DNA of 63,917 bases, filler included, from Perkinsus olseni (lineage: Eukaryota): the NCBI GenBank assembly GCA_013115125.1. It is 6 parts of 6 records of this genome, joined end to end, with 100 filler letters (N's around TTAATTAATTAA, not from the genome) between each part and the next. Parts side by side here need not be neighbours in the genome. Positions count along the whole stretch, not along the records: positions 1 to 11,631 come from JABANN010000822.1; 5 more parts are not named here. One strand, 5' to 3'. The position numbers and the translations under genes were made by a program. Numbering within the stretch: position 1 is the stretch's first letter; every line of letters starts with the position of its first letter. The notes under the pieces were generated by a model. It did no database searches. It was not told where the DNA came from and worked only from the letters and a program-made list of their open reading frames with translations. This document shows positions 1-63,917 of this stretch, one piece after another.

Positions 1-413
1 CAAGACGATTTCGATGTGTTGGTCGTTTATCGTTAGGAAAGTAGTATTGTGTTGAAAATAAGAGGTTGGAGAAGCCTTGTGGGAGAGAGGCCACTCAGCG
101 GGCCCCAGTGCAGCGGGTGGATGCTGCGGAATTTGAGATAGATTACTTCGGCGCGCGGTTTAGGAGAGCGCGAGGATGCAGTTCCGTTGGAGACAGAACG
201 GTACGTCAGGTTTGTAGGTTACGTTTTTCAACATGTTCACGGCTTCCACTGTCAAGCAAGCGGCTGCTCGGGTGAATAAGATGACTCGCATCGGACTGAG
301 GGATATAGTGCCGGATGAGGATGGAATTCCGAAAAACACGGAGAATCGGGTCTTCGTCGGGATGTAAGGTTACGGTGAGCCTGCAGCTGAATACTTAGTC
401 GAACCGATTGTAG

Positions 414-2438
414 GCTACTATCCGTCCGAAAGGCGAAGATGATCCCATTGAGTTGGAAAGGGTTGGGATCCACGGCGAGGAAGAGTGGCAGCAGTAGTGG
501 CACACGTACTGAGAAGAACTACGAGCGTTGCCTTCTCATAGGGTGAGTTTCGGTCCCACTATGGGGTTCGTAGATAGTGACGTAGATGGAAACTGGAGCG
601 GCGGCCATCACGCGTCTCAGGGACATCGCATCCACAAGGTGTTGTGTGATTCTGCTGCACAAACATCAGAGTCGTAATGTGCTCCCCTTGCAGTCCAAGG
701 TAGGGAAGAGTACTGGGGGGCATGCACAGTGGTTGTGGGTACTTCTTTTTTGGAGCGGAGGACTCATGCTCGCGACTGGTGAGGATGAGTCCTCGAAGCT
801 CATTGACAATAGGAAAGCGCATGGACATTGGAGGATGGTCTCCGTAGGTTGTCTTTTTTCCATACTTCTCTTGTTATGCAGATATGCGTTGGAGGTTACG
901 TTGCGGTGACCGAACCACGGTTCGCCGATGCGTTTTTGTCTGGGACGGCTACACCTGTTATTACCACTGATAATTGGCTTCTGCCTGTGAAAGCGAAGCC
1001 GGTGCCGTTGGAGATAAACGAGGTGATACGAAACCTGGGGATCGTCGGTGTTTGCAGTGTGTGTTTGCAGGTACCGGACAACTCGTCCTTCTTTCACTAC
1101 TGCCTGGTGGGATGCAAATTGAGCATGATGCATGGTTGTTGGGGCCAGGCTTGTGGGGGATGGCTGTGTGATGCACAGTGCTTATCAGCGGAAGAAGGAG
1201 GATGTGTCGCAGTGTGTCGGTCGAAAACGCCATCGTAGGGAGGGACGCCGTCGGGGCGTCGGTCATTGTGCTGAAGGAAGTACTACGCTGGTTTTTACAG
1301 TTACGTCGTTAAAAGTGTGGTATACTGCGATGAATTTCCGGATACGGTTCGGTCGTGTGAGCTACGGGGCCAGAGATTGAGTAAACTAATGAGCGGCAAG
1401 GGTTTGTGGCAAGACTCTGCTGCGCCTGCCAGTGGGCCTTTGAGGGAAACGATGAGACGAATAACAGAGGTCGTTAACAGCAGAGGAGGTATTAGTAGCA
1501 CTTGAAAGACGCCCTATGCCTGCGAGGTGCTATGCCTGCCTCTCGTAGGTTGGATTGTAGCGGGGTGGTACAAACCTGGTATGATAAGTGACGAAGGCAC
1601 GGCAGACGCACCACTCTTCAAACTTACTGAGAAGATACATATCTCCAGTATATGGCCTGTCGAGTTCGAAGGACTGGAGGACAAGTTGGCCGCTCTGCAC
1701 GCACAGGCCGAAACTCCTGCCGACATTCCGTGGGAGGTTGACGAGGATCCCGTTTTCCCCGAGGTGGGCTCGCGCGTCGATGGTGCGTATTGGACAGTCT
1801 TTATGTGAGAAGTTTGTGGAAATTAGTGGAATGTATCCATTCTGTGATTACATGTACCGGCGTGCTGTCAGTGGTATATTGCGCTCTCAGGGTGAAAATT
1901 GTGCTTCTGCTGCTGACAAGGATAAGAGAAATACAGGAGGAAGTCAGAGTAAGTCTGAGAAGCTTATTTTTTATCGACTATTGTCGTGCAGGGAACATTG
2001 ATGAGCGTCAGAAATGTGCGACAAAGAAGGCGTTAGTCATCGGGGGAGGAACTACGAGGTCATCGGCTAATGCTAAGAAAACGGCAGCGGCTGGGAAGAA
2101 GCGAAGGTAGCTTGAGATATAGGTCTTAATATATAGGAAATACACACAGTTGTTGGCGTAGTTTTCCTTCAAATCCCTCAAGCAGCTCAAGCAGTAGCAA
2201 TGCTAATGATGACATAGGCTGGAGTATGAGTCGGGCCGAAGCTGAGCAGTGCTCGTCTTCATTTTTGGAAACACTCCTAGGGGTGGACGATTCGACGTGG
2301 AATATGATTCAGGATATTATCAAACGACGAAGGGAGGGTTCAAGCGAGAGCCCGAGGGGTGAGGTTTCATCCTCATAGGATGGAAAGCCTGTCGCAGAGT
2401 CCTTGAGTGACCTTGCTTTGCTTTCAGAGGACGAGTAA
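414..2438 (+). CDS. Multi-exon Cys-rich hypothetical protein, probable accessory gene of the Helitron-like element (5' end uncertain)
   Basis: Phase-consistent GT-AG exons ~414-542, 621-699, 882-1022, 1071-1234, 1301-1488, 1549-1763, 1891-1948 and further exons ending at 2110 or 2438. Product includes ...NYERCLLIG-DIASTRCCVILL..., CGGWLCDAQC...GCVAVC and VNSRG-GWIVAGWYKPG. Confidence 0.6.
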
Positions 2439-2671
2439 CGTTGGATCGAAGAGCAGCAGGATTTCATTTTGTTCATGATAAAGTTTTAAACTATTGTCAC
2501 CCCATTTACGTTGTATAACGGCTGTCGATGATCATAAGCTTTTTTGTGCTGTGCCCGGAGTGTCGTTGTGCTCATTATAAGTTGGGAAGGGATAGACCAT
2601 TAAGTGTTGAAGGTTTCGGGGAGTTGAACTTCCTAAGTTCAACAGGACCCCTCAACCGTCTCGGGTGTTTA

Positions 2672-5600
2672 ATGGCAAGCCGAAGAAGAAGATGCCAGAT
2701 CTGCAAACGGTTCATAACACCGACAGGATCTTGCACGAAGTGCAGGACGAGGGTAAAATGACATCACTAATTTTAGGTGTGAATTAGTTCTGCAGTAGTT
2801 CTGACTGCCTACGCTCCATTATGTACTCAATGGGCGTTGCATTGTAATCGTTTGTTTTTAGACCGCTGGTGAGAGGGCTGACGAGAGGAATGGAGAGGAA
2901 GTTTCGACAAGCGACACGGCGTTTAATCTGCCGCAGAACGACGACTTGGTAGGTGCTTGAGAGTCATACAGAAAGTCGGAGTTGGACAAATCCGCACATT
3001 TGTGAATGGGTAGTGCTAGGTAATGACGGAAGATACGTGTGATCGACAGCAACGCTGCATGTCCTGTTTACGGGAGGGCTATTGGGCATCACCGCTGGAG
3101 TTGATATTGGTATCCACGCAGGGACTGCGAGCTAAGAAATATGGAGCATTACGAAGAACCGATATACAACTGCGACGTCGTGTGCGGGTATGTAGACTGT
3201 GCAAAACATACCTTAGCAGCAGGCAAGCTAAATGGAGCGACTGTTGGCCGTGCGTGCTATCTCATTATGTACAAGGAACTGGAAGCGCTGGGGTAGAGCT
3301 CTGGTCTGTTTTACCGCTAAACATAAGACTTTGGTGGAGACATCTGCGGGAAGTGTACGGAACTGCAGCTCCCGTGGTCGACGTGACAATTCGTATGGAA
3401 AACTTTCATCGCGATGTTGGGTCGAACAGCATAGGATTGTTAATGCGTGGGCTGAACGCTGAGCCCGTGCGTTCGGTTAGATGTCCGTACGGTTGTTGGA
3501 TATTCGTTGATGAAGCTAAGCTTATAAGTTATGCACATATCATTCAAGGTATTGATCCTGAATTCAGAAGTTGTAATGCGAATTTTGACAAATTTTTATC
3601 CCGACGACGAGCGGACTGGCTGAAGGTGATCCGTTTTTTTGAGTGGGAGATTCGGAGTAGCTGTTGCAGGACAGATGCAGAGGGTTTGTCTGTACTGCTT
3701 TGTGAGCGTCACTCCCGAGGTAGTGTCGGCGAGTATGTACATTTGCCGCAGAACCCGATTTCTCACTTTCCTCCAGTTGAAGGTGAGACGCTGGGAGTGG
3801 CTGTGGCAGCGAGCCATGTAGCGAAAGCTGGAAGGGCTACGTATAGTGGTTATACGTACAAGATGTTACAGGCCACCGCAGGGTTTAAGGGTGTGTCTTC
3901 ATTCATGCTGAAGCAGAATGGAGAATGGGACGTTGGCGGGCTTTACAAGTATAAACATGACAATTTGGTATTCTGGGAACGTGAGGATATTCGGGAGTTA
4001 ACACGACAGCGATACCGGCTTGGTGAAGTACCTTTTACGGCGAAGCGAGAGCTAGAAGCTGGTCCACTATACTCCGCAGATTCCCTGTCAGAAAGCCGTG
4101 CTTCAAGCTTATGGGTGCCGTCAGAGCAGGTCGTGCGTTGTGGTGTGACGAATGAGGGGGTGAGGTGTAAAGTGAGTAATGTGATCTTACGAGATGTGCA
4201 AGACGACGCCGATGCGAACGCCGACGATGGTAATGAGAGAGTGACTGAAGTAGTGATACCAGGGGAAATATATAATCTGCGTTCCACAAATCGATGGAAC
4301 GAGTATCCGAAAATAACACCTAAGTGGTGTCGAGGAGGGAGTAGAGCGTTGTGGGCTATCATTATGGTACTTATTAATGCGAATACGGTGTGGCGGCAAG
4401 TTGTCAAGAGGTGTGCAACGGATATCCCGAACTGGAGAACGTACATTGTATGGATAACAGCAGTTAAGGTGCTGGGTGTGAAGAGGAAATCTTATTCGCA
4501 GGGTCTACAACGACGAGTACTGAATCATTTACGCCGCGTGGAAAAAGTGAACCAATTGGTGGATTTATATTGTCGCCCAGTGGGATACATAGGTCCTATT
4601 CCGTTTGAAGCAGCATGCGGTGAGTTTTTCGCAGATGTGCCTGGAATAGATGTTTACCATGTCCGCGAGAGAAACCAAAGAGGATGGAATGAAATCGTAA
4701 ATCGCTCGGTGGAGGCGTCTATCTTGATATTAAGAACGTCGGCTGGCGTTGGATCACGTAGTCGCACCGTCATACCCGACGTAGAGTTCAGCACTGTTGA
4801 CGGGGGCCGGTGGAGCTTGCGCTTTGTATTCGGGAATAGCATGGATATCGTCCGAGCCGGTGAGGCGGCTTGGAGTATCGACCAGAGATGGACAGCTGCT
4901 AAATTTCAACGAGATGGTATACCTACAGAGCATTTGCGGTCCTGGTCAATACTAGTGTACATTAAGACTAACGGATGCTGCGAGTCAGACGCGAAGAAAA
5001 AAATGTTGTCATTCATTGGTGGGCAAGGAACAGTACAGTGTGAAATATGCGAGCGTTACTTGATTCGCGAGGTTCACGGGACTTGTCAGAAGTGCAGTGT
5101 GTCGGGTTGCAAGAGGAGAATGTACTTCTCATGTCCAACCGACGGCTGTGTATGCGGCATTTGTCGTGAGCATGCGAGAGAATTTTTCTCATCGCCGGAG
5201 ACGCAGGTAAGCCTCCGACCGCAAGCCGCAGAGAGTGGAGTGACACGCAGTAGGCAGCTATCACCAGAGAGTTCGTCCGATGATGAGTGTATTTCGCGAT
5301 GGAACGGAGTCCAAGAGATGGGACCTACACAAGTGACAGGAAAAGACGTCGTGGGTGGTCATGTGATCATAAATGGTCTTCTACATTCTTTGAGACGCGG
5401 GAACCACACCATGCCTCTGAACACGGCTGAACAGCGATTCTTGCAGCAGATGGTTAGTCGGAGTCCAAATATCATGTTGAGTCTGGAGCTACCGGAAGCA
5501 ACCCTCTTTCCAACGCTGTTTTTTCAAGGAACGAATGACAACGGAGTTGAAGGAGCTTTACCGTTGAGTGCATTTGGACAGAAAGATTCATGCGAGTCAG

Positions 5601-8600
5601 TCGGATTGGCATCAGCTACTGATCAATTACTAACACGCCTAGCGGATGGGAGTTTGCAAACTAGTCGGAGCCTTGACTACCTGAGCTACGTGTTTGGAAT
5701 TTTGTTCAACAAAAGACTGGCTCACACAGATTCCAGAGTAGTTATGCGGCGGGGTTATTACTCCCTGACTCGCGGCGCTACTGCCATCGACCGTGACGAA
5801 TGCCCTTTACCCTTCGAGGAACTGGATAGCAGACAGCAGGTACGGAGGCTTGCTGCAAGCTTGAAGGCTGATCCAACGTGTACAAAAATGTTCCTCACTC
5901 TGACATGTAACCAACAGAAGCATTTTGGTATCGCACCGTTACGGAGAGCTATAACTGATCACGTTGCGCACCTATCGCCTTCCGAAAGCACAGCTGTTCA
6001 AGAAGGCACTATGGTCGACATATGCTTAGCTTGGAGTAGGGTGTTGAAATACTTTGTTCGGTATATCTCGAGATCAGAGGAGTTGCTGGGACCAGTGAAA
6101 GCTGTGTTCGCGCGTGTGGAGTTTCAAGTAGGTTGGGAGTGAAAATGCGTAGGTGAAAGGTGCTATCGATGGATATCGGTGCGTTACATCGTGTTTTTGA
6201 GTAGTGAGCAGAAATTATGATGGACTTTGGTGCATTAGGTTTGGTGAGTTTAGTATTTATTTGAGTTTTGCAAGACGCTGAGGCACAATGGCGGTGAATG
6301 CATAATGGTGATATTTTGTTCAGACACGTATAATGAGAGACGTATACTTGAGCATTTACATTTTCTCAGGACGCCGCAGGGAATTTGCCACATCTGCACT
6401 TGTTAGCAAAGCTAGACGACAGTGTTACCGACGCCGAAGCACGAGCACGGATAGAATGTGCCGAGAGCCGTATACATGATATCGGAGGTGGATTAACGGT
6501 CAGCGCAGAGGACAGTGAACGGTTGGTGGAAGAAGGACTAATAGAGAGAGTGAATGACTGGATGACGTATTATACGGATTTCGAGAAAATACAAAGCCAC
6601 AGTTGTGAACGTGCGGATTTTCGTTGCCATAAACGGAGAAAAGTAGTTGTCGATGAGGAAAATAATGAAGAGAGGATTGTTAGCGAGTGCCGGGTGCCGC
6701 ATTATCGCCCGGCATACAACGATTCGTTCGACGTCATGAATGCCCCTCACTCCGCAGAGGCTTTGCAATTATTGCTGAGACTTGGACTAGGGCGAAGATT
6801 GGCAGGAACTGGCGAGATCGTAGTTGGAGAAGAGTTGATTGCTGGTCGACATCAGTATTCGAGTGATTTAGGGACGCATATATCACCAACTATACCGCGG
6901 TTATTTTTAAGTACACGTTCATCATCTAATACTCAAGTTTGCGATAAATACTTTAATTCGAGATACCTGAGCAAGTATTTGTGCGGAGCAGAAGAGCGGG
7001 CGTCAGCTGACTTGCGAGTAACCTGTGATGGGTCGTTGAGGGTTGATGTGGATCGAATTCGAAATCGTAAATTAGGAGTTGATCACATGCGTGAGAGCCG
7101 GTTGGGGAGGAAACGATACAGAGAGGAATATAGATTAGTGGCTTCACCAGAATCATGCTGGTGGGTGTATGACCTCCCGTATATCCTATCGGATGAAGAG
7201 TTTTTAACGTGTCCGACGCGTCCACTGTCGCAACGTAGTGGAAGACTGCGGAATGGACGACCTGGAGGTTCGTCAGATAATGTGGATGGGGTAGATCATC
7301 GCCATACTATTGAAGGGCTGACTGACGACAGGAAATACACGGAGAACCAGCGCTTGATATACAGGAGTGTCATGCTCTCAGAATGTACTGTCGATAATCT
7401 TGTGGCTTTCGAGCTGCGTCCGCCAGAGCTAAGATTCGTTGATAATCCGATCCGGTTTTTGGAAAATTTCACGTGGCGAAAATCTCACAATGGGCAGCAA
7501 GGAATCTCAGAGGATTTGAAGGCATCGCCATGGACGGACTGTTTGAATCGACAGTGGCGAGTTCGAAAATCAGCCGTGAAAGGCATCCAATTATGTGCCA
7601 TTGAAAGTGACGACTCATTGGGCTATGACGTTTACCGGTCAATTCTGGAACACCTCGACAGTGTGGAAGTTGAGAGGGAGTTGTACGAAAGGTTTGTCGA
7701 TGATTCGGCAAGTGGGAGTAAACGATGCATAGTGGTTACGTCCTTGCCAAGACCGTCAAATGTACTGGGGTTCTTGGTGCATATCCTACTCTCTCGTGGT
7801 CGTTTCACGACCGAATTGGATCTTTATGCCGCAGGATCTATGACGGAAGCTTTTCGTATCGCTGGTTTAATCCCTCGAGATAGAAACGTTGAGCCTGAAG
7901 ATGTTGATGCACTCCTGCAGGCTTATGTTGTCGATGAGCTTGTATTCAACCCTGTGGGTGGGACTAAAGGGTTTGACAATTGCTTAGTGGTAGCGGATAA
8001 AGTACTCCGGGGTTTATTGCTTGAAGGATGCATCGCGTATGAAGAGCTCCCCATTGCGGAGGAAGAAGAGCTGATAATTGATGGAATGGCCGATGCGCGT
8101 GAAGTTCATGAAGCAGGCCGAGAACGCATCATACAGTGCATGACAGGCGAGCTGGGAGATGCAGTTCCGACCGCAGAACAGCTCCGTGGCGCTACGTTAA
8201 GCAATCCGTTGACATGGAAGCCTAAGTTGAGGGCGACAGCTGAGCAGACAGCTGCGTCTAGAGTTGAACAACAGGAGATTTTAGACAACATTATTGAGCG
8301 ATGCAACTGCTGGTTACGCGGTGGCCACACTCCACTGATTTTAATCGAAGGAATGCCAGGGTGTGGCAAAAGCCACCTGGCAAAATTCTTGGCTGTGTAT
8401 ATGCTCAGTCGGGGGATGTCATTGATAATGACAGCGCTGGCGTCGGAACGGGCCATGTCCCTAGGAGGATGCCATATACATCATGAATTTGGTCTACCAG
8501 TTAGTAATGAGTGGGACCAGAGTACTTCTGAACAACACGCTTTCAATGCATATAGGAAACTGGCGTCGAGGCCAGCACAGTTACACCGTTTGCAACGAGC

Positions 8601-10267
8601 CCATGCATTGATTATTGATGAGATATTCACACTTAATGCGAAAACGTATCATACGATCGACATTTTGCTAAGGAGAATTCGCGGAAACGCTGCTCCGTGT
8701 GGAGGGCTTCTGCTGGTTGCGACAGGAGACTATCGTCAACTGCCTCCTGTATCTGGTAGGTTGAGTTGCCGTTTGCATTGGAGATCGTAATTCTTATGGG
8801 CGCCGCTGCGTGAATGAGCGACGGTCATTCATTGAGCGTCGTATGAGGGGGAGCGATTGTAGGGGCAGTGCGAGTTCGGTGCTCTCAGGTACACGTCTGA
8901 CTGTGGACCCATGCCTGATGACGAACTTCGTAGTATATCACCTACAGAACTTAGTTCGAGCAGCTGCCGACGGGCCGTTGCAACGTGTGTTGACGTTAAT
9001 GGGAAAGCCTGTGCTGAGTGAGGCAGAAATTGATGAAATATGCGGCATACTGAGCGAGAATTGCAGGTGGGTGGATGGATGGGAGATGGTACCACGGGAA
9101 TGCGTAAAAGTATTTGGGAAGCGCCTTGCGGAAGAGGAAGCAACAAGGAGAGAAATAGAAGGATTAATCAGGGGTGGTGCGCAGTCTGTAGTTTTTGAAG
9201 CGCGGGATGAAGCAACGGATGACGATGGGGGTCGGTGGAGGGTTGCAATGGAACAGGAAAGAAATATACTTGATCGACGGACACGACAAGTCAGGAAACT
9301 GCAGGTTATTGAAGGCTGTGTCATGCGATTGACGACCGTGGACAGCCGCCGGCGATGGGGCCAAGGGCAGATCTGTATCGTTGAGAGCATTAATGTTGGA
9401 GAAAAAACCGTGCGGGTCCGTGTCGCACCGCCGTCAAGTAACACGCAAGTGCTGGCAGCACAAGCGTGGCCGCAGGTTGAGGTCAGATATGCAACGAGTC
9501 ACACAGTACGAGGTGGACATAAGACGCACTGCAGACGTGTACAGCTTCCACTGCGTATGAGCAGTTGTACAACGGTGCATAAGTTACTCGGAGAAACCGT
9601 GACATCGTTGTGCAGTAGAATATCCGCAGTAGAAGGAAGATACAAACTATGGCAAAGACAACAACTATATGTGGTGCTGTCAAGGGTCCGGCATTTGCGA
9701 GACCTGTACCTTGTGGGTGATCGACGCGATACTCTATGTGCTGTACGAACGCTATGTCTGAAAATAGATGAATGGAGTGTGTATGAACATAACCTTATGC
9801 AGAAACTGGGGAAGCGGTCGTGTACTATACAACAGAGTCAGATGGATTTTCCTATCCGATCATCAGACAGGGAGCTTCCCGCGCGTGATAATGGAGTGGT
9901 GTATCTGTTAATGAGTAGTACAACAAGGCAGACGTACATCGGTACGTGTTGCGACCTGAATGAACGGGTGAAACAGCACAATTCCGGCCACGGCGCAGGA
10001 TATACGAAGCCACTTAGCCGGCGGCCCTGGGAAGTTATTGCTTACATAACATTCGTTACCGGGTCCGAGAGAGAGAATCGAAGCCATCGGTACGGTGTAG
10101 AATTACGTTGTCAACATCGCGCGTACGGACGCGACGCATGTCGGCAAAGCATAACAACCGTGGACGAAGCCCTGTCTGCTATGAGCGATATAGTTGAAAG
10201 AGAAGAAAACTGTAGGCTTATAATCTGCGGAGAGAAAATGAATGGTAAGGGGAATACATGCAGATAG
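2672..10267 (+). CDS. Helitron/Helentron-like RepHel transposase (Zn fingers + HUH Y2 Rep + PIF1-like SF1B helicase) with C-terminal GIY-YIG endonuclease, ~2346 aa spliced
   Basis: Exons 2672-2752, 2862-2948, 3020-6127, 6370-8755 and 8889-10267 join in frame; 3 of 4 donors are GTAGGT. Rep motifs: MFLTLTCN, ARVEFQ|DAAGNLPHLHLL, YLSKY. Helicase motifs: GMPGCGKS, IIDEI, GDYRQLPPV, TVHKLLGET, QLYVVLSRV. GIY-YIG: GVVYLL...TYIG...ERVKQHNSG.GA.YT...RPW. Confidence 0.9.
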
Positions 10268-11631
10268 TCCGACCACGAATAGTGGAGGAGTATTGGTGCC
10301 ACCAATTTGGTGGTTTCGGGAAAACGCGTAGGCTACCCGTAACAACTGAAGCAATGTGAAAAGGCGTATGGGCAAGCAGACACAGAGTGAATAACGCTCG
10401 AAAATGAGACCCATTGAATGGGTCGTGTAGTAGGATGAGAGTTCAGTTGAACCTGCAGCACGCAAGGCATTGAGAGGACCCGTGCCAAAAAAAGAAAGTC
10501 GAAGTGAAAGGCGTTAACTGAGAATGACACTTTGCAGGATGTGACTGTGAACGACAATTGACGGCAAAGCAGGGTAGTAGATGGACATGTCGTGTGAAGT
10601 TGATGTTTTAGGGAGTGCTTGAGCGCATGGAGGCAGAAGAATATGAGAAGTGTAGTGAGTAAGGTGTTCCGTTGATGCACATTAGGAGAGGAACGATAGA
10701 AACTGAGGATAAAAGTAAGATCACTTGCGAGTTGGAACTCGGGAACGAGTAAGCGGAGAATGAGACTGAGTCCATAGGTAAGACGCACGATAGCCTACCG
10801 TCGGTAGGAGAGCTGCTAGATGGAGGATGGCATGACTTTAACGAGTCGTAGAGGTTGTGCGCACGTGGGAAGACTGTAGTGTTAGTGGAAGAAGGAAGGG
10901 AAGAGAGGCTTAGGGGTAGAGGACGAAGAACAGAACGCCGTTGCTGTATAGACATACGATGTGGCCCATAGGACGGAGTATCCCTGAAGGCAAGGGTGCC
11001 ATAAGCGTCGTGCACTGCATGTATAGCGCCGAGGAGGTACAGAGTTGCGAAAACGGTTGAGCTTCAGTTTTGCGTGAGTCATTGAGGCATTGAAAGTTGG
11101 GAGGTAAACCGCGTGCAGTTAGCGGGAAAGGCCTTGACGGACGCGGTAGTACTATACCGTTGATGAGTTGCAGGAGGTGAGACGTGAGACGGAGTTGGTG
11201 ACGTGGAGAAAGTGGGAACGAAAGAGACAGAAGTGAGCGGAGCGAAGCACGTTGCAAAACAGACCCGGGGGGATATGGTGAACGACGACGGGGTAGGAGG
11301 TTATCCCGAAACGTATATGCAGAGTATGCCAAACATAGGAGTGGCTTGTGGAGGAAAGAACGAAATCGTATGGGCCGAAAGAAACTTAGCCTTCGTTTGG
11401 CGCGGTCTGGTACCTGAGAGGGGGAATGGGGATGATAGCGCTCGCCCGGAGATGGGGCCCTCCCCACATCGGCTCGCACGGATCGTTGATCCCACAAGGG
11501 AAGTTGCACCTAGCGGTGCGCTGCCTGATCGGTGCACTTCGTTGGCACCATGCTAGTCCGATTTGGGGGCCCGTGTTTGTTGGTACTTCTCTTGTCGCAA
11601 CTGCGTTGCATGCTACCGACTTGCTTCCGTG

Positions 11632-11731
11632 NNNNNNNNNNNNNNNNNNNNNNNNNNNNNNNNNNNNNNNNNNNNTTAATTAATTAANNNNNNNNNNNNN
11701 NNNNNNNNNNNNNNNNNNNNNNNNNNNNNNN
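11632..11731. other. Artificial scaffold linker (N + TTAATTAATTAA + N)
   Basis: 100-nt six-frame-stop linker; the same linker occurs at 23324-23423, 35012-35111, 46681-46780 and 58317-58416. Confidence 0.98.
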
Positions 11732-12854
11732 GTCATCTCCCGGCTGACGAGAGCTATTGGCGGGGGGCTCTGAAGACAAAGATGAGGATAGGTCCGAAGC
11801 CAATTCGGATGGAGGCAAGCTACGAGAGAGACTCTGTGATCGACCATCGAATTACGTCCATCATTTTGTAAGATGAGTGAGTTTTAGGGCTTGCCCGCAA
11901 TCGAATAGCTTCAGAGCAGCAGTACGGTGGATTGACGAATCTCTGTGTTGCCCTTACGGGACACTTAAGTGAATGACGACATACTTGTTTATGCTTTGCG
12001 AGTTCATGCATGCATACCATTTGCTGACACCTGAGAATGAAGATATCAGTGATCCCATCGCTTTGTTGAATATAAGCACATTCTCAAGCGAGGCTCCATG
12101 TGTTCTCGTAAGTTGATCTTGTGAATGGCTGGAGAGGGGTGTAGTTGACTTATTATCATGCCTTCCACCAAGAGGGGGAAGAAACCTACAAGTTGGCACG
12201 CGTCTAAGCCGATACTCGCGTCAGAAGCCAGAACCTCAGTAAATCTCTGCGGCATTTTTGTCCGGGAACTTCCCGGCGGGAAGTGAGCCGAGCGGGCCGG
12301 CCTGACAGTCAGGCTTCTTCAGGGCACGGGACATTGAATTTTGAACTTTCACGATTCCAATTTGCAATCGCTGTTCGCTCTGCTTAACCTTCGACCGAAT
12401 GACAGCTCTGGTTGAAGCCTTTTTTCTTTCGCAGGCAAACCCCAATATCTTTCATTCCGTGGCGGCCCCGGACCTTGGATACGAGTGAAATGTACGAGTA
12501 TGGACTATCTCTCTCTACTCGTGAATCATCTCTCATTGCAATTCACCTACCTCACGAAGAGCCATAGCACTTGTTTGGACTGGCGTGTGTTGAGCCTTCC
12601 TTTCAGTCGGTGGAGCGAGTCTGTTTGCCGAGGTCCGACCCCCCAACCTGACAGTCCCGCTGAACCCTGAACCGACCTAGTAAAACGGTTGCTTCGGTAA
12701 CGGGAAACGAAGGCCACCGGAGACCTATTTTTACTTCAGATTGCGTATATCCGTAACAGACATCCCATTGTTGTCTGCATTACAATCATGGATCATGAGT
12801 CTCGTTGAGTAGTCAATTCCGCTAAGTGGGATTGATCAGTCGGTCAAAGCTAAA

Positions 12855-12945
12855 TATCCTGGTATACCAGGATACCAGGTATATCAGGATATCAGGATAC
12901 TAGGATACCAGAATACTGTCAGGATAGGATCAGGATACTGATAGT
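12855..12945. repeat. 20-bp perfect palindrome followed by short CAGGATA-like tandem repeats
   Basis: TATCCTGGTATACCAGGATA at 12855-12874, then repeated (T/C)CAGGATA(C/T) units. Confidence 0.7.
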
Positions 12946-13832
12946 ATCAATTTCGACGTGTTTAAAAAATGCTCTACATACCTGATATACTGCACTATAC
13001 CCTGGCTCCTCCGATGAAGTAAGTAGCTGATTCATCGTACAGAGATGGAGGCTCCATCATGGAGCATAGCTCATCATGGGCTCTAGCATTGCTGTTCAGT
13101 TCATGTAGCACCATTATGTTTCACTGATAATGTATCCGTACGGACCGTACCACAAATGCTGTTGGTCAGACCCTAGTAGTACAGGTGTCGAATGCCTCTG
13201 CATGTCACTATCGAGTTTTCACTGCTGATTGGAGAGAGACCTCCTAATCGTAACTCCTGATCGTAACTAATTGAAGCGACGGTATCGTTATTCTGCGTTA
13301 AAACTTGGCTGCGATAATTAATTACCCTGTCATTGACAGGCTGTCAAGCTGTTAGATTAACATCGTCGTGTTGATTTGTCAGTCATTTGGTCATCGGTAA
13401 GGGAGAGGCTACCAGCCAATGAAATAAGATCTGCTTATCCATTGACTGGGTGATGCAGCTCTTGAACTGATCTGGCGACCCGTTTAGGAGAGCCCGTCGC
13501 AATTAAGGTACAGGTCGAGCCGGAGTCGTTACCTTCGGCCGTATTTATTGTGCCAGCCACGCCTCAGTCGAAGTCTTCAGCGAAAATTCTTCGCTCAGCA
13601 CAGATTACGTCTTTTCGTGTATCTCGCAGTTATATCGTTTATTACGTAAGTCTAGATTCGAGGCCAGGGTACTGTAACTCAACAAGCGACCTCTCTCACA
13701 AGAGATTAATCGAAGCAGCTCTTAGCGCAATGTAACCACTTTTCTACGGTATACATTGAGAGTTGTTGTTACAAGTTGCACAACTCGCGAGGCGAACAAT
13801 AGCAGGTTTCTCTTAGTAACCTTTGTTGGTCT

Positions 13833-16800
13833 ATGTCTTCCACTCACAACAACGAGTTGGACAATCCTGTAATCCACCCTCTCGTACAAGACGTCATGAG
13901 CCAGGTGGGACAAACCTTGAATGATGCGATCACAACTGGAAGATGGAGACTCCCACCTAACGGCCTTACTCTTGCAGCTCAGCCGTCAAATAACACCAGA
14001 TACTCCCAAGTAATATAACAACCTGCTGTCAGAAGCTCCCCCACGTAAAGATCTTCTCGGCAGGTGGTACCCCCCCCGGCAAGAGAGAACACAGTGTCCA
14101 ACGATACTGACGTGACCGTGGAGAACCAGAAGCAACATAAACGAGGCTCTGGAAAGAAGTACAAAGTCCATGAGTCATCTTATCGGTCTATGGACGAAGC
14201 CAAGAACGCCTTGGATGTCTTGGCGAACCTAGCTCCCGAAGGTAAAATGTGGCACGTCGACGACCATTACCGCAAGCGGGCCCAAGTCCACTGTTACAAA
14301 TACAAATGCCACCAATCTCGACAAGGTTGCCGTTACACTGCCAACATACTACTGCTTCCCGACGGCGTCTTCAAGCTGGAAATGCCCGTCTTCCCCGATG
14401 ATACGCACAACCACACTTTGCACAACCCCACCACCACTCCCCCTTCAGGGCGCGGATTGACCACCAACATCCGCGAAGTGGTCGAACGACACAATCGCTC
14501 GCGTGTTCCGACCCAGCAGACCTTGAGAGAGCTGCGGGAAGACTCCTTGATTGACGAAGCCGACGCAACACTGCTCAACCAAATTCGTAACCACAAGTAC
14601 AACTGCAACAAGAACCGCGACAAAGAAGATCCTATTGGGGAAAGCCTCGAGGAAATGAGAAGGTTCTGCAGCAGCATCCAAACCATCCCCGACGACGCCC
14701 ACTCTGTATTTTGCTTGGATTACAATACGACAACGTCGATGTACTGCTTCTTCTCAACAAAGGAGTTGCTGTATCGTCATGGAAATTGCCGATCTCTAGC
14801 TTTGGATTTCACATATAAAAGGACTTGGTGTGGTCTACCTGTATACAATCTGGCTAGTGTGGATCCTCCATCAAAGTGCCGAGTAATCTCCTTGGGGTTC
14901 TGTTTGGAAGAAGATGAGACTTCAGTCCGGCACCTCCTACAGAGTGTCCAGCGAGTAACATCTCAGTTGGGTATCACACATAAACCAAACATATTTGTCT
15001 CCGATAGTGCCCAGGCATATACCAATGCTTGGGCTAAAGTAAGAACGGGAGTGTTAGCCTTCCTCGCAACGGTGTTAGCAGCCTTCCTCACAGTGGTGTT
15101 AGTAGCCTTCCTCACAGTGGTGTTAGTAGCCTTCGTCACAGTGGTGTTAGTAGCNNNNNNNNNNNNNNNNNNNNNNNNNNNNNNNNNNNNNNNNNNNNNN
15201 NNNNNNNNNNNNNNNNNNNNNNNNNNNNNNNNNNNNNNNNNNNNNNNNNCTTCCTCACAGTGGTGTTAGTAGCCTTCCTCACAGTGGTGTTAGTAGCCTT
15301 CGTCACAGTGGTGTTAGTAGCCTTCGTCACAGTGGTGTTAGTACCCTTCGTCACAGTGGTGTTAGTAGCCTTCGTCACAGTGGTGGTACTGATCTTCGTG
15401 AGAGTTGCCTGACGAAAACATGACAGGTACATGGAGAAATCATGCCTTACAAGCTGAGCTCGACTCTCGACTGGGTGGCACCGTCCGACGACCAAACAAC
15501 AATAAGGATCTTCTGCCATTATCATATGATATCTAAGGTGGCGGAGAAGGCTAAACAAGAGATCAAAGCCGAGTTGGTTGGCGGAGCGCAGCGAGCAAAC
15601 GAAGAGATCGAAGAGTTCTTACACGATGTGAGGTTGCTACAACAGAGTCCGAATCACCTGATGTTCTCCACCGCATGCAAATTGTTCGTCGAGAAATGGG
15701 ACGAGCGGTATCCTGAATTGGTGAAGAAGTTCCGGGAAACATGGCTGGAGAATAGATGCACGTGGAGCCAAACCTGTTATGAGAGCGAAGCGCCGCCGGA
15801 GTTCCCAAGAACCAATAACCACATTGAAGCGACGAACAGAAGCTTCAAGGCCGGTATGCGTACACTACATACACTCGAAAATGCCCGATCTTCACTCCTA
15901 CATCTTCAGGTATGATTCATCCTGGGTCGAGCCTCTCAACCTTGGTGCGAGAACTCATGGCGGCGACGGCGGACTTTTCAATTCGTAGAGAGACCGAGGC
16001 ACCCAGCGAGTACCAGCGACTCCTGACAGCAGCACAATGGTGCAATTCGGAAGAAGCGCAGACAATCTATGCTGACGACAAGGTCGAGTACTACTTCATA
16101 CCGTCAACTCAGCTCGTTCGTTGCTGTGGTAATCGCAAGAAGCTTGACGAGACCATGTTCAGCTTTATCGAGAAGTATCTGGCAAATGGGGCTAGATACG
16201 ACCGCTGGGGTACGTTCGACGACTACGCTTCGCTCATGAAGAATATAAGGGTTATTAGAAGAGATACTTACCAGTGCTCGTGCTATGAGAACAGGAAGCT
16301 CGATGGCCAGTGCGTTCACGCACTGGCAATTAAGCTTCAAGAAGGAGTCGTCTCAGGATACAACTTGGCCTCGATCTCTCCACTAATCCCACATCCTAAA
16401 GGAAGACCGCAGTGAGTCGCCTCAGGCCTCCGTGGGCAAATAGGTTTCGCTGATATCAGATTAAAAAGCGATCAAACTCTAATCAGTTCTCACATCTTAG
16501 TTGATCAGGTTCACTAAAACTGGTCCACGGCAAGTGGATAAAGCGTACCTGAAACGCAAGCTGGGATTGGTGGCAGCGATCGAGAAAATCCGCAGCGCGG
16601 ATAACGATCAAGCGAGATCACCAAGGACCGAGCCTAGACTACCTGCTGCTGCCAGAAGAGCAACAACCCGATCATTGGGGAGTCCCTTGTTGACTGGGAT
16701 AACTGAAAGACAAGAACAATACAATTCTGTATTAGAGCAATCACTCGACCCACCGCCGTATGGGACGAGTTCCTCGAGTTCGAGTTCCTCTCTGTGGACA

Positions 16801-17384
16801 ACTCGGCCATGCTCTGATATCTACAAAGAAGTCGTGGAACAGTTGCCCGACGCGACAGAGATCAGCACATACGATCTTGAGGAGCCACAAGGTCCACCAA
16901 TTAATAACTTCCCAAATGAGGACGTATCTGGAATAATGGTACGAGCACAACTTGTGCTGCACAAGTGAAATATATCAGATGTGTGTAACCGCAGATACCT
17001 ACTGGCGATAAAGATGGTAATCAGCTCAGAGAAGCTTCACCCTGCTCGCTGTTCCAGCTGGAACAGCGTAGAAGTGTCGAAGATGAACTTAACCTCCGTA
17101 GGAGATCAGCAGTTGATGGACACGTCGGAACCAAGGAAGAGCAACTCCGCGAGAATGCTGGGGATGTTATGACCAAGAGTAATACTGAAGAGGGGACTGA
17201 GGTGAGTAGACATGAAATTTAAAAGCTGCATTACCATCGACCACTCGTTTAGTCCTGCAACAAGACCCCTCCACTAAGACAAAGACTACGCAAGCGTCTG
17301 CGTCCAGACTACGTGGAGTTACAGAAGGGCAAGATAGTTAAAGTGAGCCGAGCTGCAGCTCGAAGGCAGACAGCAAGACATTAA
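13833..17384 (+). CDS. Mutator-like (MULE) DDE transposase with N-terminal CCHH finger and C-terminal SWIM finger, spliced
   Basis: Phase-consistent exons 13833-14009, 14064-15038, 15427-15853, 15910-16411 and 16509-~16938, plus uncertain 3' exons. Motifs YKC...GC...HNH, LALDFTYK, VSD, IFCHYH (CxxH), RTNNHIE, CSC...CVH (SWIM). Confidence 0.85.
15049..15385. repeat. 24-bp minisatellite (CTTC[C/G]TCACAGTGGTGTTAGTAGC)n inside intron 2 of the MULE transposase, with assembly gap
   Basis: Tandem copies on both sides of the N gap; bounded by donor GTAAGA at 15039 and acceptor CAG at 15426. Confidence 0.9.
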
Positions 17385-19420
17385 TCCACTTAACTCTATG
17401 CAACTGATGCTCATAAACACACAATTCTGCATGATCCATGATCAATAAGAGGAGTGGAGTTATAATGGAGCCGTTGAGGTGGGCCGCAGGCAGGAAAGCA
17501 GCGTGGCAGATTAGAGGTCCAAGCCATCGCGAAATCTGGCGAGAAGAGTATCCAGGTGGCTCGCGCCCAGCGAAACGCGTCGGGCGAGCGAATGCTTTGT
17601 GTCATTGTCCCCCGCCAGGGAGCAATAATTCCACCGACACGAGGTCGACAGCCGACTGTGGGCTACCATCCGGCTTCTTTGGGTACATTGACAAAATTGA
17701 ATGCCTGATGATCAAGTAGTCATTAACTTGATGGTAGTTCTGGTTGACACTTTTTCATCAAGCACGCATCGGAGTTGGACATGTCACAGAGATCGCTAAT
17801 CACCAATGGGTGTACAAATGTACGAGCAGATGAGTCTTAGACAGTCTTGGATGAAGGTAGAGTTTAATGTTAAACACCAAGCAGAATGCACGCTCCGCTT
17901 CCTCCGAGGTCCAAAAATTCGCCCCTAAAGATGGCCTTAGTGAACAAATTGATTGCGATAGCATTACAGTGATACTACCAATATAGGAAGCTGCCACAGT
18001 GCACGAGTTAAACCTATGCCAAATTATTATCAAGGCTCTTCTAACCGGCGAAAATATGATACCAGTGATGACGGCTGGGCCAGCGACGTAAAGACCGACT
18101 GAGGAAGATGAAATAATTATAAGCTATCATCAGAAAGAATTGGTAACGATGCTGCTCATCGGCCGCACTTGCCATTTCGAGATTAGTTAGACGGGCCAAG
18201 TGTATGCCAGAGGAGACGAAGTCGAACTTCGTATGACTGAAAAAAGCTTTCTTCTAGAAGTAAACTCCATAAGCGACTTTAGAGTGCCTCGCAACACTGG
18301 GAATGGAGTGCCGTTTCCAGTGATAACTACCCGTGATTGATGACCCTGGCGTTTCAACAGCATGATTACCCGTGAGAACAGATGCAGCCAGCAGCAGCTG
18401 TCAAACCTGAGTACACAAGGGGGTCAAATATGCGCGGTATGTAGGGTATTGGACGCACCAGGCAGTGCCCAGCCAATACTTCCGAGCCACTCATGATGGC
18501 ACCAACGAAGAGCGGTCCAGATCCAAACTGGATCATCCAATGACCTTTTTGAACTCGGCTCTGCATACCTAACGTTCGGGACAGCTGAGGGAGCGACGAA
18601 CCTTTTGGACAGCGGGCCGCACTCTACCAGCACTGAGGGTACCGGCGCCAGGGTCGTGCTACGCGAATCATATCGGTAAATCCAAGAAACACACTTCCAG
18701 CTATCACTCACAGCACCCGAGTGCGACACAATAAACCCAGAAAACTCAAGCTGCCTTGACTTTCAGATTTAGAACATTTTCATCTACATCATTTCCAGGC
18801 CTAATTAGTGAAACTCCAGAGCAATTCAATAAATCCCAGACCTAATTTGTCCGCCTGTTTAATAGATCTCTCCCGAGTTTCAAGAACGCTCTCAGGATCG
18901 TATCGATCTCGTTAAGTTCAATCCTCGGAGCGCTACTGAAACTCAGGAGAGGTCTATTGAACACCACCAGTAATACGGGTAATACGCTGCGCAGATCTTT
19001 CCCGGGCGCGCGCTGGTGGATTTTTTGGGGGGACAATCTGGGTACATACTGTTTTGGGACTACTTTTGGGGACATTTTTGGGGACTCAATTAGACGCAGC
19101 CGTGGTTTGCGTTGCCTCTTGCATGGCGTGGGACAGCCTGGGGCGGCCATAGGCCGCCCTTTTGTCGTCGAGTTAGAGAAAACGTGTTGAGGCGTTTGGT
19201 GTCGGGGAGCCCTCTAGAGAGCTTTACACTCTCCTTAGATCCTCGGGGTTTCCTTAGATAATGCAGGCCTCCTTAGAAAACTTACGCTCTCCTTAGATTT
19301 TCGAGGTTTATCAACTTTCACACGAATGTTGTACTTGAAAAGATTGTTAGGCTATTAGGTAGTTGTTATCCTTCGGGAAAATGTATGTCACAGTAGGCCC
19401 CTTACTTATTAATTCGCCCC

Positions 19421-20025
19421 ATGAGTTTACTGTCGCCTCCGGTCACCTCTGTATACCACAATAATGGCACAGAGAAAGGAAGTAAAGGCGTTGATGATTA
19501 TGATGCGAAGGATAATCGAGTCGTTTCCTTTGATACAATAACGAAGGGAACAGGTGACCGACATAATGATAGAAAAAATAGTATGTCCAAAGCTGAAACT
19601 TTGGCATCAATGATTTATCTCATACGGGATGGACCAACGATAAGTGAATCACTACCACAACATGAAGAGGCTGCGATCACGAAGAAAGAAAGTAGTGCAT
19701 GGATTGTATGTGTATTGATGGATGGATGATATTATGGCAGATAATCGATTAGTATCATCATCATCGTCATCATCATCAACAGCATCATCATGTAGTAGAT
19801 CATCGTCGTCTGATTATACCGATGATGATGATGATGAGGATGATGGAGGTGAGTGTCATTAAGGAATGCGATTAGAGGGTCGTCATCTATTACCGTTGTT
19901 ATCGTACGTTATCATCATGTCGTTATCTTCAGATAAGTATACCACTACAGCTGGTGGTAATGATACCAAGAGGGATGTGGTACCTTCTAGTGGAGCTAAC
20001 AACAATGATGATATTAAGAAGAAGA

Positions 20026-20081
<56 letters not shown>

Positions 20082-21412
20082 GATGTTTGCAGTATTTCTG
20101 AGTGTGATAGTGATACACTGGAGTTAATGGATGATATCGATATAGAAGAATTACTTTTAGAAGATGTCGATGATCCAGTATGGGTTAGACAAAAGGATAA
20201 GGTAATAATTATATCTTGGGATGAGTCATCATTACTGTCATACACCTCGTTTATCTTCTTTAGAGATCTTTCTTCTTTGGTGTATGTGATTTTGCATTCA
20301 CATCTATGCTGATAGCTGGTGCACCATCCATCTATCCGATATATTACACGATCAAGTTTATCGTATTGATGCCCTTGAGATTTATCACCTATTACAAAAG
20401 AAAATGGCAGTTTTATATGTTAGACTTTTGTTATTTTGGTAATATACTAGTGATATATTATTATTGGTTTATGCCATATTCCTATCCTCTATTCATGATA
20501 ACATATGCATTGGTAACTGGACCATTGGCATGGGCTGTATTAGTATTCCGTAATTCATTGGTATTCCATTCTGTGGATAAAATAACATCATGTTTTATAC
20601 ATCTTGGGCCATTATTTATGGTAACATTACTAAGATGGCGTACTGATGAGATGCGCACCAACTTCACATCATCGTCATCATCAACTCTCAATCACTTTCT
20701 CTATCAGCATACTCCGTCTAGTTTTACGGTAACACCAACAACAACATCATCATCATCGTCATCTTTGTGTATGTTATTGATCGTTATACCGATATTGGTG
20801 TATTTTATCCATTTACTGCTCTACGGGATTGTCACTAACTATGTATTTCACGTACAAGGTGATAATTCGCAGTATGCAACTTCGTATTCGCATCTTGTAT
20901 CACTACATGGTAAGTTCCTTAAGAGATGTAGTAATTATGTAACTGATGATAATATGTGGTTATGGTATGGTATAGCACAGATAGTATTAACATCAGCTAC
21001 AATACTACCATCATTCATATGGTATGGTATTAGTAAATGGGTGAATTATTCATTATGTGCCGCTTGTTTTATGGCAGCTGTATGGAATGGTGCTAACTTC
21101 TATGTTGAAGTGTTTGCAAGAAAGCATTTGAGGTCATTACAGCGTGAACAACGTAACAAGCGCAAAATGAATATGATGATGAATATTGGGATTGGACAGG
21201 CTTGTGATACTAATTATCATCATACTGGTAATATGGATACCAATCGTATACTTGTAAGTAGGAATAAACTAGATAATAGAAGGTTAAGAAGAAGAAGAAG
21301 AAGCGCTGCTGCTGCTGCTCACAATAATAACAACCATACTACCACTACCACTACTAATACTAGCAGGTCGTTGCCTCATTCTCTCAAATACTCTTGTAGT
21401 AACCAATCGTAA
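19421..21412 (+). CDS. GPC1: Glycerophosphocholine acyltransferase (GPC1/GPCAT, DUF2838-like) polytopic membrane protein
   Basis: Exons 19421-19691, 19741-19848, 19933-20201, 20264-21412. Motifs DK|RSFFFGV, YMLDFCYFGN, GPLAWAVLVFRNSLVFHSVDKITSCFIH, WNGANFYVEVF; several hydrophobic segments; (GAT)17 poly-Asp tract. Confidence 0.85.
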
Positions 21413-21727
21413 TAAATGGTATTTCATGAGAGGGTAATGATTGTACTAAATACCATACTACTTCCTGCTGTTCCTTTTCTGCTGCTTTACTTCGACTCCC
21501 GCCATTGTTGTCGAGTTTAAGGTGATGACAACCGTTATTATCAACATAACAGTGCTAAACGGGAGTAATAGCAGTTAAGAGAATGATCCATCGCCAAAAA
21601 TACTAATAAAACGATACTGCATACGCCATTAATTAAGTGATGTGTAAAAAGGGAAGATATGAAGAAGAGTACATGACATGATGAATACACCGTATGGTGG
21701 CCACGTTGCTGTCTCATAATATGATAA

Positions 21728-22188
21728 TACTACAACATTTCCACACCTACTTACTAAAACCCCAGAGCAATTAAATAAAGCCCAGGCCAAATTAGTAAAA
21801 CCCCAAAGCAACTTAGTCGGCACGCGTGAGTGGCGGGAGAGGCGGGGGGGACGAAGGCAGAGTATTTCCTGCCGTACTGTGATGAGAAGTTGCTTCACAA
21901 AGAGGTTGAAGTGGTTACTATGCAACTTTATATACGATGCACCTTCAATCACTCCCAAACATTGTACCCTTGTTGCTCAGCTATGGAAGACATGCCAGTC
22001 GGAGCCCCAATTCGAATGTTTAACGATTAAACCTGCGATCTGTAGGATACCGAGGGCTTCCCTCATGTAGGCTGACGTTGTGGGTTTTCCGTACTTGTTA
22101 GTTATTTTGTTGGGCTCTACTAAATTGGTCTTTCATAAAATCAAATTGCTCTGGGGTTTTACTAAGTAGGTCTAGAAATGGTGTAGTA
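21728..22188. mobile_element. MITE / non-autonomous TIR element (~460 bp)
   Basis: Left TACTACAACATTTCCACACCTACTTACTAAAACCCCAGAGCAATT matches the reverse complement of right AATTGCTCTGGGGTTTTACTAAGTAGGTCTAGAAATGGTGTAGTA with few mismatches; weaker similarity extends inward. Confidence 0.8.
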
Positions 22189-22527
22189 GATGACACTGGG
22201 CTCGAACGATTGATGATCGTAAGCATGAGGATTAGGAATACCAGTATAATGGTTATTATTTGCCGTATTTTATTGAGTGATTTACATCACACATCGTTCA
22301 TCTCGATAGTCAAACTGGAAAGAGATTTATGATAATACTAACATGTAACAGTGTGAACCCTCGTGCTATGTAATCGAATGAAGTCAATGCAAGCAGAGAG
22401 GTTATAATAATCATCATTATTATCACTTGATACGATTGTCCGAGATTGTCCAACCACCCTTATGACATTTACGATCTTCCTTAATACGAGTACGTGAATA
22501 AACACGACAGTTATCACATTATCACAA

Positions 22528-22780
22528 CAATCATTATAATGCACGATCATCAATGGCCATCATCATGGCAATCATTATGATGCACGATCATCAATGGCCA
22601 TCATCATGGCAATCATTATGATGCACGATCATCAATGGCCATCATCATGGCAATANNNNNNNNNNNNNNNNNNNNNNNNNNNNNNNNNNNNNNNNNNNNN
22701 NNNNNNNNNNNNNNNNNNNNNNNNNNNNNNNNNNNNNNNNNNNNNNNNNGCAATCATTATGATGCACGATCATTATCATG
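22528..22780. repeat. 41-bp minisatellite (CAATCATTATGATGCACGATCATCAATGGCCATCATCATGG)n with gap
   Basis: Unit starts at 22528, 22569 and 22610, and continues after the N gap. Confidence 0.9.
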
Positions 22781-23452
22781 GCGATGATTACCTCCAGAAT
22801 GATGATATCTCGTATTACTGAGCATAGTATCCAATTCTTCTCGCAATTTCTCTTTCTCCTTCTGATCATGACGTAATTAATCGCTATGTGAGATAATACG
22901 ATCGTAGCAGCAGCATTACCATAAGATTGCGTATAGCAGCCCAATTCTTGTATAATGGATGAGCCAAACATAATGCTTGTATGGCAGCGTTGATCATCAC
23001 ACAATCATCAGGACCGCCAGCAGTAGTAGTATTAGTGTCAGGAGTATTATCAGCAGAAGCATGATGACGATGATGAGATCCTGCGTTATTCAGTAGGGTG
23101 GTCCTAGTTGAACTCATACCACCATCGCAACCTCCAACCTAACATCATAATAATAACAACAACAAAGGTGATATCAATAGTATTAGTACAAGTAGCAATT
23201 CTCCGATACTTTCTATAATCATACAACTGATGTTATTATCATTGAATGATGATGATGATGTCATTATTATAGTACTGTTATTATTATAACTAGGGTTATG
23301 ATGAAGTAATACTGACACACTGACNNNNNNNNNNNNNNNNNNNNNNNNNNNNNNNNNNNNNNNNNNNNTTAATTAATTAANNNNNNNNNNNNNNNNNNNN
23401 NNNNNNNNNNNNNNNNNNNNNNNNCCCCCCCCCCCCCCCCCCCCCCCCCCCG

Positions 23453-23499
<47 letters not shown>

Positions 23500-23605
23500 G
23501 ATCGCGCACGCGGAAGAATATCTTTCTGGTTGGGAGGTTGTATGCTGAGATTAGGATATTCGCTGTGATGGGTTGAGTAGTTGCGCACGCGGAAGAATAT
23601 CTTAG

Positions 23606-25341
23606 CTGCATGTGGCAATCTCATCTCCATTCGGAAAATCTTCCGATCTCGACTGGAAAGTTGTGGTGAGGGACGGCCTATGAGTATCCTCAGAGATGAT
23701 TGAGTGTACCATAATATAGACATGTTCAGGCAGTGCAACAAGTAGAAATCCGTACGACCCTCGAACGCCGATGCCGATGGGCTCTGAGTTGGAGAAGCGC
23801 ATAATGGCGGAGGAGGAGAGGAAGCAGCTGGAAGGAGAGTGTACGATAGGCACGACTGAGTTCTCTCACTCGGCCAAGAGGATTGGTAGGAAGTTTTGGT
23901 GTAGTGGTTGCAGTTGTGGTTTGTCATTGGGGAGGTCTCGGGCTCAATACCGCTGCATTTGAAGTCGATTTTTGGAGGTTAACTGAATCGATTCCCTCCA
24001 CTGCAATTCCATCGAAGTTAAATAGTGTCGTTGCGAACCGTGATTGTGAAAGTATGGCCCTCTCCTCTCTCAAAGGCAGCTCGTAGAAGGCGAGGGATTC
24101 CGGAGTCTCGGGGTTGCTGTCGATAGTCCCTGGCTTGTGCATGCCAGAGGAGGGCGTATCTTAGGTTGATCATTGCAATCGGCGGATATTAGCGGTGAGA
24201 AGTAATACCAAAATTTCGTGGACTTTTCGGAATCGCGACCGCTGATTTTGGGCCTGTTTTGGACATTAACACTGTTCGTGTACATCAGTTTATTATGAAC
24301 TCTGCGAAAGCGAATTATTTTCTCTATTATGTTATGCCTTCCCCGTGAAAAAAAATTATATTTCAAGAATTGACAAAAATGATAATTTTTCGCAGTAGCA
24401 GGGAGAATCTTGTTGCTGTGATTTTAGGGTCGGGTACGTCGTCTGTGGGAAGTACTGACACTTTGCATCCGCGAAGGTCGATGTCTGTGGTTGGGACAAC
24501 CGGGTAGTGATAATATAATTTTACCGTATCTTATGAAACGGTTGATCGATTTGGTGGTAGTTACTGCGGTCCAGAGGTGTTCACGGGATGGTATGATGAG
24601 AAGTGTGATATCTTCTCCGCTGGCGTTATACTATTTGTCATGCTCACGGGCGAGATGCCATTCGAATGCAAAAATGTCGACCAGTACAAGAACAGTCTTC
24701 GGCGTGCGCAAAGATGCGGTTTGGATAAGATACTATGCGAGTAAGATACGGAAAAGGTCGACCTATCGAAAGCACGGGTGAAAGATCCTTTTTTTCATGA
24801 GGGTTGTCACGCCTTGGATTTTGCAGGGTGGTGATGAAATCATATGTTCTGCGAAATCCACGCTTCAACCTTAGATACCGAGGCGATCGGTGTGCAAACA
24901 TGTCGAGTGAGGCGAAGGACTTGGTTTTCAAGATGCTCGAGTTGGATCCGAAAAAGAGGCCTTCGGCGAGGGAGGTGTTGGAGCATCCCTTCATACAGAA
25001 AAACAAGCAAAGACGAGAAATGGAGGAAAATGTAATACATTCTAGCGGAGCGAAGCGCGGATTTTTTGCCACGAAATTGGGCTTGGATAGAAGGGTACTG
25101 GTTTGTGGTTTAGACTGTTGCCGCCGTAGAGGTGCCCGCTGCCGTGCCGCGATCGACCAACTCGCCAACCGCTGCTGCTCGGCCCGCCTCATCGTCGTTG
25201 AACAGCTCGGATGTGGCCCCGGTTCGGAAGGAGGGTCCGACCTTCCCGAGCAGACATCCTGACCAGTGGTATCTTGGAGGCTTCTTCAGTAGTATCTTTA
25301 GGAAGCTTGACAGTAATAAGAAGGTTGGTGAGAAGAAGTAG
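23606..25341 (+). CDS. CAMK/CDPK-like Ser/Thr protein kinase, 3' part (5' truncated by scaffold edge)
   Basis: Spliced exons give SVVGTTG|YCGPEVFTGWYDEKCDIFSAGVILFVMLTGEMPF and MSSEAKDLVFKMLELDPKKRPSAREVLEHPFI; stop at 25341. Confidence 0.8.
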
Positions 25342-25667
25342 ATGATGACCTTGTCGATTCACGAGGGCTTTTATTAACAGCGCTGAAAGGCTATACTATA
25401 CCGTTTTACGAGGCGCTAAATATTCCGCCGGTTTATTCCGATAATCGTTTCACTCTGTCGGTGTTCTGGTTGTAATGATAGTCGTGAGGAGAGAGGGTAT
25501 GGATTCTTCTCCCTAGTGTTCGTCTTCATCCGAGTCTCGGGAAAGTTGGTATTGAGAATGTTAACGGAAAAAAACTGGGGAAAATTTCCTTGCGAACATT
25601 AAGGAATAGCTGGCGAGGAGGTTGTGATTTATTTCTTGAAGTGGGAGGTTGAAGAAGGCCGACGAGC

Positions 25668-26850
25668 ATGGTACCGTGGGTTAGGTCAATGGCTGGTTGT
25701 CTTTCCGGGATTTTGGGAGGCCTCCCAGGATTGAATTTAACGCCGAGGACGATGGGGATGGTCTTCGAGCTCAGGCGAGGCAGCAGTCTATTGAACATCA
25801 CTCGGTATGAAAGACTACAACCGTCGTCGTGATGCTCCGAGTGGCGTGATGGGATATTATTCTTGATGATCCTCGTTGAAGGCAACAAGTTTTACAGTCT
25901 GTCAATGCCCTCTTCTTCTTCCTTCATGTTCATCCATCGTCCGTCGACTGAGGTGGACACTGACTGGCCGTGGCGGTGGGGCGAGATCAGAATGCCGTGT
26001 CTGCTGCTGCTCACCGATGATGAGGGCTCCAAGGTCGGGGGTGGACCATCGGCTTTAGTCGTGTTTGGGAGCGCCTGCCTGAGCGCACAGTCCCTTCCGG
26101 CTGGATTCCAGTCCGTTGTCTTTTTATCATCCACAGGTTGGCGTAGGAATATGTACTACGGGAAGTATGATCAGGTGGAGTATCTTGTAGCGCACTGCAA
26201 AGATTTTTTACTCTTCAGGAATTTTGATTTTCATAGCCGTTTCATGATGGGCGGGGCCGACTCTGTTTGAAGGGTTTTATTCATTTTTAGATGTGGTTCG
26301 GAATGTAATTTTTCGACGAAAATTTTTTCCGGATAATAATTTTTTATTAGAAACTTTTCTAATATTTCTCTGGCTTTTCGAGGTGCGCAAGAGTCAACCA
26401 ACGATATTTCCTGTTTGGGCGAAGTACTCACGGGGTCGTTGCTGCTATTGGGAAAACGATAGTGGTAGGAGTTATAGCGATACGAAGTGAATCTGAAACC
26501 GTTCTCATCAAAAAGATATTTCTTCGCTGTGTCGTGAAAAATGGAATTGTTCACCTCAGATTTCGCGCGCCGCGAAAATATCGGAGTATGGCGAGATCCT
26601 CGGCGGTCCTCTGGGAAGCGGCCGTGTTACGGTACGGCAGCTGCAGGGGTACCGACCTGGATGCTCGACAAAGGGGATCTTTATCGATCGAATTTTGTAA
26701 CTGGTGATAAATATTGGCTTTATGCTTGCCCAAGGTAGGAAAAAGGTATCCAGGGATAGCTCGAAGTGGTATCTTAAGTTGATCATGGTCAATCGCAGAA
26801 TAACTGGAGTGGCTTCTTCTTCCAACCGTCACGGTGAAGACGGATAAGTT
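25668..26850 (+). CDS. Hypothetical multi-exon protein
   Basis: Short open segments bounded by GT/AG sites (e.g. DTDWPWRWGEIRMPCLLL, GWRRNMYYGKYDQ); no family recognised. Confidence 0.3.
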
Positions 26851-27857
26851 GAGTACGTTTTCAGTTTGAGTTTGTGGGGTGGAGATCTCTTAGCGTTTCT
26901 GAATGATTACCGGAAACTGCAGAGGAAGCGAGCAGGCGGCCGCGACGTCATTTCGAAGGGGAGAAGAACTGACTACGCTTCTTATATTGATATCTAGTAT
27001 CATCTACATATATATAAATTTGCAGTTATGAATATTAATATAAACTATGGTAATTATTGGTAATATTAATATTTTATTAATCTATTATTAACATGTATTA
27101 GTAAATCTTAATATTAATACTTTATATAAATCTGTACGCAATGAGTGCGGATAATCATTTCTGATTTTTCGCGCGTCTGTCGTCTGCCAAATTTGGCTTT
27201 CGCCTTGTGAAACGCGAGATGGGTTTTCTATATTTCTCCGAAACTTGGTTGATTCTGAGATTTACTTTGGTGTAGAACTTGGCAACATTTTTTGGTTGGA
27301 ATTTTGACTTTCGTTTCGTGCGTCACAACGCTAGTGTGTACACAAGGCCGGAAGGAATCCAACTTCAGCGTGGAGAGCACGCGTCGACCTAAGATACCAA
27401 CCCAGCGCTTTGGACGGGATATGTGCGCAGCCGAAAGACTAACTGAGAATTGTCGTTCCCGTGGATGCTGGTGTCGGCGTATCTTAGGTTGATCCAGGTA
27501 CTCGACAGGTCGGAGTAGTGGCTTCACGGAATCTTCCAGTGTCCCTATGAGATCGAGGAGCGCAATCGGATTGCGATCAGCACGCCGTCGGGAAGGCCGA
27601 GGCTGACCCTGCACACTCTTCAACTCATTCGTCCATGTTGTTCAGCGTTGGTGTTATTTTCGAGTTGGGTTGAAAAGAACGGCGGAGCGAAGCAAGTTTT
27701 GATTCAGCTCAGTTTCTCGGTGTGGGCGAGTTTAAAGTCTAACGCCTGCGTCAGAACGGCTTAGTTAGAGTAGCATCCCCGACGTACCATCTGAGGGGGA
27801 TTCGTGCTGTCTGCTCGATAGGCTTCGTCCATCGAGCCCAAGATCGTTTCTCGAAAT

Positions 27858-29023
27858 ATGGCTGATGGTCTCAGAAGCCTATCAGAATCACAGCGGCAAC
27901 AGTGCCGACTTGCTTTCAAGTTCTTGGATGAGGAGAGGTGCGAACTGCGCCAATAACAGATAATCTAGTCGCTGTGGCTTGGGCTGTCTCCGGCGCTTCC
28001 GTATAGAAATTCCGTATATCAGTAATTGTTATTTGTTTCTCCCGAATTATTTTCGATATTCATCTTTTTTCTGATTCTTTTATCATTGACAGCTCATCTG
28101 CGTGCGAGTTTAAAGTCCGACGCCTACCACAGTACGGCTTAGTAAGACCAGCATCACCGACGTGCCGTTCTGAGGGGCTCATGTATCCGTTAAAATTCTT
28201 GAATCTAGAAATATCGTAGCATTTTATATGGGTTTTCATATCACGGAGATATCATCTCCATGAATTTGTGTGCACCTAAGGACAAAAATGGAACTCTTAT
28301 TCGTAGGAGCGGGGTCCTTCAAGTGAAGACGAGCCTCGGTCATTTTACCCGATTGGCTGGCTTTTGTCCCAGTGAACAGCAGCTGAGAGAACTGATGGAA
28401 AAATTGGAAGATCGGAAGGTAGACGATTAAACGGTCATTTCAAGATTAGTGTAGTTTGTACAACTACGTAGTCCCGAACTCGGGAGAGCTTCGCTCCGCC
28501 TTTTTTAGATTCGCTGTTTGAATTCCGCCGAGGCCGTTGACGTTGTGTGTGAGGAGCTGTTGCCTCTTGGGTGCCACTCGATGGACATGTTCGACTCGAT
28601 TCAGGAGGCCTTGAAGCTTTTGGACTCCTCTCACCTCGACGGTAGGCGATATTTCGCGCGCCACGAAATTATCGGTGGGGATGCTTAGTTCCTCAGAGAT
28701 GCCGAGCGGGCCTCCGAGTGACATTGTGTCGTTGGCGAGGCTTCGCTCCGCCTTGGTATCTTGTGATGACGAGCGCAGCGCGAAGGATTTTGATAGAATG
28801 CTTGAAGAAATGGGATACAGTGGGGATGAGGAGGTAAGTTGGAGCGTTCCCGCGCGCCACGAAATTAGTTCGGTCACATGCTGCCGTACTGGGTTTCAAT
28901 TCGGGTTGTCTCTATTCAAACCCTTCTCACCAAGGTTGATCTGTTCCTCCTCCGAGAAAAAATATCTTTTTTACCTTCGTTTTAGTAGTTGTAGGTTGGG
29001 CTCACAGTGGACGAGGTAGAGTA
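27858..29023 (+). CDS. Calmodulin/centrin-like EF-hand protein, spliced
   Basis: MADGLRSLSESQRQQCRLAFKFLDEER|SGVL...RLAGFCPSEQQLRELM... DSIQEALKLLDS... LRSALVSC...DFDRMLEEM mirrors the calmodulin layout; 3' end uncertain. Confidence 0.65.
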
Positions 29024-29502
29024 GATAGTCGAGATTCTTGTCGTTTGTACGCATAATGCCAAGCTCTGAACTTAGTTCTAAGAAGTTACTTATCTCGACT
29101 CGAGAGAACCGGGATTAATAACGCCAAGCTAGGGGGATGAAGATAGTCATCACACGGTTCGATTGCGTTACGTGGACAGGGCGGTGTTTTGAGAATGACA
29201 GTCCCTAGGCCACCCCTCCTCCTGGGGATCGCTTTTTCACGGAATCGTGAGGGTTGACGAATGGATCGCCTTTAAGGGAGTTATGATAATCATTCTCGTT
29301 GAAGGGACGTATCAGGTGGATGTCTACGGACTTGGAGAGAGGCTTTTAGGGTTGACAGACTGAGCGTGCACCACAATGAAACTTGTGAAAGTTGTGGTAT
29401 GGCATTGTGTACCAGTGATAATAATATCGTACAAGAGCAATCATGCAAGAGGTTGGCAGTTGTTCAGAGCTAGTCCTGAATTCACTGGCAACCTTGAGAA
29501 CG

Positions 29503-29797
29503 AAAAAAGCGGAGCTCCGCACAAAGTCTCGGGTTCGAACCCCAGTCCAGGCTTTTTTCCGAATTTTTTCGGGTTCATCTACAATGGTCCACGACGGTTT
29601 TGCTCGGTAGAACGGGGATGAGAGCGATTTTGTATTTTTTATAGAATATACAAACCGCCTGCTTTCGAATGGTATGTGTCTCGCGAGTTGAATCGACATA
29701 GTCGTGGAGAAATAATTTGAACGAACGAACGAACGAACGCACAAAAAAGCGCAGAAGTGACAGTATATGCTCCGCTCGCTTCGCTCGCTCCGCAATT
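29503..29797 (-). mobile_element. Non-autonomous Helentron-associated (HINE/DINE-1-like) element
   Basis: On the minus strand: 5' GCGGAGCGAGCGAAGCGAGCGGAGC, a (CGTT)n microsatellite (29719-29739), a core, and a 3' palindrome GCGGAGCTCCGC (29509-29520) followed by a T run; T-rich flanks. Confidence 0.6.
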
Positions 29798-30399
29798 ATG
29801 AGTTTAAATACTCGTACGAGTACAACAGTCAAGGGGCACGAGTAGACGGAGATATCGGCACGCTAGGCTCATTGGGAGTCTCCAGTTATAAAGTGGATGA
29901 CGGCTGATCGCCCGTCAGAAGCGAAGGACGCAGACGCGCTCGTACGGGAGCGCGTGGGGGTCGTGAAGATGATTATGATACGAAGTGAGGCGATGGGGGC
30001 CCCATTGCCATCAGTCATCAAGGCTTTGCAGCAGCAATACTCTTCGTAGCCGGGCCAATCGAAAGTTCAACGTCACATACCAAGGGAAACGTTGAAGGCA
30101 TGAAGTCCTGTCCTTTGCGGGGAGTAGAAGTATCACCCTGGTTCAGGTCCACGAAATGGAAGTACGCAGGTGTTCTCCCCTCAGATAGGTGATCTGGTTT
30201 GTTATGTTTTTGCTGCTGTGCAATACAGCTGGGAGCCCTCCCCTCCGGCCTGGCTGTGTATCAGGGAGGGTTCGGGTGTGGAATGAAGATGTTGGTTACT
30301 TGACAAGGGAAAGTAAACTCATCATTGTCATAACTCGGAAGGCAACAGCACGAGCTTAGCATTCACAGCAACAGCCGACAGCATCCATGTGGGAATCCA

Positions 30400-31421
30400 T
30401 AAGCTCACCAATAACCGCTTTTCTTCACTTTTTCGACGCAGCCTGGCGATCTTCCTTCGTGGGGACGTACTTGTACTGAGAGCTCTCACCCTCCTTTTTA
30501 CCTGAAGAAAAAACAGAGCGAGAGATTAGAACTCGGACCCTTCTTCTTCTTTCCAATAGCTGCTGCGCGGCCTGATTGCCTCTCGGCCGCCTTCACGCCA
30601 ACCAGATAACCGAAACCCGGGCCTCCGCGAGGGGACCCCGGCGGAATGAAGTCAGGATGCAACCCTCGACGGACCCCATAGAACTCTCAGGACAGGCGAG
30701 TCGTCCAGTGGCCCTCACCGTTTTCCAATTCGAAACCTGCTTGCTTCACCGCGTCCTCATCTCGCGTCTTGACGCGGATGTAAATTGAACCAACTTGTGG
30801 GTTGTTACGCACGATCTAAAAAGATCGATCGCGCTAGTCTTCTGGCGAGCATACTTACTTGCTTCTGACAGTACTTGAAGAGCTCGGATAACTTGGACCG
30901 CCATGACGAGCGCATGTTAAAATTATCAATCTGGGCCTTGCTGGTGAAGGCGGCATCATCGTCTTTCTTGCCATTTTCTTCTTCCTCGGGACTCATGAAA
31001 ACATCATCGTCACCAATGGCATCATCGTCGTCGTCGTCGTCGTCGTCTGTCTGGGGCTTCTCCACGGGTCTCGCGAGACTTCTAAGAATCATCAGAGGCC
31101 TTCGGAAAGACGCCCCGCTCTGGCAACCTTACTTTGAGATTATATTTTTTGACGAGATGCTGTACTCGACTTAGCCGATGACTCTCTAAAAGGAAAAACA
31201 CTCGGCATTTCAATCGTCGATTTTTCTATTCCAGCGTGTCCCCCTAATCGCACCTCCCCATCCATGGCTACGCACCCAGGGCGTCTCAGTTTCCTTCCCG
31301 AGTAGGTGTCAGCCTTGGCAGTTTCCCCGAAAGTGAGCTCTGTTCCGCTCACTGAGCTCGTTCTGGCCGCGGCGTCAACAGACCACTTCAGACAGCCCAG
31401 GAGAACAATCGTTAGTCGCAT
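30400..31421 (-). CDS. Hypothetical secreted protein, multi-exon (3' end uncertain)
   Basis: Signal-like N-terminus MRLTIVLLGCLKWSVDAAA; acidic exon (poly-D) at ~30860-31085 bounded by splice sites. Confidence 0.4.
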
Positions 31422-32082
31422 AGTTTGACGAATGCGCGGAATTTGGCAGAATTGGAAGTGGAAGAAAATTTTCGGGCAGCGGGCGCGGCTCTGTTTCTCT
31501 GGGGCAAGCCATTCTCGTGATTTTGGCTGAGTCGGAATTATTATCGAGAACGCGTAAGCTCTGGGAGCTCCGCAGTGCAGGGGTTCCCCCTCACCCTCAC
31601 GCGGAGCCGATGCCCTCCCGTACGACGCTTCCTCTCCGGGTTGCTCTTGCCAAATCGGGAAGGAGAATTGAAAACTTCCCGAGTCCCTCTATGAGTCTCG
31701 AAGAATGAAGTTTCCTGGCCAGCCGGGATCACGTCCGGGCCACCAAGTGGTCGTTGAAAAGCCGGGCGCTTTACTCACCGGTCGAGTCGGGTAAGGTGGC
31801 CCTGACCTGATACAGCAGCTTGGGGGCTACACTGCCCCACTGATAGTATGCTCGAAACAGAGCTTGCCAGTATGACTACCCCTCCTGCCAGGCCAGGCGT
31901 CACCCGGCATGACGTATGGCGGCTGGGCGAGAATGAGCTTATAGTGAGTCAAGTACAGCGTGTCACCACAGAGGGGGGCGGTGGTGGGGAGGAACAGGCC
32001 GGATAACAGGATGCAACAGATTGATGGCAGATCTGTGATGTCTCTGGCAAGCTTTTTTGAGTACGCTTAGCATCGACCTCGG

Positions 32083-34393
32083 ATGCCCAAACGACGCCTG
32101 TTGAAGAGGACGCCATCATCCAGCCCGGATGATTCAAGGCAGTCACCTCTGAAGCGGCGTCTGAGGAAAGGCAGCTTAGTGGCAGGGAGAAGCGACGAAG
32201 AGCTTTCTGGCGAAGAGGGGTGGGTCAGGGAAATGGGAGATGATAAATCAAATGGTTCAAACGGCTGGTTTGTTCGTTGTTTTCATACCACTCCTTCGTG
32301 AAATCGTCCGGAGACGTTCTCGGAGGGTTACGCCACTGGGAGGATGATAACCGCGGTTCAGCCATGCGCCGCATCATGGCAGATCCTCGTCCTCGTCGTC
32401 ATCATCCTCCGACGAGGACAGCTTTTCTGGGGCTCCCAATGCACCACACCACATCCCACCCACCAAGCGGCGACGGGGAGATGGGTCACCGAGGTAGGCC
32501 CTGAAGCGTCGTGACCAGTGGATTCCCGGGATTTTTGATCGGATTGGGGGGCGCCGATGCAGATTCAGCTCGACGTGTTTTTTCGCCTCTTGAAAGGAGA
32601 ACGCTCTTGGCCGCTAGAGCTTGACGATTGTCATGATTCGTCTCTAGAAAGTCCAGTACCAGGTTGCCTTGATCTGGTGCCGGTCCACATCGTCCACCTC
32701 TCCCCTACTGTTGGTTTTTCAACCATCAACGCCTTCCAGTCGGTATCTCCTTCAGACGACTGTCGGTATCCGAGGTGAAGGGAGAGTTCAAGTTGAGGAA
32801 GCTGGCGAGTAAACGGAATGATGAGCCGGTGTCCGAGGACGACAGCTTCTTGACTGATGATGATGATGACTTTATTAATGATGATACTTCTGAGGAGGAC
32901 GAGGAGGCCGCCGGTGGTTGGACAAGTGAGTCTTCCGTACGAGGCTTTGTATCGATCGTGGAAGTCTGGAAGAATCTTAGGTTGACCCTGGCGTATCGTG
33001 GAATTGCGGAAGAATCTTAGGCTGACCCTGGCTTAGCGTGGAATTCTGGGAGAATCTTAGGTTGCTGGATGATTCACCTCCCTACTTCTCACACCTTTTC
33101 TCCCTTTTATGGGCGGCCGGAATTTTTTATCGAAAAAAATCGGGAAAATTTCGCTGGCGTGTAGGTGGCGATGAATCGGCGCCCGATGTGGCTGTCTACC
33201 ATCTGATCGACGAGAAGATGGACGAGGAACGAAGACGACAGCGGCAGTCTGCTGGCCTTACGGTCGGGGCGAAGATCAGATCTCCTGAGATAGTGAGCTG
33301 GGATGAGGACAACCGTCACTGCGCCACGAAATTATGGCCTGCCAGGCGTTCTACGAGTACTTGGAGTACTTGACGGTCTCTCTGTGCGAGCCCACGGCGC
33401 AGATGAATGAGAAATACGCGGCGTCGGTGAAGCGAGTTGAGGGGGAGTTGGAGCAGGCGAGGGCGGCGAGGAGCACCACTGCCTGGGACTATCATGGAGG
33501 TTGGGAAGGGGAGTGATTGTGTGGGCCACGCGATAAACCGCTGAAAAAATCTCGGCAGGTCTCTACCGCCGAGGGCTCGATCTCTATCCCGATCTGCTTA
33601 GTAGACCTACGCAGACCACCGAGGAGAGCACAAGGCTGCTGAGAAGGTGAGGGCGTGGGTTCGATTCCAACGGTCGGCATTTTGTCGTGCTCTCAGAGAG
33701 GAGGATCGCTGTTTCGCCTGCAATCAGCGACGATGGAAACTAGACGCCCGTCTGAATGGGCGAATGTGCGACTCCAGGCGAGTGTGGCAAGGCGATATCA
33801 AATAGTAAGCACGATATGGAGGGCATCGCGGCTCTGGCTAGTGTGCTGTCTCCAGTTGGTATCGTTGCTACGGAGTGACACCGTTAATGTCACCGAAAGC
33901 AGAAGTGGGTGTCATCCCACCTGAACGCTCTTCGTCTAGCGACACCTCCGACGACGATGATGATGTTGAGGTAGACGAGAAAGTTGAGGAAGTTCGGCGG
34001 TGGATGGTAGACAATTGGTTTCATCTGGGAAGAGTTTGTCGGAAAAACTCAGAGGACTATCAGTGAGCGCTGCTGAGTCGCCAGTGGTCGAGTATATCGA
34101 ATTTGGCAGGTTTCTACAACATTACAAAGAGAGACTGATTTTCCGTATCTACTTTAAGCTAAAGGACGCTTGCACGATCACTAAGACGGAGATGGCGTTG
34201 GCGATACTTAATAAAGATGATAAGAAATGGAAACAATGGAAGGTGGGCGGCCCTGGTGCAGCCAGTTGGAGTTTGTTGTTCTCAGACTGCTCTGTTCGAG
34301 GAGTATGCAAGAGTTACTGACAGTGCCTTCAATGCTGCTGAATACAAGCGGGTCCGCAACGAGGTGATGGTTGATAAATTCGCTAAAGAATAA
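32083..34393 (+). CDS. Acidic/basic hypothetical protein, CCDC82/DUF4211-like C-terminus, multi-exon
   Basis: Exons include DDDDFINDDTSEED, AFYEYLEYLTVSLCEP...YAASVKRVEGEL and WFHLGRVC...YQ|FLQHYKERL; ends ...VDKFAKE*. The family call is from memory of the motif pattern. Confidence 0.45.
32958..33065. repeat. ~40-bp tandem repeat x3 (CGTGGAA.T..GGAAGAATCTTAGG.TGACCCTGGC)
   Basis: Three imperfect copies, each containing a TCTTAG|G acceptor-like site. Confidence 0.8.
33588..33679 (+). pseudogene. Degenerate tRNA-like sequence (Leu/Ser-like 3' half)
   Basis: GGCGTGGGTTCGATTCCAACGGTCGGCA followed by TTTT (T arm + acceptor 3' strand); CCCGATC could be the 5' acceptor strand; D and anticodon arms not recognisable. 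Confidence 0.35.
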
Positions 34394-34467
34394 TCAGATG
34401 ACGTTGAGGGACTTTGTTGAAGCAAATGCTGTTTCAAATTGGGAGACTGTTTTTGTCGTTCGAGAAA

Positions 34468-34525
34468 AGTCGCTACCCGGATTTGAACCGGGGTTGTCAC
34501 GGCCACAACGCGACGTCCTAACGAC
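34468..34525 (-). tRNA. tRNA-His(GTG) lacking the D arm (probable pseudogene)
   Basis: GTCGTTA-GGACG-TCGCG TTGTGGC CGTGA-CAAC-CCCGG TTCAAAT CCGGG-TAGCGAC followed by TTTT; acceptor, anticodon and T stems all pair. Confidence 0.75.
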
Positions 34526-36390
34526 GCAGTTGGCAGTTGGGCAAAACTGAGGGAAGAGAGGGGAAGAAGGGGGAAAGAAAAGAAGGAGAAAGAGGGAAGG
34601 TGGAGAAGAGTGTTGAGTATATTCCGTTGACTATCTTGCTCGGTTGAGAAGCTACGCTCAGGCTAATTTTCTTGGTTCCTGACAATAAGACAGAATAGGG
34701 AAGATTCGACCGTTGCATTCAACACGGCAAAACTCGGGTATTGCATTCTCAATCAGTCAGTCCCCGACAGAAGGGAGGAACTCGCGCTCTATGAACTCAG
34801 AGCCCAACAGCATTACACTTGGGATACATAAAGAGCAAATACGGCGGTCAGCTTTTGGCATTGGGGACTTCGTTGAAGGTGGAGTGCATGTATTGATAGA
34901 TCAACTCAACTTCGAGGATCAGGAAGAAAAAACAAAAAGAACTACAGGGTGTTCCAATTCGATATGCAAATCACAAAAATCAGTCTAATTCAGCACATAC
35001 TACGTGTTTGANNNNNNNNNNNNNNNNNNNNNNNNNNNNNNNNNNNNNNNNNNNNTTAATTAATTAANNNNNNNNNNNNNNNNNNNNNNNNNNNNNNNNN
35101 NNNNNNNNNNNATCGGGGTACCCACGCAGTGGGTCGATCGGGCCACTCAAAAAGCATCTCTCATGAGCCTCCGGCTTCTCGGCGCACCGTTTGGTGATGG
35201 ATATTGGGTCTACCGCGCTTTGACTCGATCGTCTCCGAATGCGGTGTGAGAGTCAGAAAATTTCTCCCCTTAACAGTGTTAAGTTAACACGCGCCCTGTC
35301 AACCTCGAAACGTCACGTCTCAGACGTGGGAAATGGCCTCTGTAAGAGCTTTTGCGAGCACCGTCCGAAATTCCTCGCTGGTATGGAAATGAAGTTTAGT
35401 ATGCTTCGAAGACCTCTCAAATTACTACAGCCAAACGCCGCGAAGCTTTCTCTTGCTACCACTTCGCCTTACCATGCTAAAAGGTAAGGTTTTTTGATCC
35501 ACATCGAGCGTCTCGCTGCAATCCTCTTGTGTTGTGCCATTCGGGGGTATCTGGTATCTGGTGACATAGGACTCAACACACAGGAAGAGACGGACTAAAA
35601 CATCTAAAGCACAGCATCTAAATCCAACCAGAGGAAGTGTCTCGTCTCGAGCACAGCGGAGCGAAGCGGTGTCATCATCTTGGTTTCCATGATGATGCCC
35701 TCGCGCGCTGCGTGACGGGGAGAATCGATCGAGCTGGCAGTGTCCCGTATCGGGCGGGCACCCCCGGCAACTTGACGGCCGGGCTGCTCTCAAAGCTCGT
35801 CCCTGAAACAAGAAAGCGATCATTCCTTCGCAAGACGACCACAACCGTCCTATTGATCGACGCCTAGCCAGCTGAGTGGCCCATGAGCGATCAGAATCTA
35901 CACCGTGTCGCCGTACCTATGCATGCGTGCAACTAGCCTGCGCGGGCAAGCTAACATCTCAAAGAGGACAAGGCCAGTCGATGGCCTTCTGAGGGGAGTG
36001 ATGATCCGTAGGATCCAGCCTCTAATAGGAGACATCAGGCTGTGGTATTTCGGGGGACCATGGCTGTAGGTTGACGAGTAGGGCTCCTACCCTCGGGAAA
36101 AGAGCAGTGGAGCAGAGTCATGGGCGCACGACCTGTGCGGGCGTACGCACGAACTGCTAGTTTCTTCCAGCACAGTAGTTATACCCCTCCTCGTCAATCC
36201 TATTTCCCGTTCAACGAGAGCGTCCTAACTCCACATTAGCTGCAACATGCGAGTACGTCGCAGCGCTGCACCGCAAGCCAATCGGGCGACTGCACAGAGC
36301 TGCAAGTTTTACTCTCCGCAGGCCCTATCCTCTCACATGACAAAGTTAACACAGTTGGGAACGGCTAGAAACATGCTCATACTTTGGCCA

Positions 36391-38503
36391 CTAAACTTGA
36401 AGAATTTCGACGATACCATCCTTCATTCTCAGCCGCTCGTCGACAAGTAGTTGAATCGCCTCAGGGTACGCCTCCCGCTCCGCGACCATAACCCTGTCCC
36501 GCACTGTCTCCCACGTGTCGCTAGAGGAGACTTCGCAAACCTGAAGCGCCCAAGCTGCCCAAGGACCGAGTCAGTGGACGACAATTCCCAGATGCGACAG
36601 TGATTTCATCAGCCATTCATTATTCGAGCAAGCGAACTGGCCAACCAAACTTGGACGACGCAAGTGTACGGGTCTTCGACTGCGAGCCCAAGGTGATCAG
36701 TCCTCGACACGGCCGAAGTTCTACTGTCGGCGACATCGTTGGTGTCGGACCGGGAGGGCCTCGTCTCCTACCCGACCGCCCTACCCGCTGCAGTATGATC
36801 GGCCCAGCATCGTATTCGTTAGTAACAAAATGAACTGTACAGCCGGTGACCTTGACGCCCCTCTCAACCACAGCTCGGTGTACGAGGTCGCCGTACATAC
36901 CCTCGCCGCTGAAGGCTGGTATGAGCGAGGGATGCACCTACCGGGGGCATGAGGGGTCGTGCCCAGGGACGAGGAAACGCAAAAGAAGCTAGGCCACATA
37001 TCGAGGAATTTACAGGGTGAACTGATTCGTTATGCAAATCGCAGGAATTGAGATCCCACCGTCCGGTAGAAGGTTCTACACGTAAAAGTTGGAAAGCTGA
37101 TGTTTTTGAAGATAGGGATTCACTGACCCGACAGGTAACTATTCACAACTCAGGCGCCCGTGCTTATCTCTTCATCCTGGTGAACTGTATTCCTGTACGA
37201 GGATAATCTATTCAACTCCCACTGGGCCATTCCACCCCATCCTCCCATCGTGCACAGATCGATCGTGATGCGGTATGAGGCAAAGGTCGACGAAAGATGG
37301 TACTGGCAGCGTAGCACTCTGACTAGCACAGTCGTAGGCGCGAGGAGCCCTCCTTGGTGTCCCGTCGCGTGTTGCTTCGTATCATGTTAGAGCACTTGTT
37401 AGTAGGGCCGTCCAAGTTCGGCGCGCCAATGTATATGCGAACACATAAGGAGTTGACCGATCATTACGGGTTAGTTATCCTCGTAGTTGCCCCTTTTCAT
37501 ATATTGACTCTTTTCGGCCTATCGTGTTCGTCAATCGCGGACTGGTCCTATCATCGTTAGTGCTCCTACGGCTCCCCTCACATATCTGCATACCGGAATG
37601 GTGCACTTGGGGCGCGCGAGATCCACTTCGCGCTCTCCAACGGTGAAGCTATGAGTATGTGAACTTGTCCGCGATTTGCATAACGAATTGGTTCAGCCTG
37701 CAGGCGATGCAACCAACAAGAATACCCGAGAGCCGACTACGCTGAGCCCGGCGCCCTCGAGAAGGAGCTCCGGCGGTGAAATCGATGATGGCTCACATTC
37801 AAGCATCTTCCAGTTTGCCAAGCAGTCGGCAACTTGTAGAGGCACATGTAGCCAGCCAAGACGAGTATGTCGGGTTTGAAAGGGATGAGGGCCTCTGTGA
37901 CCGCTTTAGACATCGCCTCCCAGTCTGGTGCAGTCTTGTTACAACCAGACCCTGCGGAGATCTTACCTAATACCGAAGCATTCCGGAGAACTGTACTCGC
38001 CACTTGCAACGCCGTGAGTGGACGAGGTAACGTCAAAATCATGCGAGAAATACGACGAAGAGCAGTACGATATTTCCTGGACTCAACCAGAACGGTCGGT
38101 ATCCCATGCTTCTTGGCTCTCTCCAGGCCTCCCGCGTTGGAACGAGAGGATAATACCACACCAATCTCCGCGCCCCGCAATGAGCCACTGAAAAACGGAA
38201 GCGGCCGGGAAGTTGACAGGAGGCAGTGGACGTCTCGAACTCCTCAAAAGCAATCAATTTGTATGCAGGAAAGGCCCGAGCGCGCCAGCTTCAACAGCGA
38301 TCGATCGTGAAGATGTGAGTGGGGAGTTCGGGGCGTCAGGGGAGAAGGGAACCGATAAAGAGCTCATCCCCGTCCACGGCTGAATGTCGTAAGCCCGTAG
38401 ATCATTACCTTTTAATTCGGTCAATGAGGTTTTGCAGAGTGGTGCCGCTGCCGGATAACAGTACCGCAAGACGCTTGGGAGCGGCCGTAGTGGCTTGGGA
38501 CAT
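36391..38503 (-). CDS. purN: Phosphoribosylglycinamide formyltransferase (stand-alone PurN/GART), 5 exons
   Basis: MSQATTAAPKRLAVLLSGSGTTLQNLID... VVLSSR...GLERAKKHGIPT... ILVLAGYM... CLN|VHPSLIPAFSGEGMYG...GVKVTGCTVHFVTNEYDAGPIILQR|VCEV...VAEREAYPEAI; catalytic N-H-D motifs present. Confidence 0.92.
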
Positions 38504-38604
38504 GAACGAAGAGACCTGCTAGCGTAGTGCTCACCAGCGATCAGCGCCTGGGGAACCACCAAACCCAACAAAGACCACGATGACACGAAGGACAACATGC
38601 AGTA

Positions 38605-39432
38605 TCACTCGCCGAATAGCCATTTTCTGAGAGCTTCTGTGGAGCCCTTTGAGCCATCAAAGGCGATACTGCGATACCGAGCGAAGGGTGCCGACCGCCT
38701 CCCCGAGGACATGACATGCGGCAAGGTTACACTCCGATATTCAGGAGAATATCGCCCCTCCGCTTCATTACCATCAGTGCGCACAGCCAAGGATTCTCTC
38801 TCCGCGAGGATAGGGCTTGAGTATCTTCGAGCTCCACTGGCCTCAGGCGTCATAGGTTGACCCCTGCTCGCCGCAACTGCCCTGCTGCGCAAGTCCCTTC
38901 GCGAGGCCTCTGCCGATCTCATCAAGAGCTCCCAGTGCTCCTCGGCGCTTTTGACCGCATCTCTCCTCCTCCCTGCGCGGTTTGACTCCATCGGCTGAAT
39001 CGGATCCGTAGAAGATGGACCCGTATCAATCGCTATGGCCGACATGGACTCCGACGATACCCCCTCAAACGGGCACCACTCGTCGGCCCACTTGTCGTAG
39101 GTCCCTAGAGCCATCTCAGAGACGCAGCTACTACTGTTGTTGTCCAGCCGCCGGGCCGTCATCGCTGTGCTCTCATCCCTGGTGGAAACAGACAAATCGC
39201 CGACACCTCGGTCCTGAGTGTCGGGAGAATGGAGAGAGCGAGGAAAGCTCTTCTTCAGCTCGGTTTCGAGACGGCCCACTGCCAATCGTAGCTCCTGTAG
39301 ATCCTCGGAGCTTCCCCTAGTGTCGCAACCAACGGCGATGTGGCAAACTGGCGGGTCGAAGACCTCATCGCGGCGCAGCATTCGCGCTACAGAGAACCTT
39401 CGGTTTCCAGCCGAGCTTCTTGCAGAAGACAA
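38605..39432 (-). CDS. Hypothetical low-complexity protein, last exon of a probable multi-exon gene
   Basis: 275-codon ORF ending ...STEALRKWLFGE*; upstream exons likely extend to ~40700; no family recognised. Confidence 0.45.
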   Translation of the reverse strand: MSSARSSAGNRRFSVARMLRRDEVFDPPVCHIAVGCDTRGSSEDLQELRLAVGRLETELKKSFPRSLHSPDTQDRGVGDLSVSTRDESTAMTARRLDNNSSSCVSEMALGTYDKWADEWCPFEGVSSESMSAIAIDTGPSSTDPIQPMESNRAGRRRDAVKSAEEHWELLMRSAEASRRDLRSRAVAASRGQPMTPEASGARRYSSPILAERESLAVRTDGNEAEGRYSPEYRSVTLPHVMSSGRRSAPFARYRSIAFDGSKGSTEALRKWLFGE

Positions 39433-41364
39433 CGTGGACGGTGTAATTGCGGCGGGCGAGACTAAAGCCTGGTCGAAGGAACCACAACCTGGTGCCCGAC
39501 ACCGAACCGTGAGTCAAGACAGTTCCCTGCATCCTCCCTCGACCTCCCTGTTAGGTGCTATTGCACTCAGCAACGCCACGGCAACATGATTACCTCAACT
39601 ATTCGACCATCACTTAGCTGAGCGCCGCGAGGTTAAGAACGGTCGGAACATAATCCCTCTCAGAAGTTCTGAGTCAGCACTGCACAAGGGCCTACACTAG
39701 TACTTCGCTCCTCAGCATGCCAACGACGCTTCAGGGGGCTTAAGGCTCCGTTCTCGCGAGCAGACTAGCGCTGCATCACCTCACGCTTACTACAGAGCGA
39801 GTTGTATATGAAGAGCCCGACCCGTAGTCTACTAACTTCTCTAGAGCAAGACCCTTCCACCAACGCCGGTTTTTACCTCTATTCCCTCCATACTGTCTTC
39901 GACCTCCTCGAGTAGTGACTGCACTTCGGCGATGACCATCCACTGCAATCCACTGCAAACTCAGCCACCATCCGCACGGTAACTCGGAACAGGTTAGAAG
40001 GGAGAAGCACAGAACTCCACACTCCTTAATCTGCTGAACGTTCAATCATTCCAGTATGAGCCTCCATCGGACGGAACAGAGCGGTTACTTCCGCCACAGC
40101 CATCCAGCCGTCAAGGGAAGAGAAAGACGCGGGAACCGTTTCGTACCGCGACGAATCTTCGTGGGCTCTCGCGTTATCGAAGGTCAAGACGTTAGGCTCC
40201 TGGGTTCGACAAGACACCCAGGATGATGACGGGCGCAAATTTCCGAAGCCACGCTGAGTGACGCTTAGGAGCTCTGCAACTACGCAGGACTTGATCGTAA
40301 GATGAGTGACTAGCTCAGGCAATTGTGCTTTCGACTGTATAGGGGTGGTACGATGAGGCCATAGCTGGCAGGTCGGACACGCTTGTTGTGCTGAGATGTC
40401 CGTTTCCTATGAGGGAGGTTCTCGCGACTACGACAAGTCGAAGGTCGGCAGGTAGTACACAGCGTCTCGCCGCAACAGAATGCTGGCCCTCTGCAGAGCT
40501 GCTTTCCTGGTGGTCATGAATCTGACAAAGCCATCGGAACACTCGCCCCCCTTCTAACCACCAGGAAATCACCTTTTCCCTGAGGTTTTCCCGTAGACCC
40601 TCGTTGTCAGCAGCATGCTAGCTCAACAACCACTAACCCACGCAAGCAAATGCCTTTCACCATCATCAAGCCCACATCATCTAATATACCAACACTCTTG
40701 GGTCGAGTAATATAAATTTTATATCTGTCCCTTCCTCTGTTTGCACACCTCTTTTCGCATCCTCCCTAGTACACGGAGTTATCAACAGGACCTTCGCCTA
40801 GAATGCGCGCCCGCTGCTCGGACGACTTGCTCACCCCACATTCCTTCGCCTTAACGCCATCTGCCGGCTGCAGCGGCACAATATCACTGGTATCATTCCC
40901 GCTCTCTGCATTCCTTTCTTCAAGACGATGATTTGGGTAGAACTCAGAACCCTAGCTCATCACCAAACTTTCTGACGAGCTCTGCTCATCTCCCCGCGGC
41001 CAAATCGAACTGGAACACAAACCGGAACAATTCAGTGAAGAAAGCTGGGAGGACTCGAGAGCTCGACAACGTGATAGTAAAGGTCCAGAAATCAACACAA
41101 GAAGGGCACAAAGGCACTCTTCGATATACTCTACTGCGGCGAAGCGATAAGAACTACTCTTAAACAGACTGATACACCTACTGAGGCATGCAGAGTCAAC
41201 TGCCCTTGGCTACGACTACTGATGCTGCTCAATCAGGAGATCAGCTCAGAAGATTAGATGTCCTCAGCTGATCAGAGAATTCACAAAGGCGAAGCCCAGT
41301 TTGAATCCTTCAACTGCTGCCACCTAGCAATCAGTTGCACTGGATCAACTTTTAGGAAAAATTA

Positions 41365-43182
41365 TCAGGTCGGACACGGTGTCGTCGTAGGGCAAGGGGG
41401 CTGTGTCGGACACGGGGTAGTTGTTGGGCAAGGTGGATACGTGGATGACGTTGTTGTAGTCGTCGTTTTGGTCGTTTTTGTGGTAGTCGTAGGGCAAGGG
41501 GGCTGTGTCGGACACGGGGTAGTTGTGGGACAGGGAGGATACGTGGATGACGTTGTAGTTGTAGTCGTCGACGTAGTGGTTGTAGTCGTAGCTGTTGTAG
41601 TAGTTTTAGTGGTAGTAGTTCTTGGGGTCTTAGTGGTTATAGTTGTCGTAGTCGTAGGATACGGCGGATGTGTCGGACACGGTGTCGTCGTAGGGCAAGG
41701 GGGCTGTGTCGGACACGGGGTAGTTGTGGGACAGGGAGGATACGTGGATGACGTTGTAGTTGTAGTCGTCGACGTAGTGGTTGTAGTCGTAGCTGTTGTA
41801 GTAGTTTTAGTGGTAGTAGTTCTTGGGGTCTTAGTGGTTATAGTTGTCGTAGTCGTAGGATACGGCGGATGTGNNNNNNNNNNNNNNNNNNNNNNNNNNN
41901 NNNNNNNNNNNNNNNNNNNNNNNNNNNNNNNNNNNNNNNNNNNNNNNNNNNNNNNNNNNNNNNNNNNNNNNTAGTCGTAGGATACGGCGGATGTGTCGGA
42001 CACGGGGTAGTTGTTGGGCAAGGTGGATACGTGGATGACGTTGTCGTAGTCGTCGTTGCAGTAGATTTAGTGGTTGTGGTCCCCGTTGTGGTGGTCGTAG
42101 TCGTTGTAGTCGTCGTTTTGGTGGTTTTTGTGGTAGTCGTGGGGCACGGAGGGTACGTCGGGCACGGGGTAGTTGTTGGACAGGGGGGATAGGTAGATGA
42201 TGTCGTTGTGGTTGTAGTGGTAGTAGATCCTGTTTTCATAGTGGTTGTCGTAGTCGTGGACTTTGGATAAGGCGGACGTGTCGGACACGGGGTAGTTGTT
42301 GGATAAGGAGGATACCTAGATGACGTCGTAGTGGTTGTAGTAGTAGTGGTTTTCGTGGTAGTTGTGGGGCACGGAGGGTACTTGGATGACGTAGTAGCCG
42401 TCGTAGTTGTCTTAGCAGTCGTATTAGTCGCGGTGGTGGTGGTGGTGGTCGTCGTCGTAGTCGTGGTGGTGGTCGTAGTAATCGTGGTGGGCTTTGTGGT
42501 AGTCGTGGGGTATGGAGGCTGTGTTGGACACGGGGTCGTCGTGGGGCACGGCGGCTGTGTCGGACAGGGGGTAGTCGTTGGGCATGGGGGATACTTCGAT
42601 GACGTCGTGGTAGTCGTAGTGGTTGTAGTGGTTGTGGTAGTCGTGGTAGTAGTCGTGGGGCAAGGAGGTTGCGTCGGACACGGAGTAGTGGTAGGGCAAG
42701 GAGGTTGCGTCGGACACGGGTTAGTTGTGGGGCTAGGAGGCTGTGTGGGATGGACTGTCGTCTTTTTTCCCGGACAGGGCACAGGGGAGCCCTCCAAGCA
42801 GTCGGGGTCTTCCTTCCACACGCAAAAGTTATTAGGATGGGATGGAGTGGGTTTGTAATATCTGAGGAGAGTGAACAGGTCAAAAGATGTGACCTTGAGG
42901 GTGACTGCACACTCACAAGGCCTGGCAGATACCAGTCTCCGGGAACTGTGAGTCGGGCTTGCAATAGGAGCCCGGATGCAGATCCTGGCAGCTCGTCTGA
43001 AAAACCATAGGGTGTCACGCGAGTCAAGGAGGGCGAGAACGAGGCCCAGCATGGGCCATTCCGTGGAGGATGGGATGTAGAGTTGCAACTGTCGACCTTA
43101 CCGGAGGGTAACGGTAGGGCCGCCGAGCGGCACCGCCGAGCAGTAGACTCGAAAGGGTTGCTAGAAAGAAAAGCCGAACCAT
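41365..43182 (-). CDS. Secreted mucin-like protein: signal peptide, Cys-rich GSYCK domain, Thr-rich PPCPTTTPCPT repeats
   Basis: Exons 43182-43102 (MVRLFFLATLSSLLLGG), 42996-42917 (TSCQDLHPGSYCKPDSQFPETGICQAL) and 42861-41365 across a gap (YYK...FCVWKEDPDCLEGSPVPC, then repeats). Confidence 0.85.
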
Positions 43183-43615
43183 CGGGTTAGAGAGTCCACC
43201 GCAGGGAAGAAAACGGTGGTTATCAAGCCTGCCCATCAGTCTCGAGACAAGCTCCAAGTGGTACTCGGTAAGCCGCCACCGTGGCCCGTTCACTTGTGAC
43301 GCCTCCAATGATGTGACGCACACCGCAATCGATCAGACCGCGTGATCACGCGTGCACTGGGCGCCAGTAGTTGGCCAGAAGGCGTTGGGCTCCACGCCCA
43401 TGGTAGTGGTAACAGTATACCAGTGCCAAGCATATTCGTTGGGTGGCTCCAGCACTCACGTCGAATCTTGCTCACGAAAACAGCACCAGCCTGGAATGTG
43501 GGCGAGCGCCCAGTTTCGCGGCGCGCGGCTCGGTGTGCGCCGTCTTGCCAAGGAGACCGTTGAGTAGTTGAGTTACTGTAGGTTTCTCTTGTTACTCCCT
43601 ATTATCACAAACCAA

Positions 43616-44770
43616 ATGCCTAATGACACTCATCGTTCGGCTCCATGCGCTAGTGAGCTTACCGCCGTCAACAACAGCAAGATCAGTAGTTCATCTAGGA
43701 GGAACTCCTATGACCTCAACACTGGGCCGTCTAGGCTTGGCTCCATTTGCACTAGTACCACTCCTTTCGCAAATCACGGAGAGGTCCATGGCGAGCATGT
43801 GCCATTGACCATTCAAAGTAGCCCAGTGAGGGTATCACCAGCACTACATAGACTACCTTCGATCAGGTTTGATTCGATCAGCGGCAGCAGTCGACGAGCT
43901 TGATGACGACAACCTGTATGCCGTATGCAAAGCAGCAGTTCAGCACGGCCGTCCTCGTTCCCATGCCAACGCGATCGCTTCCATGACTCGATCCAGGTCG
44001 ACTCGAGGACGGCTGTCTTACGAGGAGCTTCACCACTTGATGGCTGCCACCATCTCCGGTGTCGAACTATGTGACTTCATACCAGGGTCCACCAGTACTT
44101 CGGCGCACAGCAGCAGTCCGAGTAGTGCTAGCCGCAGTAGGAGGGCACAGAAGGTCATCGTCAATTTCTGTCCTATGCCTAAGATGCATTACTTTTACAA
44201 TGCTCTCGCTCTCCCAGAGGTAGTACTACCATGGCAATATCGTGGCGCGCGGTCGTGCAAGGCGTATTGGGGTCAGGTCTCACAGAATTACTACGACGAT
44301 ATTTATCTCCGACCAAACGCCTGTCTAATTAACCCGCCGGTGTCGCATTCCTCGCCTCGGTCCGCGCACCACCAGCATCGTCATCGTGATGATAGCAGTA
44401 GTAGTAAAAATAATGGCTACTGCGCTACGGCGACGAGTACTAGCAGCAGTGTTGGAAGGAGGTTATCGACAGTCAAGGGAGTAGGGAGCCTTTACTGAGA
44501 TTGCCCATCCGATTTTACTATTTTTCTATCAGAATGAAGGCGTGACCCCATCTCCGCCTGCCGGCCTGCCTGAGGGGACCAGTGTGCAGGAGGCGGCTCC
44601 CTCTCCTCCCATGCCGGATGCTATGGTAATATAGGTCTGTTATAGTATTGAGTATGATCACGTTGCTGTGGTTAGATCAACCGTGAGCCGTCGATTGACA
44701 AGGGTAGTGGTAGCCCTCGATCGACTGCCCCTGCCGCTGGCAGCGGCAGTACTGGTGCGACGCCACAGTG
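43616..44770 (+). CDS. Hypothetical protein, multi-exon
   Basis: Long exon 43869-44480 with a globular-looking core (VIVNFCPMPKMHYFYNALALPEVVLPWQY); no family recognised. Confidence 0.45.
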
Positions 44771-45650
44771 AAGCAGCCCTTTTGTATAATGAGTAGCCCC
44801 TATATATTATATGATATGGTCATGTTGGTGACACTATAATTCTGCTGTCGTTGACAAGTAGTGGCTGTTATCGTGGCCCTGTTACCGGCCATCGGATGAT
44901 GACAGTCAAAGGAAGCCCTAGTCTATGGACGATCATTTCGCACACCTTTCGAGATCATCACCATAGTAATCGTTACTAGTCGTCTACAGTATTGGTGTAC
45001 AAAGTTGAAGCAGCAGTCGTTTGTATTTATACCGTTAACCACAAACCCGTAGAACCGCCAGTCCGACCGCCACCACTCCGCAGCATCATCGTCATCATCA
45101 TCACTGGCCGCAGAGAGAATATAGGTATTATCCATTTTTTCTGAGGCGATTCGAAGTTTGTCTGTCCGCTTGTTGCATAGCACTGTTCTTGATTGATAAC
45201 TACCGCTGCCTACGGATTGCGGCTACTCGGGTAATTTTCGTGGTCCTGGTCGTTGTCATCGCAGTGGTGGTGGTTGTAGTAGTTGTAGTACTGGCTGGCC
45301 ACAGATCGGAAGGCTTCCTTTCGCTGTTGCTACTCTTCCCCGGGCGGAAGAAGGAACACGATCGGCGTCAGGCGGTACTGCTTCTCTGGCTGTTTCTTCC
45401 TTCATTCGGCGGCATAAGACAGGCAGCGATTGAGTTTGCATCGCCATGCTGCTGCTGGTCTGTCCTCTCTACTACTACCACTTTCCTCGGGGACTAATGC
45501 TCCTACCACGTGTAGTGTTGAGTTCGGGAAGGGTACGGTGGAGGAGACACTCATTAGGATGATCATCAGGAGGGTCTCGTCGGATGGAGCGATTGGATCC
45601 CCGATTACTCGCCTTGTCGTCGCGGCAGGGCGCTTGCATAGTTTTGAAGA

Positions 45651-46583
45651 TTGTTAGTTGTGATGCTCGACGAAGATGATGCGCAGGGCTCGGAAAATCG
45701 ACTAGTTCGCAGTTGGGGGCCTGAGGGTGTTAGAATAGCAAGGGAGTCGAGGGAAATGGAGAAGATGGGATTCTTCACTAGAGGGACCGTGACGAGGCGA
45801 CGGGAGTCTTCCGAGGGGGAAGAAGGGGCGGAAGGACCACTATGTGTAGGGATAGGATCGATCCTGGGACCTTCGGGATGTTGAAGTGGTTTCTTATCGG
45901 TTACGCTAATTGTGATCGTGAGCGTGAGCGTGCAAAGGGAGGAGTTTGTTCTTTCCAGAGCCGGTGGGAGATCGATCCAGCAGAATTGCAGCAGGAAGAG
46001 AGAATAGGAAGGGGGTCGACGGCGGAGGTGTACAGGGGCACTTGGAAGGGTAATGGGAAGGGGTTGTGGGTGAAAAAGTCCGAGAACTTGACAGGCAAAA
46101 CGGTGGCGATAAAGGAATTCCGGACCGACAATCGGAAGAATCTCATCTTGAAGCGAGAGTTGGAGGCAACATTGAAGTTTTGTGCGGAGGCGTGTCATCC
46201 CAACATAGTAGGAGGGGGCATGGTAGTCCACTGCTCTTGAGTGGGAAGGGCGCAGGTTCGATTCTATGGTGCGGCACTTTCTACTGCGCCCCTATTACTG
46301 GTGACGGAATATTGTGCTGGAGGTAATACGTGTTGGGCGTTGCTCAACCATCACCTATTCTTCAGGCACTGTCTTTCACTTCGTCCACAAAAGGACGACG
46401 CTTTGGGACACCTCACTTCAGCAGAAACTAAAGATGTGCCTTGATGTTGCCAGAGCAATGCGGTGCTAGAGCGGTGGAAGGCTGGGCGTTTTAGCGATGT
46501 TTAGATACCTCCACTCGGTCGACCCTCCGATGCTGCATAGAGATCTCAAGAGCTTGAACTTGCTACTAGCGCACCCATTAAAT
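45651..46583 (+). CDS. Tyrosine-kinase-like (TKL/Raf-like) protein kinase, 3' truncated
   Basis: WEIDPAEL...IGRGSTAEVYRGTWK|GKTVAIK...HPNI|VRFYGA...LVTEYCAG...DVARAM|YLHSVDPPMLHRDLKSLNLLL. Confidence 0.88.
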
Positions 46584-46607
46584 GTGAGTTGCGGGGAAGG
46601 AGTGGTA

Positions 46608-46622
46608 TTGTTGTTGTTGTTT

Positions 46623-46680
<58 letters not shown>
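46608..46680. repeat. (GTT)n microsatellite at scaffold end
   Basis: Direct reading. Confidence 0.95.
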
Positions 46681-47139
46681 NNNNNNNNNNNNNNNNNNNN
46701 NNNNNNNNNNNNNNNNNNNNNNNNTTAATTAATTAANNNNNNNNNNNNNNNNNNNNNNNNNNNNNNNNNNNNNNNNNNNNTGCTTTCGTGTTTGTTACGG
46801 CTGCTGCGGGATGACTCTGTGCCTCTATACCAGTGCCCCAGCTACGCTGAGAGTGGCCTTCGATGATCTCAGGAACCATCGACGACATCTCCTGCAGGCC
46901 GCACATCAACACGAAACGTGGCCGGCCGCGCTAGCGCATCCTTCAGTAGCCGTCCTTCCTGCTGCCCCGTTGAGGCCCTCCTGGTGTCGCATGTTTCCAA
47001 CTCCCTCTAGCATGGTGTGTCGAAACAGAGACTAACTATGACCTCGGCCAGGGGTCATTCGCGTGCGCTCCAGGCTCGAGCGCATGGCGGATGCGCCGCG
47101 TACGTCTCAGCAAGGCGATCACGTCTCGTCTCGCGAATC

Positions 47140-48072
47140 ATGATGTGCACTTTTAGTACTTCAGAATTCTCCGAAATGCGATCAACTTCTTCCCGACCCA
47201 TCGGCCTAGTCATCGGAGCTCTCCTTCTCCTGACAGTCGGCGCTACCAGGGATGATTATGCCTGTCATTTTCCTGACGATCCCCATCAACCAATCTCTTG
47301 TCTGGTCTCTGCTGTCAAGGAATCAATTGTCTTTGATCGGTCCAACTACCAGGGTCCATATTACTACTCTGAGCATACCATGACAACTGACGCGGACGGT
47401 ATGAAGCGGTACTCGAGTGTCACTTGTAAAGTCACTCGGGTTCGACGTGAGAAAAGGAAGTTTTTCGAGCTGGTTGGCTCATGCGATATGGAGTGGTTGC
47501 GAGATGCCGGTCTCGTCGCCTACACTGCCAAGCCTAATGGGTATATGGTGTATGTGCCCCGTGGGGATGGTAATGAAGCTCGATACTTCAAACGACTCGC
47601 GGCTAAGAGAGCGGCTGATATGCGCATTCCTCGACACGGCAACAAGGGTGATGTCGTCGCGGCATACGTAAACGATGAGCCCGAGGGATGGGAGGTACAT
47701 GTCTCCCTCGGAGCGAAGGCTCTCCTGTCTAAGAAACGCAAAGCCCATGCAGTATTCTACATGGTTAAACAGGGACACCGTTGGAGCTTGCCGAGCGCAT
47801 TAAGTGGCCCGTACTATGAGGTTATGTTGGACGGAATCAACAATGGAGAAGCCTTCTTCTTCAAGCATGGCTCTAATCACAGGCCTGGTATATATGCTAC
47901 CTTCTTGACCATGTTCGACAAAGTGTATTTACTCTTCGACACACCTGATAGGAACAACACCTGGGTGATAGGTAAGCGGCAGCTCGCCATCTATCATGCC
48001 GCTGTGATCTTTTATTGTTCCTACCAAACAACAAAGATGATACGAGCGTATGCTGTTCTGCTAGCTCAATGA
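47140..48072 (+). CDS. Secreted protein, family A copy 1 (true C-terminus probably spliced to ~48284)
   Basis: Signal-like IGLVIGALLLLTVGA; DDYACHFPDDP..PISCLV; AFFFKHGS..RPG; paralogous to 48736 and 53835. Confidence 0.75.
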   Translation: MMCTFSTSEFSEMRSTSSRPIGLVIGALLLLTVGATRDDYACHFPDDPHQPISCLVSAVKESIVFDRSNYQGPYYYSEHTMTTDADGMKRYSSVTCKVTRVRREKRKFFELVGSCDMEWLRDAGLVAYTAKPNGYMVYVPRGDGNEARYFKRLAAKRAADMRIPRHGNKGDVVAAYVNDEPEGWEVHVSLGAKALLSKKRKAHAVFYMVKQGHRWSLPSALSGPYYEVMLDGINNGEAFFFKHGSNHRPGIYATFLTMFDKVYLLFDTPDRNNTWVIGKRQLAIYHAAVIFYCSYQTTKMIRAYAVLLAQ

Positions 48073-48735
48073 AAAGCAAACAATGGCGGCGGTGTCGAGA
48101 CCTTGTTCGACCAGCGCGGGCCTCACTTCGAGCTGCACGCGCTGGATTCCCGCTCCACTCCGTTAATCAGTATGCTGATCATTTCTCAGAGACGATGGAC
48201 GGGCGGCCTGTGAGTAGGAATGCTCATGAGAACCTCCACCAAGGTACCGTAAGGTCTCCAAGCGGACGTCTTTATCACCCATGACCCTCCAGAAACTCGT
48301 CGTTCATCTCAGTTACGAAGATGTAGTCCGATGCTGGCAGTTTATCAACTCTCTCTGTGAGCTCACTCGCGAACGGTGACGAGCATCCTGTGTATGAAGA
48401 TTTTCTCATGATCATCACGATTAACACACACCAGAATTTTCACTTGTGGGGTGGACAGGTCACCCCCTCCTAGGGAACATGTTTTATGCCGTTGTGGATG
48501 TCACGGATATACGTCATTGTTCTTGTGTTGGTTACGGCTTCTGCAGGTTGGGTTTAACTTCGTCTCCCTACGCCGGATTCGAAGATATCAGCTCCCTCAG
48601 CCCTCACAGTAACAGGAGGCATAGCCGGCCGCGCACCTTCCAGAACTTCCTCGACTACGTTTCTACTCGCCGCCTCGCCCTCGCTGGACGATTCAAAGAT
48701 TTACCTTTCTCGTTGATCATGAGGAAACAACGACG

Positions 48736-49692
48736 ATGCACACTCTTAGTTCTTCAGGGTTCTCCGGCATGCGATCATCTGTTTTCCGATCCGTCGGCCT
48801 ACCCATCGGAGCTCTCCTGCTCCTGACAGTCGGCGCTACCAAGGATGATTATGCCTGTCATTTTCCTGATGATCCCCAACAACCAATCTCTTGTCTGGTC
48901 TCTGCTGTCAAGGAATCAATTGTCTTTGATCGGTCCAACTACCAGGGTCCATATTACTACTCTGAGCATACCATGACAACTGACGAGGACGGTATAAAGC
49001 GGTACTCGAGTGTCACTTGTAAAGTCGCTCGGGTTCGACGTGAGAAAAGGAAGTTTTTCGAATCGGTTGGCTCATGCGATATGGAGTGGTTGCGAGATGC
49101 CGGTCTCGTCGCCTACACCGCCGGGTCTAATGGCTATATGGTTGATATGCCGCGAGGGGGTGGTGTTGCCATTAGACACTTCAAAAAACTCACTGTGAAG
49201 GAAATGCGTGAACTTCGCCTCCCTCGACGTGGGAACAGAGGTGATCTCGTCGCGACATACGTGAACGACGAGCCCGAGCGATTGAAAGCACATGTCCTCC
49301 TCGGTCCGAGGTTTTTATTCTCCCAGAAACGCAAAGTGTGCGTCAAATTCTACAGAGTCGAAAGCCTCGGAAATGATGATGAAAGCGGAAATGATGATGG
49401 GAAAGCCTTCTTCTTCAAGCACGGCTCTACTCACAGGCCTGGTGAATATGCTGTTTTCGTGACCATTTTTGACAAGGTGTATCTACTCTTCGACACGCCC
49501 GATAGGAACAACACCGAGCCCGATCTTGGGACGGCCGCCGAACATACAAGCCTATGGGATCCTCCACCGAGGTACCGCACCGTTTCCGAGTCGTGCATTT
49601 CCGTCGCTGCTAGAATCCATGTGAATGTTCGCTCTTTTCGTGTCAGTTACGAGGAAGTAGTCCAAGGCATAGATTTTGAAGCCTCGCTGTGA
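48736..49692 (+). CDS. Secreted protein, family A copy 2
   Basis: N-terminal half nearly identical to copy 1; C-terminal DPPPRY. Confidence 0.8.
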   Translation: MHTLSSSGFSGMRSSVFRSVGLPIGALLLLTVGATKDDYACHFPDDPQQPISCLVSAVKESIVFDRSNYQGPYYYSEHTMTTDEDGIKRYSSVTCKVARVRREKRKFFESVGSCDMEWLRDAGLVAYTAGSNGYMVDMPRGGGVAIRHFKKLTVKEMRELRLPRRGNRGDLVATYVNDEPERLKAHVLLGPRFLFSQKRKVCVKFYRVESLGNDDESGNDDGKAFFFKHGSTHRPGEYAVFVTIFDKVYLLFDTPDRNNTEPDLGTAAEHTSLWDPPPRYRTVSESCISVAARIHVNVRSFRVSYEEVVQGIDFEASL

Positions 49693-50376
49693 CACGTCAG
49701 TAGAAAGGCCCTGGTGGCACGAGGGTCGTGCGACACAACGGCTGCTTGGAATGCCCGTTGAGGTGACCTTGCTTTCCTTATGCAGCATCCAGTAAATAAA
49801 ACATGGTGTGTCACGCTGTGGATGTTATGACGATGTGTTGCTTTTCTGTTGGTAACACCTGTTGGATGGATTTTACCCCGCGTTCTCATGCGGAAGGCAC
49901 CTGTAGTCCTCAGACGCGTGAAGTTATCAAGAAATGAGTATTTAAGATGCCGAGCGATTTCGGGAAGCTCGTCTAACTATCACTCCGTGTTTTTCAACGC
50001 TGCAGCGGCAACTCAGCAAGGTCTTCAAATTCAACGCTCAGTTGATTTCAGCTTCTGTGGTACGGCGTGGATCAACAATAAACAGAGCGCTCAGAGGAGC
50101 TCGTGACTGCAACTCTCGGTTGCAGATTTTCTAATCGGCATTTCAGCGCTCGTACCACTTTTCCCGCTATTCAGTCACCACCTTGGCGACCGCAAAAAGT
50201 TCATCACCAAGGGCACTCTTTGACGTTTTTTAGGGACGTCCGAACGAGTATTCCACTCGTGACGTTAGCCGGTGAATATTATAGGCCCCGCGCACGATGA
50301 CGATTGTGCCGTGCTGGACTTCACTGCGACCCACCAGCGCTCTCAAGTCTCCGTTCTGTTCTGGTTCCGTTGTCTA

Positions 50377-51577
50377 ATGGCCATTAAGAATCCCTTCTGT
50401 ATCTTCATCTTCGGTCTCATAACCATCGTAGCTTCGGAAAGACCATTCAAGTTCTACTGCCGATTCCACGAGGAGCTACGATCCGTGTGCCTCCGAACCA
50501 AGCAGTATAGCGGCCTCTGGATTCACTTCCAACAAGGTTTTTGTTCCTGAAACCAGCTCGAGTGTACCAAAGTATTGGACCCTCAACTGGAAGGCACATC
50601 AGACACAATCGTTCGTCGAACTCCACACCTGTGAGGACTTGACTGTGCCGAGCCCGAGTTGCTTCCCGTGGATCGTCGTTAAACCAATTCGGTATTGCAA
50701 GCATGATGGTAGAGGTGACCGACCGGGCTTCTTCGATATCACTTTCACAAACCGCGGTCCAGCTAAGCGCTTCACACGACTGATGCCGGTCTGAGACCGG
50801 CGGTCTCGATGTATGACATCCCATTGAGGGGAGACCCACCCCAGGCGGAGGTCGTGATGCATCACCCGACGAAATGGACGGCGATATTAAAACAAGGGAT
50901 ATACTCCGAGACGAAGAAGAGATAAAAAAAGGGAAAAAAAGCAAAAAAGGATTCTTGAAATCAAAGCCAACATTTCTGGCGCCGCGACCTCGTATAGGGA
51001 CGTGGGGCCTCTTCTTGATGGCGTCGTACGAGGTTTGAGAGCAAGGATGGATGGAAAGTTTTCGGAGGCTGAAGCTTTCTTCTTCAAGCTCCCGACAACA
51101 ACGAAACAATACGGTCTGATGCTCACCAGAGCGTTCAGCTCATACATGTTGTACAGGACTGACGAAGTTGGGCTCAGACGCCACGATAGGCTCCCACCAG
51201 GGATGCGTTCCCTTTCGGGCGCACTCTTCGGCGATCTGTACTGCTCCGAGTCAGCAAGCAACCTCTTAGGTTCGGTACAAGGCGATTGGCGGACTTGTTC
51301 GGCCTTCCGAGGTACCACCACGAGTGTATCAGCACCGTTGGCCTCTCGAATCCCCCCAGGTACCAACAATCTCGCCCGGATAACGATTACTCTCCCCCCC
51401 ACCTACGAATACTCGATCCCTCCTCCTTACGGTGACTATACTCCTGTATGCTCCGAGGGTCGTTGTCGCCCCGGATTGGAAGGCTCCACCGCGAATGACA
51501 ACGACCCGCCCCCCCCCAGCTATGATGAGGCGACGGAAGCGACTGATGCCTCATCAGATCCCGGAGTAAGTCGTTAG
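50377..51577 (+). pseudogene. Secreted protein family B copy 1, frameshifted
   Basis: MAIKNPFCIFIFGLITIVASERPFKFYCRF... and EAFFFKLPTTTKQYGLML...LYRTDEV lie in different frames; 14-nt insertion at 50793-50806 relative to the copy at 57425. Confidence 0.75.
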
Positions 51578-53384
51578 AAGGGTCTCTCTCTGCAATTTTC
51601 ATGCACGCAAGTGCTCTGTAGAATGTCGGTGTAAAAGCGCTAGCCATTACACAAGAAAGTTACTCATGAGTTTCGCCATTTTCTTGATCGTCGGAGCTCC
51701 TCCAAATCGAAGCTGCCTCGACATGTGATCATTTTTCTCAGTAAGCATACGGAGTGATCGGTGCTGAAGCTCGGATGAAGATTTAAAGCAACCCCCTACT
51801 TACTGGAGTTTGACTTCTCGCTCATTTCATTGCTGTTTGTGGATGTTCGTGTTACCTTGTTGTGGCCTAGTCATGAACGTGCGTTGAGTTGGTCAGTGGG
51901 CCAGGAAATCATCTTAGAACCCAAGACTCGGACTCTTCAATAATAAGGCTGGTTTTCGTTCCCAGAGGCTCCAGTTGTAAGCGGTCCGCTAACAGCTCCA
52001 CGGCGGTGTTACCAAAGAAAGAATTATAAAAAAGTATCATTTCATTGCGCGAACTGAGGCTGGTAAAGCCTAGCTGGAAGAGATTTCTTGGGAGCTTGGT
52101 GCTGTTGCGTCTCAAAAAACGCAAAGGATAAAGTGCTGACAATTGTGTCGGGTGTGTGTGTCTCCCCTGCCCTCTGGCCATCTGAACACTCTGTGGGGGG
52201 CAAAGTATCCTTACGTGCGGACATATGGTTCTTCCACCTCGACAAGACTTATTCATCTTTCCCCTGTCTGATGATTACGAGTACAAATGGAGACTCCTAT
52301 AACAGACCTGACACGAGAACAATTGCGTGAGCAGTAGATAGCTGGGGGGATGAGCTATGAAAGATGCTCGAAACCATGTCGTTCTCTTCAGAATTCCCAA
52401 TTGATATCGCGAACCGCGAATCATTTCTGGTCTTCGGTGAAGAAGAGAGTGGATGGTGGGAGATGGGAGATGGGCGATAATGAGACATTGTCAGCCCCGT
52501 CACAATCCAGTGGATGCCATACGCCTCTTGCTTCGACAAAAGAATTGACCGTAGCGCATCTCGGATCGATGAACTTGCTATCACGGCGCCAACTTCGTGA
52601 AACACCACGAGAATATTCGCAGCGGGCGGACAATACCAGATGGTCGGGGGCCGACTCTGAACCATCGGGCTGCACGGCAGTTGAGCTCAGTAGCTCGAAG
52701 CCTTCGAGCTACTAAAATCTTTGAGGTGGCGTTGAGTACGACCTTACTCACGCGGTGTGCGCTCAGGGATACTGTCGTTCGTCACTGTTCTCGGATGTCT
52801 TGCCCGTATCAGGGAGACTTTGCCGCATCAATCAATCACTGAAATCCAAAATGCTGTTGCCTCCGTTTCTCGCCTTCATCCTTGACCACCTCATACACCA
52901 TGAGAGCCTATCAGACTGCTCGTCCGCCCCAGTGGCGTTGAGTGCCTCGTCCACTGGCGTTGCCGGGTGCGAACCGACTACATGAGTTCAATCTCCGCAC
53001 GAAGTGAGTTTCCTAAGGAAACTTTCCTTCTCGCTCGGCCATCACGCGCCCGAGAATAACTTTTTCCGACCATTTTTTGCGCTTCCACCATCGTTCATTC
53101 TTCTACAGAGTCTCTGTGCTTCAAGTCTACACTCGGATCTTACCTTTCTAACGTCATCGTGCCGTACGAAATGTTTGGCGTGTGTCCAATAACCAGTGAC
53201 CGCCCATGAGCATTGCAATCAACCGTGGACCGTCACTGAATGACCAAAAGACCAATCACTGTTCACTTCCACCACGAAGTTGATCAAGGGCAGCGGAGGG
53301 TTTGTCCCTCTTCTCTCTGGGGTCTTTTGTCGCCATTTCGTGTTCGTTCCGCGCGCCTGCATTTTCTCAGATATATTTCGGTAA

Positions 53385-53575
53385 TGATATCGGCAGGCGT
53401 CCGACTCACCGGGGTTGTTATTTCCGCGAGACTCACAGACGCTACTGAGAATGAGTACGCCTGCCATTCCCCCGACGACCCCACGTCACCAATTTCTTTC
53501 TCTTGCACGTGCATGGGGCGAAGGACCCTAGATGAGCTCAATTCGAGTAACCTCCTTGGAAGTGTCGTCCATTAA
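53385..53575 (+). pseudogene. 5' remnant of a family A gene
   Basis: MISAGVRLTGVVISARLTDATENEYACHSPDDPTSPIS matches the family A N-terminus, then diverges. Confidence 0.55.
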
Positions 53576-53834
53576 TGACCATTATTGTCGGTTATTGTCT
53601 TTTTTGGTAATTATGCTATGATAATGTGTCAATCGTGTTCGTCAATGGGAACGGCGCCCTCAGAAATGACGCTTGCCATTTGGGCCGGGCATATTAGCTC
53701 CCTCTTTCACAAGAATGCCTACTACAGTGGCATACACCGTGAAATTGCTATTGCTCGCAAGCTTCTAACCACAAGCGTCCTTTGGCCTCTATTATCCCTT
53801 CCGACCCGTCGCTTCAGTTTCAGGATTCTGAATC

Positions 53835-54662
53835 ATGGAATCGACAGTTCTCCCGCCTAGCGGACTTCTTGGAGTTTTCACTCTTCTGACAGTCGTCGGC
53901 GCTACTAAGGATACGTACGCCTGTCATATTCCTGATGACCCCGAAACACTAATCTCGTGCCTTGTGGCCGACGTGAAGGAAAGCGGCTTCCGCGACTGGG
54001 GATCATCTACCGTAGGCCCTCATCTCTATTCGGAACATGCTGTGAGGGTCGGCGAAGACGGTATTGAGAGATACACAAGTGTAACTTGCGACATTGAACC
54101 AGTCGAAGGCAGGAAAGGGAAGTCCTTCAAGGCTAGTGACCCCAACAAGTGCGATATTGGATGGCTCAGAGGTGCCAGCAGAGTTTACTACGTGAAAGAG
54201 GAAAATGATTATTTCATCGACTTGCCGCATGGGCGCGAAGATTCGCACTTTCAGAAGCTAGAACCGAGAGAAGCATGTGATATTCCCTTCCCGAAAGAGG
54301 GGGCGACTTATGAAAATGATGGGCCTACTGGATGGGAAGTGGACGTAAAGCTCGGCTCGAAGGTCTTCGGATCTGGTATCTTGGGTCGTGAGAAACGCAA
54401 CGTTTACGTGGATTTTCACCAAGTCTCTCAAGGCAGGCGTGAACTTGTGCCGTTTTTCGGAGTCATAAGGAACCGTCAGATGATACTAGGCAAGTCGGAT
54501 GATGGAAGAGCTTTCTTCTTCGAACACGGCTCGAGGAACAGACCGAAAAAGAATGCCATCTTCTTGACAATGTTCAACAAGGTTTTCTTACTCTTCAACA
54601 CCTCTGATAGGGAGAAGAACCCAAGAAGTCGCCCTCCACCTTCCGCCCCGCCTCTCGTGTGA
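53835..54662 (+). CDS. Secreted protein, family A copy 3 (further Pro-rich exons likely to ~55145)
   Basis: LLGVFTLLTVVGATKDTYACHIPDDPETLISCLV...YSEH...YTSVTC...AFFFEHGSRNRP...FLTMFNKVFLLFNT. Confidence 0.8.
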   Translation: MESTVLPPSGLLGVFTLLTVVGATKDTYACHIPDDPETLISCLVADVKESGFRDWGSSTVGPHLYSEHAVRVGEDGIERYTSVTCDIEPVEGRKGKSFKASDPNKCDIGWLRGASRVYYVKEENDYFIDLPHGREDSHFQKLEPREACDIPFPKEGATYENDGPTGWEVDVKLGSKVFGSGILGREKRNVYVDFHQVSQGRRELVPFFGVIRNRQMILGKSDDGRAFFFEHGSRNRPKKNAIFLTMFNKVFLLFNTSDREKNPRSRPPPSAPPLV

Positions 54663-55759
54663 GTTCCGGTGGTCAAGTCGAGTGCTCTCCTCCGTTCACT
54701 ACTCTTGTAGTGGATTGTTATTCACCCGCTCAACCTCGGAGGGCTACCAATTGCTTTTTCTCGATCTCGTTCGGGATTGTCGAAAATTTCGGGCGTCGAA
54801 AACGCTCGCCACCTTTCAGGGAAGAGCCTGAAGCAACTCTGCCACAGCAGTGTCCCACGGCACGAGCCCCGCCAACGGCGCCTCCGCCAAGGTACTCTCG
54901 AATTCTCGCCAACGTGACGCTCCTTGTGTTAATCACCTTGACTGCAGTTACGAAGAGGCCATGAGTCAACCAGCCCAAGTGGAGCGCCCACTGAGGTAGC
55001 ATAAGATTTTGCAGCAATTATCTTCGAACCTGTATCGGGAGTGTCTTCACTATAATTCTCTCAGGAACGTCAACTCCAACCGCCTACCGATTGTTGAGGA
55101 ACCTCCACCGAGGTATCGCGCGTCCATGAGGCCTTACATCTCATGAGATTTTGTTAACTCGTTTTATCGCAGTTACGAAGCAGTTGTCGCCTAATCGACC
55201 TTCACATTTCTGAATGGCGTATTTCGCTCGAGTAAGTCTGTTCGGCCGGCTTGTTAGGACCCGTTTTCGGGTCGTTTTGCAAGATCAAATCCCACAGGAC
55301 CCGTCGTTGATGTGTTTCTGCATACCCATCGAAAGGAACTGACGGGATGGGGCATAGGAAAGACCTCGAGATGCTCTCGTGACAGGTATATAGTTTGGAT
55401 GGCTACTTTCTGGTGGAGTGGACATGGCGGTGATCTCAATCCTCCTTTTTTCCATTTGATACAGAAAGCATGCTGTTGTTCGTGTGATGTTTTGAGTGTT
55501 CGACTACTCCTCTTTCTTGTGTTGATCAAAACTCTATAGTACCCATAGGAACGGCTGCACTCACTGGGCCGGCTCAAATTCGTGGGGAAGGTCGCTCCGC
55601 GCACCAGCGGAACCCTCATGGATTTGGTGGTGTATCCTCGCCGACGACAGCGGTTGCTGTCGAACATTCATTACAGGTTCAACCTTAGCGCCTTGCCGGT
55701 TTTGGGCATCTCATGTCCGGTATCCCCTCGTAGCCCTTGTGTTCGTTCACCTACTACCA

Positions 55760-56725
55760 ATGCTTCTAAAGGCTGTATCGCGTACCATCCTTCTCGGTAT
55801 TGCGATAACTCTCGGGGGATGGAAACGCCCCTACAAGTTCTACTGCCGCTTCGACGAGGTGCTCCAGTCCGTCTGCTTCCGAACGCTCGAGCTGGACGGC
55901 CTCTACGGCATGTCCTCCAACACAGTTTTCTCGTACGATGACGACCCGCGTGTCCCTCAATACGAGAGCACCAGCTGGAGTGCCCATTCTAAACGACCCT
56001 ACATCAGCATCCATTCTCAGGGAGAGTGGAAGCTGCCAGGGACGAAGAAGTTCCCGTGGCCCGTGGAAAATCCGGTCAAGTACGAGAAAGTAAACGCCAG
56101 AGAAGATCGTCCGGGCTACTTGGACATCAACTTCACGAGTTACGACTGGTCGAGACGCTTCACACGACTGATACCTGTCCCAATAAATGACATCTCATTG
56201 AGGGGGGAACCGCCTCGGGCGGAGTTCATAGTGCATCACCCAGTCAAATGGAAGGCTATTCTAAGAAAGAAAGAGTTGACTCTCACCAAAGTTCATCCGG
56301 GGAACTTCCTGCAGCTCGTGGTTTACGAAGCTGAATCTGGATACAAGTTGAACAAAGTAGAGACTCGTGTGGATGGGATTGTGCAAGGCTTTAGAGGGGC
56401 TGTTCCGGGCCGCGTGAAAGAGGCTGAGGCCTTCTTCTTCAAGCTGCCTACAGAGCCAACACAATACGGCCTGATGATCACATCGGACGGCAAATCTCAC
56501 GTTCTCTACAGGACGGATGAAGTGGAACTCAGAACGCACGATCAGCTCCCGACGTGGTACGAGCGGAGATGCCTTCTCCCAAAGGCTGGCCCCATTCCGT
56601 CATCTGGTGACTTATCGTCAGGTGCAAGAAGACTCGATCCCTCAAGTAACGTGTCGGCCGAAGTTTCCGTCGGTTTTGATGTGTGGAGTTGCTGGCTCTT
56701 CATACGTCAACGTGAGTATCCGTGA
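55760..56725 (+). CDS. Secreted protein, family B copy 2
   Basis: Signal-like TILLGIAITLGG; KFYCRFDEVLQSVCFR, RPGYLDINFT..RRFTRL, EAFFFKLPT..TQYGLM..LYRTDEV. Confidence 0.8.
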   Translation: MLLKAVSRTILLGIAITLGGWKRPYKFYCRFDEVLQSVCFRTLELDGLYGMSSNTVFSYDDDPRVPQYESTSWSAHSKRPYISIHSQGEWKLPGTKKFPWPVENPVKYEKVNAREDRPGYLDINFTSYDWSRRFTRLIPVPINDISLRGEPPRAEFIVHHPVKWKAILRKKELTLTKVHPGNFLQLVVYEAESGYKLNKVETRVDGIVQGFRGAVPGRVKEAEAFFFKLPTEPTQYGLMITSDGKSHVLYRTDEVELRTHDQLPTWYERRCLLPKAGPIPSSGDLSSGARRLDPSSNVSAEVSVGFDVWSCWLFIRQREYP

Positions 56726-57424
56726 TTTCTCTGTCCGGATGACGCGTGCTTGCCTTGCGAACTTTCCAGTTTAGCGGATGTGGAGTACTGCATGCATCTC
56801 CAATTTCGTAGGCATTCACGCTGAGCACAGTGATGGTGTCAGGACGCTTCAAGTTTTCTCTCTCTTTCGAGCCTACCCCGAGACATCGCGTGCGCCAGTC
56901 TACACGAGAAGATCTACTCGTCGTGAAAGGGGGAGAGGTTGTGCTCATTTACCAAGGTGTTTGAATAGATGTATCAAACTTGCTCTGCCATGAATATGGG
57001 CCCTCGTTGTGTTGATCACTGGGGGAGAGCGAGTTCCTCACAGTGCGGGCCCAGCATGATTCCAGCGTCGTAGCCTGTCGAATCGTAGTCCGTTGATGCT
57101 CCCTCCCTGCTCCCCCCCACATGGGAGTAGGACGGGCTGCTATACTCGAAAATCTTCGACCTGAGGAAAGCCTTGACGAGAATCGTTGCTTTGAACGTCA
57201 CGCTTATTGTAACAAGAATAACATTGCCTTAGCCCGGTCAGGGGACTGAGCGCAGCCCCTGAGCGGGGCGCTACCCCAGTGTGAGGTATCGCTCTGCGAT
57301 AATCGCAGTCCGTCTCAATGAGGTTTCATCGGCGAATGGCGGTTCGGTAGCCAATCGCCTCTGAAAGCGTCGGTCAGTCCTTCAGCCTGTTCCACTCTGT
57401 AGCTCTGTCCCTCACTAACTACCG

Positions 57425-58222
57425 ATGGTCATCAAGACGTTGCAGCAGCTGCTCTTCACCGGGGTTGTGACAATTGGGGTTTTCAGGTCAGACCCCGCTA
57501 AACACTACTGTCACTTCCACGATTCGCTTCAATCCGTGTGCTTCCGTGTGGTTAAGAATCACGGAATATTTGGTATATTCTCTAACGAGATTTCCGCGAG
57601 CGAGGCCGACCCGCAAGAGCCGTACTACGAGAGTTTCAACGAGCAGCCCAGTCGGACACTTCGATGGCTCGATGTGGATGCTCACGGAGAGTGGCCCTCG
57701 ATCGATGCTAGAATCTTTCCCTGGCCTGTCGGGCTCCCTGTTCGATACACTAAGGTGAAGGGTAGGTTCGGACGGCCGGGCTACTTCGACGTCAACTTCA
57801 CCGATTATGATCGCCCGAGACGCTTCACACGACTGATGCCGGTCTCGATGTATGACATTCCCTTGAGGGGAGACCCACCCCAGGCGGAGTTCGTGGTGCA
57901 TCACCCGACGGCATGCAGAGCGACATTGCGAAGAGGGGAGTACTCTTGGCTTAGGTTGAGATACGACAGAATTTTCGAGATACGAGCATACCGGTCCGGT
58001 TCTCAGTATAACTTCACCGAGGCGGGGGTCCTCAATGGTGGAATCGTGAGGAGGTTCAAAGGGATGGTTAATGGCAGCATGATAAAACCTGAGGCTTTCT
58101 TCTTCAAGCTTCCGACGGACTCGACACAATACGGCCTCATGTTCAGTTCGGGCTCATCCTTCATGCTTTACAGGACAGACGAGGTGGCACTCAGAGACCA
58201 TGACATTCTCCCTCCATGGTAG
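57425..58222 (+). CDS. Secreted protein, family B copy 3
   Basis: Signal-like LLFTGVVTIGV; HYCHFHDSLQSVCFR, RPGYFDVNFT, EAFFFKLPTDSTQYGLM. Confidence 0.8.
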   Translation: MVIKTLQQLLFTGVVTIGVFRSDPAKHYCHFHDSLQSVCFRVVKNHGIFGIFSNEISASEADPQEPYYESFNEQPSRTLRWLDVDAHGEWPSIDARIFPWPVGLPVRYTKVKGRFGRPGYFDVNFTDYDRPRRFTRLMPVSMYDIPLRGDPPQAEFVVHHPTACRATLRRGEYSWLRLRYDRIFEIRAYRSGSQYNFTEAGVLNGGIVRRFKGMVNGSMIKPEAFFFKLPTDSTQYGLMFSSGSSFMLYRTDEVALRDHDILPPW

Positions 58223-58416
58223 AGCTGAGAACAGCATGTTTCGTATCGTGAGTCATTGATAACCAAACCCCACTCTAGTGGATTCTTAGAGGAATCTGTA
58301 ATTAATATTATTGAGCNNNNNNNNNNNNNNNNNNNNNNNNNNNNNNNNNNNNNNNNNNNNTTAATTAATTAANNNNNNNNNNNNNNNNNNNNNNNNNNNN
58401 NNNNNNNNNNNNNNNN

Positions 58417-61400
58417 TTTATAATCATTATTAGATTTATATACAATATAGTATTATTAGTAATAAGGTAATATAATATATAAATACCTATAAATAAATCT
58501 ATAGAGTATACATATCCTTATTAATATATTATATATAGATATAGGGAAATGGTTAATATTAGTTTATTTATATATATGTAAAGCTGTATATTAATTAAAT
58601 AATAGTTATAAATATCCATATATGAATACAGCTTTACTAGTATAAGGTATTATTTAATATATTACTATAGGATATACCCAGCACTAATATATATTTATAT
58701 ACTTATGTATGGTAATATTAATAAGATATTTTATACTATAAATCCTAATATAATACTATAGAGTTTATATACTTATTAATAATATAAAATACCATAATTA
58801 TAAATAATATTAATAGGTTTAGATTTATATATTTATAGTAATAATACCATATTATAATACCATAGATTTATAATACTAATAGATTACTATATATTATAAT
58901 AACTATAATAACACACTAGATATTAATAGATTTACTTATAATATAAATATCAATACATTATTAAATATCTATAGAGGTAATAATACTATGGAGACTATAA
59001 TAACAAATATTGGCATAGAGGATATAAATACTAATAGTTTATCTACTAATCTATAGGTATATTAAGGATATATTTATATAATATATTTATCTTTGGTATT
59101 ACCTTATTATATAGTAATATATATTTATAGGCATTGTGTTAATATAATATCATAAATAAATAGTAATATGTTTATATATATATCTAGATTTATTATATTA
59201 TAATCACTTATTTAGTCCATATACTATATATTCCTTTATATACTAATATCTGATTTATATATATTTATTATATCTTAATATTGTATTGGTTACCTTGATA
59301 TAGTATAATATATAATGTTGCCATATACAATAATTTAATATATGCCCCGCTAGCTAATAATATTATAATATAAATGCGGGGCTATGAATGGCAACATATT
59401 AATAGTATGTATAGTTATAAATATATATAATCAATATAAAGATATAACTATATTAATAAGATCTATACCTAAGTAATAATACTAAATATAATATATAAAT
59501 AAAATATAACAAACACCACATCTTAATAATACTAGGTTTACAGATAAAAGAAAGATATATAAATAAATATAGATAAAAGCCTTTCCTATTAATTAATAAT
59601 GTATATCTAGTTATAATTATAATATTATCTATGTCCTTTATTTACTGTAATAAATATTATTAATAAGGTCTATTATAGTACGGTAGGGTATATATTATAT
59701 AGTCTCAGGTATATTATTAATTATTATATTATGGACTATTAAATACTCCCTATTATGGTATATTATTATAATTAGATCCATACTTAATATATATATGTGG
59801 CCATTAGTAAATAAATATGATATTAATATAAATAAGATCTATATAGGTATCATATAGTATTATTAGCTATTATTTATTATCTTAGGTATTATTAGTATTC
59901 TTATATATATTCCTTATTAAACTATATAGTTAAAATATTAATTATTCTATATTCTATTAATCATATTTATATGGGCTCTGTTATACTATATTTATTAATT
60001 AATTATATATATTATTATCTAATACAGAGCCCTTTAATTATATATTTATTAATGCCTTAGCTAACATATCATTATTTATATATATTCACCTGCACATGTT
60101 ATATTATATTTTATATGGGTGCAGGTATTAATAAGCCTATATTCATATATTACTAATATTGGTATTTAATGATCTTATATATATTTATACCTTATTAATA
60201 GTAATATTACACTAATAGATCCTTATTTATATCTTATCAATATATATTAGTACTGTATATAATATTATGGGTATTTATATAAGGTATTATTAATTACTAG
60301 TATATATATCCAGGTATTAACTAATTATATATATTTATCTCTTTAATATACTATATTATAGATATTCTATTATTAAATAATATCTCCATAGATAGTATTA
60401 GGTATATTTATTATCATAATATTAACAAGGTATTTATATTTATAGGATATATTATATTAGGTTACATTATTATATATAATTAGGATACAATACTATATTA
60501 GTAAGATATATTATATAGTAAATATTAACCATAGATAGATACTAATAAATATATTTATATTATATTTATATTTAAGGGGCACATAATAATATAAACTAAT
60601 ATATACGATATGATAATATAACGTAATAAATATTGATATATAATCCATAGATATAGGATAACCATATTTAATGATATTATTTATTATACATAAACATAAA
60701 CATATGATTAAGATTATCAATTAATAATTAATAATTAATATTATCTATACATATTAATATATATATAGGACCTTATAATATATAAATATCTAATAATACC
60801 TAATATTACCTCTTTTATCTCTTTATTATTATAATAATAGGCCTTTATATGTCCAGTGATTATGTTTATTATAACAATATTAGTATTTATGGTGCACTGG
60901 ACATTATTTATTAATAGTATCTGTATCCCTGATATTATAATATTATATGCCCATTGCTAGTAATTATTAATATATATATAGATATGCAATGGGCTCTATG
61001 GAGTATATTATTGTTATATTACATTATTAAATATTAGGTATTATCATGTATTAGTATTAGTTATTATTAGATTATATATACTTAAATTATAGATAGCTTA
61101 TTGTTATTTATATTACTATTAATCCTTATTATATCCTACTAATATATATATTATGTTAATATATTAATAATACTAATTTAATCTATGGCCTTAGTTATAA
61201 TATAATAATAAATATAGAAATATATGAATATAAATAATAAATTAGATAAAGATAAAATAATAAGATAAAATATTAGATAAATAATATTAATAGTGAATAT
61301 TTATATGTTATTATAGATAGAATTATTTATAGAAATATCTAGTATTAATAGTGTCTATATTATTACCTAGAAGATTTATTATTAATATACTTATATACTA

Positions 61401-63917
61401 ATTTAAAATATTTAATGATATTATAATGTTAATATTGTATACTAGACTATATATATTTATTAATAATATCACATATATATTATTTTTATCTCTCCAGAGT
61501 GTAATTATATTATTAATTATTTATAAAGTATATTATATTATTTAATCAATATATAGTTTATATACTAAATAGACTATTACTAACTAGATACTCTATAATA
61601 TAATATAATACATTAATACAATATTAGATTAACTATATTTATATAATAATAGGGTCTCCATGCGATAGGAATATTATATTATACTCATAATTAGGTGTTA
61701 ATATAAGGTTTTATCAATACAGTATAAATATAATCATATTAAGGTATATTAGATATCATAATATAAATATAATATAAATAGTATGGTATTATTACATAAT
61801 ATAGTAATTAAAGTATAATAATAATGAATAAAATAGATATAATTATAGATAGTGATATATACTAATTGGTAATATATTCTATTATTGATATTATATTAGT
61901 TTAAATATATCAATATGTATTAAATAATCATCACTATATAATTTATATGGAATATTATCATAATAATACCTTAATCTATTGAGTATAATATATAATATAG
62001 ATAGTTATATACCTATAATAGGCCCTATATCAATATACTACATTAACATACTATTAGTGATTAGTGATTAGTAATATTATCTAGTATCTATGGTATTAAT
62101 ATCTAATATAAATATTATAATAAGGTATTACTAATAATCTATTAATTATAATTATTCCATACTATTGATTATTATTTTTATCTATTAACTATCCCTATAT
62201 ATTTATACACTATAGATTAATAAACTAGTAATAATATAATCAATATAATTACAATATTATTTAATTAATATGAACATAACTAATAGGTATTAATAATATA
62301 TGTCTATTAATATAATATCTAATAATACATAGATTAATACTATAAATACCATATAATCATACTAGATATACATATATATAATAATAATATAGTAATACAT
62401 AGATATATATGATTAAGATACAATAGACATATTTATATATTATTATAACTAATACTAACTAGTAATATAGATATACATAGATATAGATATTATTGGTAAT
62501 ATTAATATATTCTTAGGTATATAATATTACAGTATTGATCCCTATAGAATATTATAATTATATAAAGTAATTATATTTTAATAGGTAATATTATATATAG
62601 GTATATCCTTTATTTAGTATTAGTATATATTAATAGATATAAGACTGAGACCATATATCTATATAATTACTTAACTTTATATATACTATTAATATTATAT
62701 CTATTCCTAATATATACCATTATAAATATGGATTAATATAATAATATCTGTATATATATAATAGTGATCTAAAGGATATTAATGATGATATACTAATATA
62801 ATAGATTACTATAGGTTTATTAATATATATTTATCATAGTATAGTATGTGGTATTAATATATATAAAGTATTATAACTATTAATATGGTGTATTTTATAT
62901 ATATATCCTTATAATAATATAAAGAGATATTAATATAAAGTAATAATATGATTAAATTATAAGTTATATGTAAAAAGTATACTAGATAAATAAATTAATT
63001 ATGAAACATATTATTAAAGTTATATCACTATAATAAATATTAGTTGGATATATACACTAGTATACCATATATTAATAATTACTATATTTAATATTTAATA
63101 GTGGTTTTAATCTATAAATATACATATATAATAATTATGGGTTTATTACTATTTAAATAGTGTATTAATATAAGATAAATATATAGTACATGGCATATAT
63201 AAGACCAATTAGATACCTTGGAGATTATAATAATATTTATTATTAATATGTACCCAATATGTAATATATTATATTATTATAGGATATCTTATATATATTA
63301 GGTATATGGGCATTACTATAATATAGAGTTAATATATAATATAAACCCCTAATATTAGTAATAAGTAGTAATAGTATACAATAAATCCATATATATCTAA
63401 TTAATATTAATAAATATATACTAATAATATGGATAAACTAAGTATATTATATTAATTACCTTTAGATCAGCCCATATTAAATTATAATATATATAAAGGG
63501 CTGATAATATATAACCTATTAACTACCTGTAATTCATCATTTAATCTATATGCCATATAATAGGTCTAATATGTATAATATCTCTATTATAGATTATCAT
63601 TAAATAATAATATTTATTAAATAGTATAATAATGATATATCTAATATAATATATTATATAGTAAATAGAGGGTTTATAATCTAATATATTATTATAATAC
63701 AGATACCTATATATATAAATATATATCCTTTATTAATACCCCTTATTCTAAGGGGATATAGGGGATAAAGAGATATAAATAATATTAGGTAGGTATATTC
63801 AATATTAAATATAAAGGATGATATTATTAATATTTATTTAACTATATTTTATCACTATAGATTAATAGGGTATATTATAAGTTAGTAATAGATTATTAAT
63901 ATTATATATATATATTA
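58417..63917. other. Extremely AT-rich scaffold, probably non-coding mitochondrial DNA
   Basis: Abrupt shift to overwhelmingly A+T sequence, only one ORF of 60 aa or more, many GC-clamped inverted repeats; no cox1/cob/cox3 signature found by eye. Confidence 0.6.
59630..59712 (+). rRNA. Candidate fragmented mitochondrial LSU rRNA piece (sarcin-ricin loop region)
   Basis: GTCCTTTATTTACTGT ... TAGTACGGTAGGG ... GTCTCAGGTATA follow the order of the LSU consensus GTCCCTATCTGCCGT ... TAGTACGAGAGGA ... CTCTGGTGTA. Confidence 0.35.

Follow-up and report, generated by a model that had tools for sequence, protein, structure and literature searches.

The window analysed here, a stretch of 63,917 nucleotides from the shellfish parasite Perkinsus olseni, is made up of separate contigs joined by linkers of the form N44-TTAATTAATTAA-N44, and only positions 1-11631 are physically linked to the transposase gene described below. 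The rest of the window is unlinked to the transposase contig, a point absent from the earlier note. The gene, a RepHel-GIY-YIG transposase, occupies 2672-10267 on the + strand, to which all window genes, domains and motifs given below belong, and consists of five exons (2672-2752, 2862-2948, 3020-6127, 6370-8755 and 8889-10267). The frame opens with the ATG at 2672, no in-frame ATG lying between it and the stop codon TAA at 2516-2518, and exon 1 encodes a CxxC...CxxC motif. Exon 3 encodes the N-terminal domains and begins the Rep domain, exon 4 is joined in frame in the five-exon model, and exon 5 encodes the C-terminal half of the helicase and then the nuclease in the same open frame. The five exons joined in frame amount to 7041 nt, which encode 2346 aa followed by a single terminal stop; the model thus matches the stop-free protein of about 2346 aa that had been proposed from three long ORFs and two small exons. 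All four introns are of the GT..AG type. The contig ends in a repeat (11507-11631, no strand assigned), at which short DNA contigs had depths of 195-1153 as against 121.8 for the main contig, and a contig from a sequencing run diverges from the window sequence after 11510.

Splicing was analyzed in three sequencing runs guessed to be RNA (X7, X9 and X10), in all of which spliced contigs were present. Two of the four junctions proposed earlier were seen in this way: introns 1 and 2 (2753-2861 and 2949-3019) were skipped exactly in the RNA contigs of X7, which confirmed the donor after 2752 and both borders of exon 2. Introns 3 and 4 showed no joint in the RNA contigs of the three runs, where cover was about 0-1. 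These two introns rest on gap-free colinearity, in that the spliced protein aligns over both putative junctions without indels to ten intronless homologues. Spliced RNA contigs spanned the upstream companion gene and exons 1-3 of the transposase, and RNA cover was at most 8 past about 3880, as against 83-303 upstream. An RNA contig of 865 nt, at low depth, covered 9844-10704 and included the part coding for the GIY-YIG domain. The public Perkinsus gene model is chimeric, ends in intron 4 and contains no nuclease.

A companion gene at 233-2438, just upstream of the transposase and absent from the earlier note, encodes 475 aa in 11 exons (233-363, 414-542, 621-699, 882-1022, 1071-1234, 1301-1488, 1549-1763, 1891-1948, 1992-2106, 2162-2358 and 2428-2438). 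The exons were delimited by RNA joints: all ten introns were found as GT..AG joints in RNA contigs (ten in X7, ten in X10 and seven in X9). The protein carries the cysteine motif C-x4-C ... C-x-C together with GGW-x3-GWYK-x-G. Of 30 metagenome loci, 8 had a homologue next to the RepHel gene (tblastn, E 8e-11 to 3e-5), and the companion gene adjoins the transposase in six independent elements. An HMM made without the window sequence scored the window companion at E 1.1e-20. The companion gene is conserved and often travels with the transposase. Pfam gave no family for it in nine exon pieces, ten accessory ORFs or six aligned homologues, and its profile matched ribosomal protein S17 alone in the PDB, at E 0.5. 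The cysteine spacing recalls an RPA-like OB-fold with a zinc ribbon, which is a guess on our part. Beside relatives of the transposase on AT-rich marine metagenome contigs lie several accessory genes that are conserved and match no known family.

The HUH-Y2 Rep domain (5345-7270) is split by intron 3 (6128-6369) and contains the HUH motif PHLHLL (6388-6405) and the two-tyrosine motif RYLSKY (6961-6978). H-x-H and Y-x2-K-Y are nearly invariant in family alignments of 22 sequences. The Pfam family Helitron_like_N scored 15.1 bits in the window protein, below its cut-off of 28.9, because intron 3 splits the domain; in three of four intronless relatives it scored 29.9-32.7 bits, over the cut-off. 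The Rep region of one relative, L003, grouped among Helitron_like_N clusters. Judged by its motifs and these relatives, the window protein has a Rep of the Helitron-like type, with HUH and two tyrosines. C-terminal to Rep in the same protein lies a PIF1-type SF1B helicase (8266-9820), split by intron 4 (8756-8888), with Walker A (8350-8373), Walker B (8611-8625) and GDYRQLPPV (8725-8751). Pfam gave PIF1 at 63 bits (E 3.8e-17), the PDB sequence matches of the helicase included PIF1 and Helraiser, and the predicted fold of its C-terminal half matched Pif1 (7otj, Z 18.1) and Helraiser (7lcc, Z 17.3). Rep precedes helicase in 43 of 150 relatives, namely those long enough to show the order.

Two conserved regions precede Rep in exon 3. 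Block A (3047-4054; exon-3 residues about 10-345) was matched in up to 53 relatives, and its conserved CxxC...CxxC, CPxGC and C..H...H positions suggest zinc binding. An AlphaFold2 model of 3050-3919 had a pLDDT of 83.2 and a pTM of 0.78. This fold had no solved match among 48161 chains, 7lcc included, the best VIA score being Z 2.7, and no Foldseek match at E<=0.001. Block B (4892-5284; exon-3 residues about 625-755) is rich in Cys and His, with nearly invariant C/H columns, and was matched in up to 39 relatives. The conserved N-terminal zinc-type domain of the family, about 300 aa long, was absent from the earlier note.

The C-terminus of the protein is formed by an SLX1-like GIY-YIG nuclease domain (9884-10264), which follows a low-confidence linker (exon-5 residues 312-328). 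The GIY and YIG motifs were located at 9896-9910 and 9932-9943. A GIY-YIG domain had been placed from about 9893, and the Pfam match falls exactly there (9893-10057; 36.6 bits, E 5.5e-9, cut-off 22.6). None of the GIY, YIG, Arg, His-Asn and Glu positions has been lost. Over 160 family sequences, conservation was 94% for the GIY Tyr, 83% for the YIG Tyr, 90% for Gly, 82% for His, 93% for Asn and 90/82% for PW, and the window protein retains every catalytic position scored. The likeness to SLX1, also claimed before, was found in both profile and predicted fold. Four SLX1 entries were matched at E 2.2e-15 (4xlg) to 7.9e-13, and the bacterial UPF0213 more weakly (E 2.4e-6). In the predicted model of exon 5 (pLDDT 85.3) the nuclease has strands at 336-342, 348-353 and 380-388 and helices at 356-364 and 393-412. 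Against SLX1 or HIGLE this fold gave Z 10.2, 10.1 and 9.2, the first with SLX1 6seh_C (rmsd 2.6, 104 residues), and against I-TevI Z 5.8. By its motifs and its predicted beta-beta-alpha-beta-alpha core, the domain belongs to the SLX1/UPF0213 branch of the GIY-YIG superfamily. The architecture of Rep, PIF1 helicase and C-terminal GIY-YIG proposed for this protein is thus borne out by Pfam scores, motifs and fold matches.

SLX1 binds SLX4 through a C-terminal zinc finger of the RING/PHD type. The window protein has 122 residues from the GIY motif to the stop, family proteins have a median of 21 residues after the GIY-YIG domain, and the structural match is restricted to SLX1 residues 9-152. The window protein ends with the nuclease domain and is therefore without the finger; it is not SLX1 proper, the nuclease of SLX1-SLX4. 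Nor is it a Helentron in the sense of an APE fused behind the helicase: its C-terminal domain is GIY-YIG, and Pfam reported no APE/Exo_endo_phos in the three ORFs of the window at E<=0.1 or in eight relatives (four at E<=0.001 and four at E<=0.01).

The extent of the family was analyzed with exon 5 (the C-terminal half of the helicase and GIY-YIG) as the query against a library of 1.84 billion proteins. This search gave 697 cluster representatives at E<=1e-3, 63 of them at E<=1e-30. GIY-YIG lies behind the helicase in 141 of the 150 best representatives by a family profile whose source alignment contained the window sequence, and in 114 of the 150 by single-sequence phmmer. Eight of the nine representatives without it end at most 33 residues past the helicase. 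Rep, helicase and GIY occur together in 43 of these 150, and 18 contain every one of the eight protein segments in unchanged order. Pfam found PIF1 and GIY-YIG in all four intronless relatives, and precomputed Pfam assignments place PF14214, PF05970 and PF01541 on single proteins. Named members come from three Perkinsus species and the tunicate Styela clava, and further members lie on eukaryotic contigs that measure between 120 kb and 1.4 Mb. The closest relative, 67-68% identical, clusters with a P. marinus protein and starts where exon 5 starts; it and the window protein are sisters in the tree (support 1.0). A very different member, at 32% identity, occurs in P. chesapeaki. A word-based homologue search with exon 5 at near lengths gave no match at E<=1e-10, and a pattern search from the single relative P0027 gave 18 pattern matches and 0 relatives.

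With the domain present in 141 of the 150 best representatives, the earlier proposal of a distinct lineage is upheld, and the same architecture exists in other eukaryotes, Styela clava among those named. Hundreds of such proteins are unrecognised in public databases, some of them labelled 'predicted GIY-YIG superfamily endonuclease'. As judged by sequence comparison, the family is large, old, almost undescribed and present in many eukaryotes, with the Rep-helicase-GIY-YIG layout as its hallmark. The novelty is less than the earlier note took it to be, for besides these database entries one HLE2 family of Sphagnum with a GIY-YIG described as captured is in print (PMC11417382).

Neither a second copy in the window nor a convincing terminal repeat or 3' hairpin-CTRR on the contig was found. 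Among related loci, inverted repeats were weak and no pair of copies was informative; L006, L007 and L008 are one locus. L003 has a weak inverted match (23 nt, 83%) flanking its genes. L013, L023 and L024 have a small conserved minus-strand ORF in common and then drift apart, and therefore give no clear element end. Clusters at 90% identity with 26, 7 and 6 members are spread across different contigs, which argues for probable mobility elsewhere in the family.

We consider it highly probable that an autonomous Helitron-like element of P. olseni has its coding core at 233-10267 and that this element belongs to a large and old eukaryotic lineage of fixed layout. That layout runs from an N-terminal zinc-type domain through an HUH two-tyrosine Rep and a PIF1-type helicase to an SLX1-like GIY-YIG nuclease. 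This reading builds on the observed domains and their order, on the family-wide conservation of the catalytic positions and on the linkage of the companion gene. Against it count the failure to find element ends, the low RNA cover past about 3880 and a family Rep so distant from that of Helraiser that the full-length family profile matched 7lcc in the helicase only. By analogy with Helraiser, Rep would nick one strand at the element end and stay bound to it via a tyrosine, the helicase would then strip the nicked strand away in the 5' to 3' direction, and closing the reaction would fall to the second tyrosine. The GIY-YIG domain, tethered in cis by the flexible linker, might make an extra nick beyond the reach of Rep, in the target or the complementary strand, to provide a 3'-OH for integration or second-strand synthesis. 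We give this role about an even chance. Such nicking is what has usually been suggested for the APE of Helentrons and the GIY-YIG of Penelope-like retroelements. As a second choice, possible though doubtful, the domain may cut the flaps, forks or junctions that strand displacement leaves behind, as SLX1 does.

It could be argued that the nuclease part is a separate downstream gene misjoined to the helicase by the exon model, in keeping with an intron 4 unseen in RNA contigs and a public model that ends in it. Exon 5, however, first supplies the C-terminal half that the helicase would otherwise lack and continues in the same frame into the nuclease, the intronless relatives keep this order in one ORF, and the junction aligns to them gap-free; a misjoined gene is thus hardly credible. 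Very improbable, too, are episomal or viral rolling-circle replicons, such as relatives of polinton-like elements or giant viruses. The accessory genes of the marine metagenome relatives would fit such an origin, and one Atlas cluster of GIY-YIG and helicase families (score 0.83, a lead only) includes viruses among its few labelled members. Against this, family patterns run on the IMG/VR viral contigs gave 30 pattern matches and 0 confirmed relatives, members occur on long eukaryotic contigs and in assemblies of Styela clava and Perkinsus, and the window gene has spliceosomal introns. Another interpretation is that the transposase and companion of Perkinsus are a domesticated, immobile pair of host genes kept for replication or repair. 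The frame of 2346 aa is intact with four spliceosomal introns, the companion gene is strongly transcribed, and neither termini nor extra copies were seen in the window. The sister relative that starts at the exon 5 point fits an orthologous, possibly domesticated gene and an intron-carrying transposon alike. Domestication nevertheless appears unlikely: in both public assemblies the gene lies on a short contig (9730 and 11631 nt) and a repeat of high depth closes the window contig, both as usual for repeats; a fragment of 113 aa from the same 90% cluster lies on another contig of one assembly; and the family has its distant member in P. chesapeaki and is multi-copy elsewhere.

It is a separate question whether the family is a branch of its own. 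That it is not is a serious possibility, somewhat short of an even chance. PMC11417382 describes an HLE2 family that has short terminal inverted repeats, a TT target and GIY-YIG, the nuclease sits where Helentrons have APE (PMC4067079), and the weak inverted match of L003 points the same way. On the other side, GIY-YIG is present in 141 of 150 representatives with an active site conserved among proteins only 23-33% identical, and Pfam found no Exo_endo_phos/APE in nine family proteins. A near-universal domain with a conserved active site argues for one old acquisition and not for casual capture. We tentatively put forward, as a possibility on the doubtful side, that RepHel-GIY-YIG elements may be a third deep rolling-circle branch beside HLE1 and HLE2, with its own zinc domain, companion and cis nuclease.

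Helitron-like elements shape many eukaryotic genomes, and to our knowledge Helraiser is the sole one studied in the test tube. Retroelements gained nucleases independently, APE in LINEs and GIY-YIG in Penelope. If a third branch is real, its integration chemistry would differ from that of Helraiser, and rolling-circle elements would have acquired nucleases independently, as retroelements did. The family would be a second, independent case of nuclease fusion beside the Helentron APE, which bears on why lineages add a nuclease. The conserved companion protein and the N-terminal domain without a solved fold are new objects of study. Current annotation misses these elements, labelling members merely as GIY-YIG endonucleases, and a family profile would benefit the cataloguing of repeats and genes in protists, diatoms and tunicates.

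Among known systems, canonical Helitrons (HLE1), represented by Helraiser 7lcc, have the Rep-helicase core in common with the window family, the family profile matching the helicase at E 2.3e-29. Helraiser has 1496 aa and ends after the helicase without a nuclease, whereas the window protein adds one; its Rep is out of reach of the family profile, and block A has no match among solved chains, 7lcc included. Helentrons (HLE2), as described in PMC4067079, likewise combine a zinc-finger-like N-terminus, HUH-Y2 Rep, PIF1 and a C-terminal endonuclease in one protein and have extra accessory genes in the element. Their nuclease, however, is APE/Exo_endo_phos and that of the window family an SLX1-type GIY-YIG, and the accessory gene of the window family is not an OTU gene and cannot be recognised as RPA. 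The HLE2 family HelenSM92 of the moss Sphagnum magellanicum has RepHel and GIY-YIG in common with the window family, a likeness by description only; the HELIANO report describes the GIY-YIG as a captured domain (PMC11417382). It was the sole RepHel with GIY-YIG found in a search of the main texts of openly accessible papers, in which the HELIANO report and its preprint alone proved relevant. Penelope-like retroelements likewise bear a C-terminal GIY-YIG on a mobile-element enzyme, thought to nick the target according to PMC6431247, but they are another class of mobile element, with a reverse transcriptase, and are alike by description only. In sequence and fold alike, the C-terminal domain was matched best by SLX1 and At-HIGLE. 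SLX1 carries its RING/PHD-type finger, and the nuclease of the window protein is instead tethered to a helicase.

Three long open reading frames on the plus strand (3020-6142, 6352-8790 and 8765-10267), joined to two short upstream exons (2672-2752 and 2862-2948, +), make up the transposase gene. After joining via four GT..AG introns, the reading frame is 7041 nt long and comprises 2346 codons before its only stop, which lies at the end. In the Pfam analysis of the window protein, PIF1 was matched with 63 bits and GIY-YIG with 36.6 bits (cut-off 22.6), the latter at 9893-10057, exactly where the earlier note had placed the beginning of this domain. Helitron_like_N reached only 15.1 bits, since the Rep domain is interrupted by intron 3. 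The HUH motif PHLHLL (6388-6405, +) and the two tyrosines of RYLSKY (6961-6978, +) are located in Rep, the helicase part carries Walker A, Walker B and GDYRQLPPV, and the nuclease part has the GIY, YIG, Arg/His-Asn and Glu positions; the full set of catalytic motifs of the three domains is present. Frame, Pfam matches and motifs agree in confirming the stop-free protein of Rep, PIF1 helicase and C-terminal GIY-YIG nuclease that had been described.

The exon structure was examined in contigs of three sequencing runs, which were presumed to be RNA although none is recorded as such; contigs of all three carry GT..AG joints. Contigs of run X7 skip 2753-2861 and 2949-3019, which are introns 1 and 2 of the model, and ten further introns were seen as joints upstream of the transposase. 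No joint over introns 3 (6128-6369) and 4 (8756-8888) was found in the three runs, where cover is almost nil. Two of the four proposed junctions were thus seen in RNA contigs and two were not. The spliced protein aligns without gaps over the latter two junctions to ten intronless homologues, and this alignment supports the predicted introns 3 and 4. The depth of X7 contigs was 83-303 as far as about 3880, and from there to 11631 it did not exceed 8. Because of this low depth and the two introns without joints, the whole transposase protein is a predicted one; spliced RNA contigs cover exons 1-3. An 865-nt low-depth contig covers 9844-10704, including the nuclease-coding part; it could also be DNA carried into the library. 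One X7 contig runs from the companion gene through the 233-nt spacer and exons 1 and 2 into exon 3, where it ends at 3680. This end may reflect a two-gene RNA, a long 3' UTR or a break in the assembly.

The companion gene (233-2438, +; 11 exons, 475 aa), which the earlier note does not mention, was defined by RNA joints. Its end is separated from the transposase ATG by 233 nt, which include an in-frame stop at 2516-2518. Of 30 related metagenome loci, 8 carry a homologue adjoining the transposase gene; as L006, L007 and L008 form a single locus, these amount to six distinct elements. In them the homologue sits downstream of the transposase and may be on either strand. A profile made from the metagenome homologues alone scored the window companion protein at E 1.1e-20. 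On the basis of these homologues and this score, the companion gene belongs to the element and is not a host neighbour. Its protein matched no Pfam family, and its profile matched no solved protein; the cysteine spacing might resemble that of the zinc ribbon of the RPA70 OB-fold. Three pairs of accessory ORFs are also conserved between related elements, namely L010:9220-9864 and L011:13949-14716 (48% identity), L006:1387-2286 and L011:2890-3750 (35%), and L002:3113-4090(-) and L003:10811-11683(-) (28%). Pfam scans of five of these six ORFs (all but L006:1387-2286) gave no family, and none of the six matched the window contig.

Five N44-TTAATTAATTAA-N44 linkers (11632-11731, 23325-23424, 35012-35111, 46681-46780 and 58317-58416) separate different contigs in the window. 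The transposase contig is therefore 1-11631, and genes beyond 11631 are not its neighbours. The plus strand of the entire first contig (window 1-12000), on which both of its genes lie, shows a strong G-over-C skew (0.16 to 0.27). Two public models named Perkinsus olseni share 99.5-100% identity with the window proteins. The longer of them (P0178, KAF4653310.1, 1313 aa), labelled 'hypothetical protein' or 'ATP-dependent DNA helicase', is a chimera in which the companion gene is fused to transposase residues 28-106 and 1088-1888 (compared with window 233-8790). It runs into intron 4 and ends there, without the nuclease and the remaining helicase. In both public assemblies the transposase gene lies on short contigs, and a short repeat at the contig end shows about ten-fold depth; these facts fit the transposase gene being a repeat.

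On the next contig, the gene at 14049-16415 (+), interrupted by an N gap, is a second transposon gene, with a MULE transposase match just below its cut-off (26.7 bits against 27.6) and a weak match to the SWIM zinc finger (16 bits against a cut-off of 19.6). An AT-richer contig carries a DUF2838 ORF (20264-21412, +; 123.6 bits). Long mucin-like Thr/Pro-rich repeats of PCPTTTPCPTQPP units are found at 41258-43186 (-). Five paralogous tandem ORFs (47011-48072, 48625-49692, 53832-54662, 55526-56725 and 57419-58222, all +) share motifs such as AFFFKHGS or EAFFFKLPT, matched no Pfam family and look like a lineage-specific gene family. The contig at 58417-63917 has 16-21% G+C and no ORF of at least 80 aa, also when TGA is translated as Trp. 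As the mitochondrial DNA of Perkinsus is rich in A+T and needs frameshifts, this contig may be organellar.

The nuclease domain was compared with known proteins by profile and by fold. The family profile matched the SLX1 entries 4xlg, 7cq2, 7wme and 6seh at E 2.2e-15 to 7.9e-13, with bacterial UPF0213 proteins ranking behind them (E 2.4e-6), and the single window sequence matched the same SLX1 entries at about E 1e-3. An AlphaFold2 model of exon 5 (mean pLDDT 85.3, with a low-confidence linker at residues 312-328) was compared with 48161 solved chains. For its helicase half, Z was 18.1 with Pif1 and 17.3 with Helraiser. Residues 332-458 matched SLX1 6seh_C with Z 10.2 (rmsd 2.6, 104 residues), the Arabidopsis SLX1 homologue HIGLE with Z 10.1 and SLX1 7cq2 with Z 9.2, as against 5.8 at most for I-TevI. 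The term 'SLX1-like' used in the earlier note is therefore apt for the fold; it does not extend to SLX1 proper. In SLX1, the zinc finger is the SLX4-binding part. The transposase protein ends at the end of the GIY-YIG domain and thus lacks this part, so that a true SLX1 was ruled out.

With the exon-5 protein as the query (458 aa, the C-terminal half of the helicase plus the nuclease), a search of the single representatives of 50%-identity clusters, into which about 15 billion proteins are grouped, yielded 697 matches at E<=1e-3, of which 63 reached E<=1e-30. Among the 150 best relatives, the GIY segment was found in 114 by single-sequence search and, with the helicase, in 141 by the family profile, in which the window sequence is included; the window protein is therefore one of a family. 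Eight of the nine misses end at most 33 residues past the helicase and are thus regarded as cut short; the other, P0053, has a long tail without a GIY-YIG domain. Rep, helicase and nuclease occur together in 43 of the 150, and 18 contain the window protein's full set of eight segments with their order kept. In four intronless relatives of 2268-2777 aa, Pfam found PIF1 and GIY-YIG in all four and Helitron_like_N over cut-off in three. Four other relatives, seemingly nuclease-free by Pfam, belong to the 141 matched by the profile.

Identity to the window protein is 23-36%, except for one Perkinsus relative (67-70%). In 160 sequences, the nuclease columns are kept at 94% for the GIY Tyr, 83% for the YIG Tyr, 90% for the YIG Gly, 82/93% for His-Asn and 90/82% for Pro-Trp. 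Conservation of this kind at such low identity is what an active site that has long stayed functional would show. The members with a species name belong to Perkinsus marinus, P. chesapeaki, P. olseni and the tunicate Styela clava, and an Atlas cluster points to diatoms as further hosts; most members lie on contigs from ENA, JGI or Logan. The viral contig collection yielded no relative. A tree of 167 sequences places the window protein as sister to its 67% relative (support 1.0), with the P. chesapeaki protein near this pair but without support.

Exon 3 also contains two conserved blocks N-terminal to Rep, absent from the earlier note, with a non-conserved spacer between them. Block A spans exon-3 residues of about 10-345 and block B those of about 625-755 (both +), with matches in up to 53 and up to 39 relatives, respectively. 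Cys/His positions of block A are invariant or almost so in the family alignments. The predicted fold of block A (pLDDT 83.2, pTM 0.78) matched no solved structure, the best Z of 2.7 being confined to a small zinc-ribbon part, and Foldseek gave nothing at E<=0.001.

Neither element termini nor a second copy were found in the window or the related loci compared. Upstream of the transposase in one of these loci (L003:1258-2415), a palindromic motif based on AAAACATGTTTT occurs several times, and a 23-nt sequence from this region recurs inverted at 11754-11776 of L003. It is unlikely that the Perkinsus pair is a domesticated gene pair. Recent multiplication in some hosts is suggested by 90%-identity clusters of 26, 7 and 6 members that are spread over different contigs.

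In the Helraiser model, an HUH-Y2 Rep nicks and binds one strand, which a 5'-3' helicase displaces; by analogy, the Perkinsus protein would act in the same way. At about even odds, the GIY-YIG domain would make a second nick in the target or complementary strand. As a tentative second choice, it might cut flap, fork or junction intermediates, which is proposed because the nuclease resembles SLX1. The second nick would parallel the APE domain of Helentrons, as described in PMC4067079, and the GIY-YIG nuclease of Penelope-like elements, as described in PMC6431247.

The family profile meets Helraiser in the helicase only. The only added domains of Helitron-like elements described in PMC6431247 and in the introduction of PMC11417382 are RPA, OTU and APE. 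Within the literature library, beyond which lie other journals, Repbase and Dfam, the sole relevant statement on a GIY-YIG domain in such elements concerns HelenSM92, an HLE2 family of Sphagnum said in part of the HELIANO paper (PMC11417382) to have 'captured' one. The Perkinsus gene is an intact copy from a widespread Helitron-like lineage whose defining features are a companion gene, a fused SLX1-type nuclease and an N-terminal domain without a match among solved folds.
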